Of a DNA stretch of 64,000 nt, positions 1-64,000 are shown one piece after another. How positions within the stretch are numbered: position 1 is the stretch's first letter; every line of letters starts with the position of its first letter. Origin of the DNA: Massalongia carnosa (Eukaryota); the NCBI GenBank assembly GCA_965645245.1, contig OZ287082.1, positions 806,001 through 870,000 of the forward strand, in the 5' to 3' direction. The translations under genes and the position numbers were made by a program. Below the pieces are notes generated by a model, which was not told the DNA's origin, ran no database searches, and was given only the letters and a program-made list of their open reading frames with translations.

Positions 1-2
1 TG

Positions 3-3000
3 AAACTTCTTCGAAGATCGGGTCATCAGACTTACTGTTTCTATCCGAGGGAAAAGCTCAACAAGAAGTTAGATAGGTACGAGAAGAAGCTTCTGACTGC
101 TTCAAGTATCAACGCAGTCACCAGCGACGATCATGAGAAGTTCATGAAAGACAAAGTCGAATATACTCTGGAAGAATTGAAAAAACGAGTACCCGAGGCC
201 TATCATGGCGAGATTGAAGTCTTCATGAGGGCTAAGGCAGACGAGTTGGCACCTCATCGAAAAGAGGATCACGAAATCAATTTGATGCCCGGGATCGAGC
301 CCCCGTTCATCAAGAATTATCGGCCCATGTCCGAACAGGAATTGAGAAAATATCTAGATGAGCACTTAGCAAAAGGGTTTATTCGTCCGAGCTCGTCAAA
401 GGCGGCCGCGCCGGTACTATTGGTCAGGAAACCAGGCGGGGGTCTTCGCTTTTGCGTAGATTATCGAGATCTGAATAATATCACGGAGAAAAGTCGATAC
501 CCCATTCCATTGATCAGCGAGACATTGGCGAAACTCGCCAAAGCAAAGTGGTTTACTAAATTGGACGTCATTCATGCATTCAATAGGATGAGGATTAAAG
601 AGGGACAAGAGTGGCTCACGGCGTTCAATACTCGATACGGTCAATTTGAATATCTTGTGATGCCCTTCGGACTATGCAACGCTCCATCAACATTTCAGAG
701 CTATATCAATAACTCCCTGCGAGAATACTTAGATTATTTCGTCACCGCCTATCTGGACGACGTACTGGTGTTCAGTGAAACAGAAACGGAGCACATCGAG
801 CAGGTACTGAAGGTACTTCGTCGTCTGAAAGAAAGAGGACTTCAACTGGACATAGACAAGTGTGAATTCTCTGTCTCCGAAGTCAAGTACCTCGGAATGT
901 TCGTGGGGGTGAATGGCGTTAGAATGGACCCAGAAAAGGTGACGGCCATACTAGAATGGAAGACGCCCGCGTCAGTAAAAGAGGTGCAGTCCTTTCTTGG
1001 ATTCGCTAACTTCTATCGTCGCTTCATTGAGCGATTCTCCGAAAAGGTGAAGTGTCTGACCGAGCTAACCCGCGGAGAGCAATATGTCACGAAAGGCGGA
1101 AAGAGACGCACCAAGTATCAAGACTTCGTGTGGACCACTGAATGTCAGCAAGCTTTCGAAGACATGAAGATTTCTTTTACCTCTGCGCCGATTCTTGCTC
1201 ATTACGACCCAAGGCTAGAGACCTGGGTGGAGACAGACGCATCTGACTTCGTAGTATCGGGGATACTCTCTCAGAAGCATGAAGGCGTTCTGAAACCCGT
1301 GGCTTATTTCTCGAAGAAGATGAGCCCCGCCGAATGCAATTATGAGATCTACGATAAAGAACTCCTAGCCATCGTAGAAAGTTTCGTCATCTGGAGACCG
1401 GAGCTAGCGGGAGTGGAGCAATCAACAAAGGTCTACTCAGATCATAAGAATCTGGAGACCTTCATGACTTTGAAACAACTAAATCGCCGTCAAGTGCGTT
1501 GGGCTGAGATGCTGGCGGAATATAATTTTCGCATTATGTATAGACCAGGCAAGCAAGGGGGCAAACCGGACGCCCTCACCAGAAGAGAGCAAGATCTGCC
1601 GATGGACGCGGAGGATGATCGCACCAGATATCAATATCAGGTGCTGCTAAAAGAAAATCAGCTGGACGATGAAGTGAAACAGGACCTGAAGCTGTACGTG
1701 ACAACCAGATCCATGGCCAATCGAGAACGGGTTGAAGACAACATTACTACTGACTCATCCGATCAAATCAGGGATGAGGAAGTAGAGGACTTGACGGTAG
1801 AGGAGTTCACAATCAATTCGAATGATGATTCGGATGCAGAAAAGCCTGATGAATTATTAGAAAATCTTTTAGCGGAGGCATATCAAGAAGACGCAATGAT
1901 TCAGGAAGTCATGAAGGCTAAGTTGGAAAATCTGAAGAAATTGCCAGATAAAATTCTAAGCAACGGGCTGAGACTGGCGATGGGTGACTTGGAAGTCCGT
2001 CACGAAAGACTATACTACAAAACACGCCTCTTCATTCCGAATTTCGACAAGCTGAAGCTGCGTCTTTTATCGGATCATCATAATCCCCCGATGCAAGGAC
2101 ACCCCGGGTATCGAGGCATGTATGCCAAAATGCTGGAGAACTATTTCTGGATGTCCATGAAGGATGATTGTCGAAGATACGCTACTAACTGCTCTACATG
2201 CCGAAGGTCCAAGGCGTACAACGATCAGAAACAGGGACTATCTAGTTCGGCTATGCTGAGAGCTAGTGCGTCGTTAATCGAGACAGCTCCCGCTTTGATT
2301 TCGGCACCGCATGGATCTCTCGGACGGCATAGATGTCTCAGCACCATAAGGATGTCTCAGCACGGCATAGAGATCTTAGCACCGCATCGATCCTTCGGAC
2401 GACAGTTAGGTTTCGGATTTGTGTATGCCTTGCTATGGGCCGCGTTGATGGGGCATACTGGGATGGTAGAGTAGGACAAGGAGAATAGGAAGAAGATATA
2501 TAAAGAGGAGGTCCCAGACGGTATCCCTCATCATCTCACATCTCAAGACAATCAAAAAGCATAGCATTTTGATAGCACTGTTTGCAACGTTTTCTTTCCC
2601 ACCCACCCACTCCAGTTCTTCTGTCGCTTAGATAGAGGGAGTCTGTTCACAGCCCAAGGCCTGCGAGAGGGTCTTACATTAGTAGACAGCAAGGCCCTTA
2701 TCGAGTCCCCCTCTCGAGGCCGGGGGCTGTGAGCAATAGCCCAAACATACTTAGTAGCAATATAACGAGATTGACACGAACTAGTAGCCCCACTACCCAT
2801 ACCTCAAAGAAAATGGACAGACTTATCTCTGGACTTTGTAGTCAAACTGCCCAAATGTCACAGACGGGGCCGGACGTACGAAAATATCTTGGTTATCGTG
2901 GACAGATTGACCAAACGTAGGTTGTACGAACCTATGGTGGATATAGGCACGAAGGACGTACTAGAAGTCCTCAAACGTCGGGTCTTTTCAACATACGGCT

Positions 3001-4019
3001 TGCCAAACTCCATCGTCCACGATCGCGGGACGCAATTGACAGCCCATCTGTGGAAGCGAATTTGTCAGCGATTAGGAGTCAAATCGAAACCGTCCTCCGC
3101 GCATCATCCAGAAACAGATGGTCAAACCGAAAATGCGAATAAGGTTATGAAGAACTACCTGAGAGCATACGTCAGACATGCTCAAGACGACTGGGTGGAC
3201 TACTTACCAGATGCCGAATTTGCAGTCAATAATCATACGAACGCTTCAACCGGAATGTCCCCCTTCTTCGCTGATCACGGTTATCACCCTCGTAGTGGCT
3301 CGGAGCCGCCTCAGCCTTTTGACTCAAATGTCACCGGACGCGCGGAACTGATGTCGGCAGACAAAATAACCGCCCGACAAGAAGCCATGACCAAATGGCT
3401 TATCGAGCACCTAACCTGGGCACAGGCAGATCAGATGAGATATGCCAATGAGTCGCGGGCCCCACATCCAGACTACAAGATAGGAGACATGGTATATGTC
3501 AACACCAAAGATTTCTCCGTCGACAAGCAGAGTCGCTCCCTGAGTTCCAAAAACGCGGGGCCATGGAAAATCATCCGAAACATAGATAACAAGGCCTATG
3601 AATTGGAAATTCCCGAACACTTGAAAAGAGTGGGGCTCACACCCATATTTCATCCATGGAAACTTCATCTGGCTCCTACGAACCCATTCCCCGGTCAACT
3701 TATTGAACCGGGTCCCCCGATACTGATTCAAGAAGACGCCGAATCCAGTCCTCATGAAGAATATGAAGTCCTCGAAATCGTCGACTGCCGTGAAACTAAG
3801 AAATACGGCACTCAGTATAAAGCAACCTATATCGGCTCATGGGATGACTGGAACGCAAACCCACCTTGGCAGCCATGGACTGATTTCATTCGCGCCAAAG
3901 AAGAAATCAGAAAATTTCATACAGACAATAAAGGAAAACCCAACGCCCCAAAGGATGTCCTATTCATGAATAACAGTCAACCATCGACGTCCGGAGCCGC
4001 CGTCTCAGAGGAGGGGTAG
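3..4019 (+). pseudogene. pol: Gypsy pol (RT-RNaseH-IN-chromodomain) interrupted in the integrase by a 539-bp insertion
   Basis: Frame is open from base 3. ORFs 144-2474 and 2889-4019 are in the same frame. Removing 2241-2783 restores ...KQGL-VAPLPIPQRKWTDLSLDF... Confidence 0.92.
2241..2779. mobile_element. Solo-LTR-like insertion with TC...GA termini and 4-bp TSD (ACTA)
   Basis: acta at 2237-2240 and 2780-2783. Internal TATA-like gatatataaag. A related copy lies at about 55434-56005. Confidence 0.75.
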
Positions 4020-4330
4020 TATCAGGGTCCTGAGGTCACCTGACATCAGACTAGCATCGATTAGGTAATGTGCCGAGGAACCGACTTTTCAGGGGTTATA
4101 TAGAACTCCGCCCGAGTAAAGCTTTTAGACTTCGTCTGAAGATTTTGGTGTAGAACTAGGCTATTGAAATTGAACTCGTTTTATCCCTCACAAGAAGCAT
4201 TCAATTCACAACGACGGCGTATCTAAATCACGTTCTAGACGGCCTGAAGTACTTTCAGAACGCGATCGACGTTATATCATCAAGCATGCACGAATCAATA
4301 TACGAATCACTTATGTATAATCAAACTAGA

Positions 4331-4748
4331 TGTTACGTAGACGCACCCTGAACATGGTGGTGGCAACCCAGTAGACCTAGAGGATAGGCTAGAGCTAGGG
4401 ATACGGCTATGGACAAGATAGAAGACGTCATATGACTAGGGGTACGCTAGTCTGGATCAAGACACCAAGTGACCGCCAAGACCACTAGGGTAACTACTTG
4501 GTCACCAGTAACTATAGCTTGGATATCAGTAAACACTTGGTCACTGGGAGTCATACTTAGCAGTGACCAGTACTGAGACCCCCAGTAACCATCATGTATA
4601 TAAGGAAGCCTATCTTCCCCTTAGCTAGATTCCTCGCGGTTAACTCACTAGTATTCAAGAACGGGATATTCTAGATAACTCTAACCCAGTTCTTGCTTGA
4701 TTGACTATGCATCATTACTGACTATAGAGATGTTTTACTGACGTTACA
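4331..4748. mobile_element. Solo LTR (418 bp)
   Basis: tgttacgt...acgttaca termini. Perfect 5-bp TSD CTAGA at 4326-4330 and 4749-4753. Confidence 0.9.
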
Positions 4749-4884
4749 CTAGAATTGGCGCTCGCCTGCACTCGTACGATCATTTATCGGGCACTCAAAC
4801 TTTATTGTTCAATTAACTGGGTGGCTAAAAAAAGACCTTTATTGACACCTGAGGTGGCCAAGAAACGATTGAATTAGTGCTTTC

Positions 4885-5155
4885 TGTTATAATCTACCTA
4901 GAGACAAGTCAGAGGGACGCTAGAAACGAATACAATAAAGATAAAGAAGCAAAAGACAATCGACATCCCGAACTGGTCCCTATATATCCTTTACTGCGCT
5001 AGTATCCATGTGGTATAGTCGCGGTAGAATCTTCTCGGACTGCAGGAACAAAATCGAAGGTGCGGGAACGAAACCGAAAACTCCTGCGCGTTCTATCTAC
5101 GGTTTGGTATCGAATTTATCTGAGTGCGGAGGTCGTGCCGAGCAGAATCGTGACA
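4885..5155 (-). mobile_element. Solo LTR related to LTR-B (34066-34316) of the chromovirus family
   Basis: Reverse complement aligns by eye with 34066-34316. TG...CA ends. TSD ctttc/cttgc (4/5). Confidence 0.88.
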
Positions 5156-5462
5156 CTTGCTGCGGCGTGAGTGGACCTTTGAGTAGTTGTCAAGAGCTAT
5201 ATAGTTAGATAAGTGATCGGTAGAAAAGAGGTCAGGAAAATAGCGTCAGTAGATGTTCATATTGCCGAAAGAAAAATGGAATAAATAGATAATACAACCT
5301 GTCCACAAAAGCAAAGATGTTAGTGTCATTTTTTGGGCAGCTTTTTGGGGAGATAACAGATCAGGTCTTTACAAATTAGCTCATGATTTGCTGCGAAGAA
5401 GATAGGATACTCGTCGAACTCATATCTGGAATTATTGAACGATAATCTGCTTGGAATCTGGC

Positions 5463-5614
5463 TACGCCGCGCAACGGGTCGGGTTTCTCTACTGAAAACC
5501 TAACCCGTTTGTGGCGAACCCTATGATTTTTGGTATCCAGGTTGAGTTTTCAGAGAAAAACCCGGTGGCGAAAAAGCAATTTTGTAGCGAAAACCCAACC
5601 CGTTGCTCGGCGTA
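5463..5614. mobile_element. hAT-type MITE, short form (152 bp)
   Basis: TIR tacgccgcgcaacggg / cccgttgctcggcgta. Perfect 8-bp TSD AATCTGGC. Confidence 0.9.
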
Positions 5615-6774
5615 AATCTGGCAGCCGGGCCTTATTTTCATGCAGGATAACGTACCTATACATGAGGATATAAAGATAATAGAATAGTTTAAAGGAAACG
5701 GCATAAAGGTTATCGATTGGCCCCCTATTAACCTGATTTGAATCCTGTCAAGCACGCTTAGTATGTGGTTAAAAAGCTCATCTATCAAGTTAACACAAAT
5801 ATGGATTTGGTGATCGGCAGTGGTGAAACCGCTCGTGAGTTGCTTTGGAAAGTGTTAGAAGGAGCCTAGACGTTTATAGATGTAAAAATGATAAGGAGGT
5901 TAATAAAGAGCATGAATAGGACTATAAAAGCGTGTATAGCGTCGGAAGGATATTATACTAAATATAAAAAATCAAATTTTAGGGGAATTCTTGTTTAGTA
6001 TATATGTAATCATTATATAAAATTTCAAGACATTTCAGCAATTATTACGAGGTTGATTTTCAAGTGAATAGAATAATTGATTTGTTTGTGAGGTGCAGTG
6101 CCGCAGACTATTGGCCAAGTACTGTATGATATTATACGATAAAATACATGCTCGCAATGAAGTGCCTCTTTTTAGTCCTTTCCGTACGGCCTCTTCTCCG
6201 CATTATTTGATAATTTAATACTGTTCTGCAAGCCGCTTGTCCTTTTTCGTGCTATATCTAACCGCATGAGGTTGGAGCTAACCAAATAAAATAGTTTTCC
6301 ATAAAGTAGCAGGGGAGTTCTTTCAGTACTATATAGCTTACGAATACGTAGTGTAACTGCTAGCTTGAACACACCCTAGATGAGTAGTAAAATAGTTTTT
6401 TACTAATAAAGATTTACACAAGGGGGGGGAAGGATCAGGGCGGGACTGTCTCTAAGTATCTCGCTTTCTATTTAAATCATTATTTTTGTGTTCGATAACA
6501 GCCTGTGATTTTCTGTTAGATTAGTAATTTTCTTGAACATGATAAATTCTATAATCTTATCAAGAGTGTTTAGAAGTGCTATGAGACAATAGACGTTCGG
6601 AATTTTATAGTCGTCTTTATCTATTTTGACGGGGTCACACGTGCTATAGAGATAATCAGGTTACAGGGCAGGCATGTGCAGCCGAGAGTCGGGATAATAG
6701 GGGCTTTTTGCTGTCGTTTTCTCCTGCATCTTCATATCTCTATACACATATCTCAAACCTTTACATCTTTTCAC

Positions 6775-7452
6775 TCTCACGGAAGTGCCGAAGTACGTGT
6801 CACATCGGAACGGGAAGAACTAGCCTTCCGAAGATGCCAGGAACAGTCATGAGGTAATAATATGTCACGGTTCAACCACATCCACGCAAGGCCAATGAAA
6901 GGAAAGTACGGCATCTGCCGGCGCACTAAACGCATCCGTTTCTCAACCCTTTTAGCAATCATAGGGGCAATCAACGGAGGTCTGAAAGGACTAAAAGGGA
7001 CGCATCGGAACGACCTTATAAAGCAAACACAAATAGATGAAAGGTACAAATGACAGAAAGACTGTTTGACCAAACTGTTCACTTATTGATGAAGAGCCAA
7101 GCAGCTGGATCTGGCCAAGCGATTATTTATATAGACTCCTAGAGAGGGCACCCTTTGCTTGTTCCTTCCTGCATCTTTGATATTTTCTAGTGTATAGCTT
7201 CCCAGTAGATAGTCAATTCCAATCCTGGTTGAACCGTCACATGATATTACGGAAGTCCATGGCGAAAGCATGACGAAGTCAATATAGTAATCAAGAGGCT
7301 ACGCCCGAAGGTGGACTAGTTTATTTATCAGGGTTATAGGCGTGTCTTTTTGATCTCCTGTTTCTTTTCTCCTTGTAGAACGTCTTGTCCATTTAGCTAG
7401 ACAATCAAGCCTCTTGCTCCACCTGAATTACTACACGCCCTCGCACCGTGAC
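6775..7452 (-). mobile_element. Degenerate solo LTR (family of 42492-42738) carrying a nested solo LTR
   Basis: Both flanks of the nested element are reverse-complement homologous to 42492-42738. Absent from the paralogous site near 31895. Confidence 0.75.
6863..7241 (+). mobile_element. Nested solo LTR with 16-bp terminal inverted repeats
   Basis: tgtcacggttcaacca...tggttgaaccgtcaca. TSD taata/tgata. Homologous to 10424-11141 and 31994-32462. Confidence 0.82.
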
Positions 7453-7521
7453 ATTTATATATCTACCTATGCATCTTGACATATATTATTTTTGTTTCAT
7501 GATCAAAGTGACAAGACATTA

Positions 7522-10385
7522 TCTATATTGTACTAAAGTAGTTACCCTGCTACTTTGGGTAACACTACCTTATTCGGTTAGATTTAACCCGAAAAAGGGA
7601 ACGCGGCTTGCGGAACAGTACTAAATTATCAAATAATGCAGGGAGGACCTCCCTGCGGACAGGACCAAAAATTCCCCTCGTGCCTCGACCGTACCGGACC
7701 GTTTCACTTCGTCAAACTTCGGAGATCAACTGATCCTGTTGATATCAGTCCGTATCGCGAAAACCATGTTCTTTTACGTTCGTTGTGGGCCGCGAGAGGT
7801 GGTCGTTGTTCGCGTTTTTCATGTTTTGATGTTCCCGGAAACTGCGCTAAATCCGTCCGTTCAATGCACCTGCGAAACCCTCAATTCGGTTTAACGTAGT
7901 CTTAATTGGGTTTACGATAATCTTTATACCAACGCGTTATTTCACTTCGTGTGTGTATTCATTTACAATAATCTGATCTCTTCGCAACAACAGCAACGAC
8001 TACCGCTATGTCTTTGCCGCTTAACTCTTCTCCACGAGAAATCGTATCTCGACTTCCCATTCCGTTACGACAATCGGGTTCTCCCCGTAGACCGCATAAT
8101 GAAGTGAATTCTCCGGAAAATCCTCCCGCAAAACGCGTTCGTCTTATCTTACGACCACCGAAACGTCCTGTTCGTCTTTTCCTGCATCCACCTGCTCCTC
8201 CAAGAAGTTCGATTGTATCTTTTGTCACTCCTCCGTCTTTGCAGAGTTCGCCTGACAGTCCAATGACGAATTCCGTTTCTCCCGTATCGTCGGCTTTCCA
8301 TTCGCCAAGCCCGCCAAATCGAAATGATTTGGAGTTGGAAAATCCGAAAATTTGGGAATAAATGCTACTTAACGAAGCAGAAGCGGGTCAGGACAATCAC
8401 AACCGAGCTCGCGATTCCGTAAGGTCGAGTTTCGGACATATTTCTCCATCCGTTGCGAGTTCCAGGCCTGGTTCTCCACCTGCTAATCATTGTGAATCAC
8501 GAAGAAACCGTCGAACACCTCGTCGCGAGCGTACTGTTGCAGCCCGTGATCGTGCGGCTGCAAATCGTGACTTTCCTGCCGCATTTAAAAGTCAGTACAC
8601 CTTGGAATCAGCGATACAACGAGTTCAACACATGAGAGATTATTGCAGACACTGCGGTGCGTGGCATTGGGAAACGGAAGCTGCTCAGAGTGACAGAAGA
8701 CGAGATCGAGTATACGAATCCTGTTGCAAGCGAGGTGATGTGGTGCTACCACCGTTTCGGCCTCCTCCTGATTTTTTGCGGCAACTGTTAATCGGAGAAA
8801 ATTCTCGAGGTCGTGCCTTTCGCAAAAATCTGCGGAAATACACTTCGCGTTGACATTTACCGCCGTAAATTATAAGCCTGATCGTCGACTCCCTCGCAAT
8901 CGGCGTAGTCCGATACGTTTTCAAATTTAAGGAGAATTATATCATTTGCAAGGTCCTCTTGACCCCGTTAATGATTCTCCTCGCTTTACTCAATTGTTTT
9001 TTTACGATCCCGCCGAAGCAACCGCGATTCGTTCTCGACAACACGCAGAATTTGATCCAGATATTGTGCGACGATTGACAGATATGTTGCATAATTTGAA
9101 CCCCTTTATCGGACTCTACAAGACCGCCAGCGAGGCCTTACGAGAGAATGCGGCCACTACCGATAATTTGCGAATTGTTCTCAATCCGCAAATTCGATTA
9201 ATCATAGAAGCGGGGGCGGATCGACGACGCAGTAATCTTCCCACCAGCGACGAGATAGCCGGTATTATTCCTGATGAATATGGAGAACCTTGCAAACCTT
9301 TGCAAACGATATCGTCGCGGAGTTAAACGGTGCAATACTGAATAAACTGCAGGGCGATTCGCACACCTTGAATTCCGTTGATCAAATAGAGAACGATACG
9401 GCGCTGGAACGAGGAGACTTTCTTCCTCCCGAGTTTTTACGGACCTTGCAAACATCGTCTTTACCACCTTCACAATTGCAACTTAAACTTAGAGCTCCGA
9501 TTATTTTGTTGCGGAATTTATATCCCAAACTTGGTCTCTGTAACGGCACCCGATTACGTCTTACTCACATTTCGCGGACCTCTCTAGAGGGAAAGATTTT
9601 GGGATGAGAATTCAACGGTGAAACGCGATTAATTCCCCGGATTCTTCTTAATACCACGGAAGGCGAGTTGCCCTGGATCATAATTTGCAAACAATTTCCC
9701 ATATGATTGTGCTTTGCTATGACTGTCAACAAGTCGCAAGGTCAATTATTGGACACTGTAGGAGTCGATTTGCGAGCTACTCCTTTTACTCATGGTCAGT
9801 TATATGTGGCATTATCTCGAGTTACGGATGTGTCTCGATTGTGTTTGTTGTTTCCGGAACGAAATGACGGAAAAACGGATAACATTTTATATCCGGAAGT
9901 AAATCTGCGATCGCAACATGACATGATAACTCATGTTCCTCCGAATCCTGCTGTAATTTTATGATAATATACGGTATCATGTCACTTAGAAATATGTATT
10001 CAATTGCAAAATAGACAGCAACTTTATTGTGCTATCAAAAATTTACCGTCCGGGTAATCAAGTGTGACAGATGCGAATATTAAATTAAATAGATAATACT
10101 GTGGTTTTAACTTTACAACCTTTTACAAATTGTATCGATCGTAAAAACTTGAAATCGGTTCCAAAATCTAAGTTCTGAGATGGTACTGTCTCGTTTTTTA
10201 TAACAGTGGTTGTAATAAGTCACCTAAGCCACTGAGCCAAAAGGCTACTATGGTAGTTCTCCTATAGAGACACTACCGCTTATTACACTACATATAGATG
10301 CCCCGCGCCCAGTACGTCACCGTACCTCCTTAGGCGCTCATGTATTGCGCCCGCTAGCTAGCAGTACTGAGTACCGCTGTAACCT
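7522..10385 (+). mobile_element. Internally deleted Helitron
   Basis: Starts a|TCTATATT. Encodes Helitron N-terminal and PIF1 helicase C-terminal fragments. 3' hairpins and CTAG near 10333-10378. Absent from the paralogous empty site near 31955. Confidence 0.85.
8008..9964 (+). pseudogene. Helitron RepHel remnant: N-terminal Cys/His region fused to PIF1-type helicase C-terminus; Rep domain and P-loop missing
   Basis: Motifs CRHCGAWHW..E, SCCKRGDVVLP, PRFTQLFFYD, NLPTSDEIA, then LLRNLYPKLGLCNGTRL, FAMTVNKSQGQ and FTHGQLYVALSRV. Contains stops and frameshifts. Confidence 0.9.
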
Positions 10386-10423
10386 TTATCTGTGCAGTTA
10401 TCGAGTCCAGTTTATCACATGTT

Positions 10424-11141
10424 TGTCACGGTTTAACTACATCCACCCAAGGCCAATCAAAGGAAAGTACGGCATCTACCGGCGCACTAACCGCTTCCGT
10501 TACTCAACCCTTATAGTGGTAGATTAGACGGACATATATATCGAAAGCTCCGGAACGCTAAACCATATTTCTCTTTATGGAAACCGTAGATAGCATGTCA
10601 AACCTGAATGCGGTCGATTCTCATCGCCGATCCTCGACCCCCTGTCGCGGCAGATGCCGCTAAGACTACGCCATTTCTTTCCTATCTTTACCCCTCAATT
10701 CGCCGGGGTTGATATCGTTGCCGCCATGACCCCTTTTCCCTTCTATATAGGTAGCTAGATGTGGGCATTTCCCATATACAAAATACACTCTTTTCATCGT
10801 TCCTGAATTCATGTGATTGGTCAGAAAGTTTGACAATAGCCTATCTCTATCAAGCAATCATAGGGGCAATCAACGAAGGTCTAAAAGAAATGAAACGGAC
10901 GTATCGGAACGAATTTTCCAGGCAAACACAAATAGATAAAAGGGACAAAAGCAGGAAGACTGTTTGACTAAATTGTTCACTTATTGATAGAGACATAAGC
11001 AGCTAGATCGGCCCAAGCGATTATCTATATAGACTCCAAGAGAGGGTCCCTTTCGGTTGTTTCCTCACTACATCTTTGATATTTTCTATCGCATAGCTTC
11101 CTAGTAGATAGTCAATTCTATATCCTAGTTGAATCGTTATA
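10424..11141 (+). mobile_element. Solo LTR (family of 6863-7241) with a nested 240-bp solo LTR at 10596-10835
   Basis: Homologous to 31994-32462, which lacks the nested tgtcaaac...gtttgaca insert. atagc is repeated around the insert. Confidence 0.78.
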
Positions 11142-11523
11142 TTGTCTTTCCACTTCTGTCTTTTGTTTATTTGACTAATCGTCATAATTTCATGAATGAT
11201 TCAGTGACTTTTTCAATTTTCTTGTGAAACGATACTCTTTAAACTTTTTAATTAACTTTAAGTTTTCTGTGATTAGACTTCGTATATATTATCCAGTCTG
11301 AGAGGTCTCTGGAATTAGTTCAAACTTGTATAAGCTTGCGCGTTTCTTTCGTAATTACACTGCAATTATTATTCAAAAGGGTTTAGCGTACTTGCTAAGT
11401 CTGATTCATGAAAGGGCGGCGTTTATGACTTCTTGAAGGAATTTTTAGATCGATACGATACACGCGTCAATTTCGGCGTGAGAATATGGGGAAGTAATAA
11501 GGGGAGCCTATTTTTCAGTTGCC

Positions 11524-12067
11524 TGTCAAGGGACTGGATTGGATGGTCAAGCTTTCTAATTGACTGAGTCTATAGCTACAGCTAGGCTAGATTAGCTATT
11601 CAAGACGTCGGACAAGGAGCCAGAACTTTTGAGACTCGACCCCTTCTTTTATATCTGTTCCTCACCTCCTTACCCCTTTGTTTCCTTGATCTTCGATGTC
11701 TCCTATTCATCTAGTTTTCATAAGTTAATACGAAGACACCTAATGGGGACCGGGTGATTATGGTTTCGAAGATCGGTGGCGGAGCCGTACTCGATCAAAC
11801 CGCATCGAGAAAGGTTGGAACAGCGCGCACTGACAAATGAAGCTGTGGTAGGTCTAATGAACCTGCGGTAGGTCTAATGAACCCGCGGTAGGTCCAATGA
11901 ACCCGCGGTAGTTCCAATGAACCTGCGTTAGGTCCAATAAACCTGCGTTAGGTCCAATGAACCCGCGGTAGCTCCAATGAACCTGCGGTACGGTAGGTAG
12001 GGACAGGATAGAGGGGGCAACTAGGGATAAGGCCGAGATCCTTTTGGTTCGAAGCCGTTTCATGATA
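11524..12067 (-). mobile_element. Solo LTR (544 bp) containing a 20-bp tandem repeat
   Basis: tgtca...tgata ends. Perfect TSD TTGCC. Absent from the paralogous site near 40715. Confidence 0.82.
11836..11990. repeat. 20-bp tandem repeat, about 8 copies (aatgaacccgcggtaggtcc)
   Basis: Directly visible tandem units. Confidence 0.92.
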
Positions 12068-12213
12068 TTGCCCTCAATTTTTTCATTTTTAATAATTTTC
12101 ATATCCTACGCTCGATAATTCTTTGAGTCTTACTGTCAAGTTTTATTTTGGTCGAGATTAATATATGATCAGATGGCTGATTGAGTTTAGGTCTTGACAT
12201 GCAGTATTCTAAT

Positions 12214-12410
12214 TATCAAAAGGCAGTATAGTAGATAGAGGATAGAACGATTACTTTTATTCTATATAGTGGGAATAACTAGATTTATAGATAATGTATG
12301 GTATCCTAGTATTAGACTAGCAATACGTCTAGCAATTACCGTGCGCAATACTCGTGCAGTAGAAGGTGAGTGCGGCAAAAATGAAGTAGTCTAATTTGTA
12401 CATTCTAACA
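12214..12410 (-). mobile_element. Solo LTR of the Copia family at 25928-31298
   Basis: Reverse complement of 25928-26124. TSD ctaat/ataat. Paralogous copy at 41119-41307. Confidence 0.85.
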
Positions 12411-12472
12411 ATAATCTTTCGGTTAAATTCTCCGATATGAATACAAGGTCGTTAATGCTGAACGATTATCTA

Positions 12473-14681
12473 ATCGTGCCACGCCTCGCCCCCTAGCGGG
12501 GGTGCTGGCTACCCAAATGACGTACACTACCCATATGACGTTTTTAATTAAAAAACTCTATTAACTCCTTAAAGGTAGCCTCATCCTCATATTCTATCTC
12601 TAATAACTCTATCCAGGTGTTGGTCCACTGATCCGCTTTCTTACCTATCAATTTGAAGCCTTGGGCGCACTGTTTATTCCACTTATTTTGTGCATTTGCA
12701 TCGATCCTGTTACAGCGCCGCCGTATAAGGCTGATTATTCCTAAGCCTGATGACTCAGCGGTGCTGAACACAGTCATACTATAGTCAGGTCAAGCGATGA
12801 CTAATGGGACGGGACAGAAGGTCTGAGCCCATGGAGGAACGTCCGCCCTTAGTTGGCATAGTTGGCAGAGTACTGAAGAAACTCGACCTCGACTATTCCC
12901 ACTGATCTATATAATATGGTGTTAGGCCCACCTAGATAGATCATCTTACAATTTAACTACTCCGTACTAAATTGTTCTACTCTTAACCCACTACACTACT
13001 CCTAGTCCCGAGTCACTCTCACAGATCCTCTCTTGCTCCTTCGCTCTATTATGCTTAGCCACTTTCTCTATCCTCCAGGCCTAGATTTTTCCTCTTGCGT
13101 TGCCCACAGTTATAGCACCGCCCTTTTGAGCAAGCGATCTATCTAGTGCTTCTCTTTTTGAGCGTTGTTTGTGATAATTTTGAGTGGCTGCAATGTCTCG
13201 CTCCGCCAACGCTAGCGAATTCGCATCTTCGAGCGACCCCTTTAAATATTGATTCATCTTTTTACGACGATCCTCGGGCAAATAAAAGCCTTCTAGACCT
13301 CTTTGTAACTCCCTTCCGAGTCTAAACAGCTGCTTAGGACCATATGGGGTGCCATGAAAGGATGGTGACGAGCCGAAAGGGTCCGGAGATGGCTCCTTTG
13401 AAGGGGGTTGCCAGCCACTTATTTTATCTAGCACTATCTTGGGTGAGTAAGGAATTAGACCAGTGTGTTCGAAGGCCGATAGAATATTTGATCTAGTAAA
13501 GGCCTTTGCTCGCATGTCTGTAAAAGCGGCAAAAAAGTCTTGTTTGTTGAAATTATCGCTCCCGAGTCGAACAGCATCGTCAATTACATCGGAATGATAG
13601 TGCTTCATGGGCTGAAATATTCCCACATCCAATGGCTGAGTAACATGTATAGAATGCGGGGGAAGATCGAACAAGATGATATTCTTGTGATTGCAGTACT
13701 CAATAATTCGTATGTAAGATGAGATCCATAATTGTCCAGATGAGGAGTCTCCAGCCATCTACCTGAGTCTTCCGACTATGTTTTTCAAAGTGCTGTATCC
13801 ACTCATAAGCCTTAACATCATCGGAATACCCAGAGGAAGTAGTAGCAAGCAGTATATCGTCGTCGAGGTCGTTTTCTTGCACCCATTTATTTAGAATATA
13901 AACTCCGGGCACGATGAGCATCGGAGGGATCGTCGCTCCTCCACCACTAATACTTTCAACGTCACTGATCAGATCACGTACACCCGGATCAGTAACACGA
14001 TCAGGACCTTTGGCAAGCAATGTGATGACAGTATGACCCCTGCCAACGCCTATCCGAAAGCCTGACTCGTCCATGTTCCAAATATCTTCGGGTCCGATCC
14101 TCGTCTCGTGACACATTTGACGAAATTCATGGAAGTAAGCCTTTGCAACATCGTTTGTAAGGGAAGTCTTCCTTTCGACTGCAAGAGGTGTCTGCTTCCT
14201 CCTATGAAATTGAGGGTGCTGAGCTAGAAATCGTGCTGGCCAGTGCTGTCCGACTCGGGGGGGATCGACAGGATTCGCCTGAGCAAGAAGGTAATTTGCT
14301 GCACCCTGCAGATGCCTGATGCGCGCAGAAATCGATGGTTTATCCAGTCGTGTCAAATATATGACTATTGCACCTCTTTGATCGTCAGTTAGAGCATGAC
14401 TGACCATGAGGCTCAAGTTCAAAGAAGGAAGTATGGGTTCCAGCAATGCGTCTCTGAAGAGTTCTGACTTTGACGTTGAATGCGACGGCAGCATCGGTTG
14501 CAAAGCGTTATTCGCCATCGCCAATAGCATCCAGGGCATCCTGAATATGATGCTCCAATTCTTCATAATTGGTAGGCATTGTGTTGTTGAATGGTGATCG
14601 TTGAATAGTAGAAGTCAAAAATCGAAAAAAACGTCATATGGGTGGCCAGCACCCCCGCTAGGGGGTGAGGCGTGGCACGAT
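12473..14681 (-). mobile_element. Fot1/pogo-family DNA transposon with frameshifted DDE_1 transposase
   Basis: About 50-bp TIRs atcgtgccacgcctc.../...gaggcgtggcacgat with TA on both sides. Motifs IWNMDESGFRIG and LPPHSIHVTQPLDVGIF in ORFs 14566-13700 and 13758-13081. Confidence 0.93.
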
Positions 14682-15133
14682 TAGTCTATCTATTGTGACT
14701 ATCACGTTGTGTAGCCCCTGTGGATCCCGTCTTCCAGTAGTGAATGCCTGCTGGGAGAAGGTCTCCTCGTTTCATCGAGAGTCGCTTTAATGTCTTCAAC
14801 TGTTTCGACACGACAAGCTAAATATCTTGAAATTGTGAAATCATGATATAAGAGATTCATCACGAAAGAATTCGAATAGAAATCTGTGCACTCAAGCTTC
14901 AGGAATATACGTTTGAAAATTCTACTGAAAAGAAGAAGAATAGCGAAAGCCTCGCGTCTTGACGTGAATTTAAATTACGACGTAACGAAGCAGGATCTGA
15001 TTGTATTTTACAGTTTGACGCCTCGAAGCAGGCTTCTAAAGCGTTCATAGGCGGCTACGTGTCCGTTTTCGCGCTGTCGCTTACTCTTTGTTCTCTTTTC
15101 ACTAGCTCCTCTGCGAACGCTAAAGTCATACTA

Positions 15134-15204
15134 ATCGTGCTGAACCACTTTCGGAAAGGAAGGGCATCCCTTACCCTTTCATTCCGAAAGTGGTTTAGCA
15201 CGAT
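15134..15204. mobile_element. 71-bp pogo/Fot1-type MITE
   Basis: atcgtgctgaaccactttcggaa / ttccgaaagtggtttagcacgat inverted repeat flanked by TA. Confidence 0.8.
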
Positions 15205-15568
15205 TAATTCTTTATCGTAGACAAATAGTGTTGAAATAGGTATATGACTATGGCTATATAGCTATGTAATAATAAAGGTATGTATGACCGTGATGTTAAG
15301 GATGAAGAGTTGCTATGCAGCAATCTTTTCCTATTACTGGTCACCCTTCTAAGCGAGGTGATCTTATCTTATCTTGGGACTAAGCCTAATGCGGCATCTA
15401 CGGTTTCCGTAGATCATCTGTCAATCTAGGGCAGCCGTAGGTGCTATGTTCATTGAATTGATAGGTGTTCATTGTGCTGGTAGGAATTGGATATTCAACA
15501 CCCCCCCTCAAGTCCTACCAGTACTTGTTTCCATCGTAGATTCAACCGTGATTGAACTTCTTAACCTC

Positions 15569-18500
15569 TCATGTCTGTTTGTCCATGTTGAGCTGTCTGA
15601 TAAAGGAGAAGAACTTGACGTGCGTAAGGGGTTTTGTCAGTCCATCTGCAAACATGTCTTCGGTCGAAACATAGGTGAGGTCGATTCTTCCTTCTAGCAC
15701 CTCGTTTCGTATGAAGTGGTGCTGAATGTCGATATGCTTGGTCCTGGAGTGTAATACGGGATTATTGGCCAGTGCTATGGCGCTTTGGTTGTCGCCTTTC
15801 AATGCAATTGTGCCTTCTCCTCTTAACACGTTTATTGTCGGGGATCCGTCATCAGAAGTCTTCAATCCGAGTTCAGTCATCAGTAAACGTAGCCATGTAG
15901 CCTCCTTTGCTGCTAAGGTGAGTGCCATATACTCTGCTTCGGTTGATGACAATGCGACGGTCGTTTGTCTTTTGGAACACCAGCTTATTGGTCCATTGTT
16001 CAGTATGAACACATAACCCGAGGTGGATTTTCGCTGCTCTTTGTCTCCGGCCCAGTCAGAGTCAGAATATCCTTGTATACATAAATCTCCCCCACCGAAG
16101 GTGATGCCTCTATTCTTGGTACCGCTAAGGTATCTGAGAATGTGTTTGGCCGCTTCCATATGTGTTTTGCCTGGATTCTTTGCATGGCGACTGACTACGG
16201 ACGTTGCGAAAGCTATGTCTGGCCTGGTTTCTATCATTGCGAACATGATGGATCCAACCATGGTTTGATATTGCTTTATGTCCTTGTCGGAGGCCTGAGA
16301 TTCATTGATGAAGAGACAGCCTTCTCGCATGGGAGTGTTTGTTGTCTTTGCGGTTTGCATATGGAATCTTTCCAATACCTTCTCGATATAGGCTGGTTGA
16401 GATAGCTTTATGGTTTTGTTGACTCGATCTCGTTCGACTTTGAGGCCTAAATAGTAGCTGATTGGTCCCATGTCTACCATCTTGAAAGCTAGCTTGAGCT
16501 GTTTCTTGACTTCGGTGATCATCGGGGAACCCTTTGGGCCTATGATGTTCAAATCGTCAACGAAAGAGGTAACAATGGGTCCTTTTATCCCTTGAGATGT
16601 GACGAAGATGCTATGATCTGCGTGGAGTTTCTCCAGTCCTAATTTGCTCAATAGAAAAGCTGATAGTCGTTCATACCAGAGACGCGGAGACTGTTTCAAA
16701 CCGTACAGGGCTTTATTCAGCCTGCACACCATGCCAGCTGTGTCATATCCTTTCGGCATGTGGACATAGATGAGTTGATCGATGAGACCGTTCAGAAAAG
16801 CTGTCACTATATCTAGTTGCTCGATGTCCAGATCATGATGGGCAGCTAGCGCGAATAGCAAGCGAAAAGCCATTGGTTTGACCACAGATGCAAAGGTTTG
16901 ATCGAAATCTACTCCGTATTGTTGTAGATATCCTTTGACAACCCATCTGGCTTTAAAGCGAACGATCTTTCCATTTACGTCCCGTTTCAGCTTGAATACC
17001 CATTTGCCACTCAAGACTATATGTCCGGGTTCCATGGACTCGGTGGATAATGTATCCCAGGTGTTGTTCTCCAGCAGACTTTTGATCTCCTCATCCATTG
17101 CCAGACTCCATGCGTTTGCGTATTTGGAGTTCATTGCTTGATGATATGTTTGTGGCTCAGCTGTGTCTGACTGAATGAACGCATCGTAGTCGTTCAGGTA
17201 TGCTGCTCCCTCTATTTCCAGTTCTTTGGCCAGAAGTATGAGTGGGTCTTCTTCGTCTCTATCTGCCAGTGTGGGGATGTGTTCTGGTTCACTTAATGCC
17301 TCATTTGACAGGAGACTCAGCACTTGTGCGACATGGGCGTGTTTTCTGGTTCTACCTCGTCCACGTTTGGGGATTTCACTTATCTTGGAATTCAACTCTG
17401 GTTGGTCTTTTGAAGGAGTGGGACTGATTTCGAGTGTGATATCTTTCTCGTTTTGAATCATTATGGAATCGTACGTGGGTAGATCGGTCCCATCTTTGAA
17501 TGTGGCGTCTTCATGAATCCGTAAGTCCTTGACCCTGATGACCTTGTAGTCTTTTTCCATAAAGACGCGATAGATGGTGCTTCCGTCATATCCACACAGG
17601 ATTCCTTTCTGAGCCCTCGGAGAAAATTTAGCAGCCTTGCTGTTTAGTCCTTTTCGCTCTTCTTCGTGAATCAACGCATAGACTGTGGATCCGAGAATTC
17701 TCAGGTGATCCAGCTTAGGTGACTTCTTCTCGAAGATCTCATACGGGGTTTTACCTGCCAAGGCGTTGGTTGGTCTGACGTTCTTGGTGTGAACCATGGC
17801 TAGAACTACTTCTGCCCACAAGTAATCGGGAATGTCTCCGGCAATGACACTGCATCTTGTCATGTCCATGATGGTTCTGCCCATTCGTTCCGCGACTCCG
17901 TTTTCTTCTTGAGAGTATGGAGCAGCTGGTTCAAACGTTATGCCTTGTTCCAGGAACCAAACGTCTGACTTGTTACTGCGAAGCTCCGTACCGAAGTCAG
18001 TGCGAAAACTACTTATGGGTTTAGCCTTTCCAGATTTGTTTTGGGCCATGCTGTAGTACGTCAACAAGTGATCAAACCATTCACTCTTCTTGTGTCCGGT
18101 ATAGACATGAGTGTATCTGCTAGCATCACAGGTGAAAGTGAAGAAGTAAAGTTCTTCAAGAAGTCCTGCTGGCTTGATTGGTCCCACTAGGTCAGAGTTT
18201 ATCTTTTGAAAGAGCTCTGTGGCCCTCTCTTGCTGTGTTCGGTTGTATATCTTTTTGGCTTTTCCCATTTCGCATGCATGGCAAAACCAACCTTGGTTGA
18301 TATCGTCATCGTACGTTATGTCTAGCGTTTTCAAATATTTTCGACACGTCGGAATGTTGAGATGACCAAGCCTTGCATGCCATGTAGTGAGTTTTGATTT
18401 GACAGATATTTGACAGATAGTGACGTCCAGTCCTTGATAGGTGTCCTCGTCCACTTTGCTCAAATGCATCCTCATATCTGGGGTGTCAACGGTCTGTAGC

Positions 18501-18892
18501 ATGAAGTTGTTGTCAACTCTCGGTACGTGCCCTATGACTTTTGCAGTGGATCCCATGAACAGTCTCCAGTTTGAATTGTCATAGAAGATATCGTGTTGAT
18601 TCAGCATTCCCAAACTCACAAGGTTCACCGGACATTGAGGAATGTAGAGAACATTGTTAAGAATCAGTATCGACGAGGGTAAGCCGTCCTCCATGATCAA
18701 TGTCTTATGAATGGTTCCTCTTCCTGGCGACGTTCCTGTGGACGTTGACCCTGCTAGATCAGTGGAGTAGCTCGTATAGTCAGTGAACGAGTATCTGTGG
18801 TTGCATACGTGCATATCTGCAGCGCTGTCCAATAACCACGAGTTCTTGTTCAGATTCGTCATGGTCATGACTTTTTGCAGTCTTGTGGCCAT
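15569..18892 (-). CDS. pol: Copia pol polyprotein (PR-IN-RT-RNaseH), 1107 aa
   Basis: Motifs WLLDSAADMH, WHARLGH, RTDFGTE, ENGVAER, ALYGLKQSPR, FVDD, YSDSDWAG and RTKHIDI. Confidence 0.95.
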   Translation of the reverse strand: MATRLQKVMTMTNLNKNSWLLDSAADMHVCNHRYSFTDYTSYSTDLAGSTSTGTSPGRGTIHKTLIMEDGLPSSILILNNVLYIPQCPVNLVSLGMLNQHDIFYDNSNWRLFMGSTAKVIGHVPRVDNNFMLQTVDTPDMRMHLSKVDEDTYQGLDVTICQISVKSKLTTWHARLGHLNIPTCRKYLKTLDITYDDDINQGWFCHACEMGKAKKIYNRTQQERATELFQKINSDLVGPIKPAGLLEELYFFTFTCDASRYTHVYTGHKKSEWFDHLLTYYSMAQNKSGKAKPISSFRTDFGTELRSNKSDVWFLEQGITFEPAAPYSQEENGVAERMGRTIMDMTRCSVIAGDIPDYLWAEVVLAMVHTKNVRPTNALAGKTPYEIFEKKSPKLDHLRILGSTVYALIHEEERKGLNSKAAKFSPRAQKGILCGYDGSTIYRVFMEKDYKVIRVKDLRIHEDATFKDGTDLPTYDSIMIQNEKDITLEISPTPSKDQPELNSKISEIPKRGRGRTRKHAHVAQVLSLLSNEALSEPEHIPTLADRDEEDPLILLAKELEIEGAAYLNDYDAFIQSDTAEPQTYHQAMNSKYANAWSLAMDEEIKSLLENNTWDTLSTESMEPGHIVLSGKWVFKLKRDVNGKIVRFKARWVVKGYLQQYGVDFDQTFASVVKPMAFRLLFALAAHHDLDIEQLDIVTAFLNGLIDQLIYVHMPKGYDTAGMVCRLNKALYGLKQSPRLWYERLSAFLLSKLGLEKLHADHSIFVTSQGIKGPIVTSFVDDLNIIGPKGSPMITEVKKQLKLAFKMVDMGPISYYLGLKVERDRVNKTIKLSQPAYIEKVLERFHMQTAKTTNTPMREGCLFINESQASDKDIKQYQTMVGSIMFAMIETRPDIAFATSVVSRHAKNPGKTHMEAAKHILRYLSGTKNRGITFGGGDLCIQGYSDSDWAGDKEQRKSTSGYVFILNNGPISWCSKRQTTVALSSTEAEYMALTLAAKEATWLRLLMTELGLKTSDDGSPTINVLRGEGTIALKGDNQSAIALANNPVLHSRTKHIDIQHHFIRNEVLEGRIDLTYVSTEDMFADGLTKPLTHVKFFSFIRQLNMDKQT

Positions 18893-18904
18893 GACCTGTG
18901 TGAG

Positions 18905-19823
18905 TCAACTACTCACCGTTGGAATGTTGGGTGATGTATGAGGTAAGTCCGCCTTCGTTTCTGACGAGGTAGTCTTTTGTTTCTTTGCTCTTCCGGATTC
19001 GAGCGAACTTCTATGTCTTTTTAGCTGTGGAAACTTCTGCCAACAGTTATCTGGCCAATGACGAGTGTTCTTTCTCTCGACACATTCAGAGAAGGTGCAG
19101 GTCCCAAATGGGGCTCGACCTCTCGAGTCAGGTGTGCTGATATGAAGTGCCTTGGTGTTTTTCATGTTGACAGAATAAGCAACAATGGTCTTCATTGCTT
19201 CCGACAGGTTTGTGGTTTCGTGTGTCCAATCTCGTCGAAGTTGGGCTATCAATGGGGAATAGACGTCTGTGGTGTTACCCAGCATCATTCCCTGAAGCAT
19301 GAACTCCACGGTATGCACATCCACTTTGGCCTTGTCGTCCAGCATTCCTTTAATTTTGTTTAAAGCGCTCTCGTACTCTGCACAGTATAGGCTGGTGGTC
19401 TCGAAGTCAGTCATCTTCTTAGAACTAACCTTCAGAATGATGTCGCTGATGCTCATTGGTGCTATATTCTTGGAATCTATCCTTCAGGATTTTCCACATT
19501 TCTGCCGCATTCTTGTTGTCGATGAGGCTGTAATGGCACTCCGCAACTAATCCGTGAATGATTCCTATAGCCTTGGTCATCTCGGCCTTCTGTCTATTCT
19601 TCTCGTCACGCAGCTCTTTTACCAAGATGCTGACAGAAAGACCTTTGGCGTCGAAGCCTGCTTGTATTAAACCTTCCTTGATGGTTTCAGCGGTGATTTC
19701 TGATTGATTCTCTAGAATGGCTCCTTCGCAGTTATTCTTGAGCAGAATGCCCTTCGTATAGCTTGCCCATGCCGAATATCTTTCGGCCTTCTCCAAAAGA
19801 TGTGACGTATCTATGATAGACAT
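18905..19823 (-). pseudogene. gag: Copia gag with one frameshift near 19470
   Basis: Overlapping ORFs 19823-19425 and 19456-18905. Cys/His knuckle-like CTFSEC...HWPDNC. Confidence 0.8.
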
Positions 19824-20325
19824 AATGGGAGAATGGGGAGCAATTGAACAAGGCGAGAAACTTGTATAAGTAGTGACTGAAAGAATGTGGATCTGTGACC
19901 TTTCTTATAGACAAGGAAAAGACTGTCCCTCCTTAGCCAGTGTCCACTCTGATGTCTCAACAGAGAAACCTGTTTGCTTAACATGCTTGTTTGCCATGAT
20001 GAGAATTTCAACTTAGGCTTTTTCAAGGGTCCAATTGACCAAAATGAAATTGAGCGCAGGGTTCTTCCAATTTGATTTAACCGGCCTTGGGCCGATTAAA
20101 TAATAAGAGGCAACTGCCGCACAATCTCACCTAGTGCCTTAATGAGGCATAATTGCCAAAAAGAAAGGTCTTTGTGCCTTCGATCAATGAGTTTACTAAG
20201 CTCTTTGATGTCCGATGGATTTTGTATTTTTGCGTGTCCAGAATTCAATCGCGGTTGAAACTGACGCTTTGATGATATTTGTACCAATGGGGCGCTCAGG
20301 CCCAGCAATATACTTTTTTGCCATC

Positions 20326-20715
20326 GACCATCGAGCTTAGCAAGCTCTTTGGTGTCCGAGGACTTGATTGCCTTCGACCATCGAGCTTAGCAAGCTCTTT
20401 GGTGTCCGAGGACTTGGTTGCCTTCGACCATCGAGCTTAGCAAGCTCTTTGGTGTCCGAGGACTTGGGTGCCTTCGACCATCGAGCTTAGCAAGCTCTTT
20501 GGTGTCCGAGGACTTGGGTGCCTTCGACCATCGAGCTTAGCAAGCTCTTTGGTGTCCGAGGACTTGGGTGCCTTCGACCATCGAGCTTAGCAAGCTCTTT
20601 GGTGTCCGAGGACTTGGTTGCCTTCGACCATCGAGCTTAGCAAGCTCTTTGGTGTCCGAGGACTTGGTTGCCTTCGACCATCGAGCTTAGCAAGCTCTTT
20701 GGTGTCCGAGGGCTT
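20326..20715. repeat. 50-bp tandem repeat, about 8 copies, in the Copia-1 5' UTR
   Basis: Unit gaccatcgagcttagcaagctctttggtgtccgaggacttggttgccttc starts every 50 bp from 20326. Confidence 0.95.
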
Positions 20716-21500
20716 CGGTGTAGTACGATCAATGTGTTCATGCTCTTTCTAACACGCAATTTTTGTGCTTCTGACAAGAAATCGCTGTGTACAGAAGAGA
20801 GAACTGATTGATGTGATTTGAGGGATCGTTTCTAAAGACACAGAAAGATTTTAGTCATGTGTCTACGATTCATTGAATAGGAACGATGCTTAGCTGATTG
20901 CACTGCGATGCTGCGGATTAAAAGCTTCGATTCGTTTTAAATCGATAGCACCCTTCCGGGCTCATAACCTGTTGAAATAGGTATATGACTATGGCTATAT
21001 GGCTATGTAATAATAAAGGTATGTATGACCGTGATGTTAAGGATGAAGAGTTGCTATGCAGCAATCTTTTCCTATTACTGGTCACCCTTCTAAGCGAGGT
21101 GATCTTATCTTATCTTGGGACTAAGCCTAATGCGGCATCTACGGTTTCCGTAGATCATCTGTCAATCTAGGGCAGCCGTAGGTGCTATGTTCATTGAATT
21201 GATAGGTGTTCATTGTGCTGGTAGGAATTGGATATTCAACAAATAGTCACTCTTACTATTTTTCTTAAACAAATTCAGCATGCAGTATAATAGCATTTTA
21301 AGACGAGTAAACCTAATTCTATCGATAATGCATTCTACAGTACGAAGTGAACCGCGTGCACAAAGCTCTTCAGCCTTGCTGCAGCTGCACCTGTCCTTCC
21401 TTTTCAGCTCGTCCGCCCCTCAGCCTTCCGTCTTTTATCGTGTGTTGAACTCCTCAATCATCCTCCCTTTACGTCTCCGCAAACTTCGCTCACCTTCCAC

Positions 21501-24500
21501 ATGGACCCAATCAGTACAACAGCAAGCATTATTGCTATCCTCCAGCTTTCGAGTAAGGTTCTTGGATACCTGATCGATGTTGAAGATGCCTCGAAAGAAC
21601 GCGCAAACTGCGCGGTTGAGGCAGCCAACCTTCACAGTCTTCTCACAGCCCTCAGGTTCCGCCTCGAGGAAGGAGACTCTAATACTCCGTGGTACACTGC
21701 GGTCCGGGTCCTTGCAACTGAGAATGGTCCGCTTGATCAGTTCAAGCAAGCGCTAGAGCAGCTGCAGAAAAAGATAACCGGCGGGGGCAAGATAAGGAAG
21801 GCGGGCAAGGCGTTAGTATGGATGTTTAAGAAAGAGGAGATTGCCAGTATATTAGGCCGGATGGAGCGCCTAAAGGCACTCATAGAGGTTGCATTGCAGA
21901 TGGATCATTTGTCAGTTCATATCAGTAGTTAGCTACATTTTAATGAGGTCGCTAACGTATCAAGTAAACTATCACAAGCGATGAAAGAGAGCGGAGATGC
22001 AACCCGCAGTAACGTGGAACTTATAAGGAACAATACTAACTTCATACGCCATGAAGCCGAACATGCGCACCATGGCAAGCTCATGGAATGGATATCACCC
22101 ACGGACTTTCCTGCACAACAATCTGATATCATTGGCCGCAGACAGCAAGGGACTGGCCAGTGGTTTCTCAACGCCTTCGAGGTCGCGCAGTGGCTTAGAG
22201 AGCCGAAAGGGACGCTTTTCTGTCCTGGCATTCCTGGGTCCGGCAAGACTATGATAGCAGCCATCGCCGTTGACCACTTATTGAAGACAGTACAGAGCAG
22301 CTCCATCGGAGTCGTTTATGTATACTGTAACTACAAGGCTCAGGAAGAGCAGAGTACTAGCAATCTGCTGGCCGCTATTCTCAAACAGCTCGTACAGACC
22401 CGATCATCACTTATGGAGCCTGTGGAACGATTATACGTGGAGCATGACAAACAGAAGACGAGACCGTCAGTTGATGAGATCTTTGCGGCTCTGCTATACG
22501 TGCTTGCAAAGTTGTCTGCCGTACACGTCGTAATCGATGCTGTAGATGAGTGTCGAGACAGCGATGGCACACGCCGTATCTTTCTAGCCAAACTTCATGA
22601 TCTCCAAGCCAAGACAGACTTACGCATAATGGTCACCTCGCGCAACATTCCAGACATCATTAAGGAGTTCAAAGCAGCGCTAAGACTAGAGATACGGGCA
22701 AGCGACGAGGACGTGAAGCGGTTTGTAGCTGGTCAGGTTCACCGGCTGCCGAGATGCATTCAGCGTGACGCTGCTCTACAAAATTTGATGCAAGACAAAA
22801 TAATAGAGGCGGCAAACGGCATGTAAGCTTTACTCTCGGCTTGTTAAGATTAGAATAGGCTTACTGGTTCCTAGGTTCCTTCTCGCTCGCTTGTATACAG
22901 ATTCGCTCCTAGACAAGAGGACCTCGAAAGAGGTTAAATCAACTTTAATCAGACTCTCCAAAGGCTTCACCGCACTCGATGACGCATATAGAGGCGCTAT
23001 TCAAAGAATAGAAGGCCAACTAAGTGAGGATTTGAAACGAGCAAAGAAGGTCCTCTACTGGATCACGTACGCGAAAAGGCCGATGAACACGGCTGAGATA
23101 TGCTGTGCTTTGGTAGTAGAGCCAGAGGAGGTGGAGCTTGACCTAGAGAACATACCTGAAATTGAAGACTTGATATTAGTATGCGCCGGTCTTGTCGTGG
23201 TCGACCCGGAGAGCGACATAATCCGACTTGTACACTACACTGCACAGGAATACTTCGAGCGCATTAGGGAACAGTGGATACCTAGTGCTCTGCTGCAAAT
23301 CACGTCAACATGTCTTACCTACCTCTGCTTTGATGCTTTCAAGCATGGTAGTAGTGCCACTGATGAAGAGTTTGAGAACAGGCTTCGGCAAAGCAAATTC
23401 CTAGACTATGCTGCCAAGCACTGGGGAGAGCATGCAATAACAGTCCAAGGCGAGGCATGTGAGCAAGTTTGTTCATTTCTTCTTCATAAAGGTTTAATTT
23501 CATGTGCTGCACAGGTGTTATTAGCTCCAGCTTATAAATTTGAGGGCTACAGTCAACAGTATCCTAAGGAAACAATAGGTTTGCATTTGACTGCACGATT
23601 TGGGTTGTGTCTTATGTCAGAGAAAATATTGCCACGCCAAGTTCACGAAGTAGAGATCGCAGTTACCAACAAAGACAGCTTTGACCAGACTCCCCTATAC
23701 CTTGCGGCACAAGATGGGCATTTTGAGATGGCGAAGCTGCTACTTGAAAAAGGGGCTGATGTCAATGCGCAAGGTGGACATTTTGGTTACGCACTTACGG
23801 CAGCTTCCGACAAAGGCTACGAGCAAATCGTAAGGCTATTAATTGAAAAAGGCGCCAACGTTAACGCGCAGGATGGAGAAGGCTGGAACAGCAACGCACT
23901 TCAGAGTGCTTCTGAACAAGGTCATGAGCAGATTGTAAAGTTGCTACTTGAAAAAGGGGCTGATGTCAATGCGCAAGGTGGATATTTTGATTATGCACTA
24001 ACGGCAGCTTCCGAGAAAGGCTTCGAGCAAATCGTAAGGCTGCTACTCAATAATGACGCTGACGCCAATGCGCAAGGTGGACATTTTGAATACGCACTTA
24101 GAGCAGCTTCATATCAAGGCCACGAGCAAATTGTGAGGCTGCTGCTCGATAACGGCGCCGACGTCAATGCTCAGGGTCGATACGGTGATAACGCACTTAT
24201 AGTAGCTTCTAAAAGAGGCAAAGAGCAGATTGTGAGGCTACTGCTCGATAACGGCGCCGACGTCAATGCTCAGGGTCGATACGGTGATAACGCACTTATA
24301 TTAGCTTTTAAAAAAGGCCACGAGCAAATTGTGAGGCTGCTACTCAATAATGGCGTTGACGTCAATGCGCAACTTCAAAGAGCGTCTAAGGAAGGCGACG
24401 AGCAAATTGTGAGGCTGCTACTCAATAATGGCGTCAACGTCAATGCTCAGGGTCGATACGATGATAACGCACTTATAGTAGCTTCTAAAAAAGGCCACGA

Positions 24501-25900
24501 GCAGATTGTGAGGCTGCTGCTCGATTACGGCGCCGTTTTCAATGCTCAGGATCTAGACGGTGATAACGCACTACTTATATTAGCTTCTTGTAGAGGCGAC
24601 GAGCAGATTGTGAGGCTGCTGCTCGATAACGGCGCCGACGTCAATGCTCAGGATCGAGACGGTGATAACGCACTTATATTAGCTTCTTGTAGAGGCGACG
24701 AGCAGATTGTGAGGCTGCTGCTCGATAACGGCGCCGACGTCAATGCTCAGGATCGAGACGGTGATAACGCACTTATATTAGCTTCTTATAGAGGCGACGA
24801 GCAGATTGTGAGGCTGCTGCTCGATAACGGCGCCGACGTCAATGCTCAGGATCGAGACGGTGATAACGCACTTATATTAGCTTCTTATAGAGGCGACGAG
24901 CAGATTGTGAGGCTGCTGCTCGATAACGGCGCCGATGTCAATGCTCAGGATCCAGACGGTGATAACGCACTTATAATAGCTTCTAATAGAGGCGACGAGC
25001 AGATTCTGAGGCTGCTGCTCGATAACGGCGCGGCGCCGACGTCAATACGCCGAAGGACATTTGTAAGGCACTCAAGGTTTCCGGTGACAGTGACCGTGTC
25101 GAAGTCGTCAAGCTAGTTCTAGAGGCCGGTTCTAATCTCAAATCTCTTGATTGTGACTATGATTCCTTCATGCATCTCCTTGCCCTTCAAGGTCATACGG
25201 ATTTATTGCGCTTAATCTACGATCAATACTATGAAACTCCACTTCTGCTTGATCTACACGGTGGAACGCCACTTCAGCTTGCCGCCAGAGGCGGGCATTT
25301 CAAAGATTTTCAGTATCTCCTCAGTCTAGGCTTTGACCCTGCAATGACTGATGCAAAGAGAGAAAACCTGTTACACTATGCTTCTTCTGGAGGTTCATTG
25401 GAGATTCTCAACGCAGTACTACATATGGGCTGTCTCTCCCACACAAAGAGCGAACATTGGAGCCCAACTCACTGGGCCTGTAGGAACGGAAATCCTCATC
25501 TCGTGGAGAGACTGATCAAGGAAGGAATCCAAAGTGACAGCGTCACCGTCCTCAAGCCAGAAGGCCAATGGAGCCCTATCGCCATCGCCATATTCCATGG
25601 AAAAGGAAAGATGCTTAAAGAGCTTTCCGAACATTCTATGTCTCTACTAGACACAGGCGAAGATACTGTGCGACTCCACGGTAAACGTCACGAGGGTTAT
25701 TTTTGCAATGGCTGCTTTTATGTGAGTGAATAGCTTGACAAAACCTAAACACAACTCACATTATCTAGGATATCTACGGACCGCGCTTCCGCTGCAGCAC
25801 ATGTTCAGATTTTGATTATTGTTTTATATGCAACCTTTTCTTAAGTCATCGACATGAGAATCACGAATGGAATTGTTTCGAACCTTTTATGGAAGACTAA
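21501..25900 (+). CDS. Fungal NLR: HeLo-like/SesA-like N-terminus, NACHT, ankyrin repeats, ZZ-type zinc finger; frameshifted at 25026-25035
   Basis: MDPISTTASIIAILQLS N-terminus, Walker A GIPGSGKT, Walker B VVIDAVDEC and many ANK repeats. Predicted introns 21911-21964, 22823-22874 and 25722-25768. Last exon IYGPRFRCSTCSDFDYCFIC. Confidence 0.92.
24110..25030 (+). repeat. Near-identical 99-bp ankyrin-repeat units
   Basis: Repeated gagcagattgtgaggctgctgctcgataacggcgccgacgtcaatgctcag... Confidence 0.93.
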
Positions 25901-25927
25901 AATGATATGATATAAAGAACGTTGTTT

Positions 25928-28900
25928 TGTTAGAATGTACAAATCAGGCTACTTCATTTCAGCCGCACTCACCTTCTACCGCACGAGTATGACGCACGCT
26001 AATGGCTAGCCGTATCGCTAGTCTAATACTAGGATACCGTACATTGTCTATAAATCTAGCTATTCCCACTATATAGAACAAAAGCAAGCGTTCTATCTTC
26101 TATCTACTATACTACCTTTTGAAAGGTTATGAGCCCGGCCGCAGGGCGCCTCTTTACATGTATTTGCTTGTCTTACTTTACCTACCCTAACACAAGCCTC
26201 CTTACCGTTGTGGAGGGGTGGAGTGGAACTCCACCGGGTCGGTGATGAGTCAGGTGATTGGTCATGTGGTCGGGTGCTGGCGTCTTGGCGTTCCGGTTAT
26301 ATGAGTCTTTTTCTCGCACTTTCCTTCTCATCTTTCGGGATATCCATCTTCGGATCATACTGCTATCAACACATACAGCTATCATAGACACTTTCGTTCA
26401 TACAGCTAGTCGGCCATTGATGGGCATGACGATTTATTCATCGATGCAGTGAGGCTCTGTTGATTTGGTCATTTGTTTGTTTGTTTCATCCTTCTATCGT
26501 TCGCCACCACCCAGTTTATCCCTTCACACCGTCGCAAACAATTACCGTCGCGAATAATCTCCTACAAAAAATCCGACAAAAATCGACACATGAAATAGTC
26601 AGCAGTGTTTGAGATGGCTAAGCACTACTATCGGGCGCCCGGCTTCTTCTTTGCCCCTTACTAAACGAACGCTAACAAAGATTTTAACAGGCACCTCCTT
26701 ACACTTCGTTTCGATGTCTCGGATGATCTACATTCCCAACAAAAAACCGGGAATGTGACATCCAGATGTCTCGGATGATCTACGTTCCCAATAAAAAACC
26801 GGGAACGTGACATCCACTTCACTTTGATGTCTCGGATGATCTACATTCCCAACAAAAAACCGGGAATGTGACATCCAGGTGTCTCGGATGATTTACATTT
26901 CCAATACAAAACCGGAAATGTGACATTCACGTCGATGTCTCGGATGATCTACATTTCCAATAAAAAACCGGGAATGTGACATCCAGATGTCTCGGATGAT
27001 CTACGTTCCCAACAAAAAACCGGGAATGTGACATCCATTTGGATGAAACGAAATCTCCCTGCAATCGATTTTGCCCTCTATTCATAGTCAGCATCTGCGT
27101 ATCAGTTATAAGACTGCAGGATTATGGCTTCGAGCAACAAAAAACGCTCTCGATTTATCAATCCCAAAGGCACAACTAAACGCCTCAAATCTATCTTTGC
27201 ACCTGCATCTGCTTCTGCATTTAGATCTATTATATCAATCACTGCCCCATTCCTACGTGGCACTCTTGCCGAGATCCAATGACTCTCAGAGCCTCAACCA
27301 AATAATAGGCCGGCAATAAGGCTTGAACGAGATTCTCAACATACATTACAGGCGGCTAGTGCGCCAATCATTGCTTTTCTCTTAGAGGATAACTCAGATT
27401 AATCAAAATTGGATTGCTTTGTACCATCATCCCTGAGCCTCCAGTCACTCCCGGTCAGTCCACATCAAAATCGGACCTAGAACCGCCCAGCGACTGTGAT
27501 CCTTTCAGTCTAAGAGCCAGAACCAAGTCACCAAGCACTTATAATAGCACTCCGTCGGAATCCGGTAAAACCAAACACCAGTTCAAGCCAGTCCGTTAAC
27601 AAGGACAATCCATCAAGCTCTTCCAATAAACCCTTTCCATCATGAGTGAAAAAATCTCTGGGTCGGGGTCCTATAGCGCTATTGATAGGATCCCTAAGCT
27701 AGTGGACCACGAGGGTTATCCAGCATGGAAGCGAGCCATGCGGGATTGCCTCAAAATGATAGATATTTGGATCTATTGTGATAACACCCAAGCTGCACCA
27801 CGCCCAAACGCTCCCAATGATGGCTTCAACAAATGGAAAAAGGGCCAAGATAAGGCCTGCACTGCTCTTCGATTAGCTTGTGAAGGAAATGTCTACACCG
27901 ATATAGAAGATCATACTACTGCTTCCGTCGCCTGGGACCTGCTTGAGTCAAACTATAAGCCTCGCGGTTCGGGATTCCTCAATGACACCTTCAGAAAATT
28001 AGACAGCCTTATCCTATCGGATTGCAGCAGCCCTGCAGACTACGTTACCCAATTTCGCGCCACGGTCAATAAGCTTCGCACCTTCTCAAGCAAGCTAAGC
28101 CTGGACGAAAACTGGCTTATCTATCGCTTCCATACCAATTTAGGCATCGAATACAACAGCTATTTCCAACGATACGCTCAGGATCATGATCCTTTCAATG
28201 AAATCGGTGAACCCAAGCACACGTTAAGTCAGGCTATGCAGCATTTCCAAAACACGGTGACCAACCCAAGCAAGTCCAGCGATAAGGCCATAATCGCAAT
28301 GGCAGCTGTTTCAAACGCTCAAACCCAAGCAGGAGCACAATCCGGAACAGCCCATTCTCGAATCATCACCAAGACCATCAAGTACTGCAACCACTGCCGA
28401 AAGGACTATCACGTAGAGAGCGAGTGTCGTGAAAAATATCCACACCTCGTTAACCAAGACTCACAGCGTAAGTCCAATAAGCGTCGCAGGAATTCCAAAA
28501 GTCATGGTCAAAGTCAAAAGCCAACCGGAAACAATGACTCAACCAAAGGAGCCTTCTGCGCCTACATGGCCACCGCGGATATAACCAAAATATCTAAGCT
28601 CTGGATCTGTGACTATGGAACTAGCCAACATATTACCCACGATCGCTCCATCTTCACCTCATTCAAGACATCCGATTGCCCACCAATTCAAGGTATTGGA
28701 GGAGTATTAATTCCCAAAGGAATAGGTAACGTCATGTTGCGGTGTGCCGGTAACGAGGGTCTTCGGGAGTTCCCTCTTTTCGATGTGTAATACGTTCCGG
28801 ACGGAGGCCTAAATCTCATCTCCAAGGACAATTACAACGAGATGGATGGCCCCTGAAGATCGTACCAGAGGGAATTGAAATCGGGAACTATGGTATCACC

Positions 28901-31298
28901 GCTCGCCGCCAGGACAACAATCTGTATATCCTGAACATGTGGAACATCTCTGAAGCCGCTCTCGCTCTCGCTGCAATTAATAGCGAGGCGATAAAAATGT
29001 GGCACGCTCGTTTAGGCCATCTTGGAAATCAAAACATTCTCAAGCTCGCTGGCATGTCAAAAGGAATGGACCTCATCAAGCCCCCGCCCCAAGACGCCTA
29101 TCCTCCGTGCGCCATCGCTCAGTCCCAAGTAGAACCACACCGGGCCCCCATCCAACCAGGCAAGCACCCGCTGGACTTAATTCACAGCGATGTCCAAGGA
29201 CCTTTCCCAGAAGCCTTGAACGGCGCCAAATATATGGTGATCTTTCTTTGCGATTTCGATAAACGGTCCCACGTCACCTTACTGCGCGTCAAAAGCGGAG
29301 TCCTTCAAGCTTTTAAAAACTACAAGAAGCAAAATGAATATGGGGACAAACGAATTAAGCGCTTGCGATCGGACTGTGGGGGTGAGTATGACTCCAAGGA
29401 CTTCGAGAATTTCAGAAACGAGCATGGCATTCAGTGGGAACCTACCGTACCGGGAAATCCACCCATGAACGGGACAGCCGAGCGCCTATGTCAAACGCGT
29501 CACAAGTTAGCCAGCACCATGCGAGAAGGCGCTAAACTCGACATCAAATATTGGGCTGAGATAGTTCTCACTGCCAACTACCTAAGAAATCGACAACCAA
29601 CTGCGGGACGCTCCATCACCCCCTACGAGTCTCACACCGGCAGCCCACCAGAACTAGGACATCTAAGGATAATAGGACAGACTGGCTATGCGCAAAATCG
29701 CAAGCCCTCCACCGGATGGAAGAAATTTCAGGAACGAGCCACCAAATGTACTTTAGTAGGATACGAAGGCGATCACATCTATCGAATGATAAATCCAGGG
29801 GGCGCGGTCATGCGTTATTCCAATGTTTAGTGGATGGATAACAATCCCCCAACTCCTCCTTCCTTATCATTCTCTCAAATTAAAAGAGCCCTACATGTTG
29901 GACAGTCAGGACCGCCCACAAGAAAGCAAAAAATTACCCATCATACGGACGCCCTTCATACGGACTTAATCGACGCTCATGAATCCATAGAATCAATTCC
30001 CACTGGACCTCTTCCATCAAACGCTGGACAAGAGGCATTGGCAAACCAACGGCCCATTGAGCCTCGGTCCCAGGCAGATATTCTCTCTAAGCACCCAAAA
30101 CTTCGTGCCCCCTCGCTTGACCCACTAGCTCTCTTGGCTCTTCTTGCTCGAGCCAATGACCCGGAGCCATACAAGCCTAAAACCTATAAACAGGCCGTAG
30201 AGAGTCGGGAGGAAAAGAATTGGCGAGGACAATGCAGGAAGAAATTGACTCTATCAACGAAAATGATACCTGGATCCTCACCTTCCTGCCCCCGGACCGC
30301 AAAGCCCTGCGAGGCAAATAGGTTTACAAAATCAAACGAGGCCCGGCTGGCGAGATTCTTCGTTACAAGGCTCGATGGGTAGTCAGAGGCTTTGAGTAAC
30401 GTGAAGGCATTGACTACAATGAGACTTTTGCTTCAGTGGTGAAGCCAATGAGCTAAAGCCATCTTCGCTATCGCTGCAGCCAATGACTGGGAAATTCACC
30501 AAATGGACGTAAAAACAGCCTTCTTGTACGGAAGGGTGGACGAGGAAATCTACGTGGAGCAACCAACCGGTCTGGATGACGGGTCAACGAGAGTTTGCAA
30601 GTTAAAGAAAGATCTTTATGGCCTGAAACAGTCGTCTAGAATCTGGTATGAAACGATCACTACTTTTTTCAAGTCTCATGAATTCGTTCCAGTCAACGCC
30701 GACCTTAGCGTTTTCGTTAAAGAAGGGGTTATCGTAGCCATTTATGTCGATGATTTAATCATCACTGGCTCTTCTTCTTCCGAGATACAATGTGTCAAGA
30801 AACTGCTGAGTGACGAGTTCTCGATGGTTGATTTAGGCCCTATCAATTATTACCTGGGCATGACGATAACTCGGGATCGGGCTAATAGGATTCTTCGCCT
30901 TGGTCAGCAGGCCTATCTGGAAAAAATACTACGCGACCAAGGCATGTGGGACACTAACTCCGTGGCTACTCCGATGGATGGGCGACTGGAGGCTGCACCA
31001 GAGGGCCATCAGGCCACAGATGACTCCCGCCTCCGCTACCAATCAGCGGTGGGCTCTCTCATGTATGCTATGCTAGGCACCAGGCCTGACTTAGCCTACG
31101 CCGTAATGGTGATCAGCCGCTATGCCTCGAACCCGACCGACACGCACTGGAAGGCAGTCAAACGCATCTTTCGATACATCAAGGGCACTCTTCCGTTGCA
31201 GTTAACATACAAAGGTCACTTACAACCCTTGAACGGTTACACTGACGCGGATTGGGCCGGAGATCATCAGACCCGAAGGGCTACCTCTGGCTTCGTGT
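25928..31298 (+). mobile_element. 3'-truncated, degenerate Ty1/Copia element (Copia-2)
   Basis: 5' LTR 25928-26124, PBS ggttatgagccc at 26125-26136. Gag/PR 27642-28790 (CNHC..H...C), IN 28937-29830, RT 30503 onward (IYVDD). Ends inside RNase H (YTDADWAG..ATSGFVF). Confidence 0.92.
26713..27037. repeat. About 52-60-bp tandem repeat, 6 copies, each self-complementary, in the Copia-2 5' UTR
   Basis: Unit gatgtctcggatgatctacattcccaacaaaaaaccgggaatgtgacatcca. Confidence 0.9.
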
Positions 31299-34200
31299 TT
31301 CCTTACGGCCTCCTCTCCGCATTATTTGATAATTTGGTACTGTTCCGCAAGCCGCCTTCACTTTTTCGGGTTAAATCTAACCGCATGAGGTTGGATCTAA
31401 CCAAATGAGGTAGTCTTGCCTAAAGTAGCAGGGGAGTTCTTTCAGTACTATATAGCTTAAGAATACGTAGTGTGACTGCTAGCTCGTACGCATCCTAGAT
31501 GAGTAGTAAAATAGGTGTTTACTAGTTAAGATTTACACAGGTGGGGGGAGAGGGTCGGGGCGGGACTGTCTCTAAACATCTCGCTTTCTATTCTGTTTCT
31601 CATTTATGTGTTCGATAGAAGCCTGTGAGTTTCTGTTAGATGAGTAATTTTCTTAAACATGATAAATACTATAATCTTATCAAGAGTGTTCAGAAGTGCT
31701 GTGAGACGATAGACGTTCGGAATTGTATAGTCGTCTTTGTCTATTGTTGCGGGGTCATACGTGGTATATAGATGATCAGGTTACAGGGCAGGCCTGTGTA
31801 AACGAGAGTCGGGATAATAGGGGCTTTTTGCTGTCGTTTTCTCCTGCATCTTCACATCTCTACACATACATCTCAAACCTTTACATCTTTTCATATATCT
31901 ACATATACACCTCGACACAAATTATCTTTGTTACATAGTCAAAGTGACAACACATTTATCTGTGCAGTTATCTGGTCCAGTTCATCACATGTTTGTCACG
32001 GTTTAACTACATCCACCCAAGGCCAATTAAAGGGAAGTACGGCACTACCGGCGCACTAACCGATTCCGTTACTCAACCCTTTTAGCGGTGGATTAGACGG
32101 ACATATAGACCGAAAGCTCCGGGACCTTAAACCTTATTCTATCTACGGAAACCGTAGATAGCCTGTCACTATTAAGCAAACATATGGGCAATGAACGAAG
32201 GTCTGAAAGAAATAAAAGGGACGTATCGGAACGACCTTTCAAGGCAAACACAAATAGATAAAAGGGACAAAGGCAGGAAGACTATTTGACTAAATTGTTC
32301 ACTTATTAATAGAGATATAAGCAGCTAGATCGGGCCAAGCGATTATCTACGTAGATTCCTAGAGAGGGAACCTTTTTCTTGTTTCCTCTCTGCATCATTG
32401 ATATTTTCTAGTGCATAGTTTCCTAGTAGATAGTCAATTCCACATCCTGGTTGAACCGTTATATTGTCTTTTCACTTCTTTCTTTTGTTTATTGGACTAA
32501 TCGTCATAATTTCATGAATGATTCAGTGACTTTTTCTATTTTCTTGCGAAACGATACTCTTTTAACTTTTTGATAAACTTTTAGTTTTCTATGATGAGAC
32601 TTCGTATATATTAATCGTCGGCTCGCTTACCTCCGGGATCCGACTTGAAAAAATGTCGACCGCATTTTAGTCGGGGAAAGCGCTTGCATCCCGGAAAGCG
32701 GTTGCATCCCCCAAATTCAAATTTCTTCATCTTTTTGATCATTGACCAACAACCACATTAATTATAAATTAGCCGATACCGTACATAGCTTGAAAATCAT
32801 TTCTCCGACCCAACTGATTATCAATTCAAATCCTTTCCTTTCGAATCAATCCCCTGAACCAATCTCCCCTTTCGAATCATGGATAACGACGCCTCTCTTG
32901 TCTCCACTTTCAACCCCATGGAAAGATTGAAAAAGGTGAAGGAATTTCTGACAAATCATCCCCAAGAAAGTAAAACGGCTGCAGCTAGAATCTACAATAT
33001 CAACGTCAAAACTTTGACGTCTTCCATTCGTCGACCAGAAGGGAGGAAAATTGGAGGACAAAATCAGATACTGAGGGAGCATGAGGCAAGGTCAATTACT
33101 GGCTTTATTAAGTTATTGATTCATGGAATTCTTCCTACACATCAGATGGTTTTCAAGGCTATTGTAAGTCTGAAAATGGCCTATAACCCCCTCGAGGTAG
33201 GCCCGTCAAGAAGATAGTTTCGGAGCTGGTGGAAATATAACAAACTTCATAAAATAAGTGTCACGGTTCTACTCGGCACTACTTCGGTAGACTGGAGCGG
33301 AACAAGCCACAAGCCGAAGTCACGGGATCGCGTGTGCGCGCTAGACTCATCGCGGCATTCACGGTTTCCATAGCTGGTCAATGCTCGAACCTTCTAGATC
33401 CTTCCACGAGTCGGTCGAGGGCTAGGGGCCGCTGGACTATATAGGAGCGAGATTTGTCTTTCAATTGATCATTTCTTCTTCATCTTGATTGTATTCGTTT
33501 CTAGTGTCCCTATGACTTGTCTCTAGGTAGATCATAACATTACAATAAAGATCGTCTTCATCTATTATCCTACGTGAGGGATGTAAAAGAACTCACCGAA
33601 TCGAGGACTGAAGAAAGAACGACCCTTTCATTAGGCAAGTCGTACGAACCAGAGCCAGAACCACCAGAACCTTCAGAACCACCCAGACCCAGAAGAACCA
33701 TCCTCGGTGGCGGATGTAAAAGAACCCCACATCGGAACGACAACGAGCGACCCTTGCACTAGTTAGGCCAGTCGTACGAACCAGAACCAGAACCAGAACC
33801 AGAACCACCAGACACCAGACACCAGAAACCAGAAACCAGACAGCAGGCACCAGACACCAGACATCAGACCCCAGACACCAAAGCACTGACTGCACCGAAA
33901 TTACCGGAAAATCGACGAAAGAGCTTGGAAAGACACGGGAAACCTTGGCAAAGAATCGGAAGCACTTCAGCTAATGAACCAGTTTCACCGCTGACTACTG
34001 ACTGCCTGCACCGCTTGCACCGCCTAGTTCGCGCTCAGGTGATCGCGATTTAAAGCGAAGGGTAGTGTCACGATTCTACACGGCACGACCTCTGCACTCG
34101 GCACCGCCTAGGGCAATCGTAGATGGAACACGCAGGCGCTTTCGATTTCGTTCCCGCAGCTGCTAGAAGGTTCCATGACGACTATACCACATGGGTACTA

Positions 34201-34570
34201 GCGCAGTAGAGGATATATAGGGGCAGGTTCTGGTTGTCGATTGTCTTTTTCCTTCTTCATCTTTATTGTATTCGTTTCTAGTGTCCCTATGACTAGTCTC
34301 TAGGTAGATCATAACATTACAATCAAGATCATTTACCTTCGCTATCCTTCGTGAGGGATATAAAAGAACTCACCTGAAGCACGAAGACACTGAAAAGAAA
34401 CCGAACCTGAACCAAAATGATGAACTGAAACGAAACCAGAAGAACCAGAGACCGCCACTGCGTTGGCACCGAACCGAACCGAACCGAACCGAACCAAACC
34501 CAGAAAACGAACCTAGAAGAACCGAAGGAAGCCTCCCCTACAGTGATGGCGCGACCCATGATAATCGAAG

Positions 34571-35788
34571 ATGACCTCCCAACTAGAAGGGAGTCCATCA
34601 TTTCCAGAAACCCGAGGAACTGACGACGAACTAGAAGTAGCTGAACCTATGATGGTGGAGAACGTGCGACAATTGAAGGCATGGATGGAGCATGACCCAC
34701 AAGCGGTATCCGACATGTTCCAGGATCTGAAGGCCACCTACCTCGACAATCTCATCCGCCATGGTAACGCGGTCGGAAAGATGGAATGTTTTCGAGATAG
34801 GATAAACCAGCTAGAGGGAATTGTGGAGTACCAGAAGGAGGAACTCAGGGAGGCACGGCGTCAGGCCACCAAGGAACCAACCCGAGAATCACCACGCCCT
34901 CGCTCTCCTTCTCACACACCCAGCACCCAGGTGACCGATGGAACGGACAAGAAGAAGTCCATGAAACTCCCTGACCCACCCATCTTTACCGATGGAAAAG
35001 AGATTTCCATTGACCATTGGCTAACGAAGATGCGGAGCAAACTAGCGGCCAATGATGACCACATGCCGACAGAAGTCCTAAAGAAGGCATACGTGGAGAA
35101 CCGGGTCGGTGGCGAAGCTATGGGTCACCTTGAACCTCGACTTCGGAAAGGTGCCATCAGACCCTTTACGACGGCCGAGGAAATGTTCGACCAATTAGAA
35201 CGCATATACGGCGACCCTAACCGCAAGCGGACCGCCATGAACAATTTCCGATCGCTCAAACAAGGAAGCAAGGACTTCAACACCTTTTGGGCCGAGTTCC
35301 AACGTCTAGCAGCTGAGTTGGACCATAACGAGGAAACGCTAATCGGTGAATTGAAGTATAAGCTCTCTTGGGAAATGAGCAGACAATTGGCTACCGGCGA
35401 CCTGGAACCGACCGACCTATACGAATTCGCGCAGAAGTGTCAACGCCTTTACCAGAGCCTCAAGGAGTCGGACCGAAGTAAGGCCAGCATGGAACGGTTC
35501 GCCGAGAAACGTGCTAGCATGGCTCAGAGCACCCCGAGCACCTCCGCTACAAGGACAACCACGACGGCCACCACCAAGACCTACGTGCCGCCCCGCCCGA
35601 CCTCCAACCCATCTACACCAAGGACCACTTACTACATGTCAGACGAGGAAAAGGAGCGACTGACAATGGAAGGTCGTTGTTTCTTTTGCAAGGAAACGGG
35701 ACATTTATCTAGGGACTGCGAAAAGAAGAAGAATCGGCCAGCGAGAATACAGGAGATCGCTGAGGAAGCCAATTCGGGAAAAGAATGA
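34571..35788 (+). CDS. gag: Gypsy gag (retrotransposon gag domain, CCHC knuckle)
   Basis: Intact 405-aa ORF with KLPDPPIF, FWAEFQRLA and CFFCKETGHLSRDC. Confidence 0.94.
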   Translation: MTSQLEGSPSFPETRGTDDELEVAEPMMVENVRQLKAWMEHDPQAVSDMFQDLKATYLDNLIRHGNAVGKMECFRDRINQLEGIVEYQKEELREARRQATKEPTRESPRPRSPSHTPSTQVTDGTDKKKSMKLPDPPIFTDGKEISIDHWLTKMRSKLAANDDHMPTEVLKKAYVENRVGGEAMGHLEPRLRKGAIRPFTTAEEMFDQLERIYGDPNRKRTAMNNFRSLKQGSKDFNTFWAEFQRLAAELDHNEETLIGELKYKLSWEMSRQLATGDLEPTDLYEFAQKCQRLYQSLKESDRSKASMERFAEKRASMAQSTPSTSATRTTTTATTKTYVPPRPTSNPSTPRTTYYMSDEEKERLTMEGRCFFCKETGHLSRDCEKKKNRPARIQEIAEEANSGKE

Positions 35789-38700
35789 CCTCCACCGAAG
35801 GCGCGGATGGAGGTGAACCTTTGTTGATTTCATCTAGCTGTTTACCAGGCGATTTGTTTACGGATGAACCTCTAGTCATACAATGTAGGCTAGGTAACAG
35901 CGAAGAAATAATAGTAATGGGACTGTTGGACACGGGTGCAACAGGACACGCATTCATTGATGAAACGACTGCGCGTGAAGTTTGCGAAAAGCTTCAGATT
36001 TCCCCTCAGAGACTAACACGACCGAAACCGGTGAAAGGGTTCGATGGTAAAAGAGGTAAAGACATTACTCATGCCATCTATCCTACTCTTACCGTGCAAG
36101 ACCATATGGAAACGGTCGCCCCCCTGTTGATCACCAAACTCGGACAACACAAGATGATCCTCGGAAAACCGTGGATGAGGAAGCACGGGGTGATCATAGA
36201 CATGGCCACCGACCAGATAGTCTTTTGGCCCGGACACTGCACGCATTCGGGTATATCGAAGCCACCATCAGAAAAGAAGATAACGAAGACGACAAAAGAA
36301 CCCGCTGAACCGAAGAAGGCCATGAAAATCCTGACCAGAATGAATCAAAACGAACCTGGAAAAACCAGGCCAGAACCGGCAGTTTCAACCAAGACGATGT
36401 CGAACAAGGGACTATCAGAAGGACTATCAGACTCCGGAATCAAGGTTAAACCGACTACCGAGGAAAAGCCGCTAGAGATGGCGATGATAGGGGCCGCTGC
36501 GTACCGATTATTGTCCAAACAAAAGGACGTTGAATTATTTTCCATCTCATTGAAAGACATCGAGTACCAGCTGAATAAAGAAGACCGTCCCCCTACTGAC
36601 CCGAAGACCGTAGTTCCCCCAGATTACCATGAATTCCTGGATGTCTTTTCAAAGGCTGCATCCGACACGCTGGCACCTCACCGCCCCTATGATCATCGAA
36701 TCATTCTGGAAGGCGGAAAAGATCACGGACATAGCCCTCTCAGAAGCATGTCCCAAAAAGAGCTGGAATTCGTCAAGAAATACCTGGAAGAGAACCTCCG
36801 AAAAGGGTTCATTGAGGCTAGCCACGCAGCTTGTTCGTCCCCAATTCTTTTGGCCAGAAAGCCCAATGGAGGACTTCGCTTTTGTGTCGACTATAGAAGG
36901 CTGAACCAGCTGTCAAAGAAAGACCGCTATCCAATCCCGCTGATCGAGGAAACACTGGCCCAGCTGAAGGAAGCTAAGATCTTTTCAAAAATTGACATCC
37001 GACAGGCGTTCCACAAGCTCCGAATGGCCATGGAATCTGAAGACCTGACCACGTTCAACTCCCGTTTTGGCGCTTATAAATACAAGGTATTACCGTTTGG
37101 ACTTTCCGGAGGACCGTCGACCTGGCAGCACTTCATCAATGATGTGTTGTTCGATTATCTGGACAAATTCTGCACGGCTTACCTGGATGACATTCTGATT
37201 TATAGCAAGAACCTGAAAGAGCATCGGGAACATGTGCGGGCCGTTTTGACAAAGCTTCGAGAGGCCGGACTTCAGGCTGACGTAGACAAATGTGAATTCC
37301 ATGTGACGGAAACGAAATATCTGGGACTGATCATAGGAGTTGATGGCATTCGCATGGACCCGGCCAAAATCAAAGCTATTCAGGAATGGGAAACCCCCAC
37401 CTGCCTACGTGAAGTTCGGTCGTTCATTGCTTTTTGCAATTTCTATCGTCGGTTCATCAGGGGTTTTTCAAAAATTGCCAAACCATTGAACGCCCTTACA
37501 AAGAAAGAACGGATATTCGAGTGGACCCCAGCATGTGAAAAGGCTTTCAGGACGTTACAGAAACGGATCGGTGAAGCCCCAATCCTCATACATTTCGACC
37601 GGAACAAGCAGTGCTACTTGGAAACGGACTCTTCGGACCATGTCAATGGAGGTGTGTTGTCCCAGATAGGAGACGACGGAGAACTTCACCCGGTAGCCTT
37701 CTTTTCAAAGAACATGAGCCCAGCGGAATGCAACTACGAAATCTATGACAAGGAACTGCTAGCAATCATTCGATGCTTTGAACAATGGAAGCCGGAACTC
37801 GAAAGCACGGAGTTACCAGTGAAAATCTTCACCGACCATCGTAGCCTGGAGTATTTTATGACCACGAAGAAACTAACTAGACGGCAAGCCCGATGGGCGG
37901 AGTTCCTTTCGGAGTTCAATTTCGTCATCACCTACCGACCTGGAAAGAAAAATGAAAAAGCAGACGCGCTAACCCGAAGGCCAAACGATAAGCCCCACGA
38001 CGATGATGATGAAAGGCAGCAGCACCAATTGCAGACGCTACTGCCCCCGGAAAGATTGGAACTTCAGCCCATTGAAGAAGCGACGGAACCAGAAGAAACG
38101 ACACGGAACGATGAACCCGACCCCGAACTCCCGACCCTCGACGAAAGAATCAAACAGGAAAACCTCGAAGACGAACTCTGCACCCGAATACGAAACGCGA
38201 TAAAGGAAGGAAACTCTGATGACGACTCTCTACCGGACATAAAGAACTGCACCGAGAAGAACGGACTGCTATACAAACGAAAGGGCTTATGGGTGCCGGA
38301 CAAGAAAGAGACCATCCTAGAGGTTATTCGGCAAATACACGACCAAGTGGCGGTAGGGCACCCCGGAATGGCCAGAACGGTGAATGTAATCGGCCGGAAC
38401 TACTATTGGCCAGGCATGAACAAGGACATACGCCGCTATGTGCGAAATTGCCATGTGTGTCGACGAGCCAAGGCCCCAAGGGACAAGTATAATGGACTGC
38501 TGAAACCGCTACCCATACCAGAAAGACCATGGATGGACATCACCCTAGACTACGTTACCGGCCTCCCGAAGAGCAATGGAAATGACGCCATCCTGATGGT
38601 AGTAGACCGACTGTCCAAAGAGAGACACTATATCCCATGCACATGTGATGAAGAAGGAACTACGTCCGAGGCCACAGCAAAACTCCTAGTGGACAACGTA

Positions 38701-39615
38701 TGGCGCTATCATGGACTCCCAAGCAGCATAGTATCGGACCGGGGCCCCCAATTCACATCAACAGTTTGGAAAGCCTGGTGTAAAATCCTTGGAATCACAG
38801 CGAAATTGTCCACAGCCTATCATCCAGAAACAGATGGACAAAGTGAAATCGCGAATCAGGAAATGGAACGTCACCTTCGGAGTTTCGTGAACTATAATCA
38901 GGACGACTGGGCGGACGTTCTTCCAATGGCGGAATTTGCCGCAAACAGCGCACCATCGGCCACTACCGGACTGTCACCATTCATGGCCACGAAAGGTTAT
39001 GAACCAAGGATGAGTTTCGACCCAATCGAACTGTCGTCAGAATCAACAAGGGAAAGGCTAGCCAATGGAAAAGCCCGAGCGATTACCAAGGACATGAAGA
39101 AAATCTGGGATTTCGTCAAACAAAATATGGGAAAGGCCCAAGAAAGGCAAATAACAGCAGCTGACCGACACCGAAGAGACGTCTCATATGAAGTAGGCGA
39201 CATGGTATGGTTATCTACTCGAAATATCAAGACAGAACGCACGTCCAAGAAATTGGACCATAAGATGATTGGACCCTATCGAGTCAAGAAGTTAGTAGGG
39301 TCATCCTGTCAACTAGAATTGCCACCATCAATGAAAATTCACGATGTCTTCCATACCAGCTTGCTTCGAAAGGCCTCAGACGACCCACTCCCAGGTCAGA
39401 TAAACGAGCCACCGCCACCCATAGTCGTAGAAGGTAGCGAAGAATGGGAACTTGATGACATTCTGGACTCACGAAAGCGGTACCGAAAGGTGCAATACAA
39501 GGTCAAATGGAAGGGAATTGACGAGGACCTGACATGGTATGATGCCGAAGGTTTCGAAAATGCAAAAGAAGTGGTGGAGGACTTCCATCAACGAAACCCA
39601 AATAAACCGCGATGA
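35785..39615 (+). CDS. pol: Gypsy pol (PR-RT-RNaseH-IN-chromodomain), intact, in the -1 frame relative to gag
   Basis: Motifs LLDTGAT, YLDD, ETDSSD, VSDRGPQF, DGQSE and WELDDILDSR..YKVKWKG. Slippery heptamer G GGA AAA at 35776-35782. Confidence 0.96.
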   Translation: MTSTEGADGGEPLLISSSCLPGDLFTDEPLVIQCRLGNSEEIIVMGLLDTGATGHAFIDETTAREVCEKLQISPQRLTRPKPVKGFDGKRGKDITHAIYPTLTVQDHMETVAPLLITKLGQHKMILGKPWMRKHGVIIDMATDQIVFWPGHCTHSGISKPPSEKKITKTTKEPAEPKKAMKILTRMNQNEPGKTRPEPAVSTKTMSNKGLSEGLSDSGIKVKPTTEEKPLEMAMIGAAAYRLLSKQKDVELFSISLKDIEYQLNKEDRPPTDPKTVVPPDYHEFLDVFSKAASDTLAPHRPYDHRIILEGGKDHGHSPLRSMSQKELEFVKKYLEENLRKGFIEASHAACSSPILLARKPNGGLRFCVDYRRLNQLSKKDRYPIPLIEETLAQLKEAKIFSKIDIRQAFHKLRMAMESEDLTTFNSRFGAYKYKVLPFGLSGGPSTWQHFINDVLFDYLDKFCTAYLDDILIYSKNLKEHREHVRAVLTKLREAGLQADVDKCEFHVTETKYLGLIIGVDGIRMDPAKIKAIQEWETPTCLREVRSFIAFCNFYRRFIRGFSKIAKPLNALTKKERIFEWTPACEKAFRTLQKRIGEAPILIHFDRNKQCYLETDSSDHVNGGVLSQIGDDGELHPVAFFSKNMSPAECNYEIYDKELLAIIRCFEQWKPELESTELPVKIFTDHRSLEYFMTTKKLTRRQARWAEFLSEFNFVITYRPGKKNEKADALTRRPNDKPHDDDDERQQHQLQTLLPPERLELQPIEEATEPEETTRNDEPDPELPTLDERIKQENLEDELCTRIRNAIKEGNSDDDSLPDIKNCTEKNGLLYKRKGLWVPDKKETILEVIRQIHDQVAVGHPGMARTVNVIGRNYYWPGMNKDIRRYVRNCHVCRRAKAPRDKYNGLLKPLPIPERPWMDITLDYVTGLPKSNGNDAILMVVDRLSKERHYIPCTCDEEGTTSEATAKLLVDNVWRYHGLPSSIVSDRGPQFTSTVWKAWCKILGITAKLSTAYHPETDGQSEIANQEMERHLRSFVNYNQDDWADVLPMAEFAANSAPSATTGLSPFMATKGYEPRMSFDPIELSSESTRERLANGKARAITKDMKKIWDFVKQNMGKAQERQITAADRHRRDVSYEVGDMVWLSTRNIKTERTSKKLDHKMIGPYRVKKLVGSSCQLELPPSMKIHDVFHTSLLRKASDDPLPGQINEPPPPIVVEGSEEWELDDILDSRKRYRKVQYKVKWKGIDEDLTWYDAEGFENAKEVVEDFHQRNPNKPR

Positions 39616-40294
39616 TCGCACTAATCGCATCGGTCACTTAGTCTCAGATTAAGCGGAGATAACGCGGACATTATCGCGGTCAGGTGACTCGCGATCTAAA
39701 GCGGGGGGTAGTGTCACGGTTCTACTCGGCACTACTTCGGTAGACTGGAGCGGAACAAGCCACAAGCCGAAGTCACGGGATCGCGTGTGCGCGCTAGACT
39801 CATCGCGGCATTCACGGTTTCCATAGCTGGTCAATGCTCGAACCTTCTAGATCCTTCCACGAGTCGGTCGAGGGCTAGGGGCCGCTGGACTATATAGGAG
39901 CGAGATTTGTCTTTCAATTGATCATTTCTTCTTCATCTTGATTGTATTCGTTTCTAGTGTCCCTATGACTTGTCTCTAGGTAGATCATAACAATTTGGAA
40001 GAATCATTGAAAGAATTCGATTTAGAAGCATCTTTTCAACCATGAGATGCGAATAATTGGTAGAATGCGGGGTATGCGGGGTATGCGGGGTATGCGGGGT
40101 ATGCGGGGTATGCGGGGTATGCGGAGTAAGCGGAGAATCACGAGGGTCAGGGGGTCAGGGGGGTCAAGGGAAATGATTTTGACGACGGTGATGATGACGG
40201 CGATAATTTTCAAGCTATGTACGGTAGCGACTGATTTTTAATCAATGTGGTTGTTGGTCAATGATCAAAAAGATGAAGAAATTTGAATTTGAGG

Positions 40295-40422
40295 GGATGC
40301 AACCGCTTTCCGGGATGCAACCGCTTTCCGGGATGCAACCGCTTTCCGGGATGCAACCGCTTTCCGGGATGCAACCGCTTTCCGGGATGCAACCGCTTTC
40401 CGGGATGCAACCGCTTTCCCGG
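40295..40422. repeat. 18-bp tandem repeat, 7 copies, inside the right TIR
   Basis: gggatgcaaccgctttcc x7. Only 2 copies in the left TIR. A 9-bp atgcggggt array lies at about 40065-40125. Confidence 0.92.
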
Positions 40423-40746
40423 ACTAAAATGCGGTCGACATTTTTTCAAGTCGGATCCCGGAGGTAAGCGAGCCGACGATTATTCAGTCTGAGAGGTCTC
40501 TGGAATTGGTTCAGACTCGTTTGAGCCTGCGCGTTTCTTTCGTAATTACACTGCAATTATTATTTCAAAAGGGTTTAGCGTACTTATACTGAGTCTGATT
40601 CATGAAACGGCGGCGTTTATGACTTTTTAAAGGAGTTTTTGGATCGATACGATGTACGCGTCAATTTCGGCGTGAGAATGTGAGGTAGTAATAAGGGTAG
40701 CCTATTTTTTAGTTTCCCTCAATTTTTTCTGTTTAATAACTTCCAT

Positions 40747-41002
40747 TGTCACGATTCTACCTTTTGCCTTTAGGAACTAAGCCTAATCGAGCACCTACGG
40801 AAACCGTAGACGGACCTGTCGGCCGGCCGGCAGGAGTCACGAGATAGCGCGGAAAACTCTTTCGCGACCTTACTAAATGGGGAATAGAGAGCGCGTTGCT
40901 TTATAGGGAACGAGTCTGACTTTTCGAGTCTTTCTTTCCTCTTTATCTTTATTGTTTTCGTTCATGGCGTCCCTATAACTAGCCTCTAGGTAGACCGTAA
41001 CA
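40747..41002 (+). mobile_element. Solo LTR related at its ends to LTR-A and LTR-B
   Basis: tgtcacgattctac...taggtagaccgtaaca. Absent at the paralogous site near 12100. Confidence 0.8.
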
Positions 41003-41118
41003 TTTATGTCCTACGCTCAATAATTGGTTGAGGCTCACTGTCAAGTGTTATTTGGGTCGAGATTGAGGTATTATCGGATGACTGATTGAGTTCAGGTCTT
41101 AACATGCAGTTTTATAAT

Positions 41119-41307
41119 TATCAAAAGGCAGTATAGTAGATAGAGGATAGAACGCTTGCTTTTATTCTATATAGTCTAGATTTATAGAAAATGTACGGTA
41201 TCCTAGTATTAGACTAGCGATACGTCTAGCCATTAAAGTGCGCCATACTCGTGCGGTAGAAGGTAAGTGCGGCTGAAATGAAGTAGCCTGATTTGTATAT
41301 TCTAACA
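41119..41307 (-). mobile_element. Solo LTR of the Copia-2 family (paralogue of 12214-12410)
   Basis: Reverse complement of 25928-26124. TSD ataat/ctaat. Confidence 0.83.
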
Positions 41308-41383
41308 CTAATCTTTCGGGTTAATTCTCCGATATGAATACAAGGTCGATAATGCTAAACAATTGTCTGGTCTCTTATGTGAT

Positions 41384-41870
41384 TACGCCGCGCAACGGGT
41401 CTGGTTGGTCGGGTTTTTTCTAGTCTAACCCGACCCGCTACCGGGTTGGGGAACCAGTAGGGCTCAACCTGCTGGGTTGGGGTCCTGTTCCCGGGTTAAC
41501 CCGTTTGACCCGTTCGACCCAGTGATTTTTTATGTCAATTTTAAAAGTGTTTTTTAGACGTTTTAAACATAATTGAAATTCCGAAAACCCCGAAAATTCC
41601 GAAAATTCCGAATATTCGTCGTTAAGAAATGATGAATAGTAAGCAAAATTTTTATCACTTTAAAAGTCATATTTTCGTCGAATTTTCATATTTAATTTAT
41701 AGAAAAAACTGACCGGGTTGAACGGTTTAACCCGGAAATCCGCATAAAAAATCCGAACCTGTAAGGTCGGATTCTAGTGGGTCCAACTCGACCCGAAAAC
41801 CCGACCTAAACCAGGCGGGTTTAACCCAACCTAAACCAGGCGGGTTTAACCCAACCCATTGCGTGGCGTA
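41384..41870. mobile_element. hAT-type MITE, long form
   Basis: TIR tacgccgcgcaacggg / cccattgcgtggcgta. TSD tatgtgat/catgtgat. Confidence 0.88.
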
Positions 41871-41944
41871 CATGTGATAGTGTCTTTTAATAATGTTAAT
41901 GATAGACTAAATACTTCAATTACATGAAACAGTTGATCTGCGCG

Positions 41945-42347
41945 TACGCCGCGCAACGGGTTAGGTTTGGGGAGGGTTTTCGGGTCAGGTTCGGGTTTTT
42001 TATGAGAGTTTCCGGGTTAAACCGTTCAACCCGGTCATTTTTTTTTGCAAATTAAAATATGAAAATGCAACGAAAATGTAACGTTTAAACTATAAATTTT
42101 GTGCTGACTAATCAACATTTCTTGATGACTAATATTCAGAATTTACAGAATTTTAAATGTGTTTAAAACGTCTAAAAAACACGTTTAAAGTTGACATAAA
42201 AAATCCACCGTGTCGAACGGGTCAATCGGGTTAACCCGGGAATGGTTCCCCAACCTACCGGGTAGAGCCCTATAGGTTCCCCAACCCGGTAGCGGGTCGG
42301 GTTCGACTAGTCAAAACCCGACCCAACCCGACCCGTTGCGCGGCGTG
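41945..42347. mobile_element. hAT-type MITE, long form, opposite orientation to 41384-41870
   Basis: Same TIRs. TSD tctgcgcg/tctgcacc (6/8). Internal sequence is inverted relative to the neighbour. Confidence 0.85.
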
Positions 42348-42491
42348 TCTGCACCCGCATGTTGCGTTGTTCTGAACGGATTTTTTCGAAGGAAATGATA
42401 TTTATTGACGTCGCCTAACAAAATATGATTTGATCCTGTCGGTAATGGACGTTTTACAATCAATAAAGTTGACGGACTTTCTAAAGAGGAA

Positions 42492-42738
42492 TGTCACGTG
42501 CGAGGGCCTGTAGTAATTCAGGTGGTGCAAACGTAGAACTTGATAACCCTACCCTGATTACCATGTTGACTTCGTCATGCTTTCGGCATGCACTTCCGCA
42601 ATGACATTACTTCATGACTGTTCCTAGCACTTTCAGAAGGCTAGTTCTTCCCGTTCCGATGTGACCTCAACAATAGTCAGCTAACAACCAGCTGTTCATA
42701 AAACGTAAGCCGAAACATGCTTCGTCACTTCCGTGACA
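42492..42738. mobile_element. Solo LTR (247 bp)
   Basis: tgtcacg...cgtgaca. TSD aggaa/agaaa. Homologous to 6775-7452. Confidence 0.75.
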
Positions 42739-42939
42739 AGAAATAGGAAGCGGGGAAAGGATTGTAAGCGTTATGAACGTGAATCACTTCTGATGTTTCT
42801 CTAATCTTTGCGCGTATTATTAGGGTGCACATTACGGTCATACATACAATTTTTATCATAGCTATGATGATGATGTTGTATTCATACTCCGATATGTCAC
42901 CGGCCGTAGGCCGGCCCATGCGGGCAAAGCTATCTAAGT

Positions 42940-43862
42940 TATGTTACATGGAAAACCTTTTTCAGGTGTAAAAACCATATCCCTTGATACCTGTCCGATG
43001 TGACACCAGGTCGACGTCGGACAGGAGACGCAGAGCGAAAATCATGTGAGAACTGTGACGCCTTGTGAGATAAGAAGGAAAAGAGAAGTGAAACTAGTGT
43101 TAATTGTACAATAGTGTAGATGCCAGTGAGAATTGGGTCAGTAGACCTGTTTTCATTAGCCAAGTAGTTAATATCTTTAGAGTTTTTGATGTTTCGGTCA
43201 GCTGTTGATAGTTGTTCGTGCCAGCGGCGCAAAACATCTGTTCTCTATTGTCAATAAGTCTACAGAACATAATTACATGTTCTGGTGTTTGTCTGTGCCA
43301 GCCACATGGGCAGGCCGGTGAGGTGACGGCGGGGACCCGTCGCTGGTAGAGGAAGTCAGCTAGACCGATCTTACCGGTGTGGATCTGTGTTGTCAGGGCG
43401 CTTTCTGCCTTTTTTAGCAGCGTGTGTATTTTCAGTCGTTTTTTGCTCAGTGAGACTGATTGCGCTATGGAGGGTTCGGTGACGCGCTCCACGACTCGTT
43501 CCAGACTTTCAGCTGTCGTGCTTTAATTGTCTGCATTTGTTTTTGACGAGCCAACGCTGCTACGTAGACTTCGCGGAGATGCGCTGGGGAGGGGTCGGAC
43601 CATGGTGGGTGTGCTTTGGGTGGTTGAACGATTTTTGCGTCGATCAGTAGGTTTTTGGCCCAGGTGTGCTTCAGCTCTCCCGGAGTGGGTTTTAGAAGGC
43701 GTTTGCGACCTGCCTTGCCTCGAAGTTTGTTAACTATTTTGCTGCATGCGGAAGAAATGACATTCGATTGACCTCCGGCTCGGAGTCGATGTCTGGCCTG
43801 CGCCTGTAGCGTGTCGAGGTGTACATCTATGGGTGCTATGTATGTCTCTGCTTCAAGAACTG
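42940..43862 (-). mobile_element. LINE (Tad1-like non-LTR retrotransposon) ORF2 3' end and 3' UTR
   Basis: ESALTTQIHTGKIGLADFLY...PACPCGWHRQTPEHVIMFC is a C-terminal CCHC region typical of fungal LINE ORF2. Confidence 0.85.
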
Positions 43863-43954
43863 GTTTATCATAGCTATATTGCTATAGTTATGATCATATC
43901 AGGCATCAAAAAATCACGATTTTCTTATCAAATATTGAGTGTTGAATTGAAAAC

Positions 43955-44575
43955 ATGAACACTCAACAACTAAACTCGTTCGCGGTCGCACACGCACAGC
44001 AGAGGGATCATCTGCTGTCTAGAATCATGGACTACCTCACAGAAGTAGGAGATGGGGGGGAACCGAAGGGGACCGAGGTCCTGAAGGAAGTGAGAGAATT
44101 TCTCCTAAATCAAAGGAATATTGACAATGATAACGATAAAACACCGTCCACCCTGAACAACACCCTAAGAGAAATTCAGCAAAGTCTTGCTCGCATCGAA
44201 GGCACAAAGCCAATCACAAAAGCAAACAACTACGCCGCTGCTGCAATTAGAGGCCAGGCCGTCGAGGCTCCACCGATTCCACGTTGCACTAAACCTACCG
44301 CACCCCTAAAACGCAATGAGCTCTCGCCTCAAGAAGTGCGAAAGGCTAGGGAAATCACCATCATCGTATCTAAAGAAACGGACAAAGAAAAACTAAAGAA
44401 CATGACCGCTAAAGATCTCGTGGAGACACTACAAGCAGAGACGGAAGGGATCCGGGGAGTGTCACGGCTTATCAGTGGAGACCTCAAAATTCACACTGAA
44501 TCTGCAGAGGCTAAAAAGGTTCTACAAGAGAACTCAGAATGGACCCAAAAGATAGCCGAATCTGCGGCAATAAAT
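43955..44575 (+). pseudogene. LINE ORF1 (gag-like) N-terminal fragment
   Basis: Coiled-coil, NYAAAA, AREITI and VSRLISGDLKIH motifs resemble fungal Tad1 ORF1. Truncated at the Mutator junction. Confidence 0.7.
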
Positions 44576-44639
44576 ATGAAATATAAATTCACTTTGTAGG
44601 TATAGTAGCATGATTGTCATTGAAGGTAATTATCTATAT

Positions 44640-47600
44640 AGGCTATTTATCTGCTTTATACATACCAAGAAATCAAAGCTGGGAATTCGTCGAAAAGCGT
44701 GGATCATCTGCGATCGAGGTCGCAAGGCCAGACCGCAAGGCGAAGAACGACGTCACAGTAGCAGTAGACGAATTGAGTGTCCCTTTTCCTGCATCGCTAC
44801 CTTCGTGAACGACGTCGCCTGGCATTTGGAAGTAGTCAAATCGGAACATAATCATGAAGCTAGCTTGAGTGGAGCACATCCCACGCATCGAAGAATCGCC
44901 TTGATCGAGCATAAGGAGGAGATTTCTCGTCCATTGACTGTACAAACCAATCCGGCCAACGTGCTGTCGAGTCTTCGTATTGGGGCTCCGACTCCGAATT
45001 CGGTCAGATGGGATGAGAATGGCAATCCTGAAGTCGTCAATCCGATGTTTATTAGTCGAGACATCTACAACTTTCGAGCTCAATTGCGACGAATTGCTTT
45101 TGGCTCATTGACTCCGATACAAAGCCTGATTTAGGAGTTTGACAAGGGCGACTGGGTATACGAGTTGCAGACAAATGATGAAAATCAGGTGAGTTTGACA
45201 AGGACAGGACAACTGAAGTTGCAGACTAATGATGAGAACCAATCAGATCGTCAATCTTTTTTCAGTAAATGCAGTACTCAGACTCTTTTGAAGGCAAATC
45301 CAGAAGTTTTAGTGATGGATTGCACCTACAAAACCAACAGATTCAAAATGCCTTTGTTGATCATCGGCGGACAGACCGCATTGCATACTACGTTCTATGT
45401 CGCCTTCTGCTTCATGCATGAGGAGAGAAATGAGTCTTACATCTGGGCCATGACTCGTTTGAAAGTCTTGTACTCGCAGCTAGAACTTCCTTCTCCAACT
45501 ACGACAATCACCGACATGGATAGAGGTTTGATGTCGGCAATTGAGCTGATTTTTCCATCTACCAGTCATTTATTGTGTATCTGGCACATCAACAAGAATG
45601 TCCTAGCTCATTGCAAGAAATCATTCAGTACTGAGGCATGGGAAGTCTTTTACGGACGATGGAAATCACTTATTAAGGCTGATTCCGAGCCTAATTTTGA
45701 AGAGATGTGGGGACAGTTTCGAATCACATACAATCGTACACATGCTGATTTGGTGAAGTATCTTTGTTGAACAAAAAATCAACCAGGCATACGGCAGCGG
45801 GATGCAGGAGAAGAGGGTCTAGGGCTATCAAGGATAGGCAAAGAGAAGTGCTTGGCAAACGTGATGCAGGTACTCCGTATTTCCAGTGAAGATACTCCAA
45901 ATTTAGCTATCTGCTGAACTGAATTCTGAACGACTGAATAGCTAAATTACATGAGGAATCATCGTCTCTTTATACTGCTTGAGGGCCTCCATCTCGGCCT
46001 ATATCAAATGCATGAACCTGCTTCCTTTGAACCTTTTCAGCTGGGCAAAATACACCTCGTTGCTGACCGGAGACACCGAGACACTCAGTGATCATGAACA
46101 GCTGAATTGCCTCCGAAATGTAGCATTCTTGCTGCATACTTTTGCCTCCTCGTAGTTGCCGAAGTCGTGCCGAAATCTGAAGCTTTTCGCATATAGCATA
46201 TGATTGCCTAATCTGGAAATTAGTAAGCAGGAGGCAAAAGAACCTCGGTCGCAAATATTCAGGTATCTCGGCAAATTCCAATACTCCCACTCCGAGTATC
46301 TGAATGGCTTCATACCCTCGCATGCCCGAAAACGAATTAAAAGAAATCCTCCGCGTTTTGCCCATCTGAACACGATGCTCAGGTAGGCCATGGGCCCTCG
46401 TGGGCCGATGTGGTTGCGATAAACTATCGCTAACTCTCTAGGTCTCCTTCATACCTAGTAGAGCACGTCCGCGTTCAAAAGCCGCCTTGGTCAAAGGCTT
46501 TGTCAGAATATCAGCTGCCATCTCGTTGGTGGGATCATAGCTTTTTCTGATACTCCAGCTGGTCGGTCCTGGGTTCCGTGGGGGTGGCGGCAGTCAGTGC
46601 TGCATATCCATCAATCGAGTTGAAACTGGGTGTGCATTTTCCATCCCATATTTCGAAATGAAGTTGTTGATGTATACTGACTGATCTAGTGTTAGATTTC
46701 TAGATTTTCGGTTTCTCCGCACTCGCATTCCCAAGATGTGGTCCACCTCTCCCAAATCCTTCATCTTAGACTCCCGTTTTAGCTGTGCCTTGACTGCATT
46801 GATGCGGGATATTTTGGCGGTAAAAATGAGAAGATCATCGACGTATACTGAGATAATGACGCCGGCTTGGAGGTTTATGAACACACAATTGTCGGCTGAG
46901 ATTGGTTCGAATCCAATGGATCTCAGATACCTTCTGAACTTTCTGCTCCAGATTCGGCCGGATTGCTTGAGACCATAAAGGCCTTTTTGCAGTAGAAGGG
47001 CCTTATTCTTTTCGTTCGGAACATCCATTCCCTCTGGTATTTCCATGTAGATTTCTTCTTCCAACTCACCTTCTAAATAGGCATTTGAAACGTCCATTTG
47101 ATGTGCTTCCAGGTTCAGTAACGCAGTAATTGCCATTAACATTCTCAGAGATTCGAACCTCAAAGTGGGTGTAAATGTCTCTTCGTAATCAATGCCATAT
47201 TTCTGACTGAAACCTCTAGCACAAAGTCTGGCCTTGAACCGCTCAATAACTGCGGTGGATGTGTATTTGATTTTGAACACCCATTTCGAAGTTATTAGCT
47301 CACGGTTTTTCGGCCTCGGCACGATAATAAACGTGCGTTTCCACCGCAGCGCTTCCAGCTCTTCTTCCGTTGCCCCCCTCCATTCACGGCGATTTGGTCC
47401 AGTCATGGCTTCCTTATAGGTAGCCGGTTCAGGCAATCGAGCTATATAAACGATAGCCATTGGTGCTTTTGACTTATCAAATGCCTTGGAGTCATACGGC
47501 TTTTTCGTGCGTCTTGACCGGGAAGATGCTGCTGAAACAAGCTGTTGATTTTTCGGTGAGAGCGTGGCTTTCTGCCCCCTTTTTGAATTCTGTGCTGGCT

Positions 47601-50600
47601 CTGGCGAACTTCGTCCAGTAGTCGGCAGACCTTCGAATTCTGGCGCTCGGATTTCAGTTTCCGAGATCTCGTTTCCTTCTTCTTGATTTCCCGGAGTTTC
47701 GCGATTTCCGGGAATATCGCCTTCATTCAGTGAGGGATTCTCTGCACCCTCAATACTTTCTCCGGGAACATTATCGCCTAGAACTATTGCGTCGTCATTT
47801 TCTAGGTTTGATGTTCCCTGAAACTCTAAGGCTGTCTCAGGGTTGGTAAGTTTGTGCGTAGGAACTCCTTGTTCCTCATCCGGTTCGTAGTCCGAATCTG
47901 CAACATCTAACTCCCACTCACCCGGTTCCACTGGTGCGTTCAGTAAAGGGCCTCCTGGCCAATCCTCGAAAAACTTCACTGAGGTATGTACTCCCACTGT
48001 TTTCGTATCAGGATTATGCACCTTATACTGTCTTGATGACCGGAATCCAACGAGAATTCCCTGATGGGATACCTTATCCATCTTCGCACGAGTTTCGCTA
48101 GGAACGTGCACGTGTACGAGGCATCCATAGGTCCTTATATGGCCTACCTCTGGCTTCTTCTGGTGCCACATCTCATATGGGGTCTTCATATCAAACCGCT
48201 TCGACGGAAGCCGATTCTTCAGATAATTGGCAGTCAGTACTGCGTCCCCCCAAATGACCTAGGCAACCCAGACCACATCTGCATCGCTGATACCACCTGC
48301 ATCAGCGTTCTATTGAGTCTTTCTGCAACCCCATTCTGCTCAGGGGTATAGGCCGTGGTAAACTCCACCACTATTCCTTCCGGCAATATCGTTCTAGCCA
48401 GTTTTCATACTCCAAAGCGTTATCACATCGCAGGGTCCTGATTCGCTCCCCTGTCTCGATCTCGGCACGATTTTTGAACATCCGAAAGAGCTTTTCTAGC
48501 TCGCTCCTGGCCCCGAGGTAAACATCCGAGTAGCCGGTGGCTTCGTCGGTGAAGGACACAAAACACTTGGTCCCCTGGTTATTGGGCACCCGATATGGAC
48601 CCCAAAAGTCTGAATAGACTCGTTCCAGACAGCGGGTAGCCCGTTCTGGTGGGTTTCGGTTGATTATTCGAGTCATTTTCGTCTGAGTACATGTGATGCA
48701 TTTGCATTCCTTCTCATGGTCATGTAACTTGGCTCCCACTCCATTAGTGGCTTCATGGAGGACAGTGAGTCTGTATGCTCCCACGTGCCCCATGCGTCCA
48801 TGCCATAGTAGGTATCGGTCTCTTTCTAATTGGGACCGAGTGCTAATTGCTTTTTTGTTGTCTTTTGCATTTTCTGGCATTCTTGGCAAATTCTGATTTC
48901 CGGACGATCTTTCGCTGATATTTGGATCAGAAGTAATAGGGATTTCTTCCTCGGGATCCTCAGTGGCTATCAGGGCCACTCCGCTTCCTGCGGATCGGAG
49001 CAGGTACGTTTTTCCCACCAAAAACCCGGTGGCGAGGCAGGTACCTCTCCTCAAAATTTCGACGCAACTCAATCCAAACCTCACAATCATTCCTCTAGCT
49101 TGTAATGCCGAAATTGACAACAAATTCGCATCCAGCTCAGGTACGTATAACACTTCTGTGAGTTTGAACTTCTTATCCTCCAGCTCCACAGCCACATCAC
49201 CTTTACCAGGTGATTTAATCTTTACCCCATTAGCTATCGTCACCCAACTTACCTGCAGTGTAAAGTTTGTGAATAGCTTCCGATTGGCCGTCATATGGCG
49301 ACTGGCCCCTGAGTCAATAATCCACTCATTCGGGGGTATTACTTTGGAAGTGAGTTTTGCCACTCTAGCAAAACTCTTAGGGGAGGAGCACTTCTGGGAA
49401 GTGCGATAGCGCGCCCCATTGTTGACGTAGTCGGTGTAATCCTCATGGTCGCTCTGGTCCACGTGGTCAATGGCCATGCGACCGTACACTGACTCGTCGT
49501 CGCTATCCTCACTGTCGCTGTCCCTTGTGCCGGATGCTTTGCGTGCAAGGTGACCTCCTCGGCCCTTGCCACGTCTGCCATCCCTTAACTTTTCCTCTCC
49601 CTTACCTCCGTCCTTGGCTTTCTTGCCCTTTGATTGGGCCGTGCTGGCGGTATCTTCATTGTAGGCCTTGCCTTCGTCACTGGCAAGCCATTCAAAACAC
49701 TTGGTTTTCACGTGACCAGGTTTCTTGCAGTGGTAACAATTCCCCTTAAACTTATAGGGCTTGGCGGAGACCTTATTAGCGATTTCATAGGGGGTCCCCG
49801 CGTTATCTCTGGCCATCTGCTCGATTTCCTTATATTTTTCAATCACCTTCCGAAACGTGAGGTTTTCCAAGTCGTTTAATTGCAATTTCACCGCATTATA
49901 CCGCTCGTGATCCACCGAATCCATTAGGACTAGGGCCATCATGATATCGGATGGCTTCACCTCTGGGTTGATGTTTGCGATGATATCCCTCATATCTTCT
50001 AGCTCTGCTGCAGTCTCATCCACTCCTTCCTCTACCTTGGCCTTATACGTATGAAATCGGCGGAGCATGGGGACCAAGCGTGTCCTGGAGTCTTTGCCGT
50101 GAATTTCCTTTTGGGCATCCCATACCCCTTTGGCAGATTGCTGCAGTTGCACATGCTTCTGCTGCCTTTCGTCCATGGCTCCCATGAGGATGGTGATTGC
50201 TGTGGCATCATCAAAGATCCACGAGTCTCTATCCAAAGGCATGCTTCCTGGTGGTTCGAGTATCTCTCCACTGACTACTTTCCAGAGCCCTTTGGCAATT
50301 AAGTGCACCTTCAAAAGGTGGGACCACAGCCTGTAGTTGTCGCTAGTAAGTTTTGGCAGTTTTACTTCACCTTTCACACCGGCACCCCTTTTATATCCCC
50401 CATCAATGGCTGTCAAAGCCGCTAGGCCCTTGTCCTTTGATGAGGAGGCCTTGCTAGCCTCGGGGGTGGTGGATGCCCTCATGGCACCTCCGGTATCTTG
50501 GCTGTCTTCTGAGACAGACATTTTGGTGGTGAAGGAGTCGTCCTATTCGAGTGCCGAAATGGATAGCTAGGAGTTCAAACAAGCACACGGGCTATATCCC

Positions 50601-52710
50601 CTAAGATAAAAGATCTAATGATAAATACTCCTGGATTTGAATAGAGTGCTATCCGGGCTCATAACCTGTTGAACAAAAAATCAACCAGGCATACGGCAGC
50701 GGGATGCAGGAGAAGAGGGTCTAGGGCTATCAAGGATAGGCAAAGAGAAGTGCTTGGCAAACGTGATGCAGGTACTCCGTATTTCCAGTGAAGATACTCC
50801 AAATTTAGCTATCTGCTGAACTGAATTCTGAACGACTGAATAGCTAAATTACATGAGGAATCATCGTCTCTTTATACTGCTTGAGGGCCTCCATCTCGGC
50901 CTATATCAAATGCATGAACCTGCTTCCTTTGAACCTTTTCAGCTGGGCAAAATACACCTCGTTGCTGACCGGAGACACCGAGACACTCAGTGATCATGAA
51001 CAGCTGAATTGCCTCCGAAATGTAGCATTCTTGCTGCATACTTTTGCCTCCTCGTAGTTGCCGAAGTCGTGCCGAAATCTGAAGCTTTTCGCATATAGCA
51101 TATGATTGCCTAATCTGGAAATTAGTAAGCAGGAGGCAAAAGAACCTCGGTCGCAAATATTCAGGTATCTCGGCAAATTCCAATAATCTTAATGCCACCT
51201 ACATTTCTTTTCGTCAGAGATTTGTAAAGTGCTGGACTGACCGAGTGAGGCATTTCGAGACAACGACTACTTCGCGAGGTGAGGGCGAACATGCTGTATT
51301 GAAAAGGCAGCTGGGAACCTCCAATGGTGACTTAAAAGCAGTCGTAGATGGCGTCGCCTTGCTCCTAACCAATGAGCTTCATAATCACCTCATCGCTATC
51401 AATTCGGCTAAGGATCGCTATCCTACCGACTTGCGCAAACCAATTTTCCAACGTTTGGCGAGTCGGGTCACCCCGTTTGCACTTCGAAAAATTCTTGGTC
51501 AGTACAATTTGTTGGTTGATCAACCAACGGCGATCAGGGCCTGCACCGAGGTCTTTACTACTGTCACCGGCCTGCCCTGTAGTCACAGAATTCAGGAACG
51601 ACTGTACGATGACGGTGTTTTGTTGTTGGAGGATGTCCATCCTCATTGGAGGTTGGTTTTGATCAAACATTGTTGAATTTAACTAATTCTAAATCTAGAT
51701 TTGAAAGAGACCTTCCAGCTGATGATAATGATCCCTTGCTGGCGGTGCAGGATCCCGCTGTCGTGCGACCTCGCGGAAGCCCTCGAGGTTCCGAAAACAG
51801 AAGACAACAAGTCTTTGAAGCTTCCACCCTGCGAGAACCTTCCTTATTCGAACGGATTGAGGCGGAAATAGCTGATCTACAAGGCGGGGAGGTGGCTCCG
51901 GACGTGGAAGCTGTCGTACATCGAGCTGATCCAGCTCCAGGGCGGGGACGCGGGCGGGGACGTGGGCGAGGGGTACGAGCACGAGGACAGGGACAGGGAC
52001 AGCGACAGGAATCGGGACAGGGACAGGGACAGGGACGGGGAAGAGGGCGGAGACGAGGTAGGGCATCTCGGCAAGGGGCGCTGCTACAAATCAAGAAGGG
52101 GCGATACCGAATGAGGTTAAGTGGCATGAAATCAGAGTCTGATTCATGGAGATGATGTCAATCGACTCCATTTCATCAAGGCAATTGCTGTCCATGAGAG
52201 ATGTGTTAAATGGTAAGGCTACCATCGGTTAGATGGTCAGACTACCACTAGTATAGGCATCCATCGTGAGCTGCTAGGCATCTATAGGAGGTGCCTAATA
52301 GGCAGTTCGGGAGGTTCCTTGCAAAGTGCCTAAAAAAGCAGATGTGGGAGTCAAGGTCTGATCGTCAGGGTGCCTAAACAAGGGGGGACAAGGTCTGACC
52401 GTTTAGGCTCCTAGATGTGACTATTTTGTGACTGCTATATAAAGCAGACTTATAGCCCACATAGATAATTACCTTCAATGACAATCATGCTACTATACCT
52501 ACAAAGTGAATTTATATTTCATTAAGATGTGCACATTCTTTTCAATTCAAATTTTGAACGTGGGCGAAAATTTTCAGTCGCTTATCCTAATGAGGTTTAG
52601 GGAGGGGTCCAGCCCTAACCCCTAGAATTTTTTTAGCCGGAAGGGGTGTGTCTAGGTAGCCGGAGAGGGTGTGTCTAGGTAGCGGATGGGGTGTCCATAT
52701 AACAGTACCC
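44640..52710 (+). mobile_element. Mutator (MULE) DNA transposon, 5'-truncated, transposase split by Copia-3
   Basis: FAR1/WRKY-like CDRG..IECPF..EHNH. DDE motifs MDCTYKTNRFKMPL, ITDMDRGL, LCIWHINKN and TTSRGEGEH. SWIM-like C...GLPCSH. Probable right TIR with subterminal repeats at 52637-52710. Confidence 0.88.
45765..51185 (-). mobile_element. Ty1/Copia element (Copia-3) with apparently identical 519-bp LTRs but defective pol
   Basis: LTRs 45765-46283 and 50667-51185. TSD ATCTT. PBS GGTTATGAGCCC. PPT ggagtgggag. ORFs 50521-48371 (gag, PR WIIDSGASRH, IN) and 48189-46594 (RT YVDD). Confidence 0.95.
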
Positions 52711-53019
52711 TATAATAAATCCGAATCTATAAAACTATCTCTCAAGATTATCGATATGAGAAGTCTTGAATAATGTTATGCATGAGATAATATTTCGTGA
52801 TATAGACACGATGTTTAATTTTGCATAAGGATAATATCTTACTGTTATTGAAAGAGAATTAAAGTCAATTCCGCAGCACACGTTTCCGCAAACCTATTTT
52901 AATTCCTATCCCTAACCCGTCATATTCTTCAACTACCATTTCACTCTAGCCGCGCGTTCGCCGCCGATAGAATATCCCGCAACGTCCCGTTATCATTATC
53001 CTCATCTCTCATAGCCGGA

Positions 53020-55126
53020 AAATCAAAACCACGACGACGACAACGACGATCGCGATTCAGAAACATCGCCCGCTCGAAATCGATCAGCATGAGGCGATCC
53101 AGTTAGCGGTTCCAGAGGACGTTGGGCGGGCGCAGGTCTACTTAATTGATTCCTACGAGTGTCACTTCGGCGACGGTGCGGCGGAGTTCTGCTTGGAAGG
53201 ATGGTCTTGTTTTGACCGTCTCGTAAGATTCGGCCACGTCTCCTCCCCAGGACATAAGGAGCATGTGCACGATTCGGACCTCGACGTCGAGATGGTAGGG
53301 TTTGGCGAGGTCAATGTTGCCAAGATAGACGGGAACGGCCGCGCCTTGAAGATGTTCCAGATGGCGGTACACTCGCCCTTCATGTCGCAAGTTGGATACG
53401 AATGCGCGAATGGTGCCTTTGGCCACGAAGACATAGCCGTACGAGGTCAATCGGATTCGGAACAATGCCGCTCGAGCACCTCGTTGGCCTAGGGGTTCGC
53501 AGTTCCGGTCAAGGGTACGGTCCAGCTGCCTGTTAACCAACGCCGTGAACTCTGGCAGGCTGATGGCGTGGCGATCGCTCTTTCTCCGATGCTTGGACAC
53601 GTTTGGACAGCGCTCGTCCAGCGTGGATTTCTGGCGGATCCCGAGCAAGCACTTCTGACTGCAGTACCGTTGTCTTTGGCACTTGCCTTTGTCCTGATCC
53701 TTGCACAGAGACTGTCGCTCTTCCTCATTGGATCGATTTGACAGCTGCCGCACTTGTCCGTTTTTTGGATTCTTCATGGAGGACTCCGTCTCGGACAAAT
53801 CCGTCGATGATTCTTCAGGAGCAGGATCGATCTTAGAGGGCTAGCAGCGCTTCCTTCCTCGCAGCCGAAGCTTGATCGGAGTTCGATCGGAATTCTTCGA
53901 AATCTTGAGTCCACCGTTGGCCTTGAAGAGAGAACTAGGCGTTTCGACACGTTCTCGATCTTCGTCCGATTGACTCGAAAATCCGTCAATTTTTCCCACC
54001 TTTCCAGCTCATCCATCATTTTGTTCCGCCACCCCTGGTTCCTCGGGGTGAACTGCTCCGACTGAAACGCCATGAGACACAGGCCAAGCACCTGAGCAAC
54101 AGCAGTGCGTTGCCAGTCGTAGCCATTCGTGTCCACGTCCTCGTTCGGGATGGCCAAGTGATAATACACTGTGGCTGGGTTTTTGGCTCGCACCCAGAGG
54201 AAGACGAGTGCAACTCCTGTCGTGATGTAACAGTACTCCAACCCGTTCTCGATCATATCCGAGTAAGCCTGCGTGACCGCGCATCCTATGCGCCAGTCCG
54301 CTTTATGATCTTTCTGTTCCTGCTCCGTCGCAAATATGGACACGTCGATGACATCGTTAGCTAAGTTCATGGGCCGCAGACATGTTTGCAGGTCTTGCAC
54401 TGAAAGTTTGTGAGCCGCTTTGTATTCGGCCACCAACAGCAGTTTGTGACTGCCGGCCGTCTTGTAGATGCAATATTGATCCGGTCGACCGCGTTTTCGC
54501 GCTTCTGGAGGATGACGCGTGTCAGCGTTGCCCTGAATTCTCGGATTCCGCAGGTCTTCCATCATATCATGCTCCAGCGCCTCTTCTCCTTGGTCATTGA
54601 GGGAGTTCGCATGGTTATCAAATCCTAACCCATCGAATTCTGTCATCATGCTCAGTTGCTCCATAATCTTTGCCGTGGGCCCCTCCACTGCGAGTCGCTC
54701 GTAGGATATGAGATCTGATTTGCTGGCATATTTGCGCTCACAGAGGTCGTCGCCAAGCTCTTGCAAATGTTGCACCGTGGCAAATCGCCGGAGATGAGGC
54801 GTGCAGTCCGAGTGAAAGCGTTTTCGCGCATCGATCAACAACGATGCTTGGGCTCCGTCGAAGCCCTCTCAAGGCCGGAGTTTGCTGGGACATACCTTGC
54901 CGGTCACGCTGGTAAGTGCGCCCGTCGTGGTTATACTCTTGTTTACTTGAACGGAAAGTCGTTTCGAAATATGCACGCGGCAGGCTTGCAGGTACTCGTC
55001 GAACGTTGTTGCCCGTAAGCGCTGCTCGGCTTCTTCTCTGCGCTGCTCAGCTTCTTCCCTGCGTCGCTCCAGCTCCCTCAAGCGTTCCTCAAGACGCTGA
55101 AAATCGGATTCTCTTCGTGCCGCCAT
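53020..55126 (-). pseudogene. Spok-like protein (coiled-coil, PD-(D/E)xK nuclease, Cys cluster, kinase-like domain), disrupted
   Basis: Coiled coil then TTFDEYLQAC. Nuclease-like RPDQYCIY..LLLVAEYKAAHKL. Cys cluster YCSQKCLLG..LDERCPNVSKH. Kinase-like FVAKGT, LQGAAVPVYLG and DLRPPNVLW..LIDFERA. Stops at 54869, 53142 and about 53103, plus a frameshift. Confidence 0.8.
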
Positions 55127-55301
55127 GACCGCTACGAGGAAATGTCATGTAGTGCAATGAATATGTGTTTGTGTATTTCGAGTTGTTTCGATTGATATTA
55201 CCTTGACAACAATAGCCTGAAGCATGACAAGATAAGATTAGATGCCTTTTATATCCTCGTCTTCCGAGTGAAATAATATGACACACAAGAGAGTGTGGGT
55301 A

Positions 55302-55430
55302 CAGTCGAACCCCGCTATAGGGAAGTTCCGTATAACGAAAACCTCGGCATAACGAATTTATTTCTCGGATTTTTGGTAGTTATATGGTAAAAACCTCATT
55401 ATATTGAAAAACCCTCCATAACGAACACAC
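55302..55430 (+). mobile_element. End fragment of a pogo/Tigger-like DNA transposon
   Basis: TA-cagtcgaaccccgctata... with repeated ataacgaa. No matching other end was found. Confidence 0.55.
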
Positions 55431-55433
55431 CAG

Positions 55434-56005
55434 CTTGCTGGGGGCTAGTGAAGTTGTCACCGTGACGGACGGCACCAGGCGTGTAAGCGAGATAGGGCCG
55501 GACGCTAGCAGGGAGGTGAAAAACTCTTCACCTCCTCTATCCCCCTATATCTTCTCTCTTTCCTCATCTGTAACGGTTCGACCAAGCGTGGTGCGGACGG
55601 CAGGACCTACAGCGAACATAGCAGGAGTCCCAGTTATAGTAGAATAGATCTTGGTCTGCGGACTAAGTATTGTGCCTTTTGGCCGGGAAGGACAGGTGGC
55701 GCAATGGTAGAAATCTATTCACTATCTCGCTTCGTCACATCATCAACACTCATCGAAAATAGTGTTTCGCTGTTTCTCCCACCCGCCCTCTCCTACACAG
55801 TCTGTCGTTTAGATAGATGGAGTATGTCTTGACCCCAGGATTCGCATCTACAGCGTCTATGGACCCCGTAGCCTACCCGTTGCGGCTCCGTACCCGGCGC
55901 GGACGGCACACGAATGATGTCATGCCATACCTTAGGGTTAGGACTTTGCCCAAACACTAGAATAGCAATAAACACAAAGTGGCTGCGTTTCACTAGTATA
56001 ACGAA
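55434..56005. mobile_element. Diverged relative of the 2241-2779 element
   Basis: Shared blocks tgctg..gctagtg, ctgtcg.ttagataga.ggagt and gcccaaaca...tagcaata. Ends in ...acga. Confidence 0.6.
55569..55739. mobile_element. Solo LTR (171 bp)
   Basis: tgtaacg...cgtcaca. Perfect TSD TCATC. Partial copies at 57770-57848 (inverted) and 58066-58120 (direct). Confidence 0.85.
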
Positions 56006-56196
56006 AATACTTTGAAATTTTTGGTAACGCTCGTTAACGTAATTCACCGCTATTCGGAACACCCGCTTATTCGCAACTAACAAATTTGGTATCAACCTTC
56101 GTAATTTTTTATTACCGCCGCATCCGCAAAATTTCTAGCACTGTACTCGGGAATTGAGGAACAGGATCTAGTGAATATATATAGCTAGCATAAGAT

Positions 56197-56593
56197 TACG
56201 CCGCTCAACGGGTCGGGTTTCTCTACTGAAAACCCAACCCTTTTGTGGCGAACCCTATGATATTTAGTGTCCGGGTTGAGTTTTGAAAGAAAAACCTGGT
56301 GGCGAAAAAGTAATTTTGTGGCGAAAACCCAACCCGTTGCGCGGCGTAATCCTAATCATCCATGATTTCTTGATGACTAATTTTCAGAATTTTCAGAATT
56401 TCAAATATTTTTAAAACGTCTAAAAAACGTTTAAAATTGACATAAAATATTTACCGGGTCGAACGGGTCAAACGGGTTAACCCGGGAACGGTTCCCCAAC
56501 CCAGCGGGTTGAGCCCTACAGGTTCCCCAACCCGGTAGCGGGTCGGGCTCGACTAGTCTAAACCCGACCCAACCCGACCCGTTGCGCGGCGTA
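56197..56593. mobile_element. hAT MITE short form (56197-56348) followed by a half copy of the long form (about 56360-56593)
   Basis: Same TIR family as 5463-5614 and 41945-42347. No clean TSD. Confidence 0.8.
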
Positions 56594-57680
56594 ACTAAGT
56601 TGAATATTGTTGCGGCTTTCAATCGTATTCGTATGGCCTGCGGAGAGGAATGGAAAACTGCGTTTCGAACACGCTATAGACTATATGAATATCTTGTTAT
56701 GCATTTTAAGCTATGTGGAGCGCCATCCTCCTTTCATGAATACATTAATAATGTACTTCGTGAATATCTTGACATTTTTTGTACCGCGTACGATAAAAAA
56801 TTGATTTACAGCAATTCTTTGAACGAGTACAGGAATCACGTGCAAAAATTCCTGCAAACCCTAAGAAAGGCGGGACTGCTATTGGACATATCAATGTCAC
56901 GGACAAGGTCAAGATAGGGAGATATGCAAGAGTTACTATTAGAAAGCTAGGTCTAGGGATAGTATACAAGACGTCCGACGAAGAGCTCCAAACACCTGAG
57001 AAACCACATAGGTTTTATAGCCATGGCTTCCAACTCCCCTATTCTTGACTTGCCCTCATCTCTGTTCCTGTTCTAATTTCCTAACCATGATCGCTTTGAC
57101 CTGTTCCGCCTTTCTCCATGCCGAAGCAATCTCTCTCTGCTGGGCAATCCCAGTCGTAGGCTTGGATAGTGGAGACGTTGAGATTTGATTCGGGATATAG
57201 GAGTTTGGGAGTGCACTGAAGGCAGCGGAAGAACGTCTGAACACATGGGGTGAGGTTTCAGGATAGTTCGGAATAACGGGCCACGGTTCTATTCAACATG
57301 CAGGGCAGGTTTCACGGCAAGAGAGCCTGTTAAATACTAACCCGATCAGGAAACGTGGAGGGTGCGAGGTAATTCCATGACAATCAAAGTATGAGTTTCA
57401 CGTCACGGAAACCACTTTTCTAGGCATGATAATATCGAAAGACTGTATAAAAATGGACCCGAAGAAGATTGAGACTATTCAAAGTAGAACCCTCCAGAAA
57501 ATCTAAAGGATGAAAAGGCCTTTATATGATTCACAAATTTTTGTAGCCGCTTCGTTAGAGGATTCTCTCGAATAGCCGGGTCATTAACAGCATTATCAAA
57601 GAAAAATAGACCATTTGACTAAACGATCGACTGTGACGAGGCCTTCAATAAACTCAAGACTGTGTTTACTAGTGATTAGT
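56594..57680 (+). pseudogene. Degenerate Gypsy RT fragment
   Basis: TKLNIVAAFNRIRM..EEWKTAFRTRY, and EFHVTETTFLGMII..MDPKKI after the insertion. Confidence 0.85.
56895..57382. mobile_element. Solo LTR (488 bp)
   Basis: tgtcacgga...tccatgaca. Perfect TSD ATCAA. Interrupts the RT fragment. Confidence 0.88.
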
Positions 57681-58120
57681 GCTATTGTTACGGGGTCACA
57701 CGTGCTTTATAGATGATCAGGTGACAGGACAGGCCTATGCAGCCGAGAGTTGGGATAAAAGGGGCTTTCTGTGACGAAGCGATATAGTGAATAGATTTCT
57801 ACCATTGCGCCACCTGTCCTTCCCGACCAAAAGGCACAATACTTAGTCATCAATCGGTGTACTAGTCGTGAGTTCGATTCCTGACCTGAGCTCCTCGCTT
57901 TTTCGCCTTGCTTCGACGGACTGAAGCTAGGACGAAACGGGAAAGCGTTGGATAAAAACTCTCTAAGTCGGATCGGCGAGGGCCGTACGCTAAGAAGAGC
58001 CCATTCTTCGGGGCTAACTATAACTGGAAGCGGCTAGGGGCTAGCCGTAGCTAGACGGGCGGAAGTGTAACGGTTCGACCAAGCGTGGTGCGGACGGCAG
58101 GACCTACAGCGAACATAGCA

Positions 58121-61100
58121 TGTCAGGGTCCTAGCCTGACATAAGGCTGAGATAGAAGGGGGGATCACGGGAGCACGCGAGGCTAGCGCGACACTCGGTG
58201 CAGATATTTCTAGCGAGTCACGCACAATAATTCTTTTCTTCTTTTGTAGATAAATTTTAGTTTAATAGCGGTTGATTAGAATCGACGACAGCTTCCTTAC
58301 ACAATTTATCTACCTATTAGTATTCTTTCTTCCAGAACTTCCAGTAGGGACGAGGTCCCGTTCCAGCAACTTTCTTCCAGATAGGGTGAAAACCCGTTCC
58401 AGTAACTTTCCAGACCGATCGTTTGTGCGAATCCAAACCGATCCAAATTCCAGAACTTCCAGAACTTTTAGAATCAGGGAATCAAGCTTTCCCATTGTCA
58501 GAATCCAGTCATGAGCTCAAAAACGCCCATGACGGCGAGAAAGGCCGTAGCCACTCCCGCAGAGGCCCAGACCGGCCCAGCATTTAACACCCGCGCTCTT
58601 TCCGTCTCCCATCATTCGTCTCGCTCGGATAGCAGCATGCCGGGAACGTTTGAAGACTCCGAATTACCTCAGAACGAGCAGATTAAAGAAACCACGGAGG
58701 GGACGTGGGAAAAAACCCCAAGAGCAGGACGTGAAAAAGAAAAGAAGTTTTTTCAGAAGATCGATGTCTCCGATCATCCATATTACGAGAAGGATGCCGC
58801 GGAACATCCGTCCCACGTTGCAGCACACAATTTGAAGGAATTGCAGAGCATCTTGCGAGACGAGAAAGAAGGACCCCGATGGTATGACTTCCTCGCGAGA
58901 GCGCTCGAATACGACAAGACCCTATTCAACTAATACATCTTCTTGCAGGGCGACCTGGAGAAGCTTGGCGAGGCCAACAAGATCAATAGACGTTACAAAC
59001 AAGTACATGAACGTCTCATCACGGAAAAAGACGATGCCGAACGAGAGGCCCTTCTCGCGCAAGAAGAACTATCGCATAGAGATATCGAATTGAAGGAAAT
59101 GACTATAGCAAAGAGAGATTACAGAAAGACATAGACTCCCTGGTCCGCCAGTTAGCGGAAACACGGGAAACACCACGTCATCAACGAGAAAATACCGTTA
59201 CTACCCGAAGCACCAACACCAACCCCCAGAATTGGCGACCCCGTGGTATAAACCCTAGCAAGCCACTTAAAGGTGAGGACTCGGAGGAGTATAGCCCTTG
59301 GGCATACTCCGTCCGCAATAAACTGAAGACAGACGCACCCCTCTACGCCGATGAGAACGAAAAGGTCGGTTACGCGCTGTCTCAAATGGAAGAGCCGATC
59401 TTCGGGGCTATGCACTCTTGGATAGTGGATATGGGAGACTCACTATCGGCCGACGCTTTATTCGAAGAGATTGAGCACTATATGGGCATTCACCTCTAGA
59501 GCCGCGACGCCAAGAAAGAACTCCTCACCGTCACCATGAAAGGGGGCGAAAGCGTCAGCGAGTATTATCACCGAATTTTCAAGCTATGTGGCAGAAAGCC
59601 AAAACTCCCCTTGACGAGCGAATTGAGAAGTTCCTCGTGACGTTAAAGCCTAGCATCTCCAACTCTCTTATGGGTTCAGTCTTTACTAATTTCCGCCCTT
59701 TACTTGACGAAGCACGAAGAATCGAAGACCGCCGCAAAGATGTGGCGCACCACTTTCCTCGTCCCGATAAACCAGCCGCAACAAAGAATTCCAGCCAACG
59801 AAGCAACTTCTCCAGCGGACAATCCTCAACCCAGTCCTCCGGCGGAAAGTCCGCCTCATCCTCCATCAATCAAACCAGCTCCAAGAAATCTGATGATCGG
59901 CCGAATGCGAAGCTGATGCCAACGATAGTCAACCCGGCCGGTTGGGTAGGCACCTGGTATGATCCAGACCCAAACCCAAAGAAGCTGAAGGATGACGAGC
60001 GCGAGTCCCTCTCCCGTCAACGCCGATGCTGGGCATGCAGGGGATCAGGACATCGAGGAATCGATACCATTTGTCCACAATACAGGGACAAGAACTTGAG
60101 CACCATGAGAACAGTAGAAACAGATTCGGGAGCGGAATCTGAGGCGGGGAAAGCCTAGTCCTTGATCGAAATCGCGATCAAGGGCTTACAAACAAGGAGG
60201 TTGTTAATGGGAACGGTGACACTGAAACGAAAATGATTAGGGTCTCTACTTGTGCTGTCCGCGATACTGAAAAGAAAATCGAGGGCAAGCATTTAGTTTT
60301 TAAAACTAGCGTAGCTGGAATTAAAACCCGTTTACTTATCGATAATGGAAGTGAAGCTGAACTCATTGACGAATCCTTTGTGCGTAAACACAAATTGAAC
60401 ACCTTCAAATTGGATGAGAAGGTGAAACTTACTTTGGGAAATGGAGAGGTAGTACAGCTCCTCTCGAAGGCCGCCTTGATCGACGTGAAAATCGGAGATC
60501 ACGAAGAGCAAGTCTTATGTTATTTGGCAAAACTAGAAGCGTATGCAGTCATTTTAGGGAATGGATGGCTGCAAACGCACAACCCAATGATCAATTGGAA
60601 AGAGAGAACGATGAAGTTCAACTCATCAGATTGTCTTGAAAAAGGATGTCTTACACGAGGGATAACTTGCACCGAATTCGCTGTGGGAAGCAAGGTTAAG
60701 AATAGGATCGAGCTAAGGAAGACATCGAAGTTCTTCCAGTCAACGCAAAACACTTCTTTCGAATGGCCAGAAAGAAGGATCATGACGGCTATCTATGGAT
60801 TCCTCGAGAAACAAAGAAGGCCTTCTGCGCAACTACCACCGGAGCAGTGACATCAGGAGATTACGACAAGTTCATGAAGGGAAAACCGGAATACACCCGA
60901 GAGGAGTTGTTGAAGAGAGTCCCAGCAGCTTATCACAGCGTAATAGATGTTTTCATGAAGCACAAGGCGGATGAACTGCCTGAACACCGGAAGGAGGATC
61001 ATCAGATAAATCTCGAAGCGGGAAAAGAAGCTCCGTACGTAAGGAACTATAAACCCATTTCAGAACAAGAATTGGAAGCGGTTAAGAAGTACATCGACGA

Positions 61101-64000
61101 GCATCTGGGAAAAGGCTTCATCCGTCCAAGTTCGTCAAGCGCAGCAGCCGCCGTTCTTTTAGTTAGAAAACCAGGGGGTGGTTTAAGATTTTGCGTAGAT
61201 TATAGAGCCTTGAACTCCATCACGATCAAGAACAGGTACCCAATACCGTTGATAAATGAAACGTTGGGAAAACTATCACAAGCCAAGAAGTTCACAAAAC
61301 TGGATGTGATTACCGCTTTCAATCGTATGAGAATGAAGGAAGGCCACGAATGGCTCACGGCTTTCAATACCAGATATGGTCAGTTCGAATATCTGGTAAT
61401 GCCATTCGGTCTCTGCAATGCTCCGGGAACCTTTCAGAGCTTCATTAACGATACAGTCAGAGAATACTTATACGTCTTCTGCACTGCGTACTTGGACGAT
61501 GTCCTAAGTTATAGCGAAAAGGAAGAAGAGCATTCCGAACAAGTGTTAAAAGTTCTAACTCGATTGAAGGAGAAAGGACTGCAAGTGGACATAGACAAAT
61601 GCGAATTCTCTGTGACGGAAGTAAATTATCTTGGATTGATAGTTACCACCGATGGAATAAAGATGGACTCGGAGAAAATCGAGGCGATTCTGAAATGGGA
61701 GACCCCAGGCTCCGTAAAAGACGTGCAAGCATTTTTAGGCTTTGCGAATTTTTATCGACGATTTATATCGAGATTTTCGCAACGGACGAGATCGTTAACA
61801 GAATTAACAAAGGGCGAACAAATAACGACGAAATCAGGAAAGAAACGAACCAAGTATAATTCGTTCGTATGGTCTGAAGATTGTCAAAAGGCCTTCGAAG
61901 ATTTAAAAATTGCGTTCACCACCGCTCCCGTCTTAGCACATTACGATCCGGCCCTGGAAACATGGGTCGAGACTGACTCTTCAGATTTCGTCAGCGCCGG
62001 AGTACTCTTTCAAATGCACGATGGAGTACTGAAACCGGTAGCCTATTTTTCCAAGAAGATGACCCCTGCCGAGTGTAACTATATGATTTATGATAAGGAA
62101 CTCCTCTCTATTGTAAAGAGCTTCGAAGTCTGGCGCCCCGAGGTTGCAAGTGCTGCTCCTGATAAACCTGTTAAAGTATACACCGATCACAAGAATTTAG
62201 AGCACTTCATGACCACGAAGCAGCTAAACAGAAGGCAAGCCAGATGGGCCGAATTTCTTTCCGAATTTAATTTCAAGATTATGTATCGACCGGGAAAGCA
62301 AGGAGAGAAACCGGATACGCTTACTCGACGCTCTCAAGATCTCCCGAAAGGATTCGAAGATATCAGAGAGCAACATCAGTTTCAAACGCTGCTTCAAGAG
62401 CATCAACTAGATGACGATGTACGAAAAGCGTTAGCAGTCGTGATCTGCGCAAACACAGCGGACGACGACGACGACGACGATAACAATCAAGATAATCAAA
62501 GCGAATTCATCGAGGAAGACACAACAGGATCGGAGGAACCCAACGCAGAACCTACATCAGTGATCGACGAGACCGAGAGCTCAGTAACGAAGACTTTGGA
62601 GGAACTAATTGAAGAAGCTTACGAAAAAGACGAAACAGTTCAAGACATAGTAGCAGCAAAGAGGAAGGAACTGAGGAAACTCCCATTGAACCTCATAAAA
62701 AGAGGAATAAAGCTAGCAATGGGGGACCTCAAACTAGAAAACGACAAGCTGTATGTCAAAGGAAGACTATACGTACCAGATTACGAGCCATTGCAGCTAC
62801 ATTTACTGAAAAAGCATCACGAACCACCATTACAGGGCCATCCGGGATACAAAAGTATGTATCAGATAATGAGAGAAAATTATTTCTGGTTTGAAATGAA
62901 GGATCACTGCAAGAGATACGCAGTTAACTGCTCCGTATGCCGAAGATCAAAAGCATACAACGACAAGAAGCAAGGCCTGCTGAATCCTCTTCCCATTCCA
63001 AATAGAAAATGGATGGACGTGTCATTGGACTTCGTCGAATTCCTTCCAGAATGCCGAAGACGAAACAGAGTCTATCAACACATATTAGTGATAGTAGATC
63101 GTTTAACGAAAAGACGATTATACGAACCACTAACCTCTCTCTCTACTGATGAACTGATGGATGCGATGTCCAGGAGATTATTCTCCTCTTACGGATTTTC
63201 TATATCAACAGTCAACGATCGCGGTAGTCAACTAACCGCTCACTTATGGAAAAGAGTTTGCGAAAGATACGGGGTGAGAATCAAATTTTCATCTGCACAT
63301 CATCCCGAAACAGACTGTCAAACCGAAAACGCCAACAAGGTAATGAAAAATTATCTCCGAGCATACGTCAGTTACACACAAGACAATTGGGTGGATTATC
63401 TTTCAGACGCAGAGTTTGCCGCCAACAATCATGTAAATGTATCAACGGGAATGACTCCATTCTTCGCAGACCATGGCTTCCACCCACGCTGTGGCATCGA
63501 ACCACCAGGCACATACGAAGGAAAAGGAAAAGCAGAGATACTGCATGCTGACAAAATCATAGAACGGCAAGAAGCCATGCGAACCTGGCTCCGAGATCAA
63601 TTAGCCTGGGCTCAGGAAGAACAAACACGACACGCAAACAAAGGCCGTCAACCTCACCCCGAATACAAAATCGGTGACATGGTTTATGTAAACGCCAAGC
63701 ACTTTGCTTCAGAAAGACCCAGCAGATCATTAAGCTTCAAGAACATAGGACCATGGAAGATAATAAGAATTATCGACAATAAAGCATACGAATTAGAGAT
63801 CCCGGATCAGTTAAAGAACGTTGGGCTTACCCCCATCTTTCATCCGTGGAAGCTACATCTCGCACCTTCCAACCCATTCCCAGGACAAGTCTTACCGCCT
63901 GGACCGCCCATAGCCATAACCGAAAACGACGAAGAGGATGCCCACGAAGAATGGGAAGTCCTCGAAATAATAGACTGCCGCGAAACAAGAAAGTTCGGCG
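58121..64000 (+). mobile_element. Ty3/Gypsy chromovirus related to the element at 1-4192; runs off the window
   Basis: 5' LTR 58121-58301. Disrupted gag 58511-60158. PR (LIDNGSE) 60233-60720, then a frameshift. RT-RH-IN-chromodomain frame appears open from about 60720 to the window end. Confidence 0.93.

Follow-up and report, generated by a model that had tools for sequence, protein, structure and literature searches.

The element at positions 33259-39992 of the analysed window (the whole 64,000-nt stretch of Massalongia carnosa contig OZ287082.1) is a heterotandem, i.e., a three-LTR 'complex', whose two members belong to a single family of Tf1-like, self-priming chromoviruses. Two published routes fit its structure: cDNA recombination at the 5' LTR/primer binding site (PBS) of a resident copy, or minus-strand transfers between co-packaged RNAs. 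The former, in which cDNA of a short element would have entered a resident A-gag/pol-A copy, is tentatively preferred.

The order of parts claimed in the first-pass annotation was borne out by sequence comparison within the window: LTR-A, a 526-bp non-coding unit, LTR-B, intact gag and pol, a polypurine tract (PPT) and again LTR-A, making a three-LTR element in which the middle LTR separates two internal domains:

33259..33539, + strand: 5' copy of LTR-A, 281 bp, with TG...CA ends and TATATA at 33438-33443
33518, + strand: U5 marker, T in both outer LTRs (also 39971), A in LTR-B (34295)
33540..34065, + strand: short internal unit, 526 bp, with PBS, leader, microsatellites and PPT-like end
34066..34316, + strand: LTR-B, 251 bp, with TATATA at 34214-34219 and a U3 unlike that of LTR-A
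39712..39992, + strand: 3' copy of LTR-A, same sequence as the 5' copy

The outer LTRs (33259-33539 and 39712-39992; 281 bp, TGTCAC...ATAACA) were identical, as had been stated, in 281 of 281 positions of the LTR proper, and the 100% identity covered 33257-33539 and 39710-39992. The middle LTR was present as described, but its first base is 34066 and not 34067. The statement that it shares only the last ~70 bp with LTR-A is roughly right: near-identity begins 7 nt ahead of the primer 12-mer and continues up to the end of the LTR (63/65 over the last 65 bp), and weaker likeness extends farther upstream (ungapped, 69/80 and 75/100) and is seen in the first 25 bp (21/25). Besides the primer position, the U5 marker is the only site at which A and B differ over these 65 bp. 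The same LTR family is dense in the window, with further solo LTRs at 4885-5154 and 40748-41003.

The autonomous part of the composite consists of the following features:

34571..35788, + strand: gag, 405 aa, with Retrotrans_gag and zf-CCHC (CCHC zinc knuckle)
35764..39615, + strand: pol frame, 1283 codons
35776..35782, + strand: GGGAAAA heptamer read in the gag frame, 4 nt upstream of the stop codon of gag
39698..39711, + strand: 3' polypurine tract, AAAGCGGGGGGTAG

The domains RVT_1, RT_RNaseH, Integrase_H2C2, rve, SH3_Tf2-1 and Chromo were found in pol, while the protease gave a weak match under the Pfam cut-off; with this weak PR, the genes follow the Ty3/gypsy order gag, PR, RT, RNase H, IN and end in a C-terminal chromodomain. 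The sequence of the heptamer makes a -1 frameshift into pol likely at this site. A chromodomain pol, together with a PBS complementary to sequence inside the LTR, agreed with the proposed assignment to the self-priming type of chromoviruses.

The short unit had been interpreted as a derivative that codes for no protein but has a PBS and a PPT of its own, and this could be substantiated. No ORF of 80 aa or longer was present on the + strand in 33540-34065; the first 58 nt were 81% alike to the autonomous leader (34317-34374), and the last 37 nt were 87% alike to the region ending in the 3' PPT, the PPT-like end at 34052-34065 (AAAGCGAAGGGTAG) having its counterpart before the 3' LTR (AAAGCGGGGGGTAG). 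The leader of the unit contains the motif GGATGTAAAAGAAC twice, and ACCAGAC-type microsatellites are present in the unit. The matching leader and PPT ends point to descent from a longer relative. In other public runs, the first ~130 nt of the short unit ran on into the end of a gag leader, and in three other public runs its 3' part continued into a B-like LTR start; a 307-nt contig of run X1 covered 33787-34092, that is, short unit, PPT and the first 27 nt of a B-like LTR, and run X3 contained a separate deletion derivative with 34587 joined to 39706. Two metagenome scans for free B-short-B or A-gag/pol-A copies gave no match.

The TRIM and LARD elements are non-autonomous LTR retrotransposons having a short core with a PBS and a PPT and lacking an ORF. 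The short unit resembles them in its short core with little beyond PBS and PPT, in having no ORF and in its need for the proteins of a partner. However, it is flanked by unlike LTRs, a free copy between like LTRs was not seen, its 526-bp internal region exceeds the classic TRIM cores, and its predicted priming is by its own RNA 5' end instead of the tRNA used by TRIM.

The two predicted RNA starts and the two PBS are located as follows:

33482..33493, + strand: self-primer of LTR-A at the predicted RNA 5' end, ATCTTGATTGTA, with the G allele at 33487
33541..33552, + strand: PBS1, TACAATAAAGAT, complementary at all 12 positions to the RNA start of type B
34259..34270, + strand: self-primer of LTR-B at the predicted RNA 5' end, ATCTTTATTGTA, with the T allele at 34264
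34318..34329, + strand: PBS2, TACAATCAAGAT, complementary at all 12 positions to the RNA start of type A

In elements of the Tf1/sushi type, the complementary 11-12-mer marks the transcription start, with RNase H cleaving behind nt ~11. In the composite, the PBS are complementary to LTR-internal sequence at the predicted RNA start, a TATA stands 44-45 nt upstream of this start in both LTRs (44 nt in LTR-A), and neither PBS, on inspection, starts with TGG, the complement of the tRNA CCA end. The TATA spacing would fit a transcription start at the primer 12-mer.

The crossed 12-mers are exact complements, as first reported: each PBS pairs at 12 of 12 positions with the other LTR type and at 11 of 12 with the preceding LTR (the LTR-A primer, 12/12 with PBS2 and 11/12 with PBS1), and the longest complement between the downstream 40 nt and the LTR was 12 nt in both crossed pairings against 6 nt in both cis pairings. 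The cis pairs at 11/12 still fold back, with a predicted duplex energy of -7.1 kcal/mol compared to -11.2 and -13.5 kcal/mol for the crossed pairs. The chance of a given 12-mer meeting its complement in an LTR of ~270 nt is p ~1.6e-5. The primer/PBS pairs differ at one position, G/T in the primers (33487/34264) and A/C in the PBS (33547/34324), and the crossing therefore comes down to a single base at each of the four sites. This single-base covariation ties PBS1 to the B-type RNA start and PBS2 to the A-type, in line with the earlier allocation of the 12-mers to their parents. In a gypsy element of the window that is not related to this one, primer and PBS are complementary in cis over 11 nt without a mismatch (58246-58256 and 58303-58313), at the same spacing of ~57-59 nt, indicating that the central mismatch in both cis pairs of the composite is a sign of exchange and not a habit of the family.

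The composite is inserted within a pogo-like DNA transposon (32614-40480) with a TA duplication, which is cut off at both outer LTR ends:

32614..33258, + strand: left arm of the pogo/Fot1-like host, with ~59-nt TIR, two 18-bp subterminal repeats and the transposase N-terminus
39993..40480, + strand: right arm of the host, with 9-bp repeat array, seven-copy 18-bp subterminal array and TIR

The left arm forms an inverted repeat with 40203-40482 and retains the first ~114 transposase codons (ORF from 32879/32918, stop at 33215), whose product is 91% identical to aa 1-~114 of P0001 (631 aa, DDE_1, PF03184). By its TIRs, TA duplication and DDE_1 relative, the host is a pogo/Fot1-like Tc1-mariner transposon. 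An empty paralogous site was found near 11288-11291, and the flanks are colinear with the paralog at 10836-11523. At least 517 transposase codons (at least 1.55 kb) are gone exactly at the position of the composite, and no target-site duplication was present around it, the left flank being ATAAG and the right flank ATTTG. The first-pass annotation had noted neither the absent duplication nor the pogo-like host. Neither of the two routes of the first-pass annotation, recombination in the shared U5 or reverse transcription of a read-through RNA, accounts for the lost host DNA by itself.

If the composite were a replicating family of its own, a read-through RNA from LTR-A to LTR-A would be reverse-transcribed whole and the short unit carried along at each transposition; the identical outer LTRs would agree with such a cycle in the recent past, and the A-type primer, pairing at 11/12 with PBS1, would still fold back. 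This is improbable: the target-site duplication is absent, and the A primer is perfect on PBS2, 836 nt downstream, where priming would give progeny with A-short-B at both ends, unlike the 3' end observed here. Moreover, the tandem had to arise first via another route, so that the read-through RNA, which needs an existing tandem, only moves the question of origin back one step.

Absence of a duplication and loss of at least 1.55 kb of host DNA between the flanks correspond to the published signature of recombinant complexes which, as summarised in PMC1950507 citing Devos et al. 2002, arise by unequal recombination between neighbouring insertions and have three LTRs, no common duplication and the DNA between the two sites lost. 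Post-integration DNA recombination between separate insertions in one pogo copy, by unequal LTR-LTR exchange or gene conversion, would remove the stretch from one insertion to the other and with it a matching duplication, and the two solo LTRs of the same family mentioned above are present in the window. It is nevertheless improbable as the origin of the composite. According to the same summary, recombinant complexes have outer LTRs from different insertions and a chimeric middle LTR, while in the composite identical outer LTRs enclose a middle LTR whose U3 differs from that of A; such recombination accounts for the absent duplication only given a prior composite or another A-type LTR, and it leaves the order A-short-B-gag/pol-A itself unexplained.

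A repeat-mediated mis-join, in which reads of different copies were joined via the identical LTR-A, U5 or gag/pol and the host interior was skipped, would also yield an absent duplication together with absent host DNA. The family is multi-copy in related samples, with several contigs per run over the same positions, and none of the four runs compared came from the source strain, leaving the junctions 33258/33259, 33539/33540, 34316/34317 and 39992/39993 without read-level support. Such an artefact is improbable, however, as a mis-join alone makes no A-short-B unit, the host arms, TA duplication and paralog-colinear flanks are all correctly ordered and oriented, and the window of 64 kb is contiguous, N-free and transposon-rich, which suggests a long-read assembly.

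For the preferred cDNA recombination into a resident copy, we infer two parents: an internally deleted non-coding element with native LTR type B and a PBS matching the T-type RNA start, and an intact autonomous copy with native LTR type A and a PBS matching the G-type RNA start. The short element would enter as cDNA, in the form of a one-LTR circle or of a linear molecule with a single-stranded PBS end, and recombine with the 5' LTR/PBS of the resident A-gag/pol-A copy. The exchange would fall in the 28-nt interval bounded by the U5 marker (33518) and PBS position 7 (33547), and the incoming short unit would end up directly upstream of the resident with a single LTR between them. An exchange between primer and PBS would place each PBS behind the U3 and primer of the other element, with the crossing as a by-product. 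The A/B homology is strongest in the R/U5-PBS block, thus providing the best substrate exactly at the required site, and the single-base difference between the two PBS allows the junctions to be placed within 28 nt. The earlier proposal of an exchange in the shared U5 is retained in this form, since an exchange in the R/U5-PBS block accounts for the crossing.

According to Li et al. (2022; PMC11042837), insertion of Tf1 cDNA can proceed independently of integrase, through Rad52 single-strand annealing; ~70% of the integrase-independent events and ~4% of the wild-type events occur at the 5' LTR/PBS of resident Tf2, producing tandems with a single LTR between, which are also present in wild isolates. 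As described there, the Schizosaccharomyces pombe tandems share with the composite a self-priming Ty3/gypsy nature with chromodomain integrase, two internal regions with a single LTR between, an incoming unit directly upstream of the resident with the junction at U5/PBS homology (here PBS 11/12, U5 63/65), and a sequence passing from resident to incoming and back to resident at or near the central LTR. In contrast to those tandems, the unit that came in here is a non-coding derivative of 526 bp whose U3 is of another type, a single base distinguishes the two PBS, the duplication of the resident is missing with host DNA deleted, and the host organism, going by the label of one run, is probably a filamentous fungus associated with lichens; a resident with unaltered flanks was not found, the host transposon being truncated at both ends.

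This difference weighs against the cDNA route: the resident should retain its 5-bp duplication, and at least 517 host codons were lost at the site. An extra step would be needed for both, which could be an insertion independent of integrase or a subsequent deletion by LTR-LTR recombination with another copy close by. In addition, both exchanges must share one 28-nt interval; had they not, positions 33518 and 39971 of the outer LTRs would carry different bases.

Crossing without two crossovers in the 28-nt interval is provided by one reverse-transcription round from two co-packaged RNAs, as in the template-switching complexes described from Triticeae, rice and maize with flanking 5-bp duplications (Sabot and Schulman, 2007; PMC1950507). 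This route is rated somewhat less probable than the cDNA route. After self-priming on the short RNA, minus-strand strong-stop DNA would jump to the autonomous 3' R, the autonomous RNA would be copied to its 5' end, and a second jump would bring the strand back to the short RNA, at its 3' R. R nt 1-11, copied after the jump, would travel with U3, while U5 and PBS would stay with the donor 5' end, giving U3A/primerG-U5-PBS(T)-short-U3B/primerT-U5-PBS(G)-gag/pol-U3A, in which the outer LTRs would be identical; this rule of inheritance for R nt 1-11 is, however, our derivation from the Tf1 mechanism. The model thus predicts the observed order, and the composite has the three LTRs, the two internal domains and the single-cycle diagnostic of such complexes (PMC1950507), i.e., outer LTRs alike (281/281) and an unrelated middle U3. 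The high A/B likeness starts at the predicted RNA start, fitting repeated R-U5 exchange in the family. At the U5 marker, the one further B-like LTR of the window (4885-5154, 77% identity) has T and not A, as required for a B-native U5, which weakly favours these strand transfers. On the other hand, the flanking duplication, their second diagnostic, is missing (ATAAG and ATTTG, compared to the 5-bp duplications of the published complexes), and they were rare in the published survey, with 2 complexes per 400 LTR retrotransposon insertions (PMC1950507, Table 1). The published complexes are also tRNA-primed Copia/Gypsy with two coding partners, while here one partner is non-coding and the predicted priming is by the own RNA 5' end.

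Three-LTR tandems of such kind are already known from fission yeast and plants. Priming by the own 5' end makes the exchange visible as crossed primer/PBS pairs, and the crossing is an automatic footprint of any heterotandem exchanged in the R/U5-PBS block, with no special design.

The composite at 33259-39992 has the order given in the first-pass annotation (LTR-A, short unit, LTR-B, coding element, LTR-A), and its outer LTRs, there described as identical, proved to be so (33259-33539 = 39712-39992). The parts are as follows:

33259-33539 and 39712-39992: LTR-A, two identical copies of 281 bp with ends TGTCAC...ATAACA
33540-34065: short unit, 526 bp, between the 5' LTR-A and LTR-B
34066-34316: LTR-B, 251 bp, the third LTR, followed by the complete coding element
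34571-35788: gag, with Retrotrans_gag and a CCHC knuckle
35764-39615: open pol frame with RT, RNase H, integrase, a Tf2-1-type SH3 domain and a chromodomain
35776-35782: GGGAAAA heptamer, 4 nt upstream of the stop of gag and in frame with it

A protease was detected only weakly in the pol frame, and the GGGAAAA heptamer at 35776-35782 could plausibly serve as a -1 frameshift site. The short unit had no ORF of 80 aa or longer on its own strand. At its start, 58 nt resemble the leader of the autonomous element at 81%; at its end, which is formed by AAAGCGAAGGGTAG, 37 nt show 87% similarity to the sequence leading up to and including the 3' polypurine tract (PPT). The leader motif GGATRTAAAAGAAC has three matches in the window against 0.05 expected, two of them within the short unit and one within the leader of the autonomous element. 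The lack of an ORF, the likeness to leader and PPT end and the common leader motif thus identify the short unit, which also contains ACCAGAC-type microsatellites, as an internally deleted, rearranged non-coding relative of the coding element.

The two primer-binding sites (PBS) of the composite are crossed, exactly as had been claimed: PBS1 (33541-33552, starting 2 nt past LTR-A) is the exact complement of the predicted primer in LTR-B (34259-34270), while PBS2 (34318-34329, after LTR-B) is the exact complement of the predicted primer in LTR-A (33482-33493), the chance probability of such a 12-mer being about 1.6e-5 per LTR. Against the LTR preceding it (in cis), the longest uninterrupted complement is 6 nt for both sites. 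The two primer/PBS pairs differ at a single position, each cis pair matching at 11 of 12 with the mismatch in the center, and the duplexes are predicted at -7.1 kcal/mol in cis (both pairs) versus -11.2 and -13.5 kcal/mol for the crossed pairs; the cis fold-back still forms in the minimum-energy fold. A TATATA box is located 44-45 nt upstream of the primer 12-mer in LTR-A as well as in LTR-B, and neither PBS starts with TGG, which makes both unlike tRNA sites. An unrelated gypsy element running off the window (58066-63999, 5' LTR 58066-58301) served as a control: it is another self-priming element, whose PBS (58303-58313) forms a perfect 11-nt cis complement with 58246-58256 at the same spacing as in the composite, indicating that perfect cis pairing is apparently normal for such elements. 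The double cis mismatch in the composite is a mark of exchange. The G/C versus T/A difference between the pairs represents a compensatory double change, which supports the predicted functional pairing of primer and PBS. In Tf1 the first 11 nt of the RNA reportedly pair with the PBS, RNase H is said to cut the RNA after nt 11, and the plus-strand PBS is reportedly copied from the primer.

The first-pass annotation had limited the sequence shared by LTR-A and LTR-B to the last ~70 bp. This proved roughly correct: the last 65 bp match at 63 positions, and the first 25 bp align at 21/25. The near-identity begins 7 nt upstream of the primer 12-mer, with the U3 otherwise poorly alignable apart from those first 25 bp, and the only two differences within the last 65 bp are at 33487 (primer position 6) and at 33518, a U5 marker with A in LTR-B (34295) and T in both outer LTRs (33518/39971). 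Two further LTRs of the family, both solo, were found in the window:

4885-5154, minus strand: B-like solo LTR, 77% identity, primer T allele, U5 marker T, near-matching flanks GCAAG/GAAAG
40748-41003, plus strand: solo LTR with a third U3 type, flanks TCCAT/TTTAT

They show repeated insertion of the composite's LTR family in this region, and the comparison of the four LTRs indicates that the U3 is highly variable in the family while R-U5 is common to its members.

Any exchange between the primer difference at 33487 and the PBS difference at 33547 sets each PBS behind the U3 of the other element, so that the crossing is the expected footprint of a heterotandem and no special device. Classical unequal recombination of two ordinary insertions alone cannot yield outer LTRs that are identical to each other around a middle LTR with a different U3. 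Simple nesting of elements was rejected, as it cannot put one LTR between two internal regions. The exact order of the composite is obtainable by two published routes. In the first, an already resident A-gag/pol-A copy would take up the cDNA of the short element by recombination at its 5' LTR/PBS. Li et al. (2022; PMC11042837) report for Tf1 that ~70% of the integrase-independent and ~4% of the wild-type events occurred at the resident 5' LTR/PBS, that the products were tandems with one LTR between the units, and that single-LTR tandems occur in wild isolates. This experimental frequency in the closest studied relatives favors cDNA recombination, to which we give somewhat less than an even chance. 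The identity of the outer LTRs at the U5 marker would demand, under this route, that both exchange points fell within 28 nt (33518-33547). The second route follows Sabot and Schulman (2007; PMC1950507): minus-strand DNA would be transferred twice between RNAs packaged together. By our own derivation, nucleotides 1-11 of R would go with the U3 in a self-priming element, while U5 and PBS would stay with the donor RNA, and this would give the observed order and the identical outer LTRs without further conditions. The T at the U5 marker of the B-like solo LTR lends slight support to the strand-transfer route, which we rate somewhat below cDNA recombination.

Neither route accounts for the structure of the insertion site, which lies within another transposon:

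32614-40480: pogo/Fot1-like DNA transposon with arms 32614-33258 and 39993-40480, TA duplication and TIRs

The TIRs of this host transposon are perfect over ~59 nt, and its 18-bp subterminal repeats (GGGATGCAACCGCTTTCC) are present twice on the left arm and seven times on the right. A paralogous stretch (10836-11523) joins the sequence left of 32614 directly to the sequence right of 40480 and, being uninterrupted, represents an empty site, near 11288-11291. The right arm, adjoining the 3' LTR, contains a tandem array of the 9-mer ATGCGGGGT (~7-8 copies, 40065-40136), a region which is 36 nt shorter in one contig of run X3 from another strain. What remains of the transposase is its first ~114 residues, encoded in the left arm and 91% identical to the N-terminus of P0001 (a 631-aa DDE_1 protein from another genome); the identification comes from homology search, while Pfam gave no significant match for the 112-aa ORF of this arm (best HTH_28, E = 0.13). 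In contigs of three other runs, the sequence past 33257 translates to KTKPLAMIRY, corresponding to P0001 residues 115-124. Residues 115-631 had no match adjoining the composite, which means that at least 1551 bp of the host transposon are gone exactly at the position of the composite. Two loose-end flanking motifs from other runs had no match anywhere in the window, even with 3 mismatches allowed. The composite also lacks a target-site duplication, with ATAAG before the 5' LTR versus ATTTG after the 3' LTR (5 bp each).

The missing duplication and the 1.55-kb target loss call for an extra step, for which there are three candidates: the insertion may have been integrase-independent or non-concerted, an LTR-LTR deletion involving another A-type LTR inserted into that pogo copy may have followed later, or the assembly may be in error. 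The junction microhomology is unconvincing and gives no evidence for insertion guided by PBS or PPT: the AG upstream of the 5' LTR repeats the final two bases of the PPT, a match expected by chance in 1/16 of cases, and the right end shows nothing PBS-like. Origin and insertion can be joined in a single reading, in which a non-autonomous and an autonomous RNA in one particle would have undergone two intermolecular minus-strand transfers, followed by insertion without staggered joining of the integrase type. The exchange would have taken place exactly behind the 11-nt self-primer, R nucleotides 1-11 being inherited with the U3, and U5 plus PBS with the RNA 5' end, and the insertion would have deleted ~1.6 kb of the target. 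As a whole, this combined reading seems rather unlikely.

Parts of the stretch were present in six listed sequencing runs from four studies, none recorded as RNA. The four runs examined consist of short contigs from strains other than the source, which neither span the composite nor phase the primer, U5 and PBS markers. In one X3 contig, 10 of 332 aligned flank positions carry a different letter (~3%). A 307-nt contig of X1 covers 33787-34092, taking in the short core with its PPT and ending 27 nt into a B-like LTR. In X1, X3 and X4, position 34092 is followed by a variant U3 (joint 34092 to 34179), and the first ~130 nt of the short unit are continued by sequence similar to the end of a gag leader. 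One X3 contig joins 34587 (gag start) to 39706 (PPT region) with 17 other letters between; it represents a member of the family whose internal deletion arose independently. In X1, the end of pol and the PPT are followed by an LTR of a third type. Short derivatives and LTR swapping therefore recur in the family of the composite. The summed contig depth, which is not a copy number, was higher over 33904-34405 than over gag/pol. Neither the motif at the junction of LTR end and PBS nor a degenerate U5 motif that matches all four LTR types of the window gave any hit in metagenome_contigs (0 loci each).

The window is a transposon island. The scan of 22 ORFs revealed, besides the composite, two other gypsy and three copia elements, a MULE, a DDE_1 fragment and a single NACHT/ankyrin gene, the only clear host gene among them:

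21351-25733, plus strand: NLR-like gene with NPHP3_N/NACHT-type NTPase, winged-helix domain and long ankyrin array
1-4019, 15569-19904 (minus), 27630-31408, 45135-45770 and 46594-50542 (minus): gypsy fragment, three copia elements (broken frames) and MULE transposase fragment

An inverted repeat of ~380 nt with 82% identity (41385-41761 and 41986-42346; more copies at 56365-56594) is probably another foldback or TIR element.

The features of Tf1-type self-priming chromoviruses that were tested were found in the element of the composite; the Tf1 mechanism is described at second hand in PMC4600332, a study with S. pombe as the tractable host for Tj1, and in PMC11042837. The composite fits neither published class of complex elements cleanly. 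Its identical outer LTRs are those of the template-switching complexes, whose duplication it lacks; the absence of a duplication is shared with the recombinant complexes, but their chimeric middle LTR is not. The closest likeness is to the tandems of Tf1/Tf2. LTR elements in tandem have been described in yeasts, bivalves, Drosophila and plants (PMC11042837). No described autonomous/non-autonomous heterotandem of a self-priming element was found in the literature searched.

The main value of the composite is in its single-base markers, which make the route testable with the genome: the one-base covarying primer/PBS pair and the one-base U5 marker place the exchange points within ~60 nt, or within 28 nt under one model. 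That retrotransposons build arrays and exchange LTRs through three-LTR tandems is already known. If confirmed, the lack of a duplication together with the 1.55-kb target deletion would represent a natural case of non-canonical LTR-element insertion or of family-driven deletion; otherwise the composite is one of the ordinary by-products to be expected where a young, active transposon family inhabits a region rich in transposons. If the combined reading of strand transfer and integrase-independent insertion were true, it would provide field evidence, beyond laboratory S. pombe, for the inheritance rules of self-priming and for the integrase-independent route in a wild fungus.

Follow-up and report, generated by a model that had tools for sequence, protein, structure and literature searches.

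A decayed Spok-family gene and its near-identical paralogs in a transposon-rich region of a probably lichen-associated fungus

The closest described counterparts of the gene analysed here are the Spok genes of Podospora. In SPOK3, residue K240 is required for killing, and D667 together with the cysteine cluster is required for resistance, while a truncated protein of residues 1-490 is toxic unless the wild type is present (PMC6660238). In both E. coli and yeast, SPOK1 is reported to be toxic by damaging DNA (PMC9972908). The Podospora Spoks are described as having coiled coils of variable length, occurring in several similar copies flanked by transposons and including pseudogenes (PMC6660238), and Spok-like genes, often pseudogenes near transposons and including a resistance-only allele, have been reported across filamentous ascomycetes (Grognet et al. 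2014, PMC4022471). Literature searches combining Spok or spore killers with lichen-forming or lichenized fungi found no study of Spoks in lichens among the papers listed, and none of those listed by a search linking Spok to Crinkler REase-kinase proteins contains Spok.

The locus lies in a window of 64,000 nucleotides, by which we mean the whole stretch of DNA analysed, at positions 806,001-870,000 of a chromosome-sized contig (C16) in a 52-Mb assembly of 25 contigs. A first-pass annotation made from the sequence had described it as a decayed SPOK-like gene, and had stated that in SPOK proteins the nuclease serves killing and the kinase resistance, in agreement with PMC6660238. The description holds: both halves of the gene match SPOK1-4, the domain order is the same and the reading frame is broken. 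We refer to this copy as W and to its paralogs as A, B and C on the same contig and D on contig C19.

Anatomy and breaks of the window copy

Six-frame translation places copy W on the minus strand as an intronless gene with its ATG at 55126 and its stop at 52941-52943 (Table 1). The first-pass annotation had given its extent as 53020..55126; the start stands, and the gene runs about 80 nt further at its other end. The domains named there were all recovered, namely the N-terminal coiled coil (a helix over residues 2-37 in the model of paralog A), the PD..EYK nuclease-like motif (RPDQ...AEYKAAHK), the C-x3-C-x13-C-x5-H cluster, which continues with x6-H, and a kinase-like C-terminus with the motifs VAKGT, HEGRVY, D-L-R-P-P-N and IDFER. 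Of the "about three stops and a frameshift" counted earlier, the single 1-nt frameshift is correct and the stops number four. A count of the cysteine pattern gave one occurrence in the window, compared with a mean of 0.04 over 100 shuffles. In the alignment, the nuclease residues D216, E234 and K236 of W correspond to SPOK3 D219, D238 and K240, and they are kept in A, B and D as well. As it stands, W can yield at most a peptide of up to 85 residues or internal fragments, neither killer nor antidote.

Table 1. Features of copy W and its immediate surroundings (window positions)
Feature	Position	Strand	Remarks
Mutator-like (MULE) transposon	44580..52710	+	Right end abuts the shared unit at 52710
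2.7-kb unit common to W, A and C (with B to 55256)	52711..55424	-	Gene plus flanks of about 230 nt (downstream) and about 300 nt (upstream)
Spok-family pseudogene, copy W	52941..55126	-	Intronless; collinear with the 728-codon intact paralog A
Kinase-like domain	53052..53525	-	Catalytic Asp at 53136-53138 = SPOK3 D667
Two stops either side of the kinase catalytic loop	53142-53144, 53103-53105	-	
Cys/His cluster, C-x3-C-x13-C-x5-H-x6-H	53568..53663	-	= SPOK3 C493, C497, C511, H517, H525
In-frame stop, disordered linker	53841..53843	-	
1-nt frameshift	53989..53991	-	Separates nuclease from Cys cluster and kinase
PD-(D/E)XK nuclease domain	53990..54499	-	D216 (54479-54481), E234, K236 (54419-54421)
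QxxxY motif position	54257..54271	-	= SPOK3 294-298; ends in Asp in W and B, but in Tyr in A, C, D and SPOK3
In-frame stop, codon 86, upstream of nuclease	54869..54871	-	Site of a Trp that is invariant in 104 homologs
N-terminal coiled-coil repeat, REEAEQR-type heptads	55013..55126	-	Copy B has 21 residues more, copy D fewer
Repeat fragment upstream of the gene	55298..55424	.	Common to W, A and C, not B; begins TA-CAGT, presumably a Tc1/mariner-like end

Long-read assemblies are prone to false frameshifts, a caution raised by Sandell et al. 2025 (PMC12693581). The breaks in W look genuine rather than errors of assembly, because 43 private substitutions are scattered along the copy and the five breaks lie among them. 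Contigs identical to W over 55166-55297, an interval where A and C differ at seven positions, were found in two public sequencing runs; one of these is possibly the source sample, in which case the support for W is not independent. In one of the two runs, a minority with a depth of about 925-975 did not count towards the other letter at three breaks; a window-type allele would fit this, and contig ends could give the same signal. The open-frame letter is the majority form at all five breaks in each of the four public runs examined, which represent three studies and four of the nine runs listed, all picked by their carrying the gene. All five breaks are also covered by a lichen-metagenome contig of 1,976 nt, with 53 differences to the window. 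It comes from the one run labelled lichen metagenome among five that carry the DNA, so that the hint of a lichen association stems from a single study. No RNA run carrying the sequence was present among the runs listed.

Family membership, paralogs and selection

Translated as two halves with X at the stops, W was compared with the Swiss-Prot-named Podospora proteins SPOK1-4. One half matches them at 27-29% identity (E 2e-27 to 4e-30) and the other at 33-36% (E 6e-44 to 7e-48), while the intact paralog A aligns over 689-730 positions at 29-31% identity (E 1e-81 to 1e-84). The family PF27653 (SPOK2_N) is assigned to paralog A and to all 120 listed of its 197 homologs in precomputed annotation; a local Pfam scan covering A and both halves of W returned no family above the cut-off. 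Among the matches listed, the nearest named homologs are ascomycete proteins at about 40% identity; Podospora proteins were absent from the matches listed in the first two homolog searches and present in the third. Eleven landmark positions of SPOK3 were compared, the majority with numbering given by Vogan et al. 2019 (PMC6660238). They carry the same or a like residue in 11 of 11 cases in A and D and in 10 of 11 in W and B, the sole loss being the nuclease QxxxY tyrosine, now Asp. The cysteine cluster and the kinase aspartate (SPOK3 C493, C497, C511 and D667) are retained in the C-terminal half of W and in A, B and D. The number of coiled-coil repeats is variable, with lengths that differ among A, B and D.

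An AlphaFold model of A, built on an alignment of 104 sequences, reached a pLDDT of 80.6. Its kinase-like part resembles ULK4, BRAF and Rio2 (best Z 12.7, rmsd 2.7, 142 aligned), and residues 45-358 resemble the BpuSI endonuclease domain 3s1s_A (Z 10.1, rmsd 3.3, 144 aligned). Foldseek and PDB sequence searches showed kinases only among the matches listed, and none of the 60 listed PDB sequence matches was a solved SPOK structure. A single-sequence fold of the nuclease domain (pLDDT 37.6) was discarded. Two of the checks suggested with the first-pass annotation, similarity to SPOK1-4 and a predicted structure, gave significant matches for both W halves and for A, and a model of A with restriction-endonuclease and kinase folds.

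In a tree of 63 proteins, built by a quick method, rooted at the midpoint and weak in its deep branches, the Podospora/Fusarium clade (SPOK4 and the FuSpoks) comprises 15 members with a support of 100, and all nine proteins from the present genome fall outside it; A, B and D group with one unnamed protein. Judged by its sequence, the gene is a member of the SPOK family outside the clade that contains the proven killers. Because the lineage is about 30% identical to the Podospora SPOKs and lies outside their clade, we infer killing and resistance rather than assert them. The SPOK-like family as a whole comprised 4,754 clusters in a profile search at E up to 0.001.

A DNA search of the genome returned seven matches, which represent five copies. 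Copy A (C16, about 508-511 kb) is intact and encodes 728 aa. Copy B (about 310-313 kb) is open, with 749 aa, three extra coiled-coil heptads and the same QxxxY loss as W. In copy C (about 362-365 kb) the frame is interrupted near codon 323 by a young LTR element about 885 bp long (C16:363,007-363,890), whose 113-bp LTRs are identical and which is flanked by a 5-bp target duplication; the copy retains an N-terminal frame of 327 aa and a frame of 430 aa that starts inside the 3' LTR and contains the whole cysteine cluster and kinase. We take the element to be TRIM-like. It has been recently active; a second copy of it, 99.3% identical, lies at C16:283,760-284,643, and further copies of its LTR at about 240, 252 and 609 kb. 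Copy D is divergent and intact (727 aa; 74% DNA identity). The first-pass annotation had supposed that intact alleles may segregate in other isolates and had proposed a survey of paralogues; that survey found the three further C16 copies and D, so that unbroken copies (A, B and D) already reside in this genome.

The four C16 copies are confined to 550 kb. Across an alignment of 2,186 coding columns, W shares 96.8-97.1% identity with A, B and C, and the identity between A and C is 99.4%. With D as outgroup, four sites join W to B, four join W to A/C and four set W apart. Five cluster members of A that might have passed for independent alleles were dropped; all come from one contig and correspond to A, B, two pieces of C and a fragment of W. 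A protein search gave 29 matches, 25 of which were retrieved; grouped, the 29 correspond to 18 Spok-like loci, a lower bound, distributed over at least 11 contigs. Nine of the 18 have a single open frame, 734-913 codons in length, and the other nine lack one full frame. The family looks recently active in this fungus. Elsewhere in the genome, a second recently amplified Spok-like subfamily has three open frames (on C1, C5 and C19) with short branches and long N-terminal extensions; a broken relative belongs to the same subfamily.

The lineage of A and D is under long-term purifying selection: dN/dS between the two is 0.19 in domain 1, 0.16 in the nuclease, 0.21 in the Cys-kinase part and 0.41 in the linker, at a dS of about 0.88. 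The private codon changes of W comprise 12 synonymous and 27 nonsynonymous or stop changes, for which neutrality is not rejected (p 0.18), and three nearly invariant residues are altered. Those of B comprise 10 synonymous and 7 nonsynonymous changes, indicating purifying selection (p 0.002); the contrast between W and B is not significant alone (Fisher p 0.074). At the last residue of QxxxY, 92 of 104 close homologs have Tyr and none has Asp, and Tyr is found in 14 of the 16 loci of this genome whose motif was read. Among wider homologs, however, 103 of 218 carry Val at this position, and 2 of 139 representatives carry Glu; we therefore propose only as a hypothesis that B may have lost killing through the change.

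RIP was considered as a cause of the decay of W and set aside, as CpA->TpA transitions are not dominant. C>T changes account for 16 of the 43 private changes, 8 of these at CpA (p 0.025), and 27 are of other kinds; six long repeat pairs on C16 have ts/tv ratios of 1.1-2.3 without CpA dominance.

Genomic surroundings

The window consists mostly of Gypsy, Copia and DNA transposons, and 51% of the 711-kb stretch of C16 around it is self-repeated. Identical LTR pairs and long open frames in the LTR retrotransposons at 15229-21241, 33257-39992 and 45765-50966 point to recent activity. A NACHT-like NTPase (NPHP3_N) with a long ankyrin array of 99-nt repeats (21351-25733, plus strand) is NLR-like and stands alone among transposons. 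Copy A has two HET-domain genes close by on its upstream side, at distances of about 8 and 16 kb, and these make up a cluster of cell-death-type genes together with a CHAT-domain gene that lies past W by about 27 kb.

The first-pass annotation had noted that SPOK homologues are common in accessory regions and Starships. The surroundings of this gene are transposon-dense, but no Starship captain was found in the 219-930 kb stretch of C16. None of the 69 genome matches to DUF3435 (PF11917) is on C16 (60 candidates scored, a lower bound), and tblastn with one captain's frames gave no match in C16:219,001-930,000; apparent captain matches on C16 came from non-captain frames and were dropped. The 69 matches occupy at least 15 contigs, and several of them score identically on different contigs (C11, C13 and C19; two on C7), a sign that other parts of the genome may carry many recent Starships.

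The MULE that abuts the shared unit is interrupted by a Copia element (about 45765-51186) and, at about 52206-52524, by a short insertion. Its left end is missing, and its body is bordered on either side by inverted pieces of a single short repeat (44576-44660 and 52438-52522); together these suggest that a local rearrangement took place.

Interpretation and comparison with known systems

We consider that W is probably a dead duplicate of a SPOK-family gene recently amplified to four copies on C16, whose intact copies (A, D and perhaps B) act as single-protein toxin-antidotes and which spread by transposon-associated duplication. Family membership, domain anatomy, the intact or broken state of each copy and long-term purifying selection on the lineage are direct observations; by analogy with Podospora and Fusarium, the intact proteins would act as toxin and antidote, and the gene would act in meiotic drive. 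On this model, the PD-(D/E)XK domain of intact copies would damage DNA, the cysteine cluster and kinase would neutralise the poison in cis and in trans, and spores or nuclei without the gene would die, with copies spreading passively through transposon-associated duplication. The decay of W would have been free of cost, as the codon-86 stop would abolish all toxic product, and the near-identical intact paralogs would have compensated for any earlier break on the kinase side. Had the frameshift come first, it would have left a nuclease without its antidote, so that either the codon-86 stop or the QxxxY change would have preceded it, or the paralogs would have given cover in trans. Four of six Fusarium homologs were reported as inert in yeast (PMC12693581); by that analogy, kept residues may be no guarantee of activity, which counts against the favoured model. 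The position of the lineage outside the Podospora/Fusarium clade and the great size of the family count against it as well.

The 3' end of the 2.7-kb unit is identical within 1 nt across copies that meet three different flanks (in W, A/C and B), as would be expected if the unit were itself mobile and moved by its own nuclease. We regard this as highly improbable and rejected it: the junction of W is exactly the right end of a multi-copy MULE, that of B lies within or next to a tandem repeat belonging to another element, and A and C lie within a common segmental duplication of 7.2 kb that includes a Gypsy fragment. The 5' ends also vary among copies, and neither terminal repeats nor target duplications were seen. 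A 3' flank of about 185 nt, exclusive to A and C, is probably the original one, and the MULE may have inserted in an ancestor of W and B, with later cutting at the MULE end producing the B junction.

Two further explanations concern what the intact copies do. They could act vegetatively as an addiction module that kills nuclei losing C16 or the region, or rivals after hyphal fusion, so that a repeat-rich dispensable region is kept and W is a decayed spare. The clustering of four copies within 550 kb of one contig, the self-repeated character of the region and the nearby HET-domain, NACHT-ankyrin and CHAT genes would suit such a role, which has been reported in Fusarium oxysporum (bioRxiv 10.64898/2026.10.04.756499) and proposed in PMC12693581. 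This explanation is compatible with the favoured one and differs from it only in the site of killing; we find it rather unlikely, given that the gene is present in all four runs examined from three studies, although these were picked by the gene, and that Spok-like loci on at least 11 contigs show no exclusive tie to C16. Slightly less probable still, in our view, is a SPOK-like nuclease-kinase that does not drive, serving non-self defence, cell death or resistance to other Spoks, and passively copied, with W an ordinary pseudogene. The roughly 30% identity to proven killers, the separate lineage, the HET and NLR-like neighbours and a purifying selection compatible with any useful function all accord with it, as do the three further Spok-like genes at fixed loci in Podospora itself (PMC4022471). 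Against it, the catalytic residues important for killing and resistance are all kept, and the recent gain of copies, the change in coiled-coil repeat length and repeated loss (9 of 18 loci) fit selfish turnover.

If the model of a recently amplified toxin-antidote gene is carried to its full extent, C16 would hold the whole life cycle of a driver in a SPOK lineage evolved apart from the known killers: A the killer; B an antidote-only suppressor without the QxxxY Tyr, under purifying selection; C on its way to a stand-alone antidote through the ATG in the 3' LTR that opens the 430-aa frame; and W a dead end derived from a B-like copy. This joint reading is doubtful at present. If true, killing would be general across the SPOK superfamily, and the copies would offer natural alleles with which to study the way the kinase gives resistance. 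Independently of it, four copies at 97-99% identity and a 67%-identical paralog provide natural, directly testable alleles, and the series bears on killing by SPOK homologs outside the Podospora/Fusarium clade and on protection by the kinase.

Compared with known systems, the present genes share with Podospora SPOK1-4 the domain order, an intronless gene of about 730-775 aa, a variable coiled-coil repeat, the YKAAHK and TQxxxYM nuclease motifs, the cysteine cluster, the kinase Asp and the occurrence of several similar copies among transposons. They differ in their 29-31% identity and separate lineage, in the (D/E)XK position, occupied here by E and not D, and in H-x6-H in place of H-x7-H; no Starship was found in the stretch of C16 searched. 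With its multiple stops, W resembles SpokΨ1 of P. anserina (PMC6660238), differing from it in keeping the 5' end and having no internal transposon; the transposon insertion of SpokΨ1 has its counterpart in C. Copy B may parallel the resistance-only Spok2 allele of P. anserina strain A, in which the nuclease region is changed and the kinase intact (PMC6660238, PMC4022471); the change in B falls at QxxxY and not at the positions reported for strain A, and any antidote-only effect would be a hypothesis. Multi-copy expansion in repeat-rich regions with many broken copies is shared with the Fusarium FuSpoks (PMC12693581; bioRxiv 10.64898/2026.10.04.756499), from which the present genes are set apart by 31% identity to an F. 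oxysporum member of the SPOK clade and by the lack of a captain in the stretch of C16 searched. The Type IIG restriction endonuclease BpuSI (3s1s) and the ULK4, BRAF and Rio2 kinases match A at the level of fold only, at 12-20% identity. A Spok pseudogene is in itself ordinary and a known kind of gene; what adds interest here is a recent series of four copies in differing states, in a SPOK lineage apart from the known killers and in a probably lichen-associated fungus.
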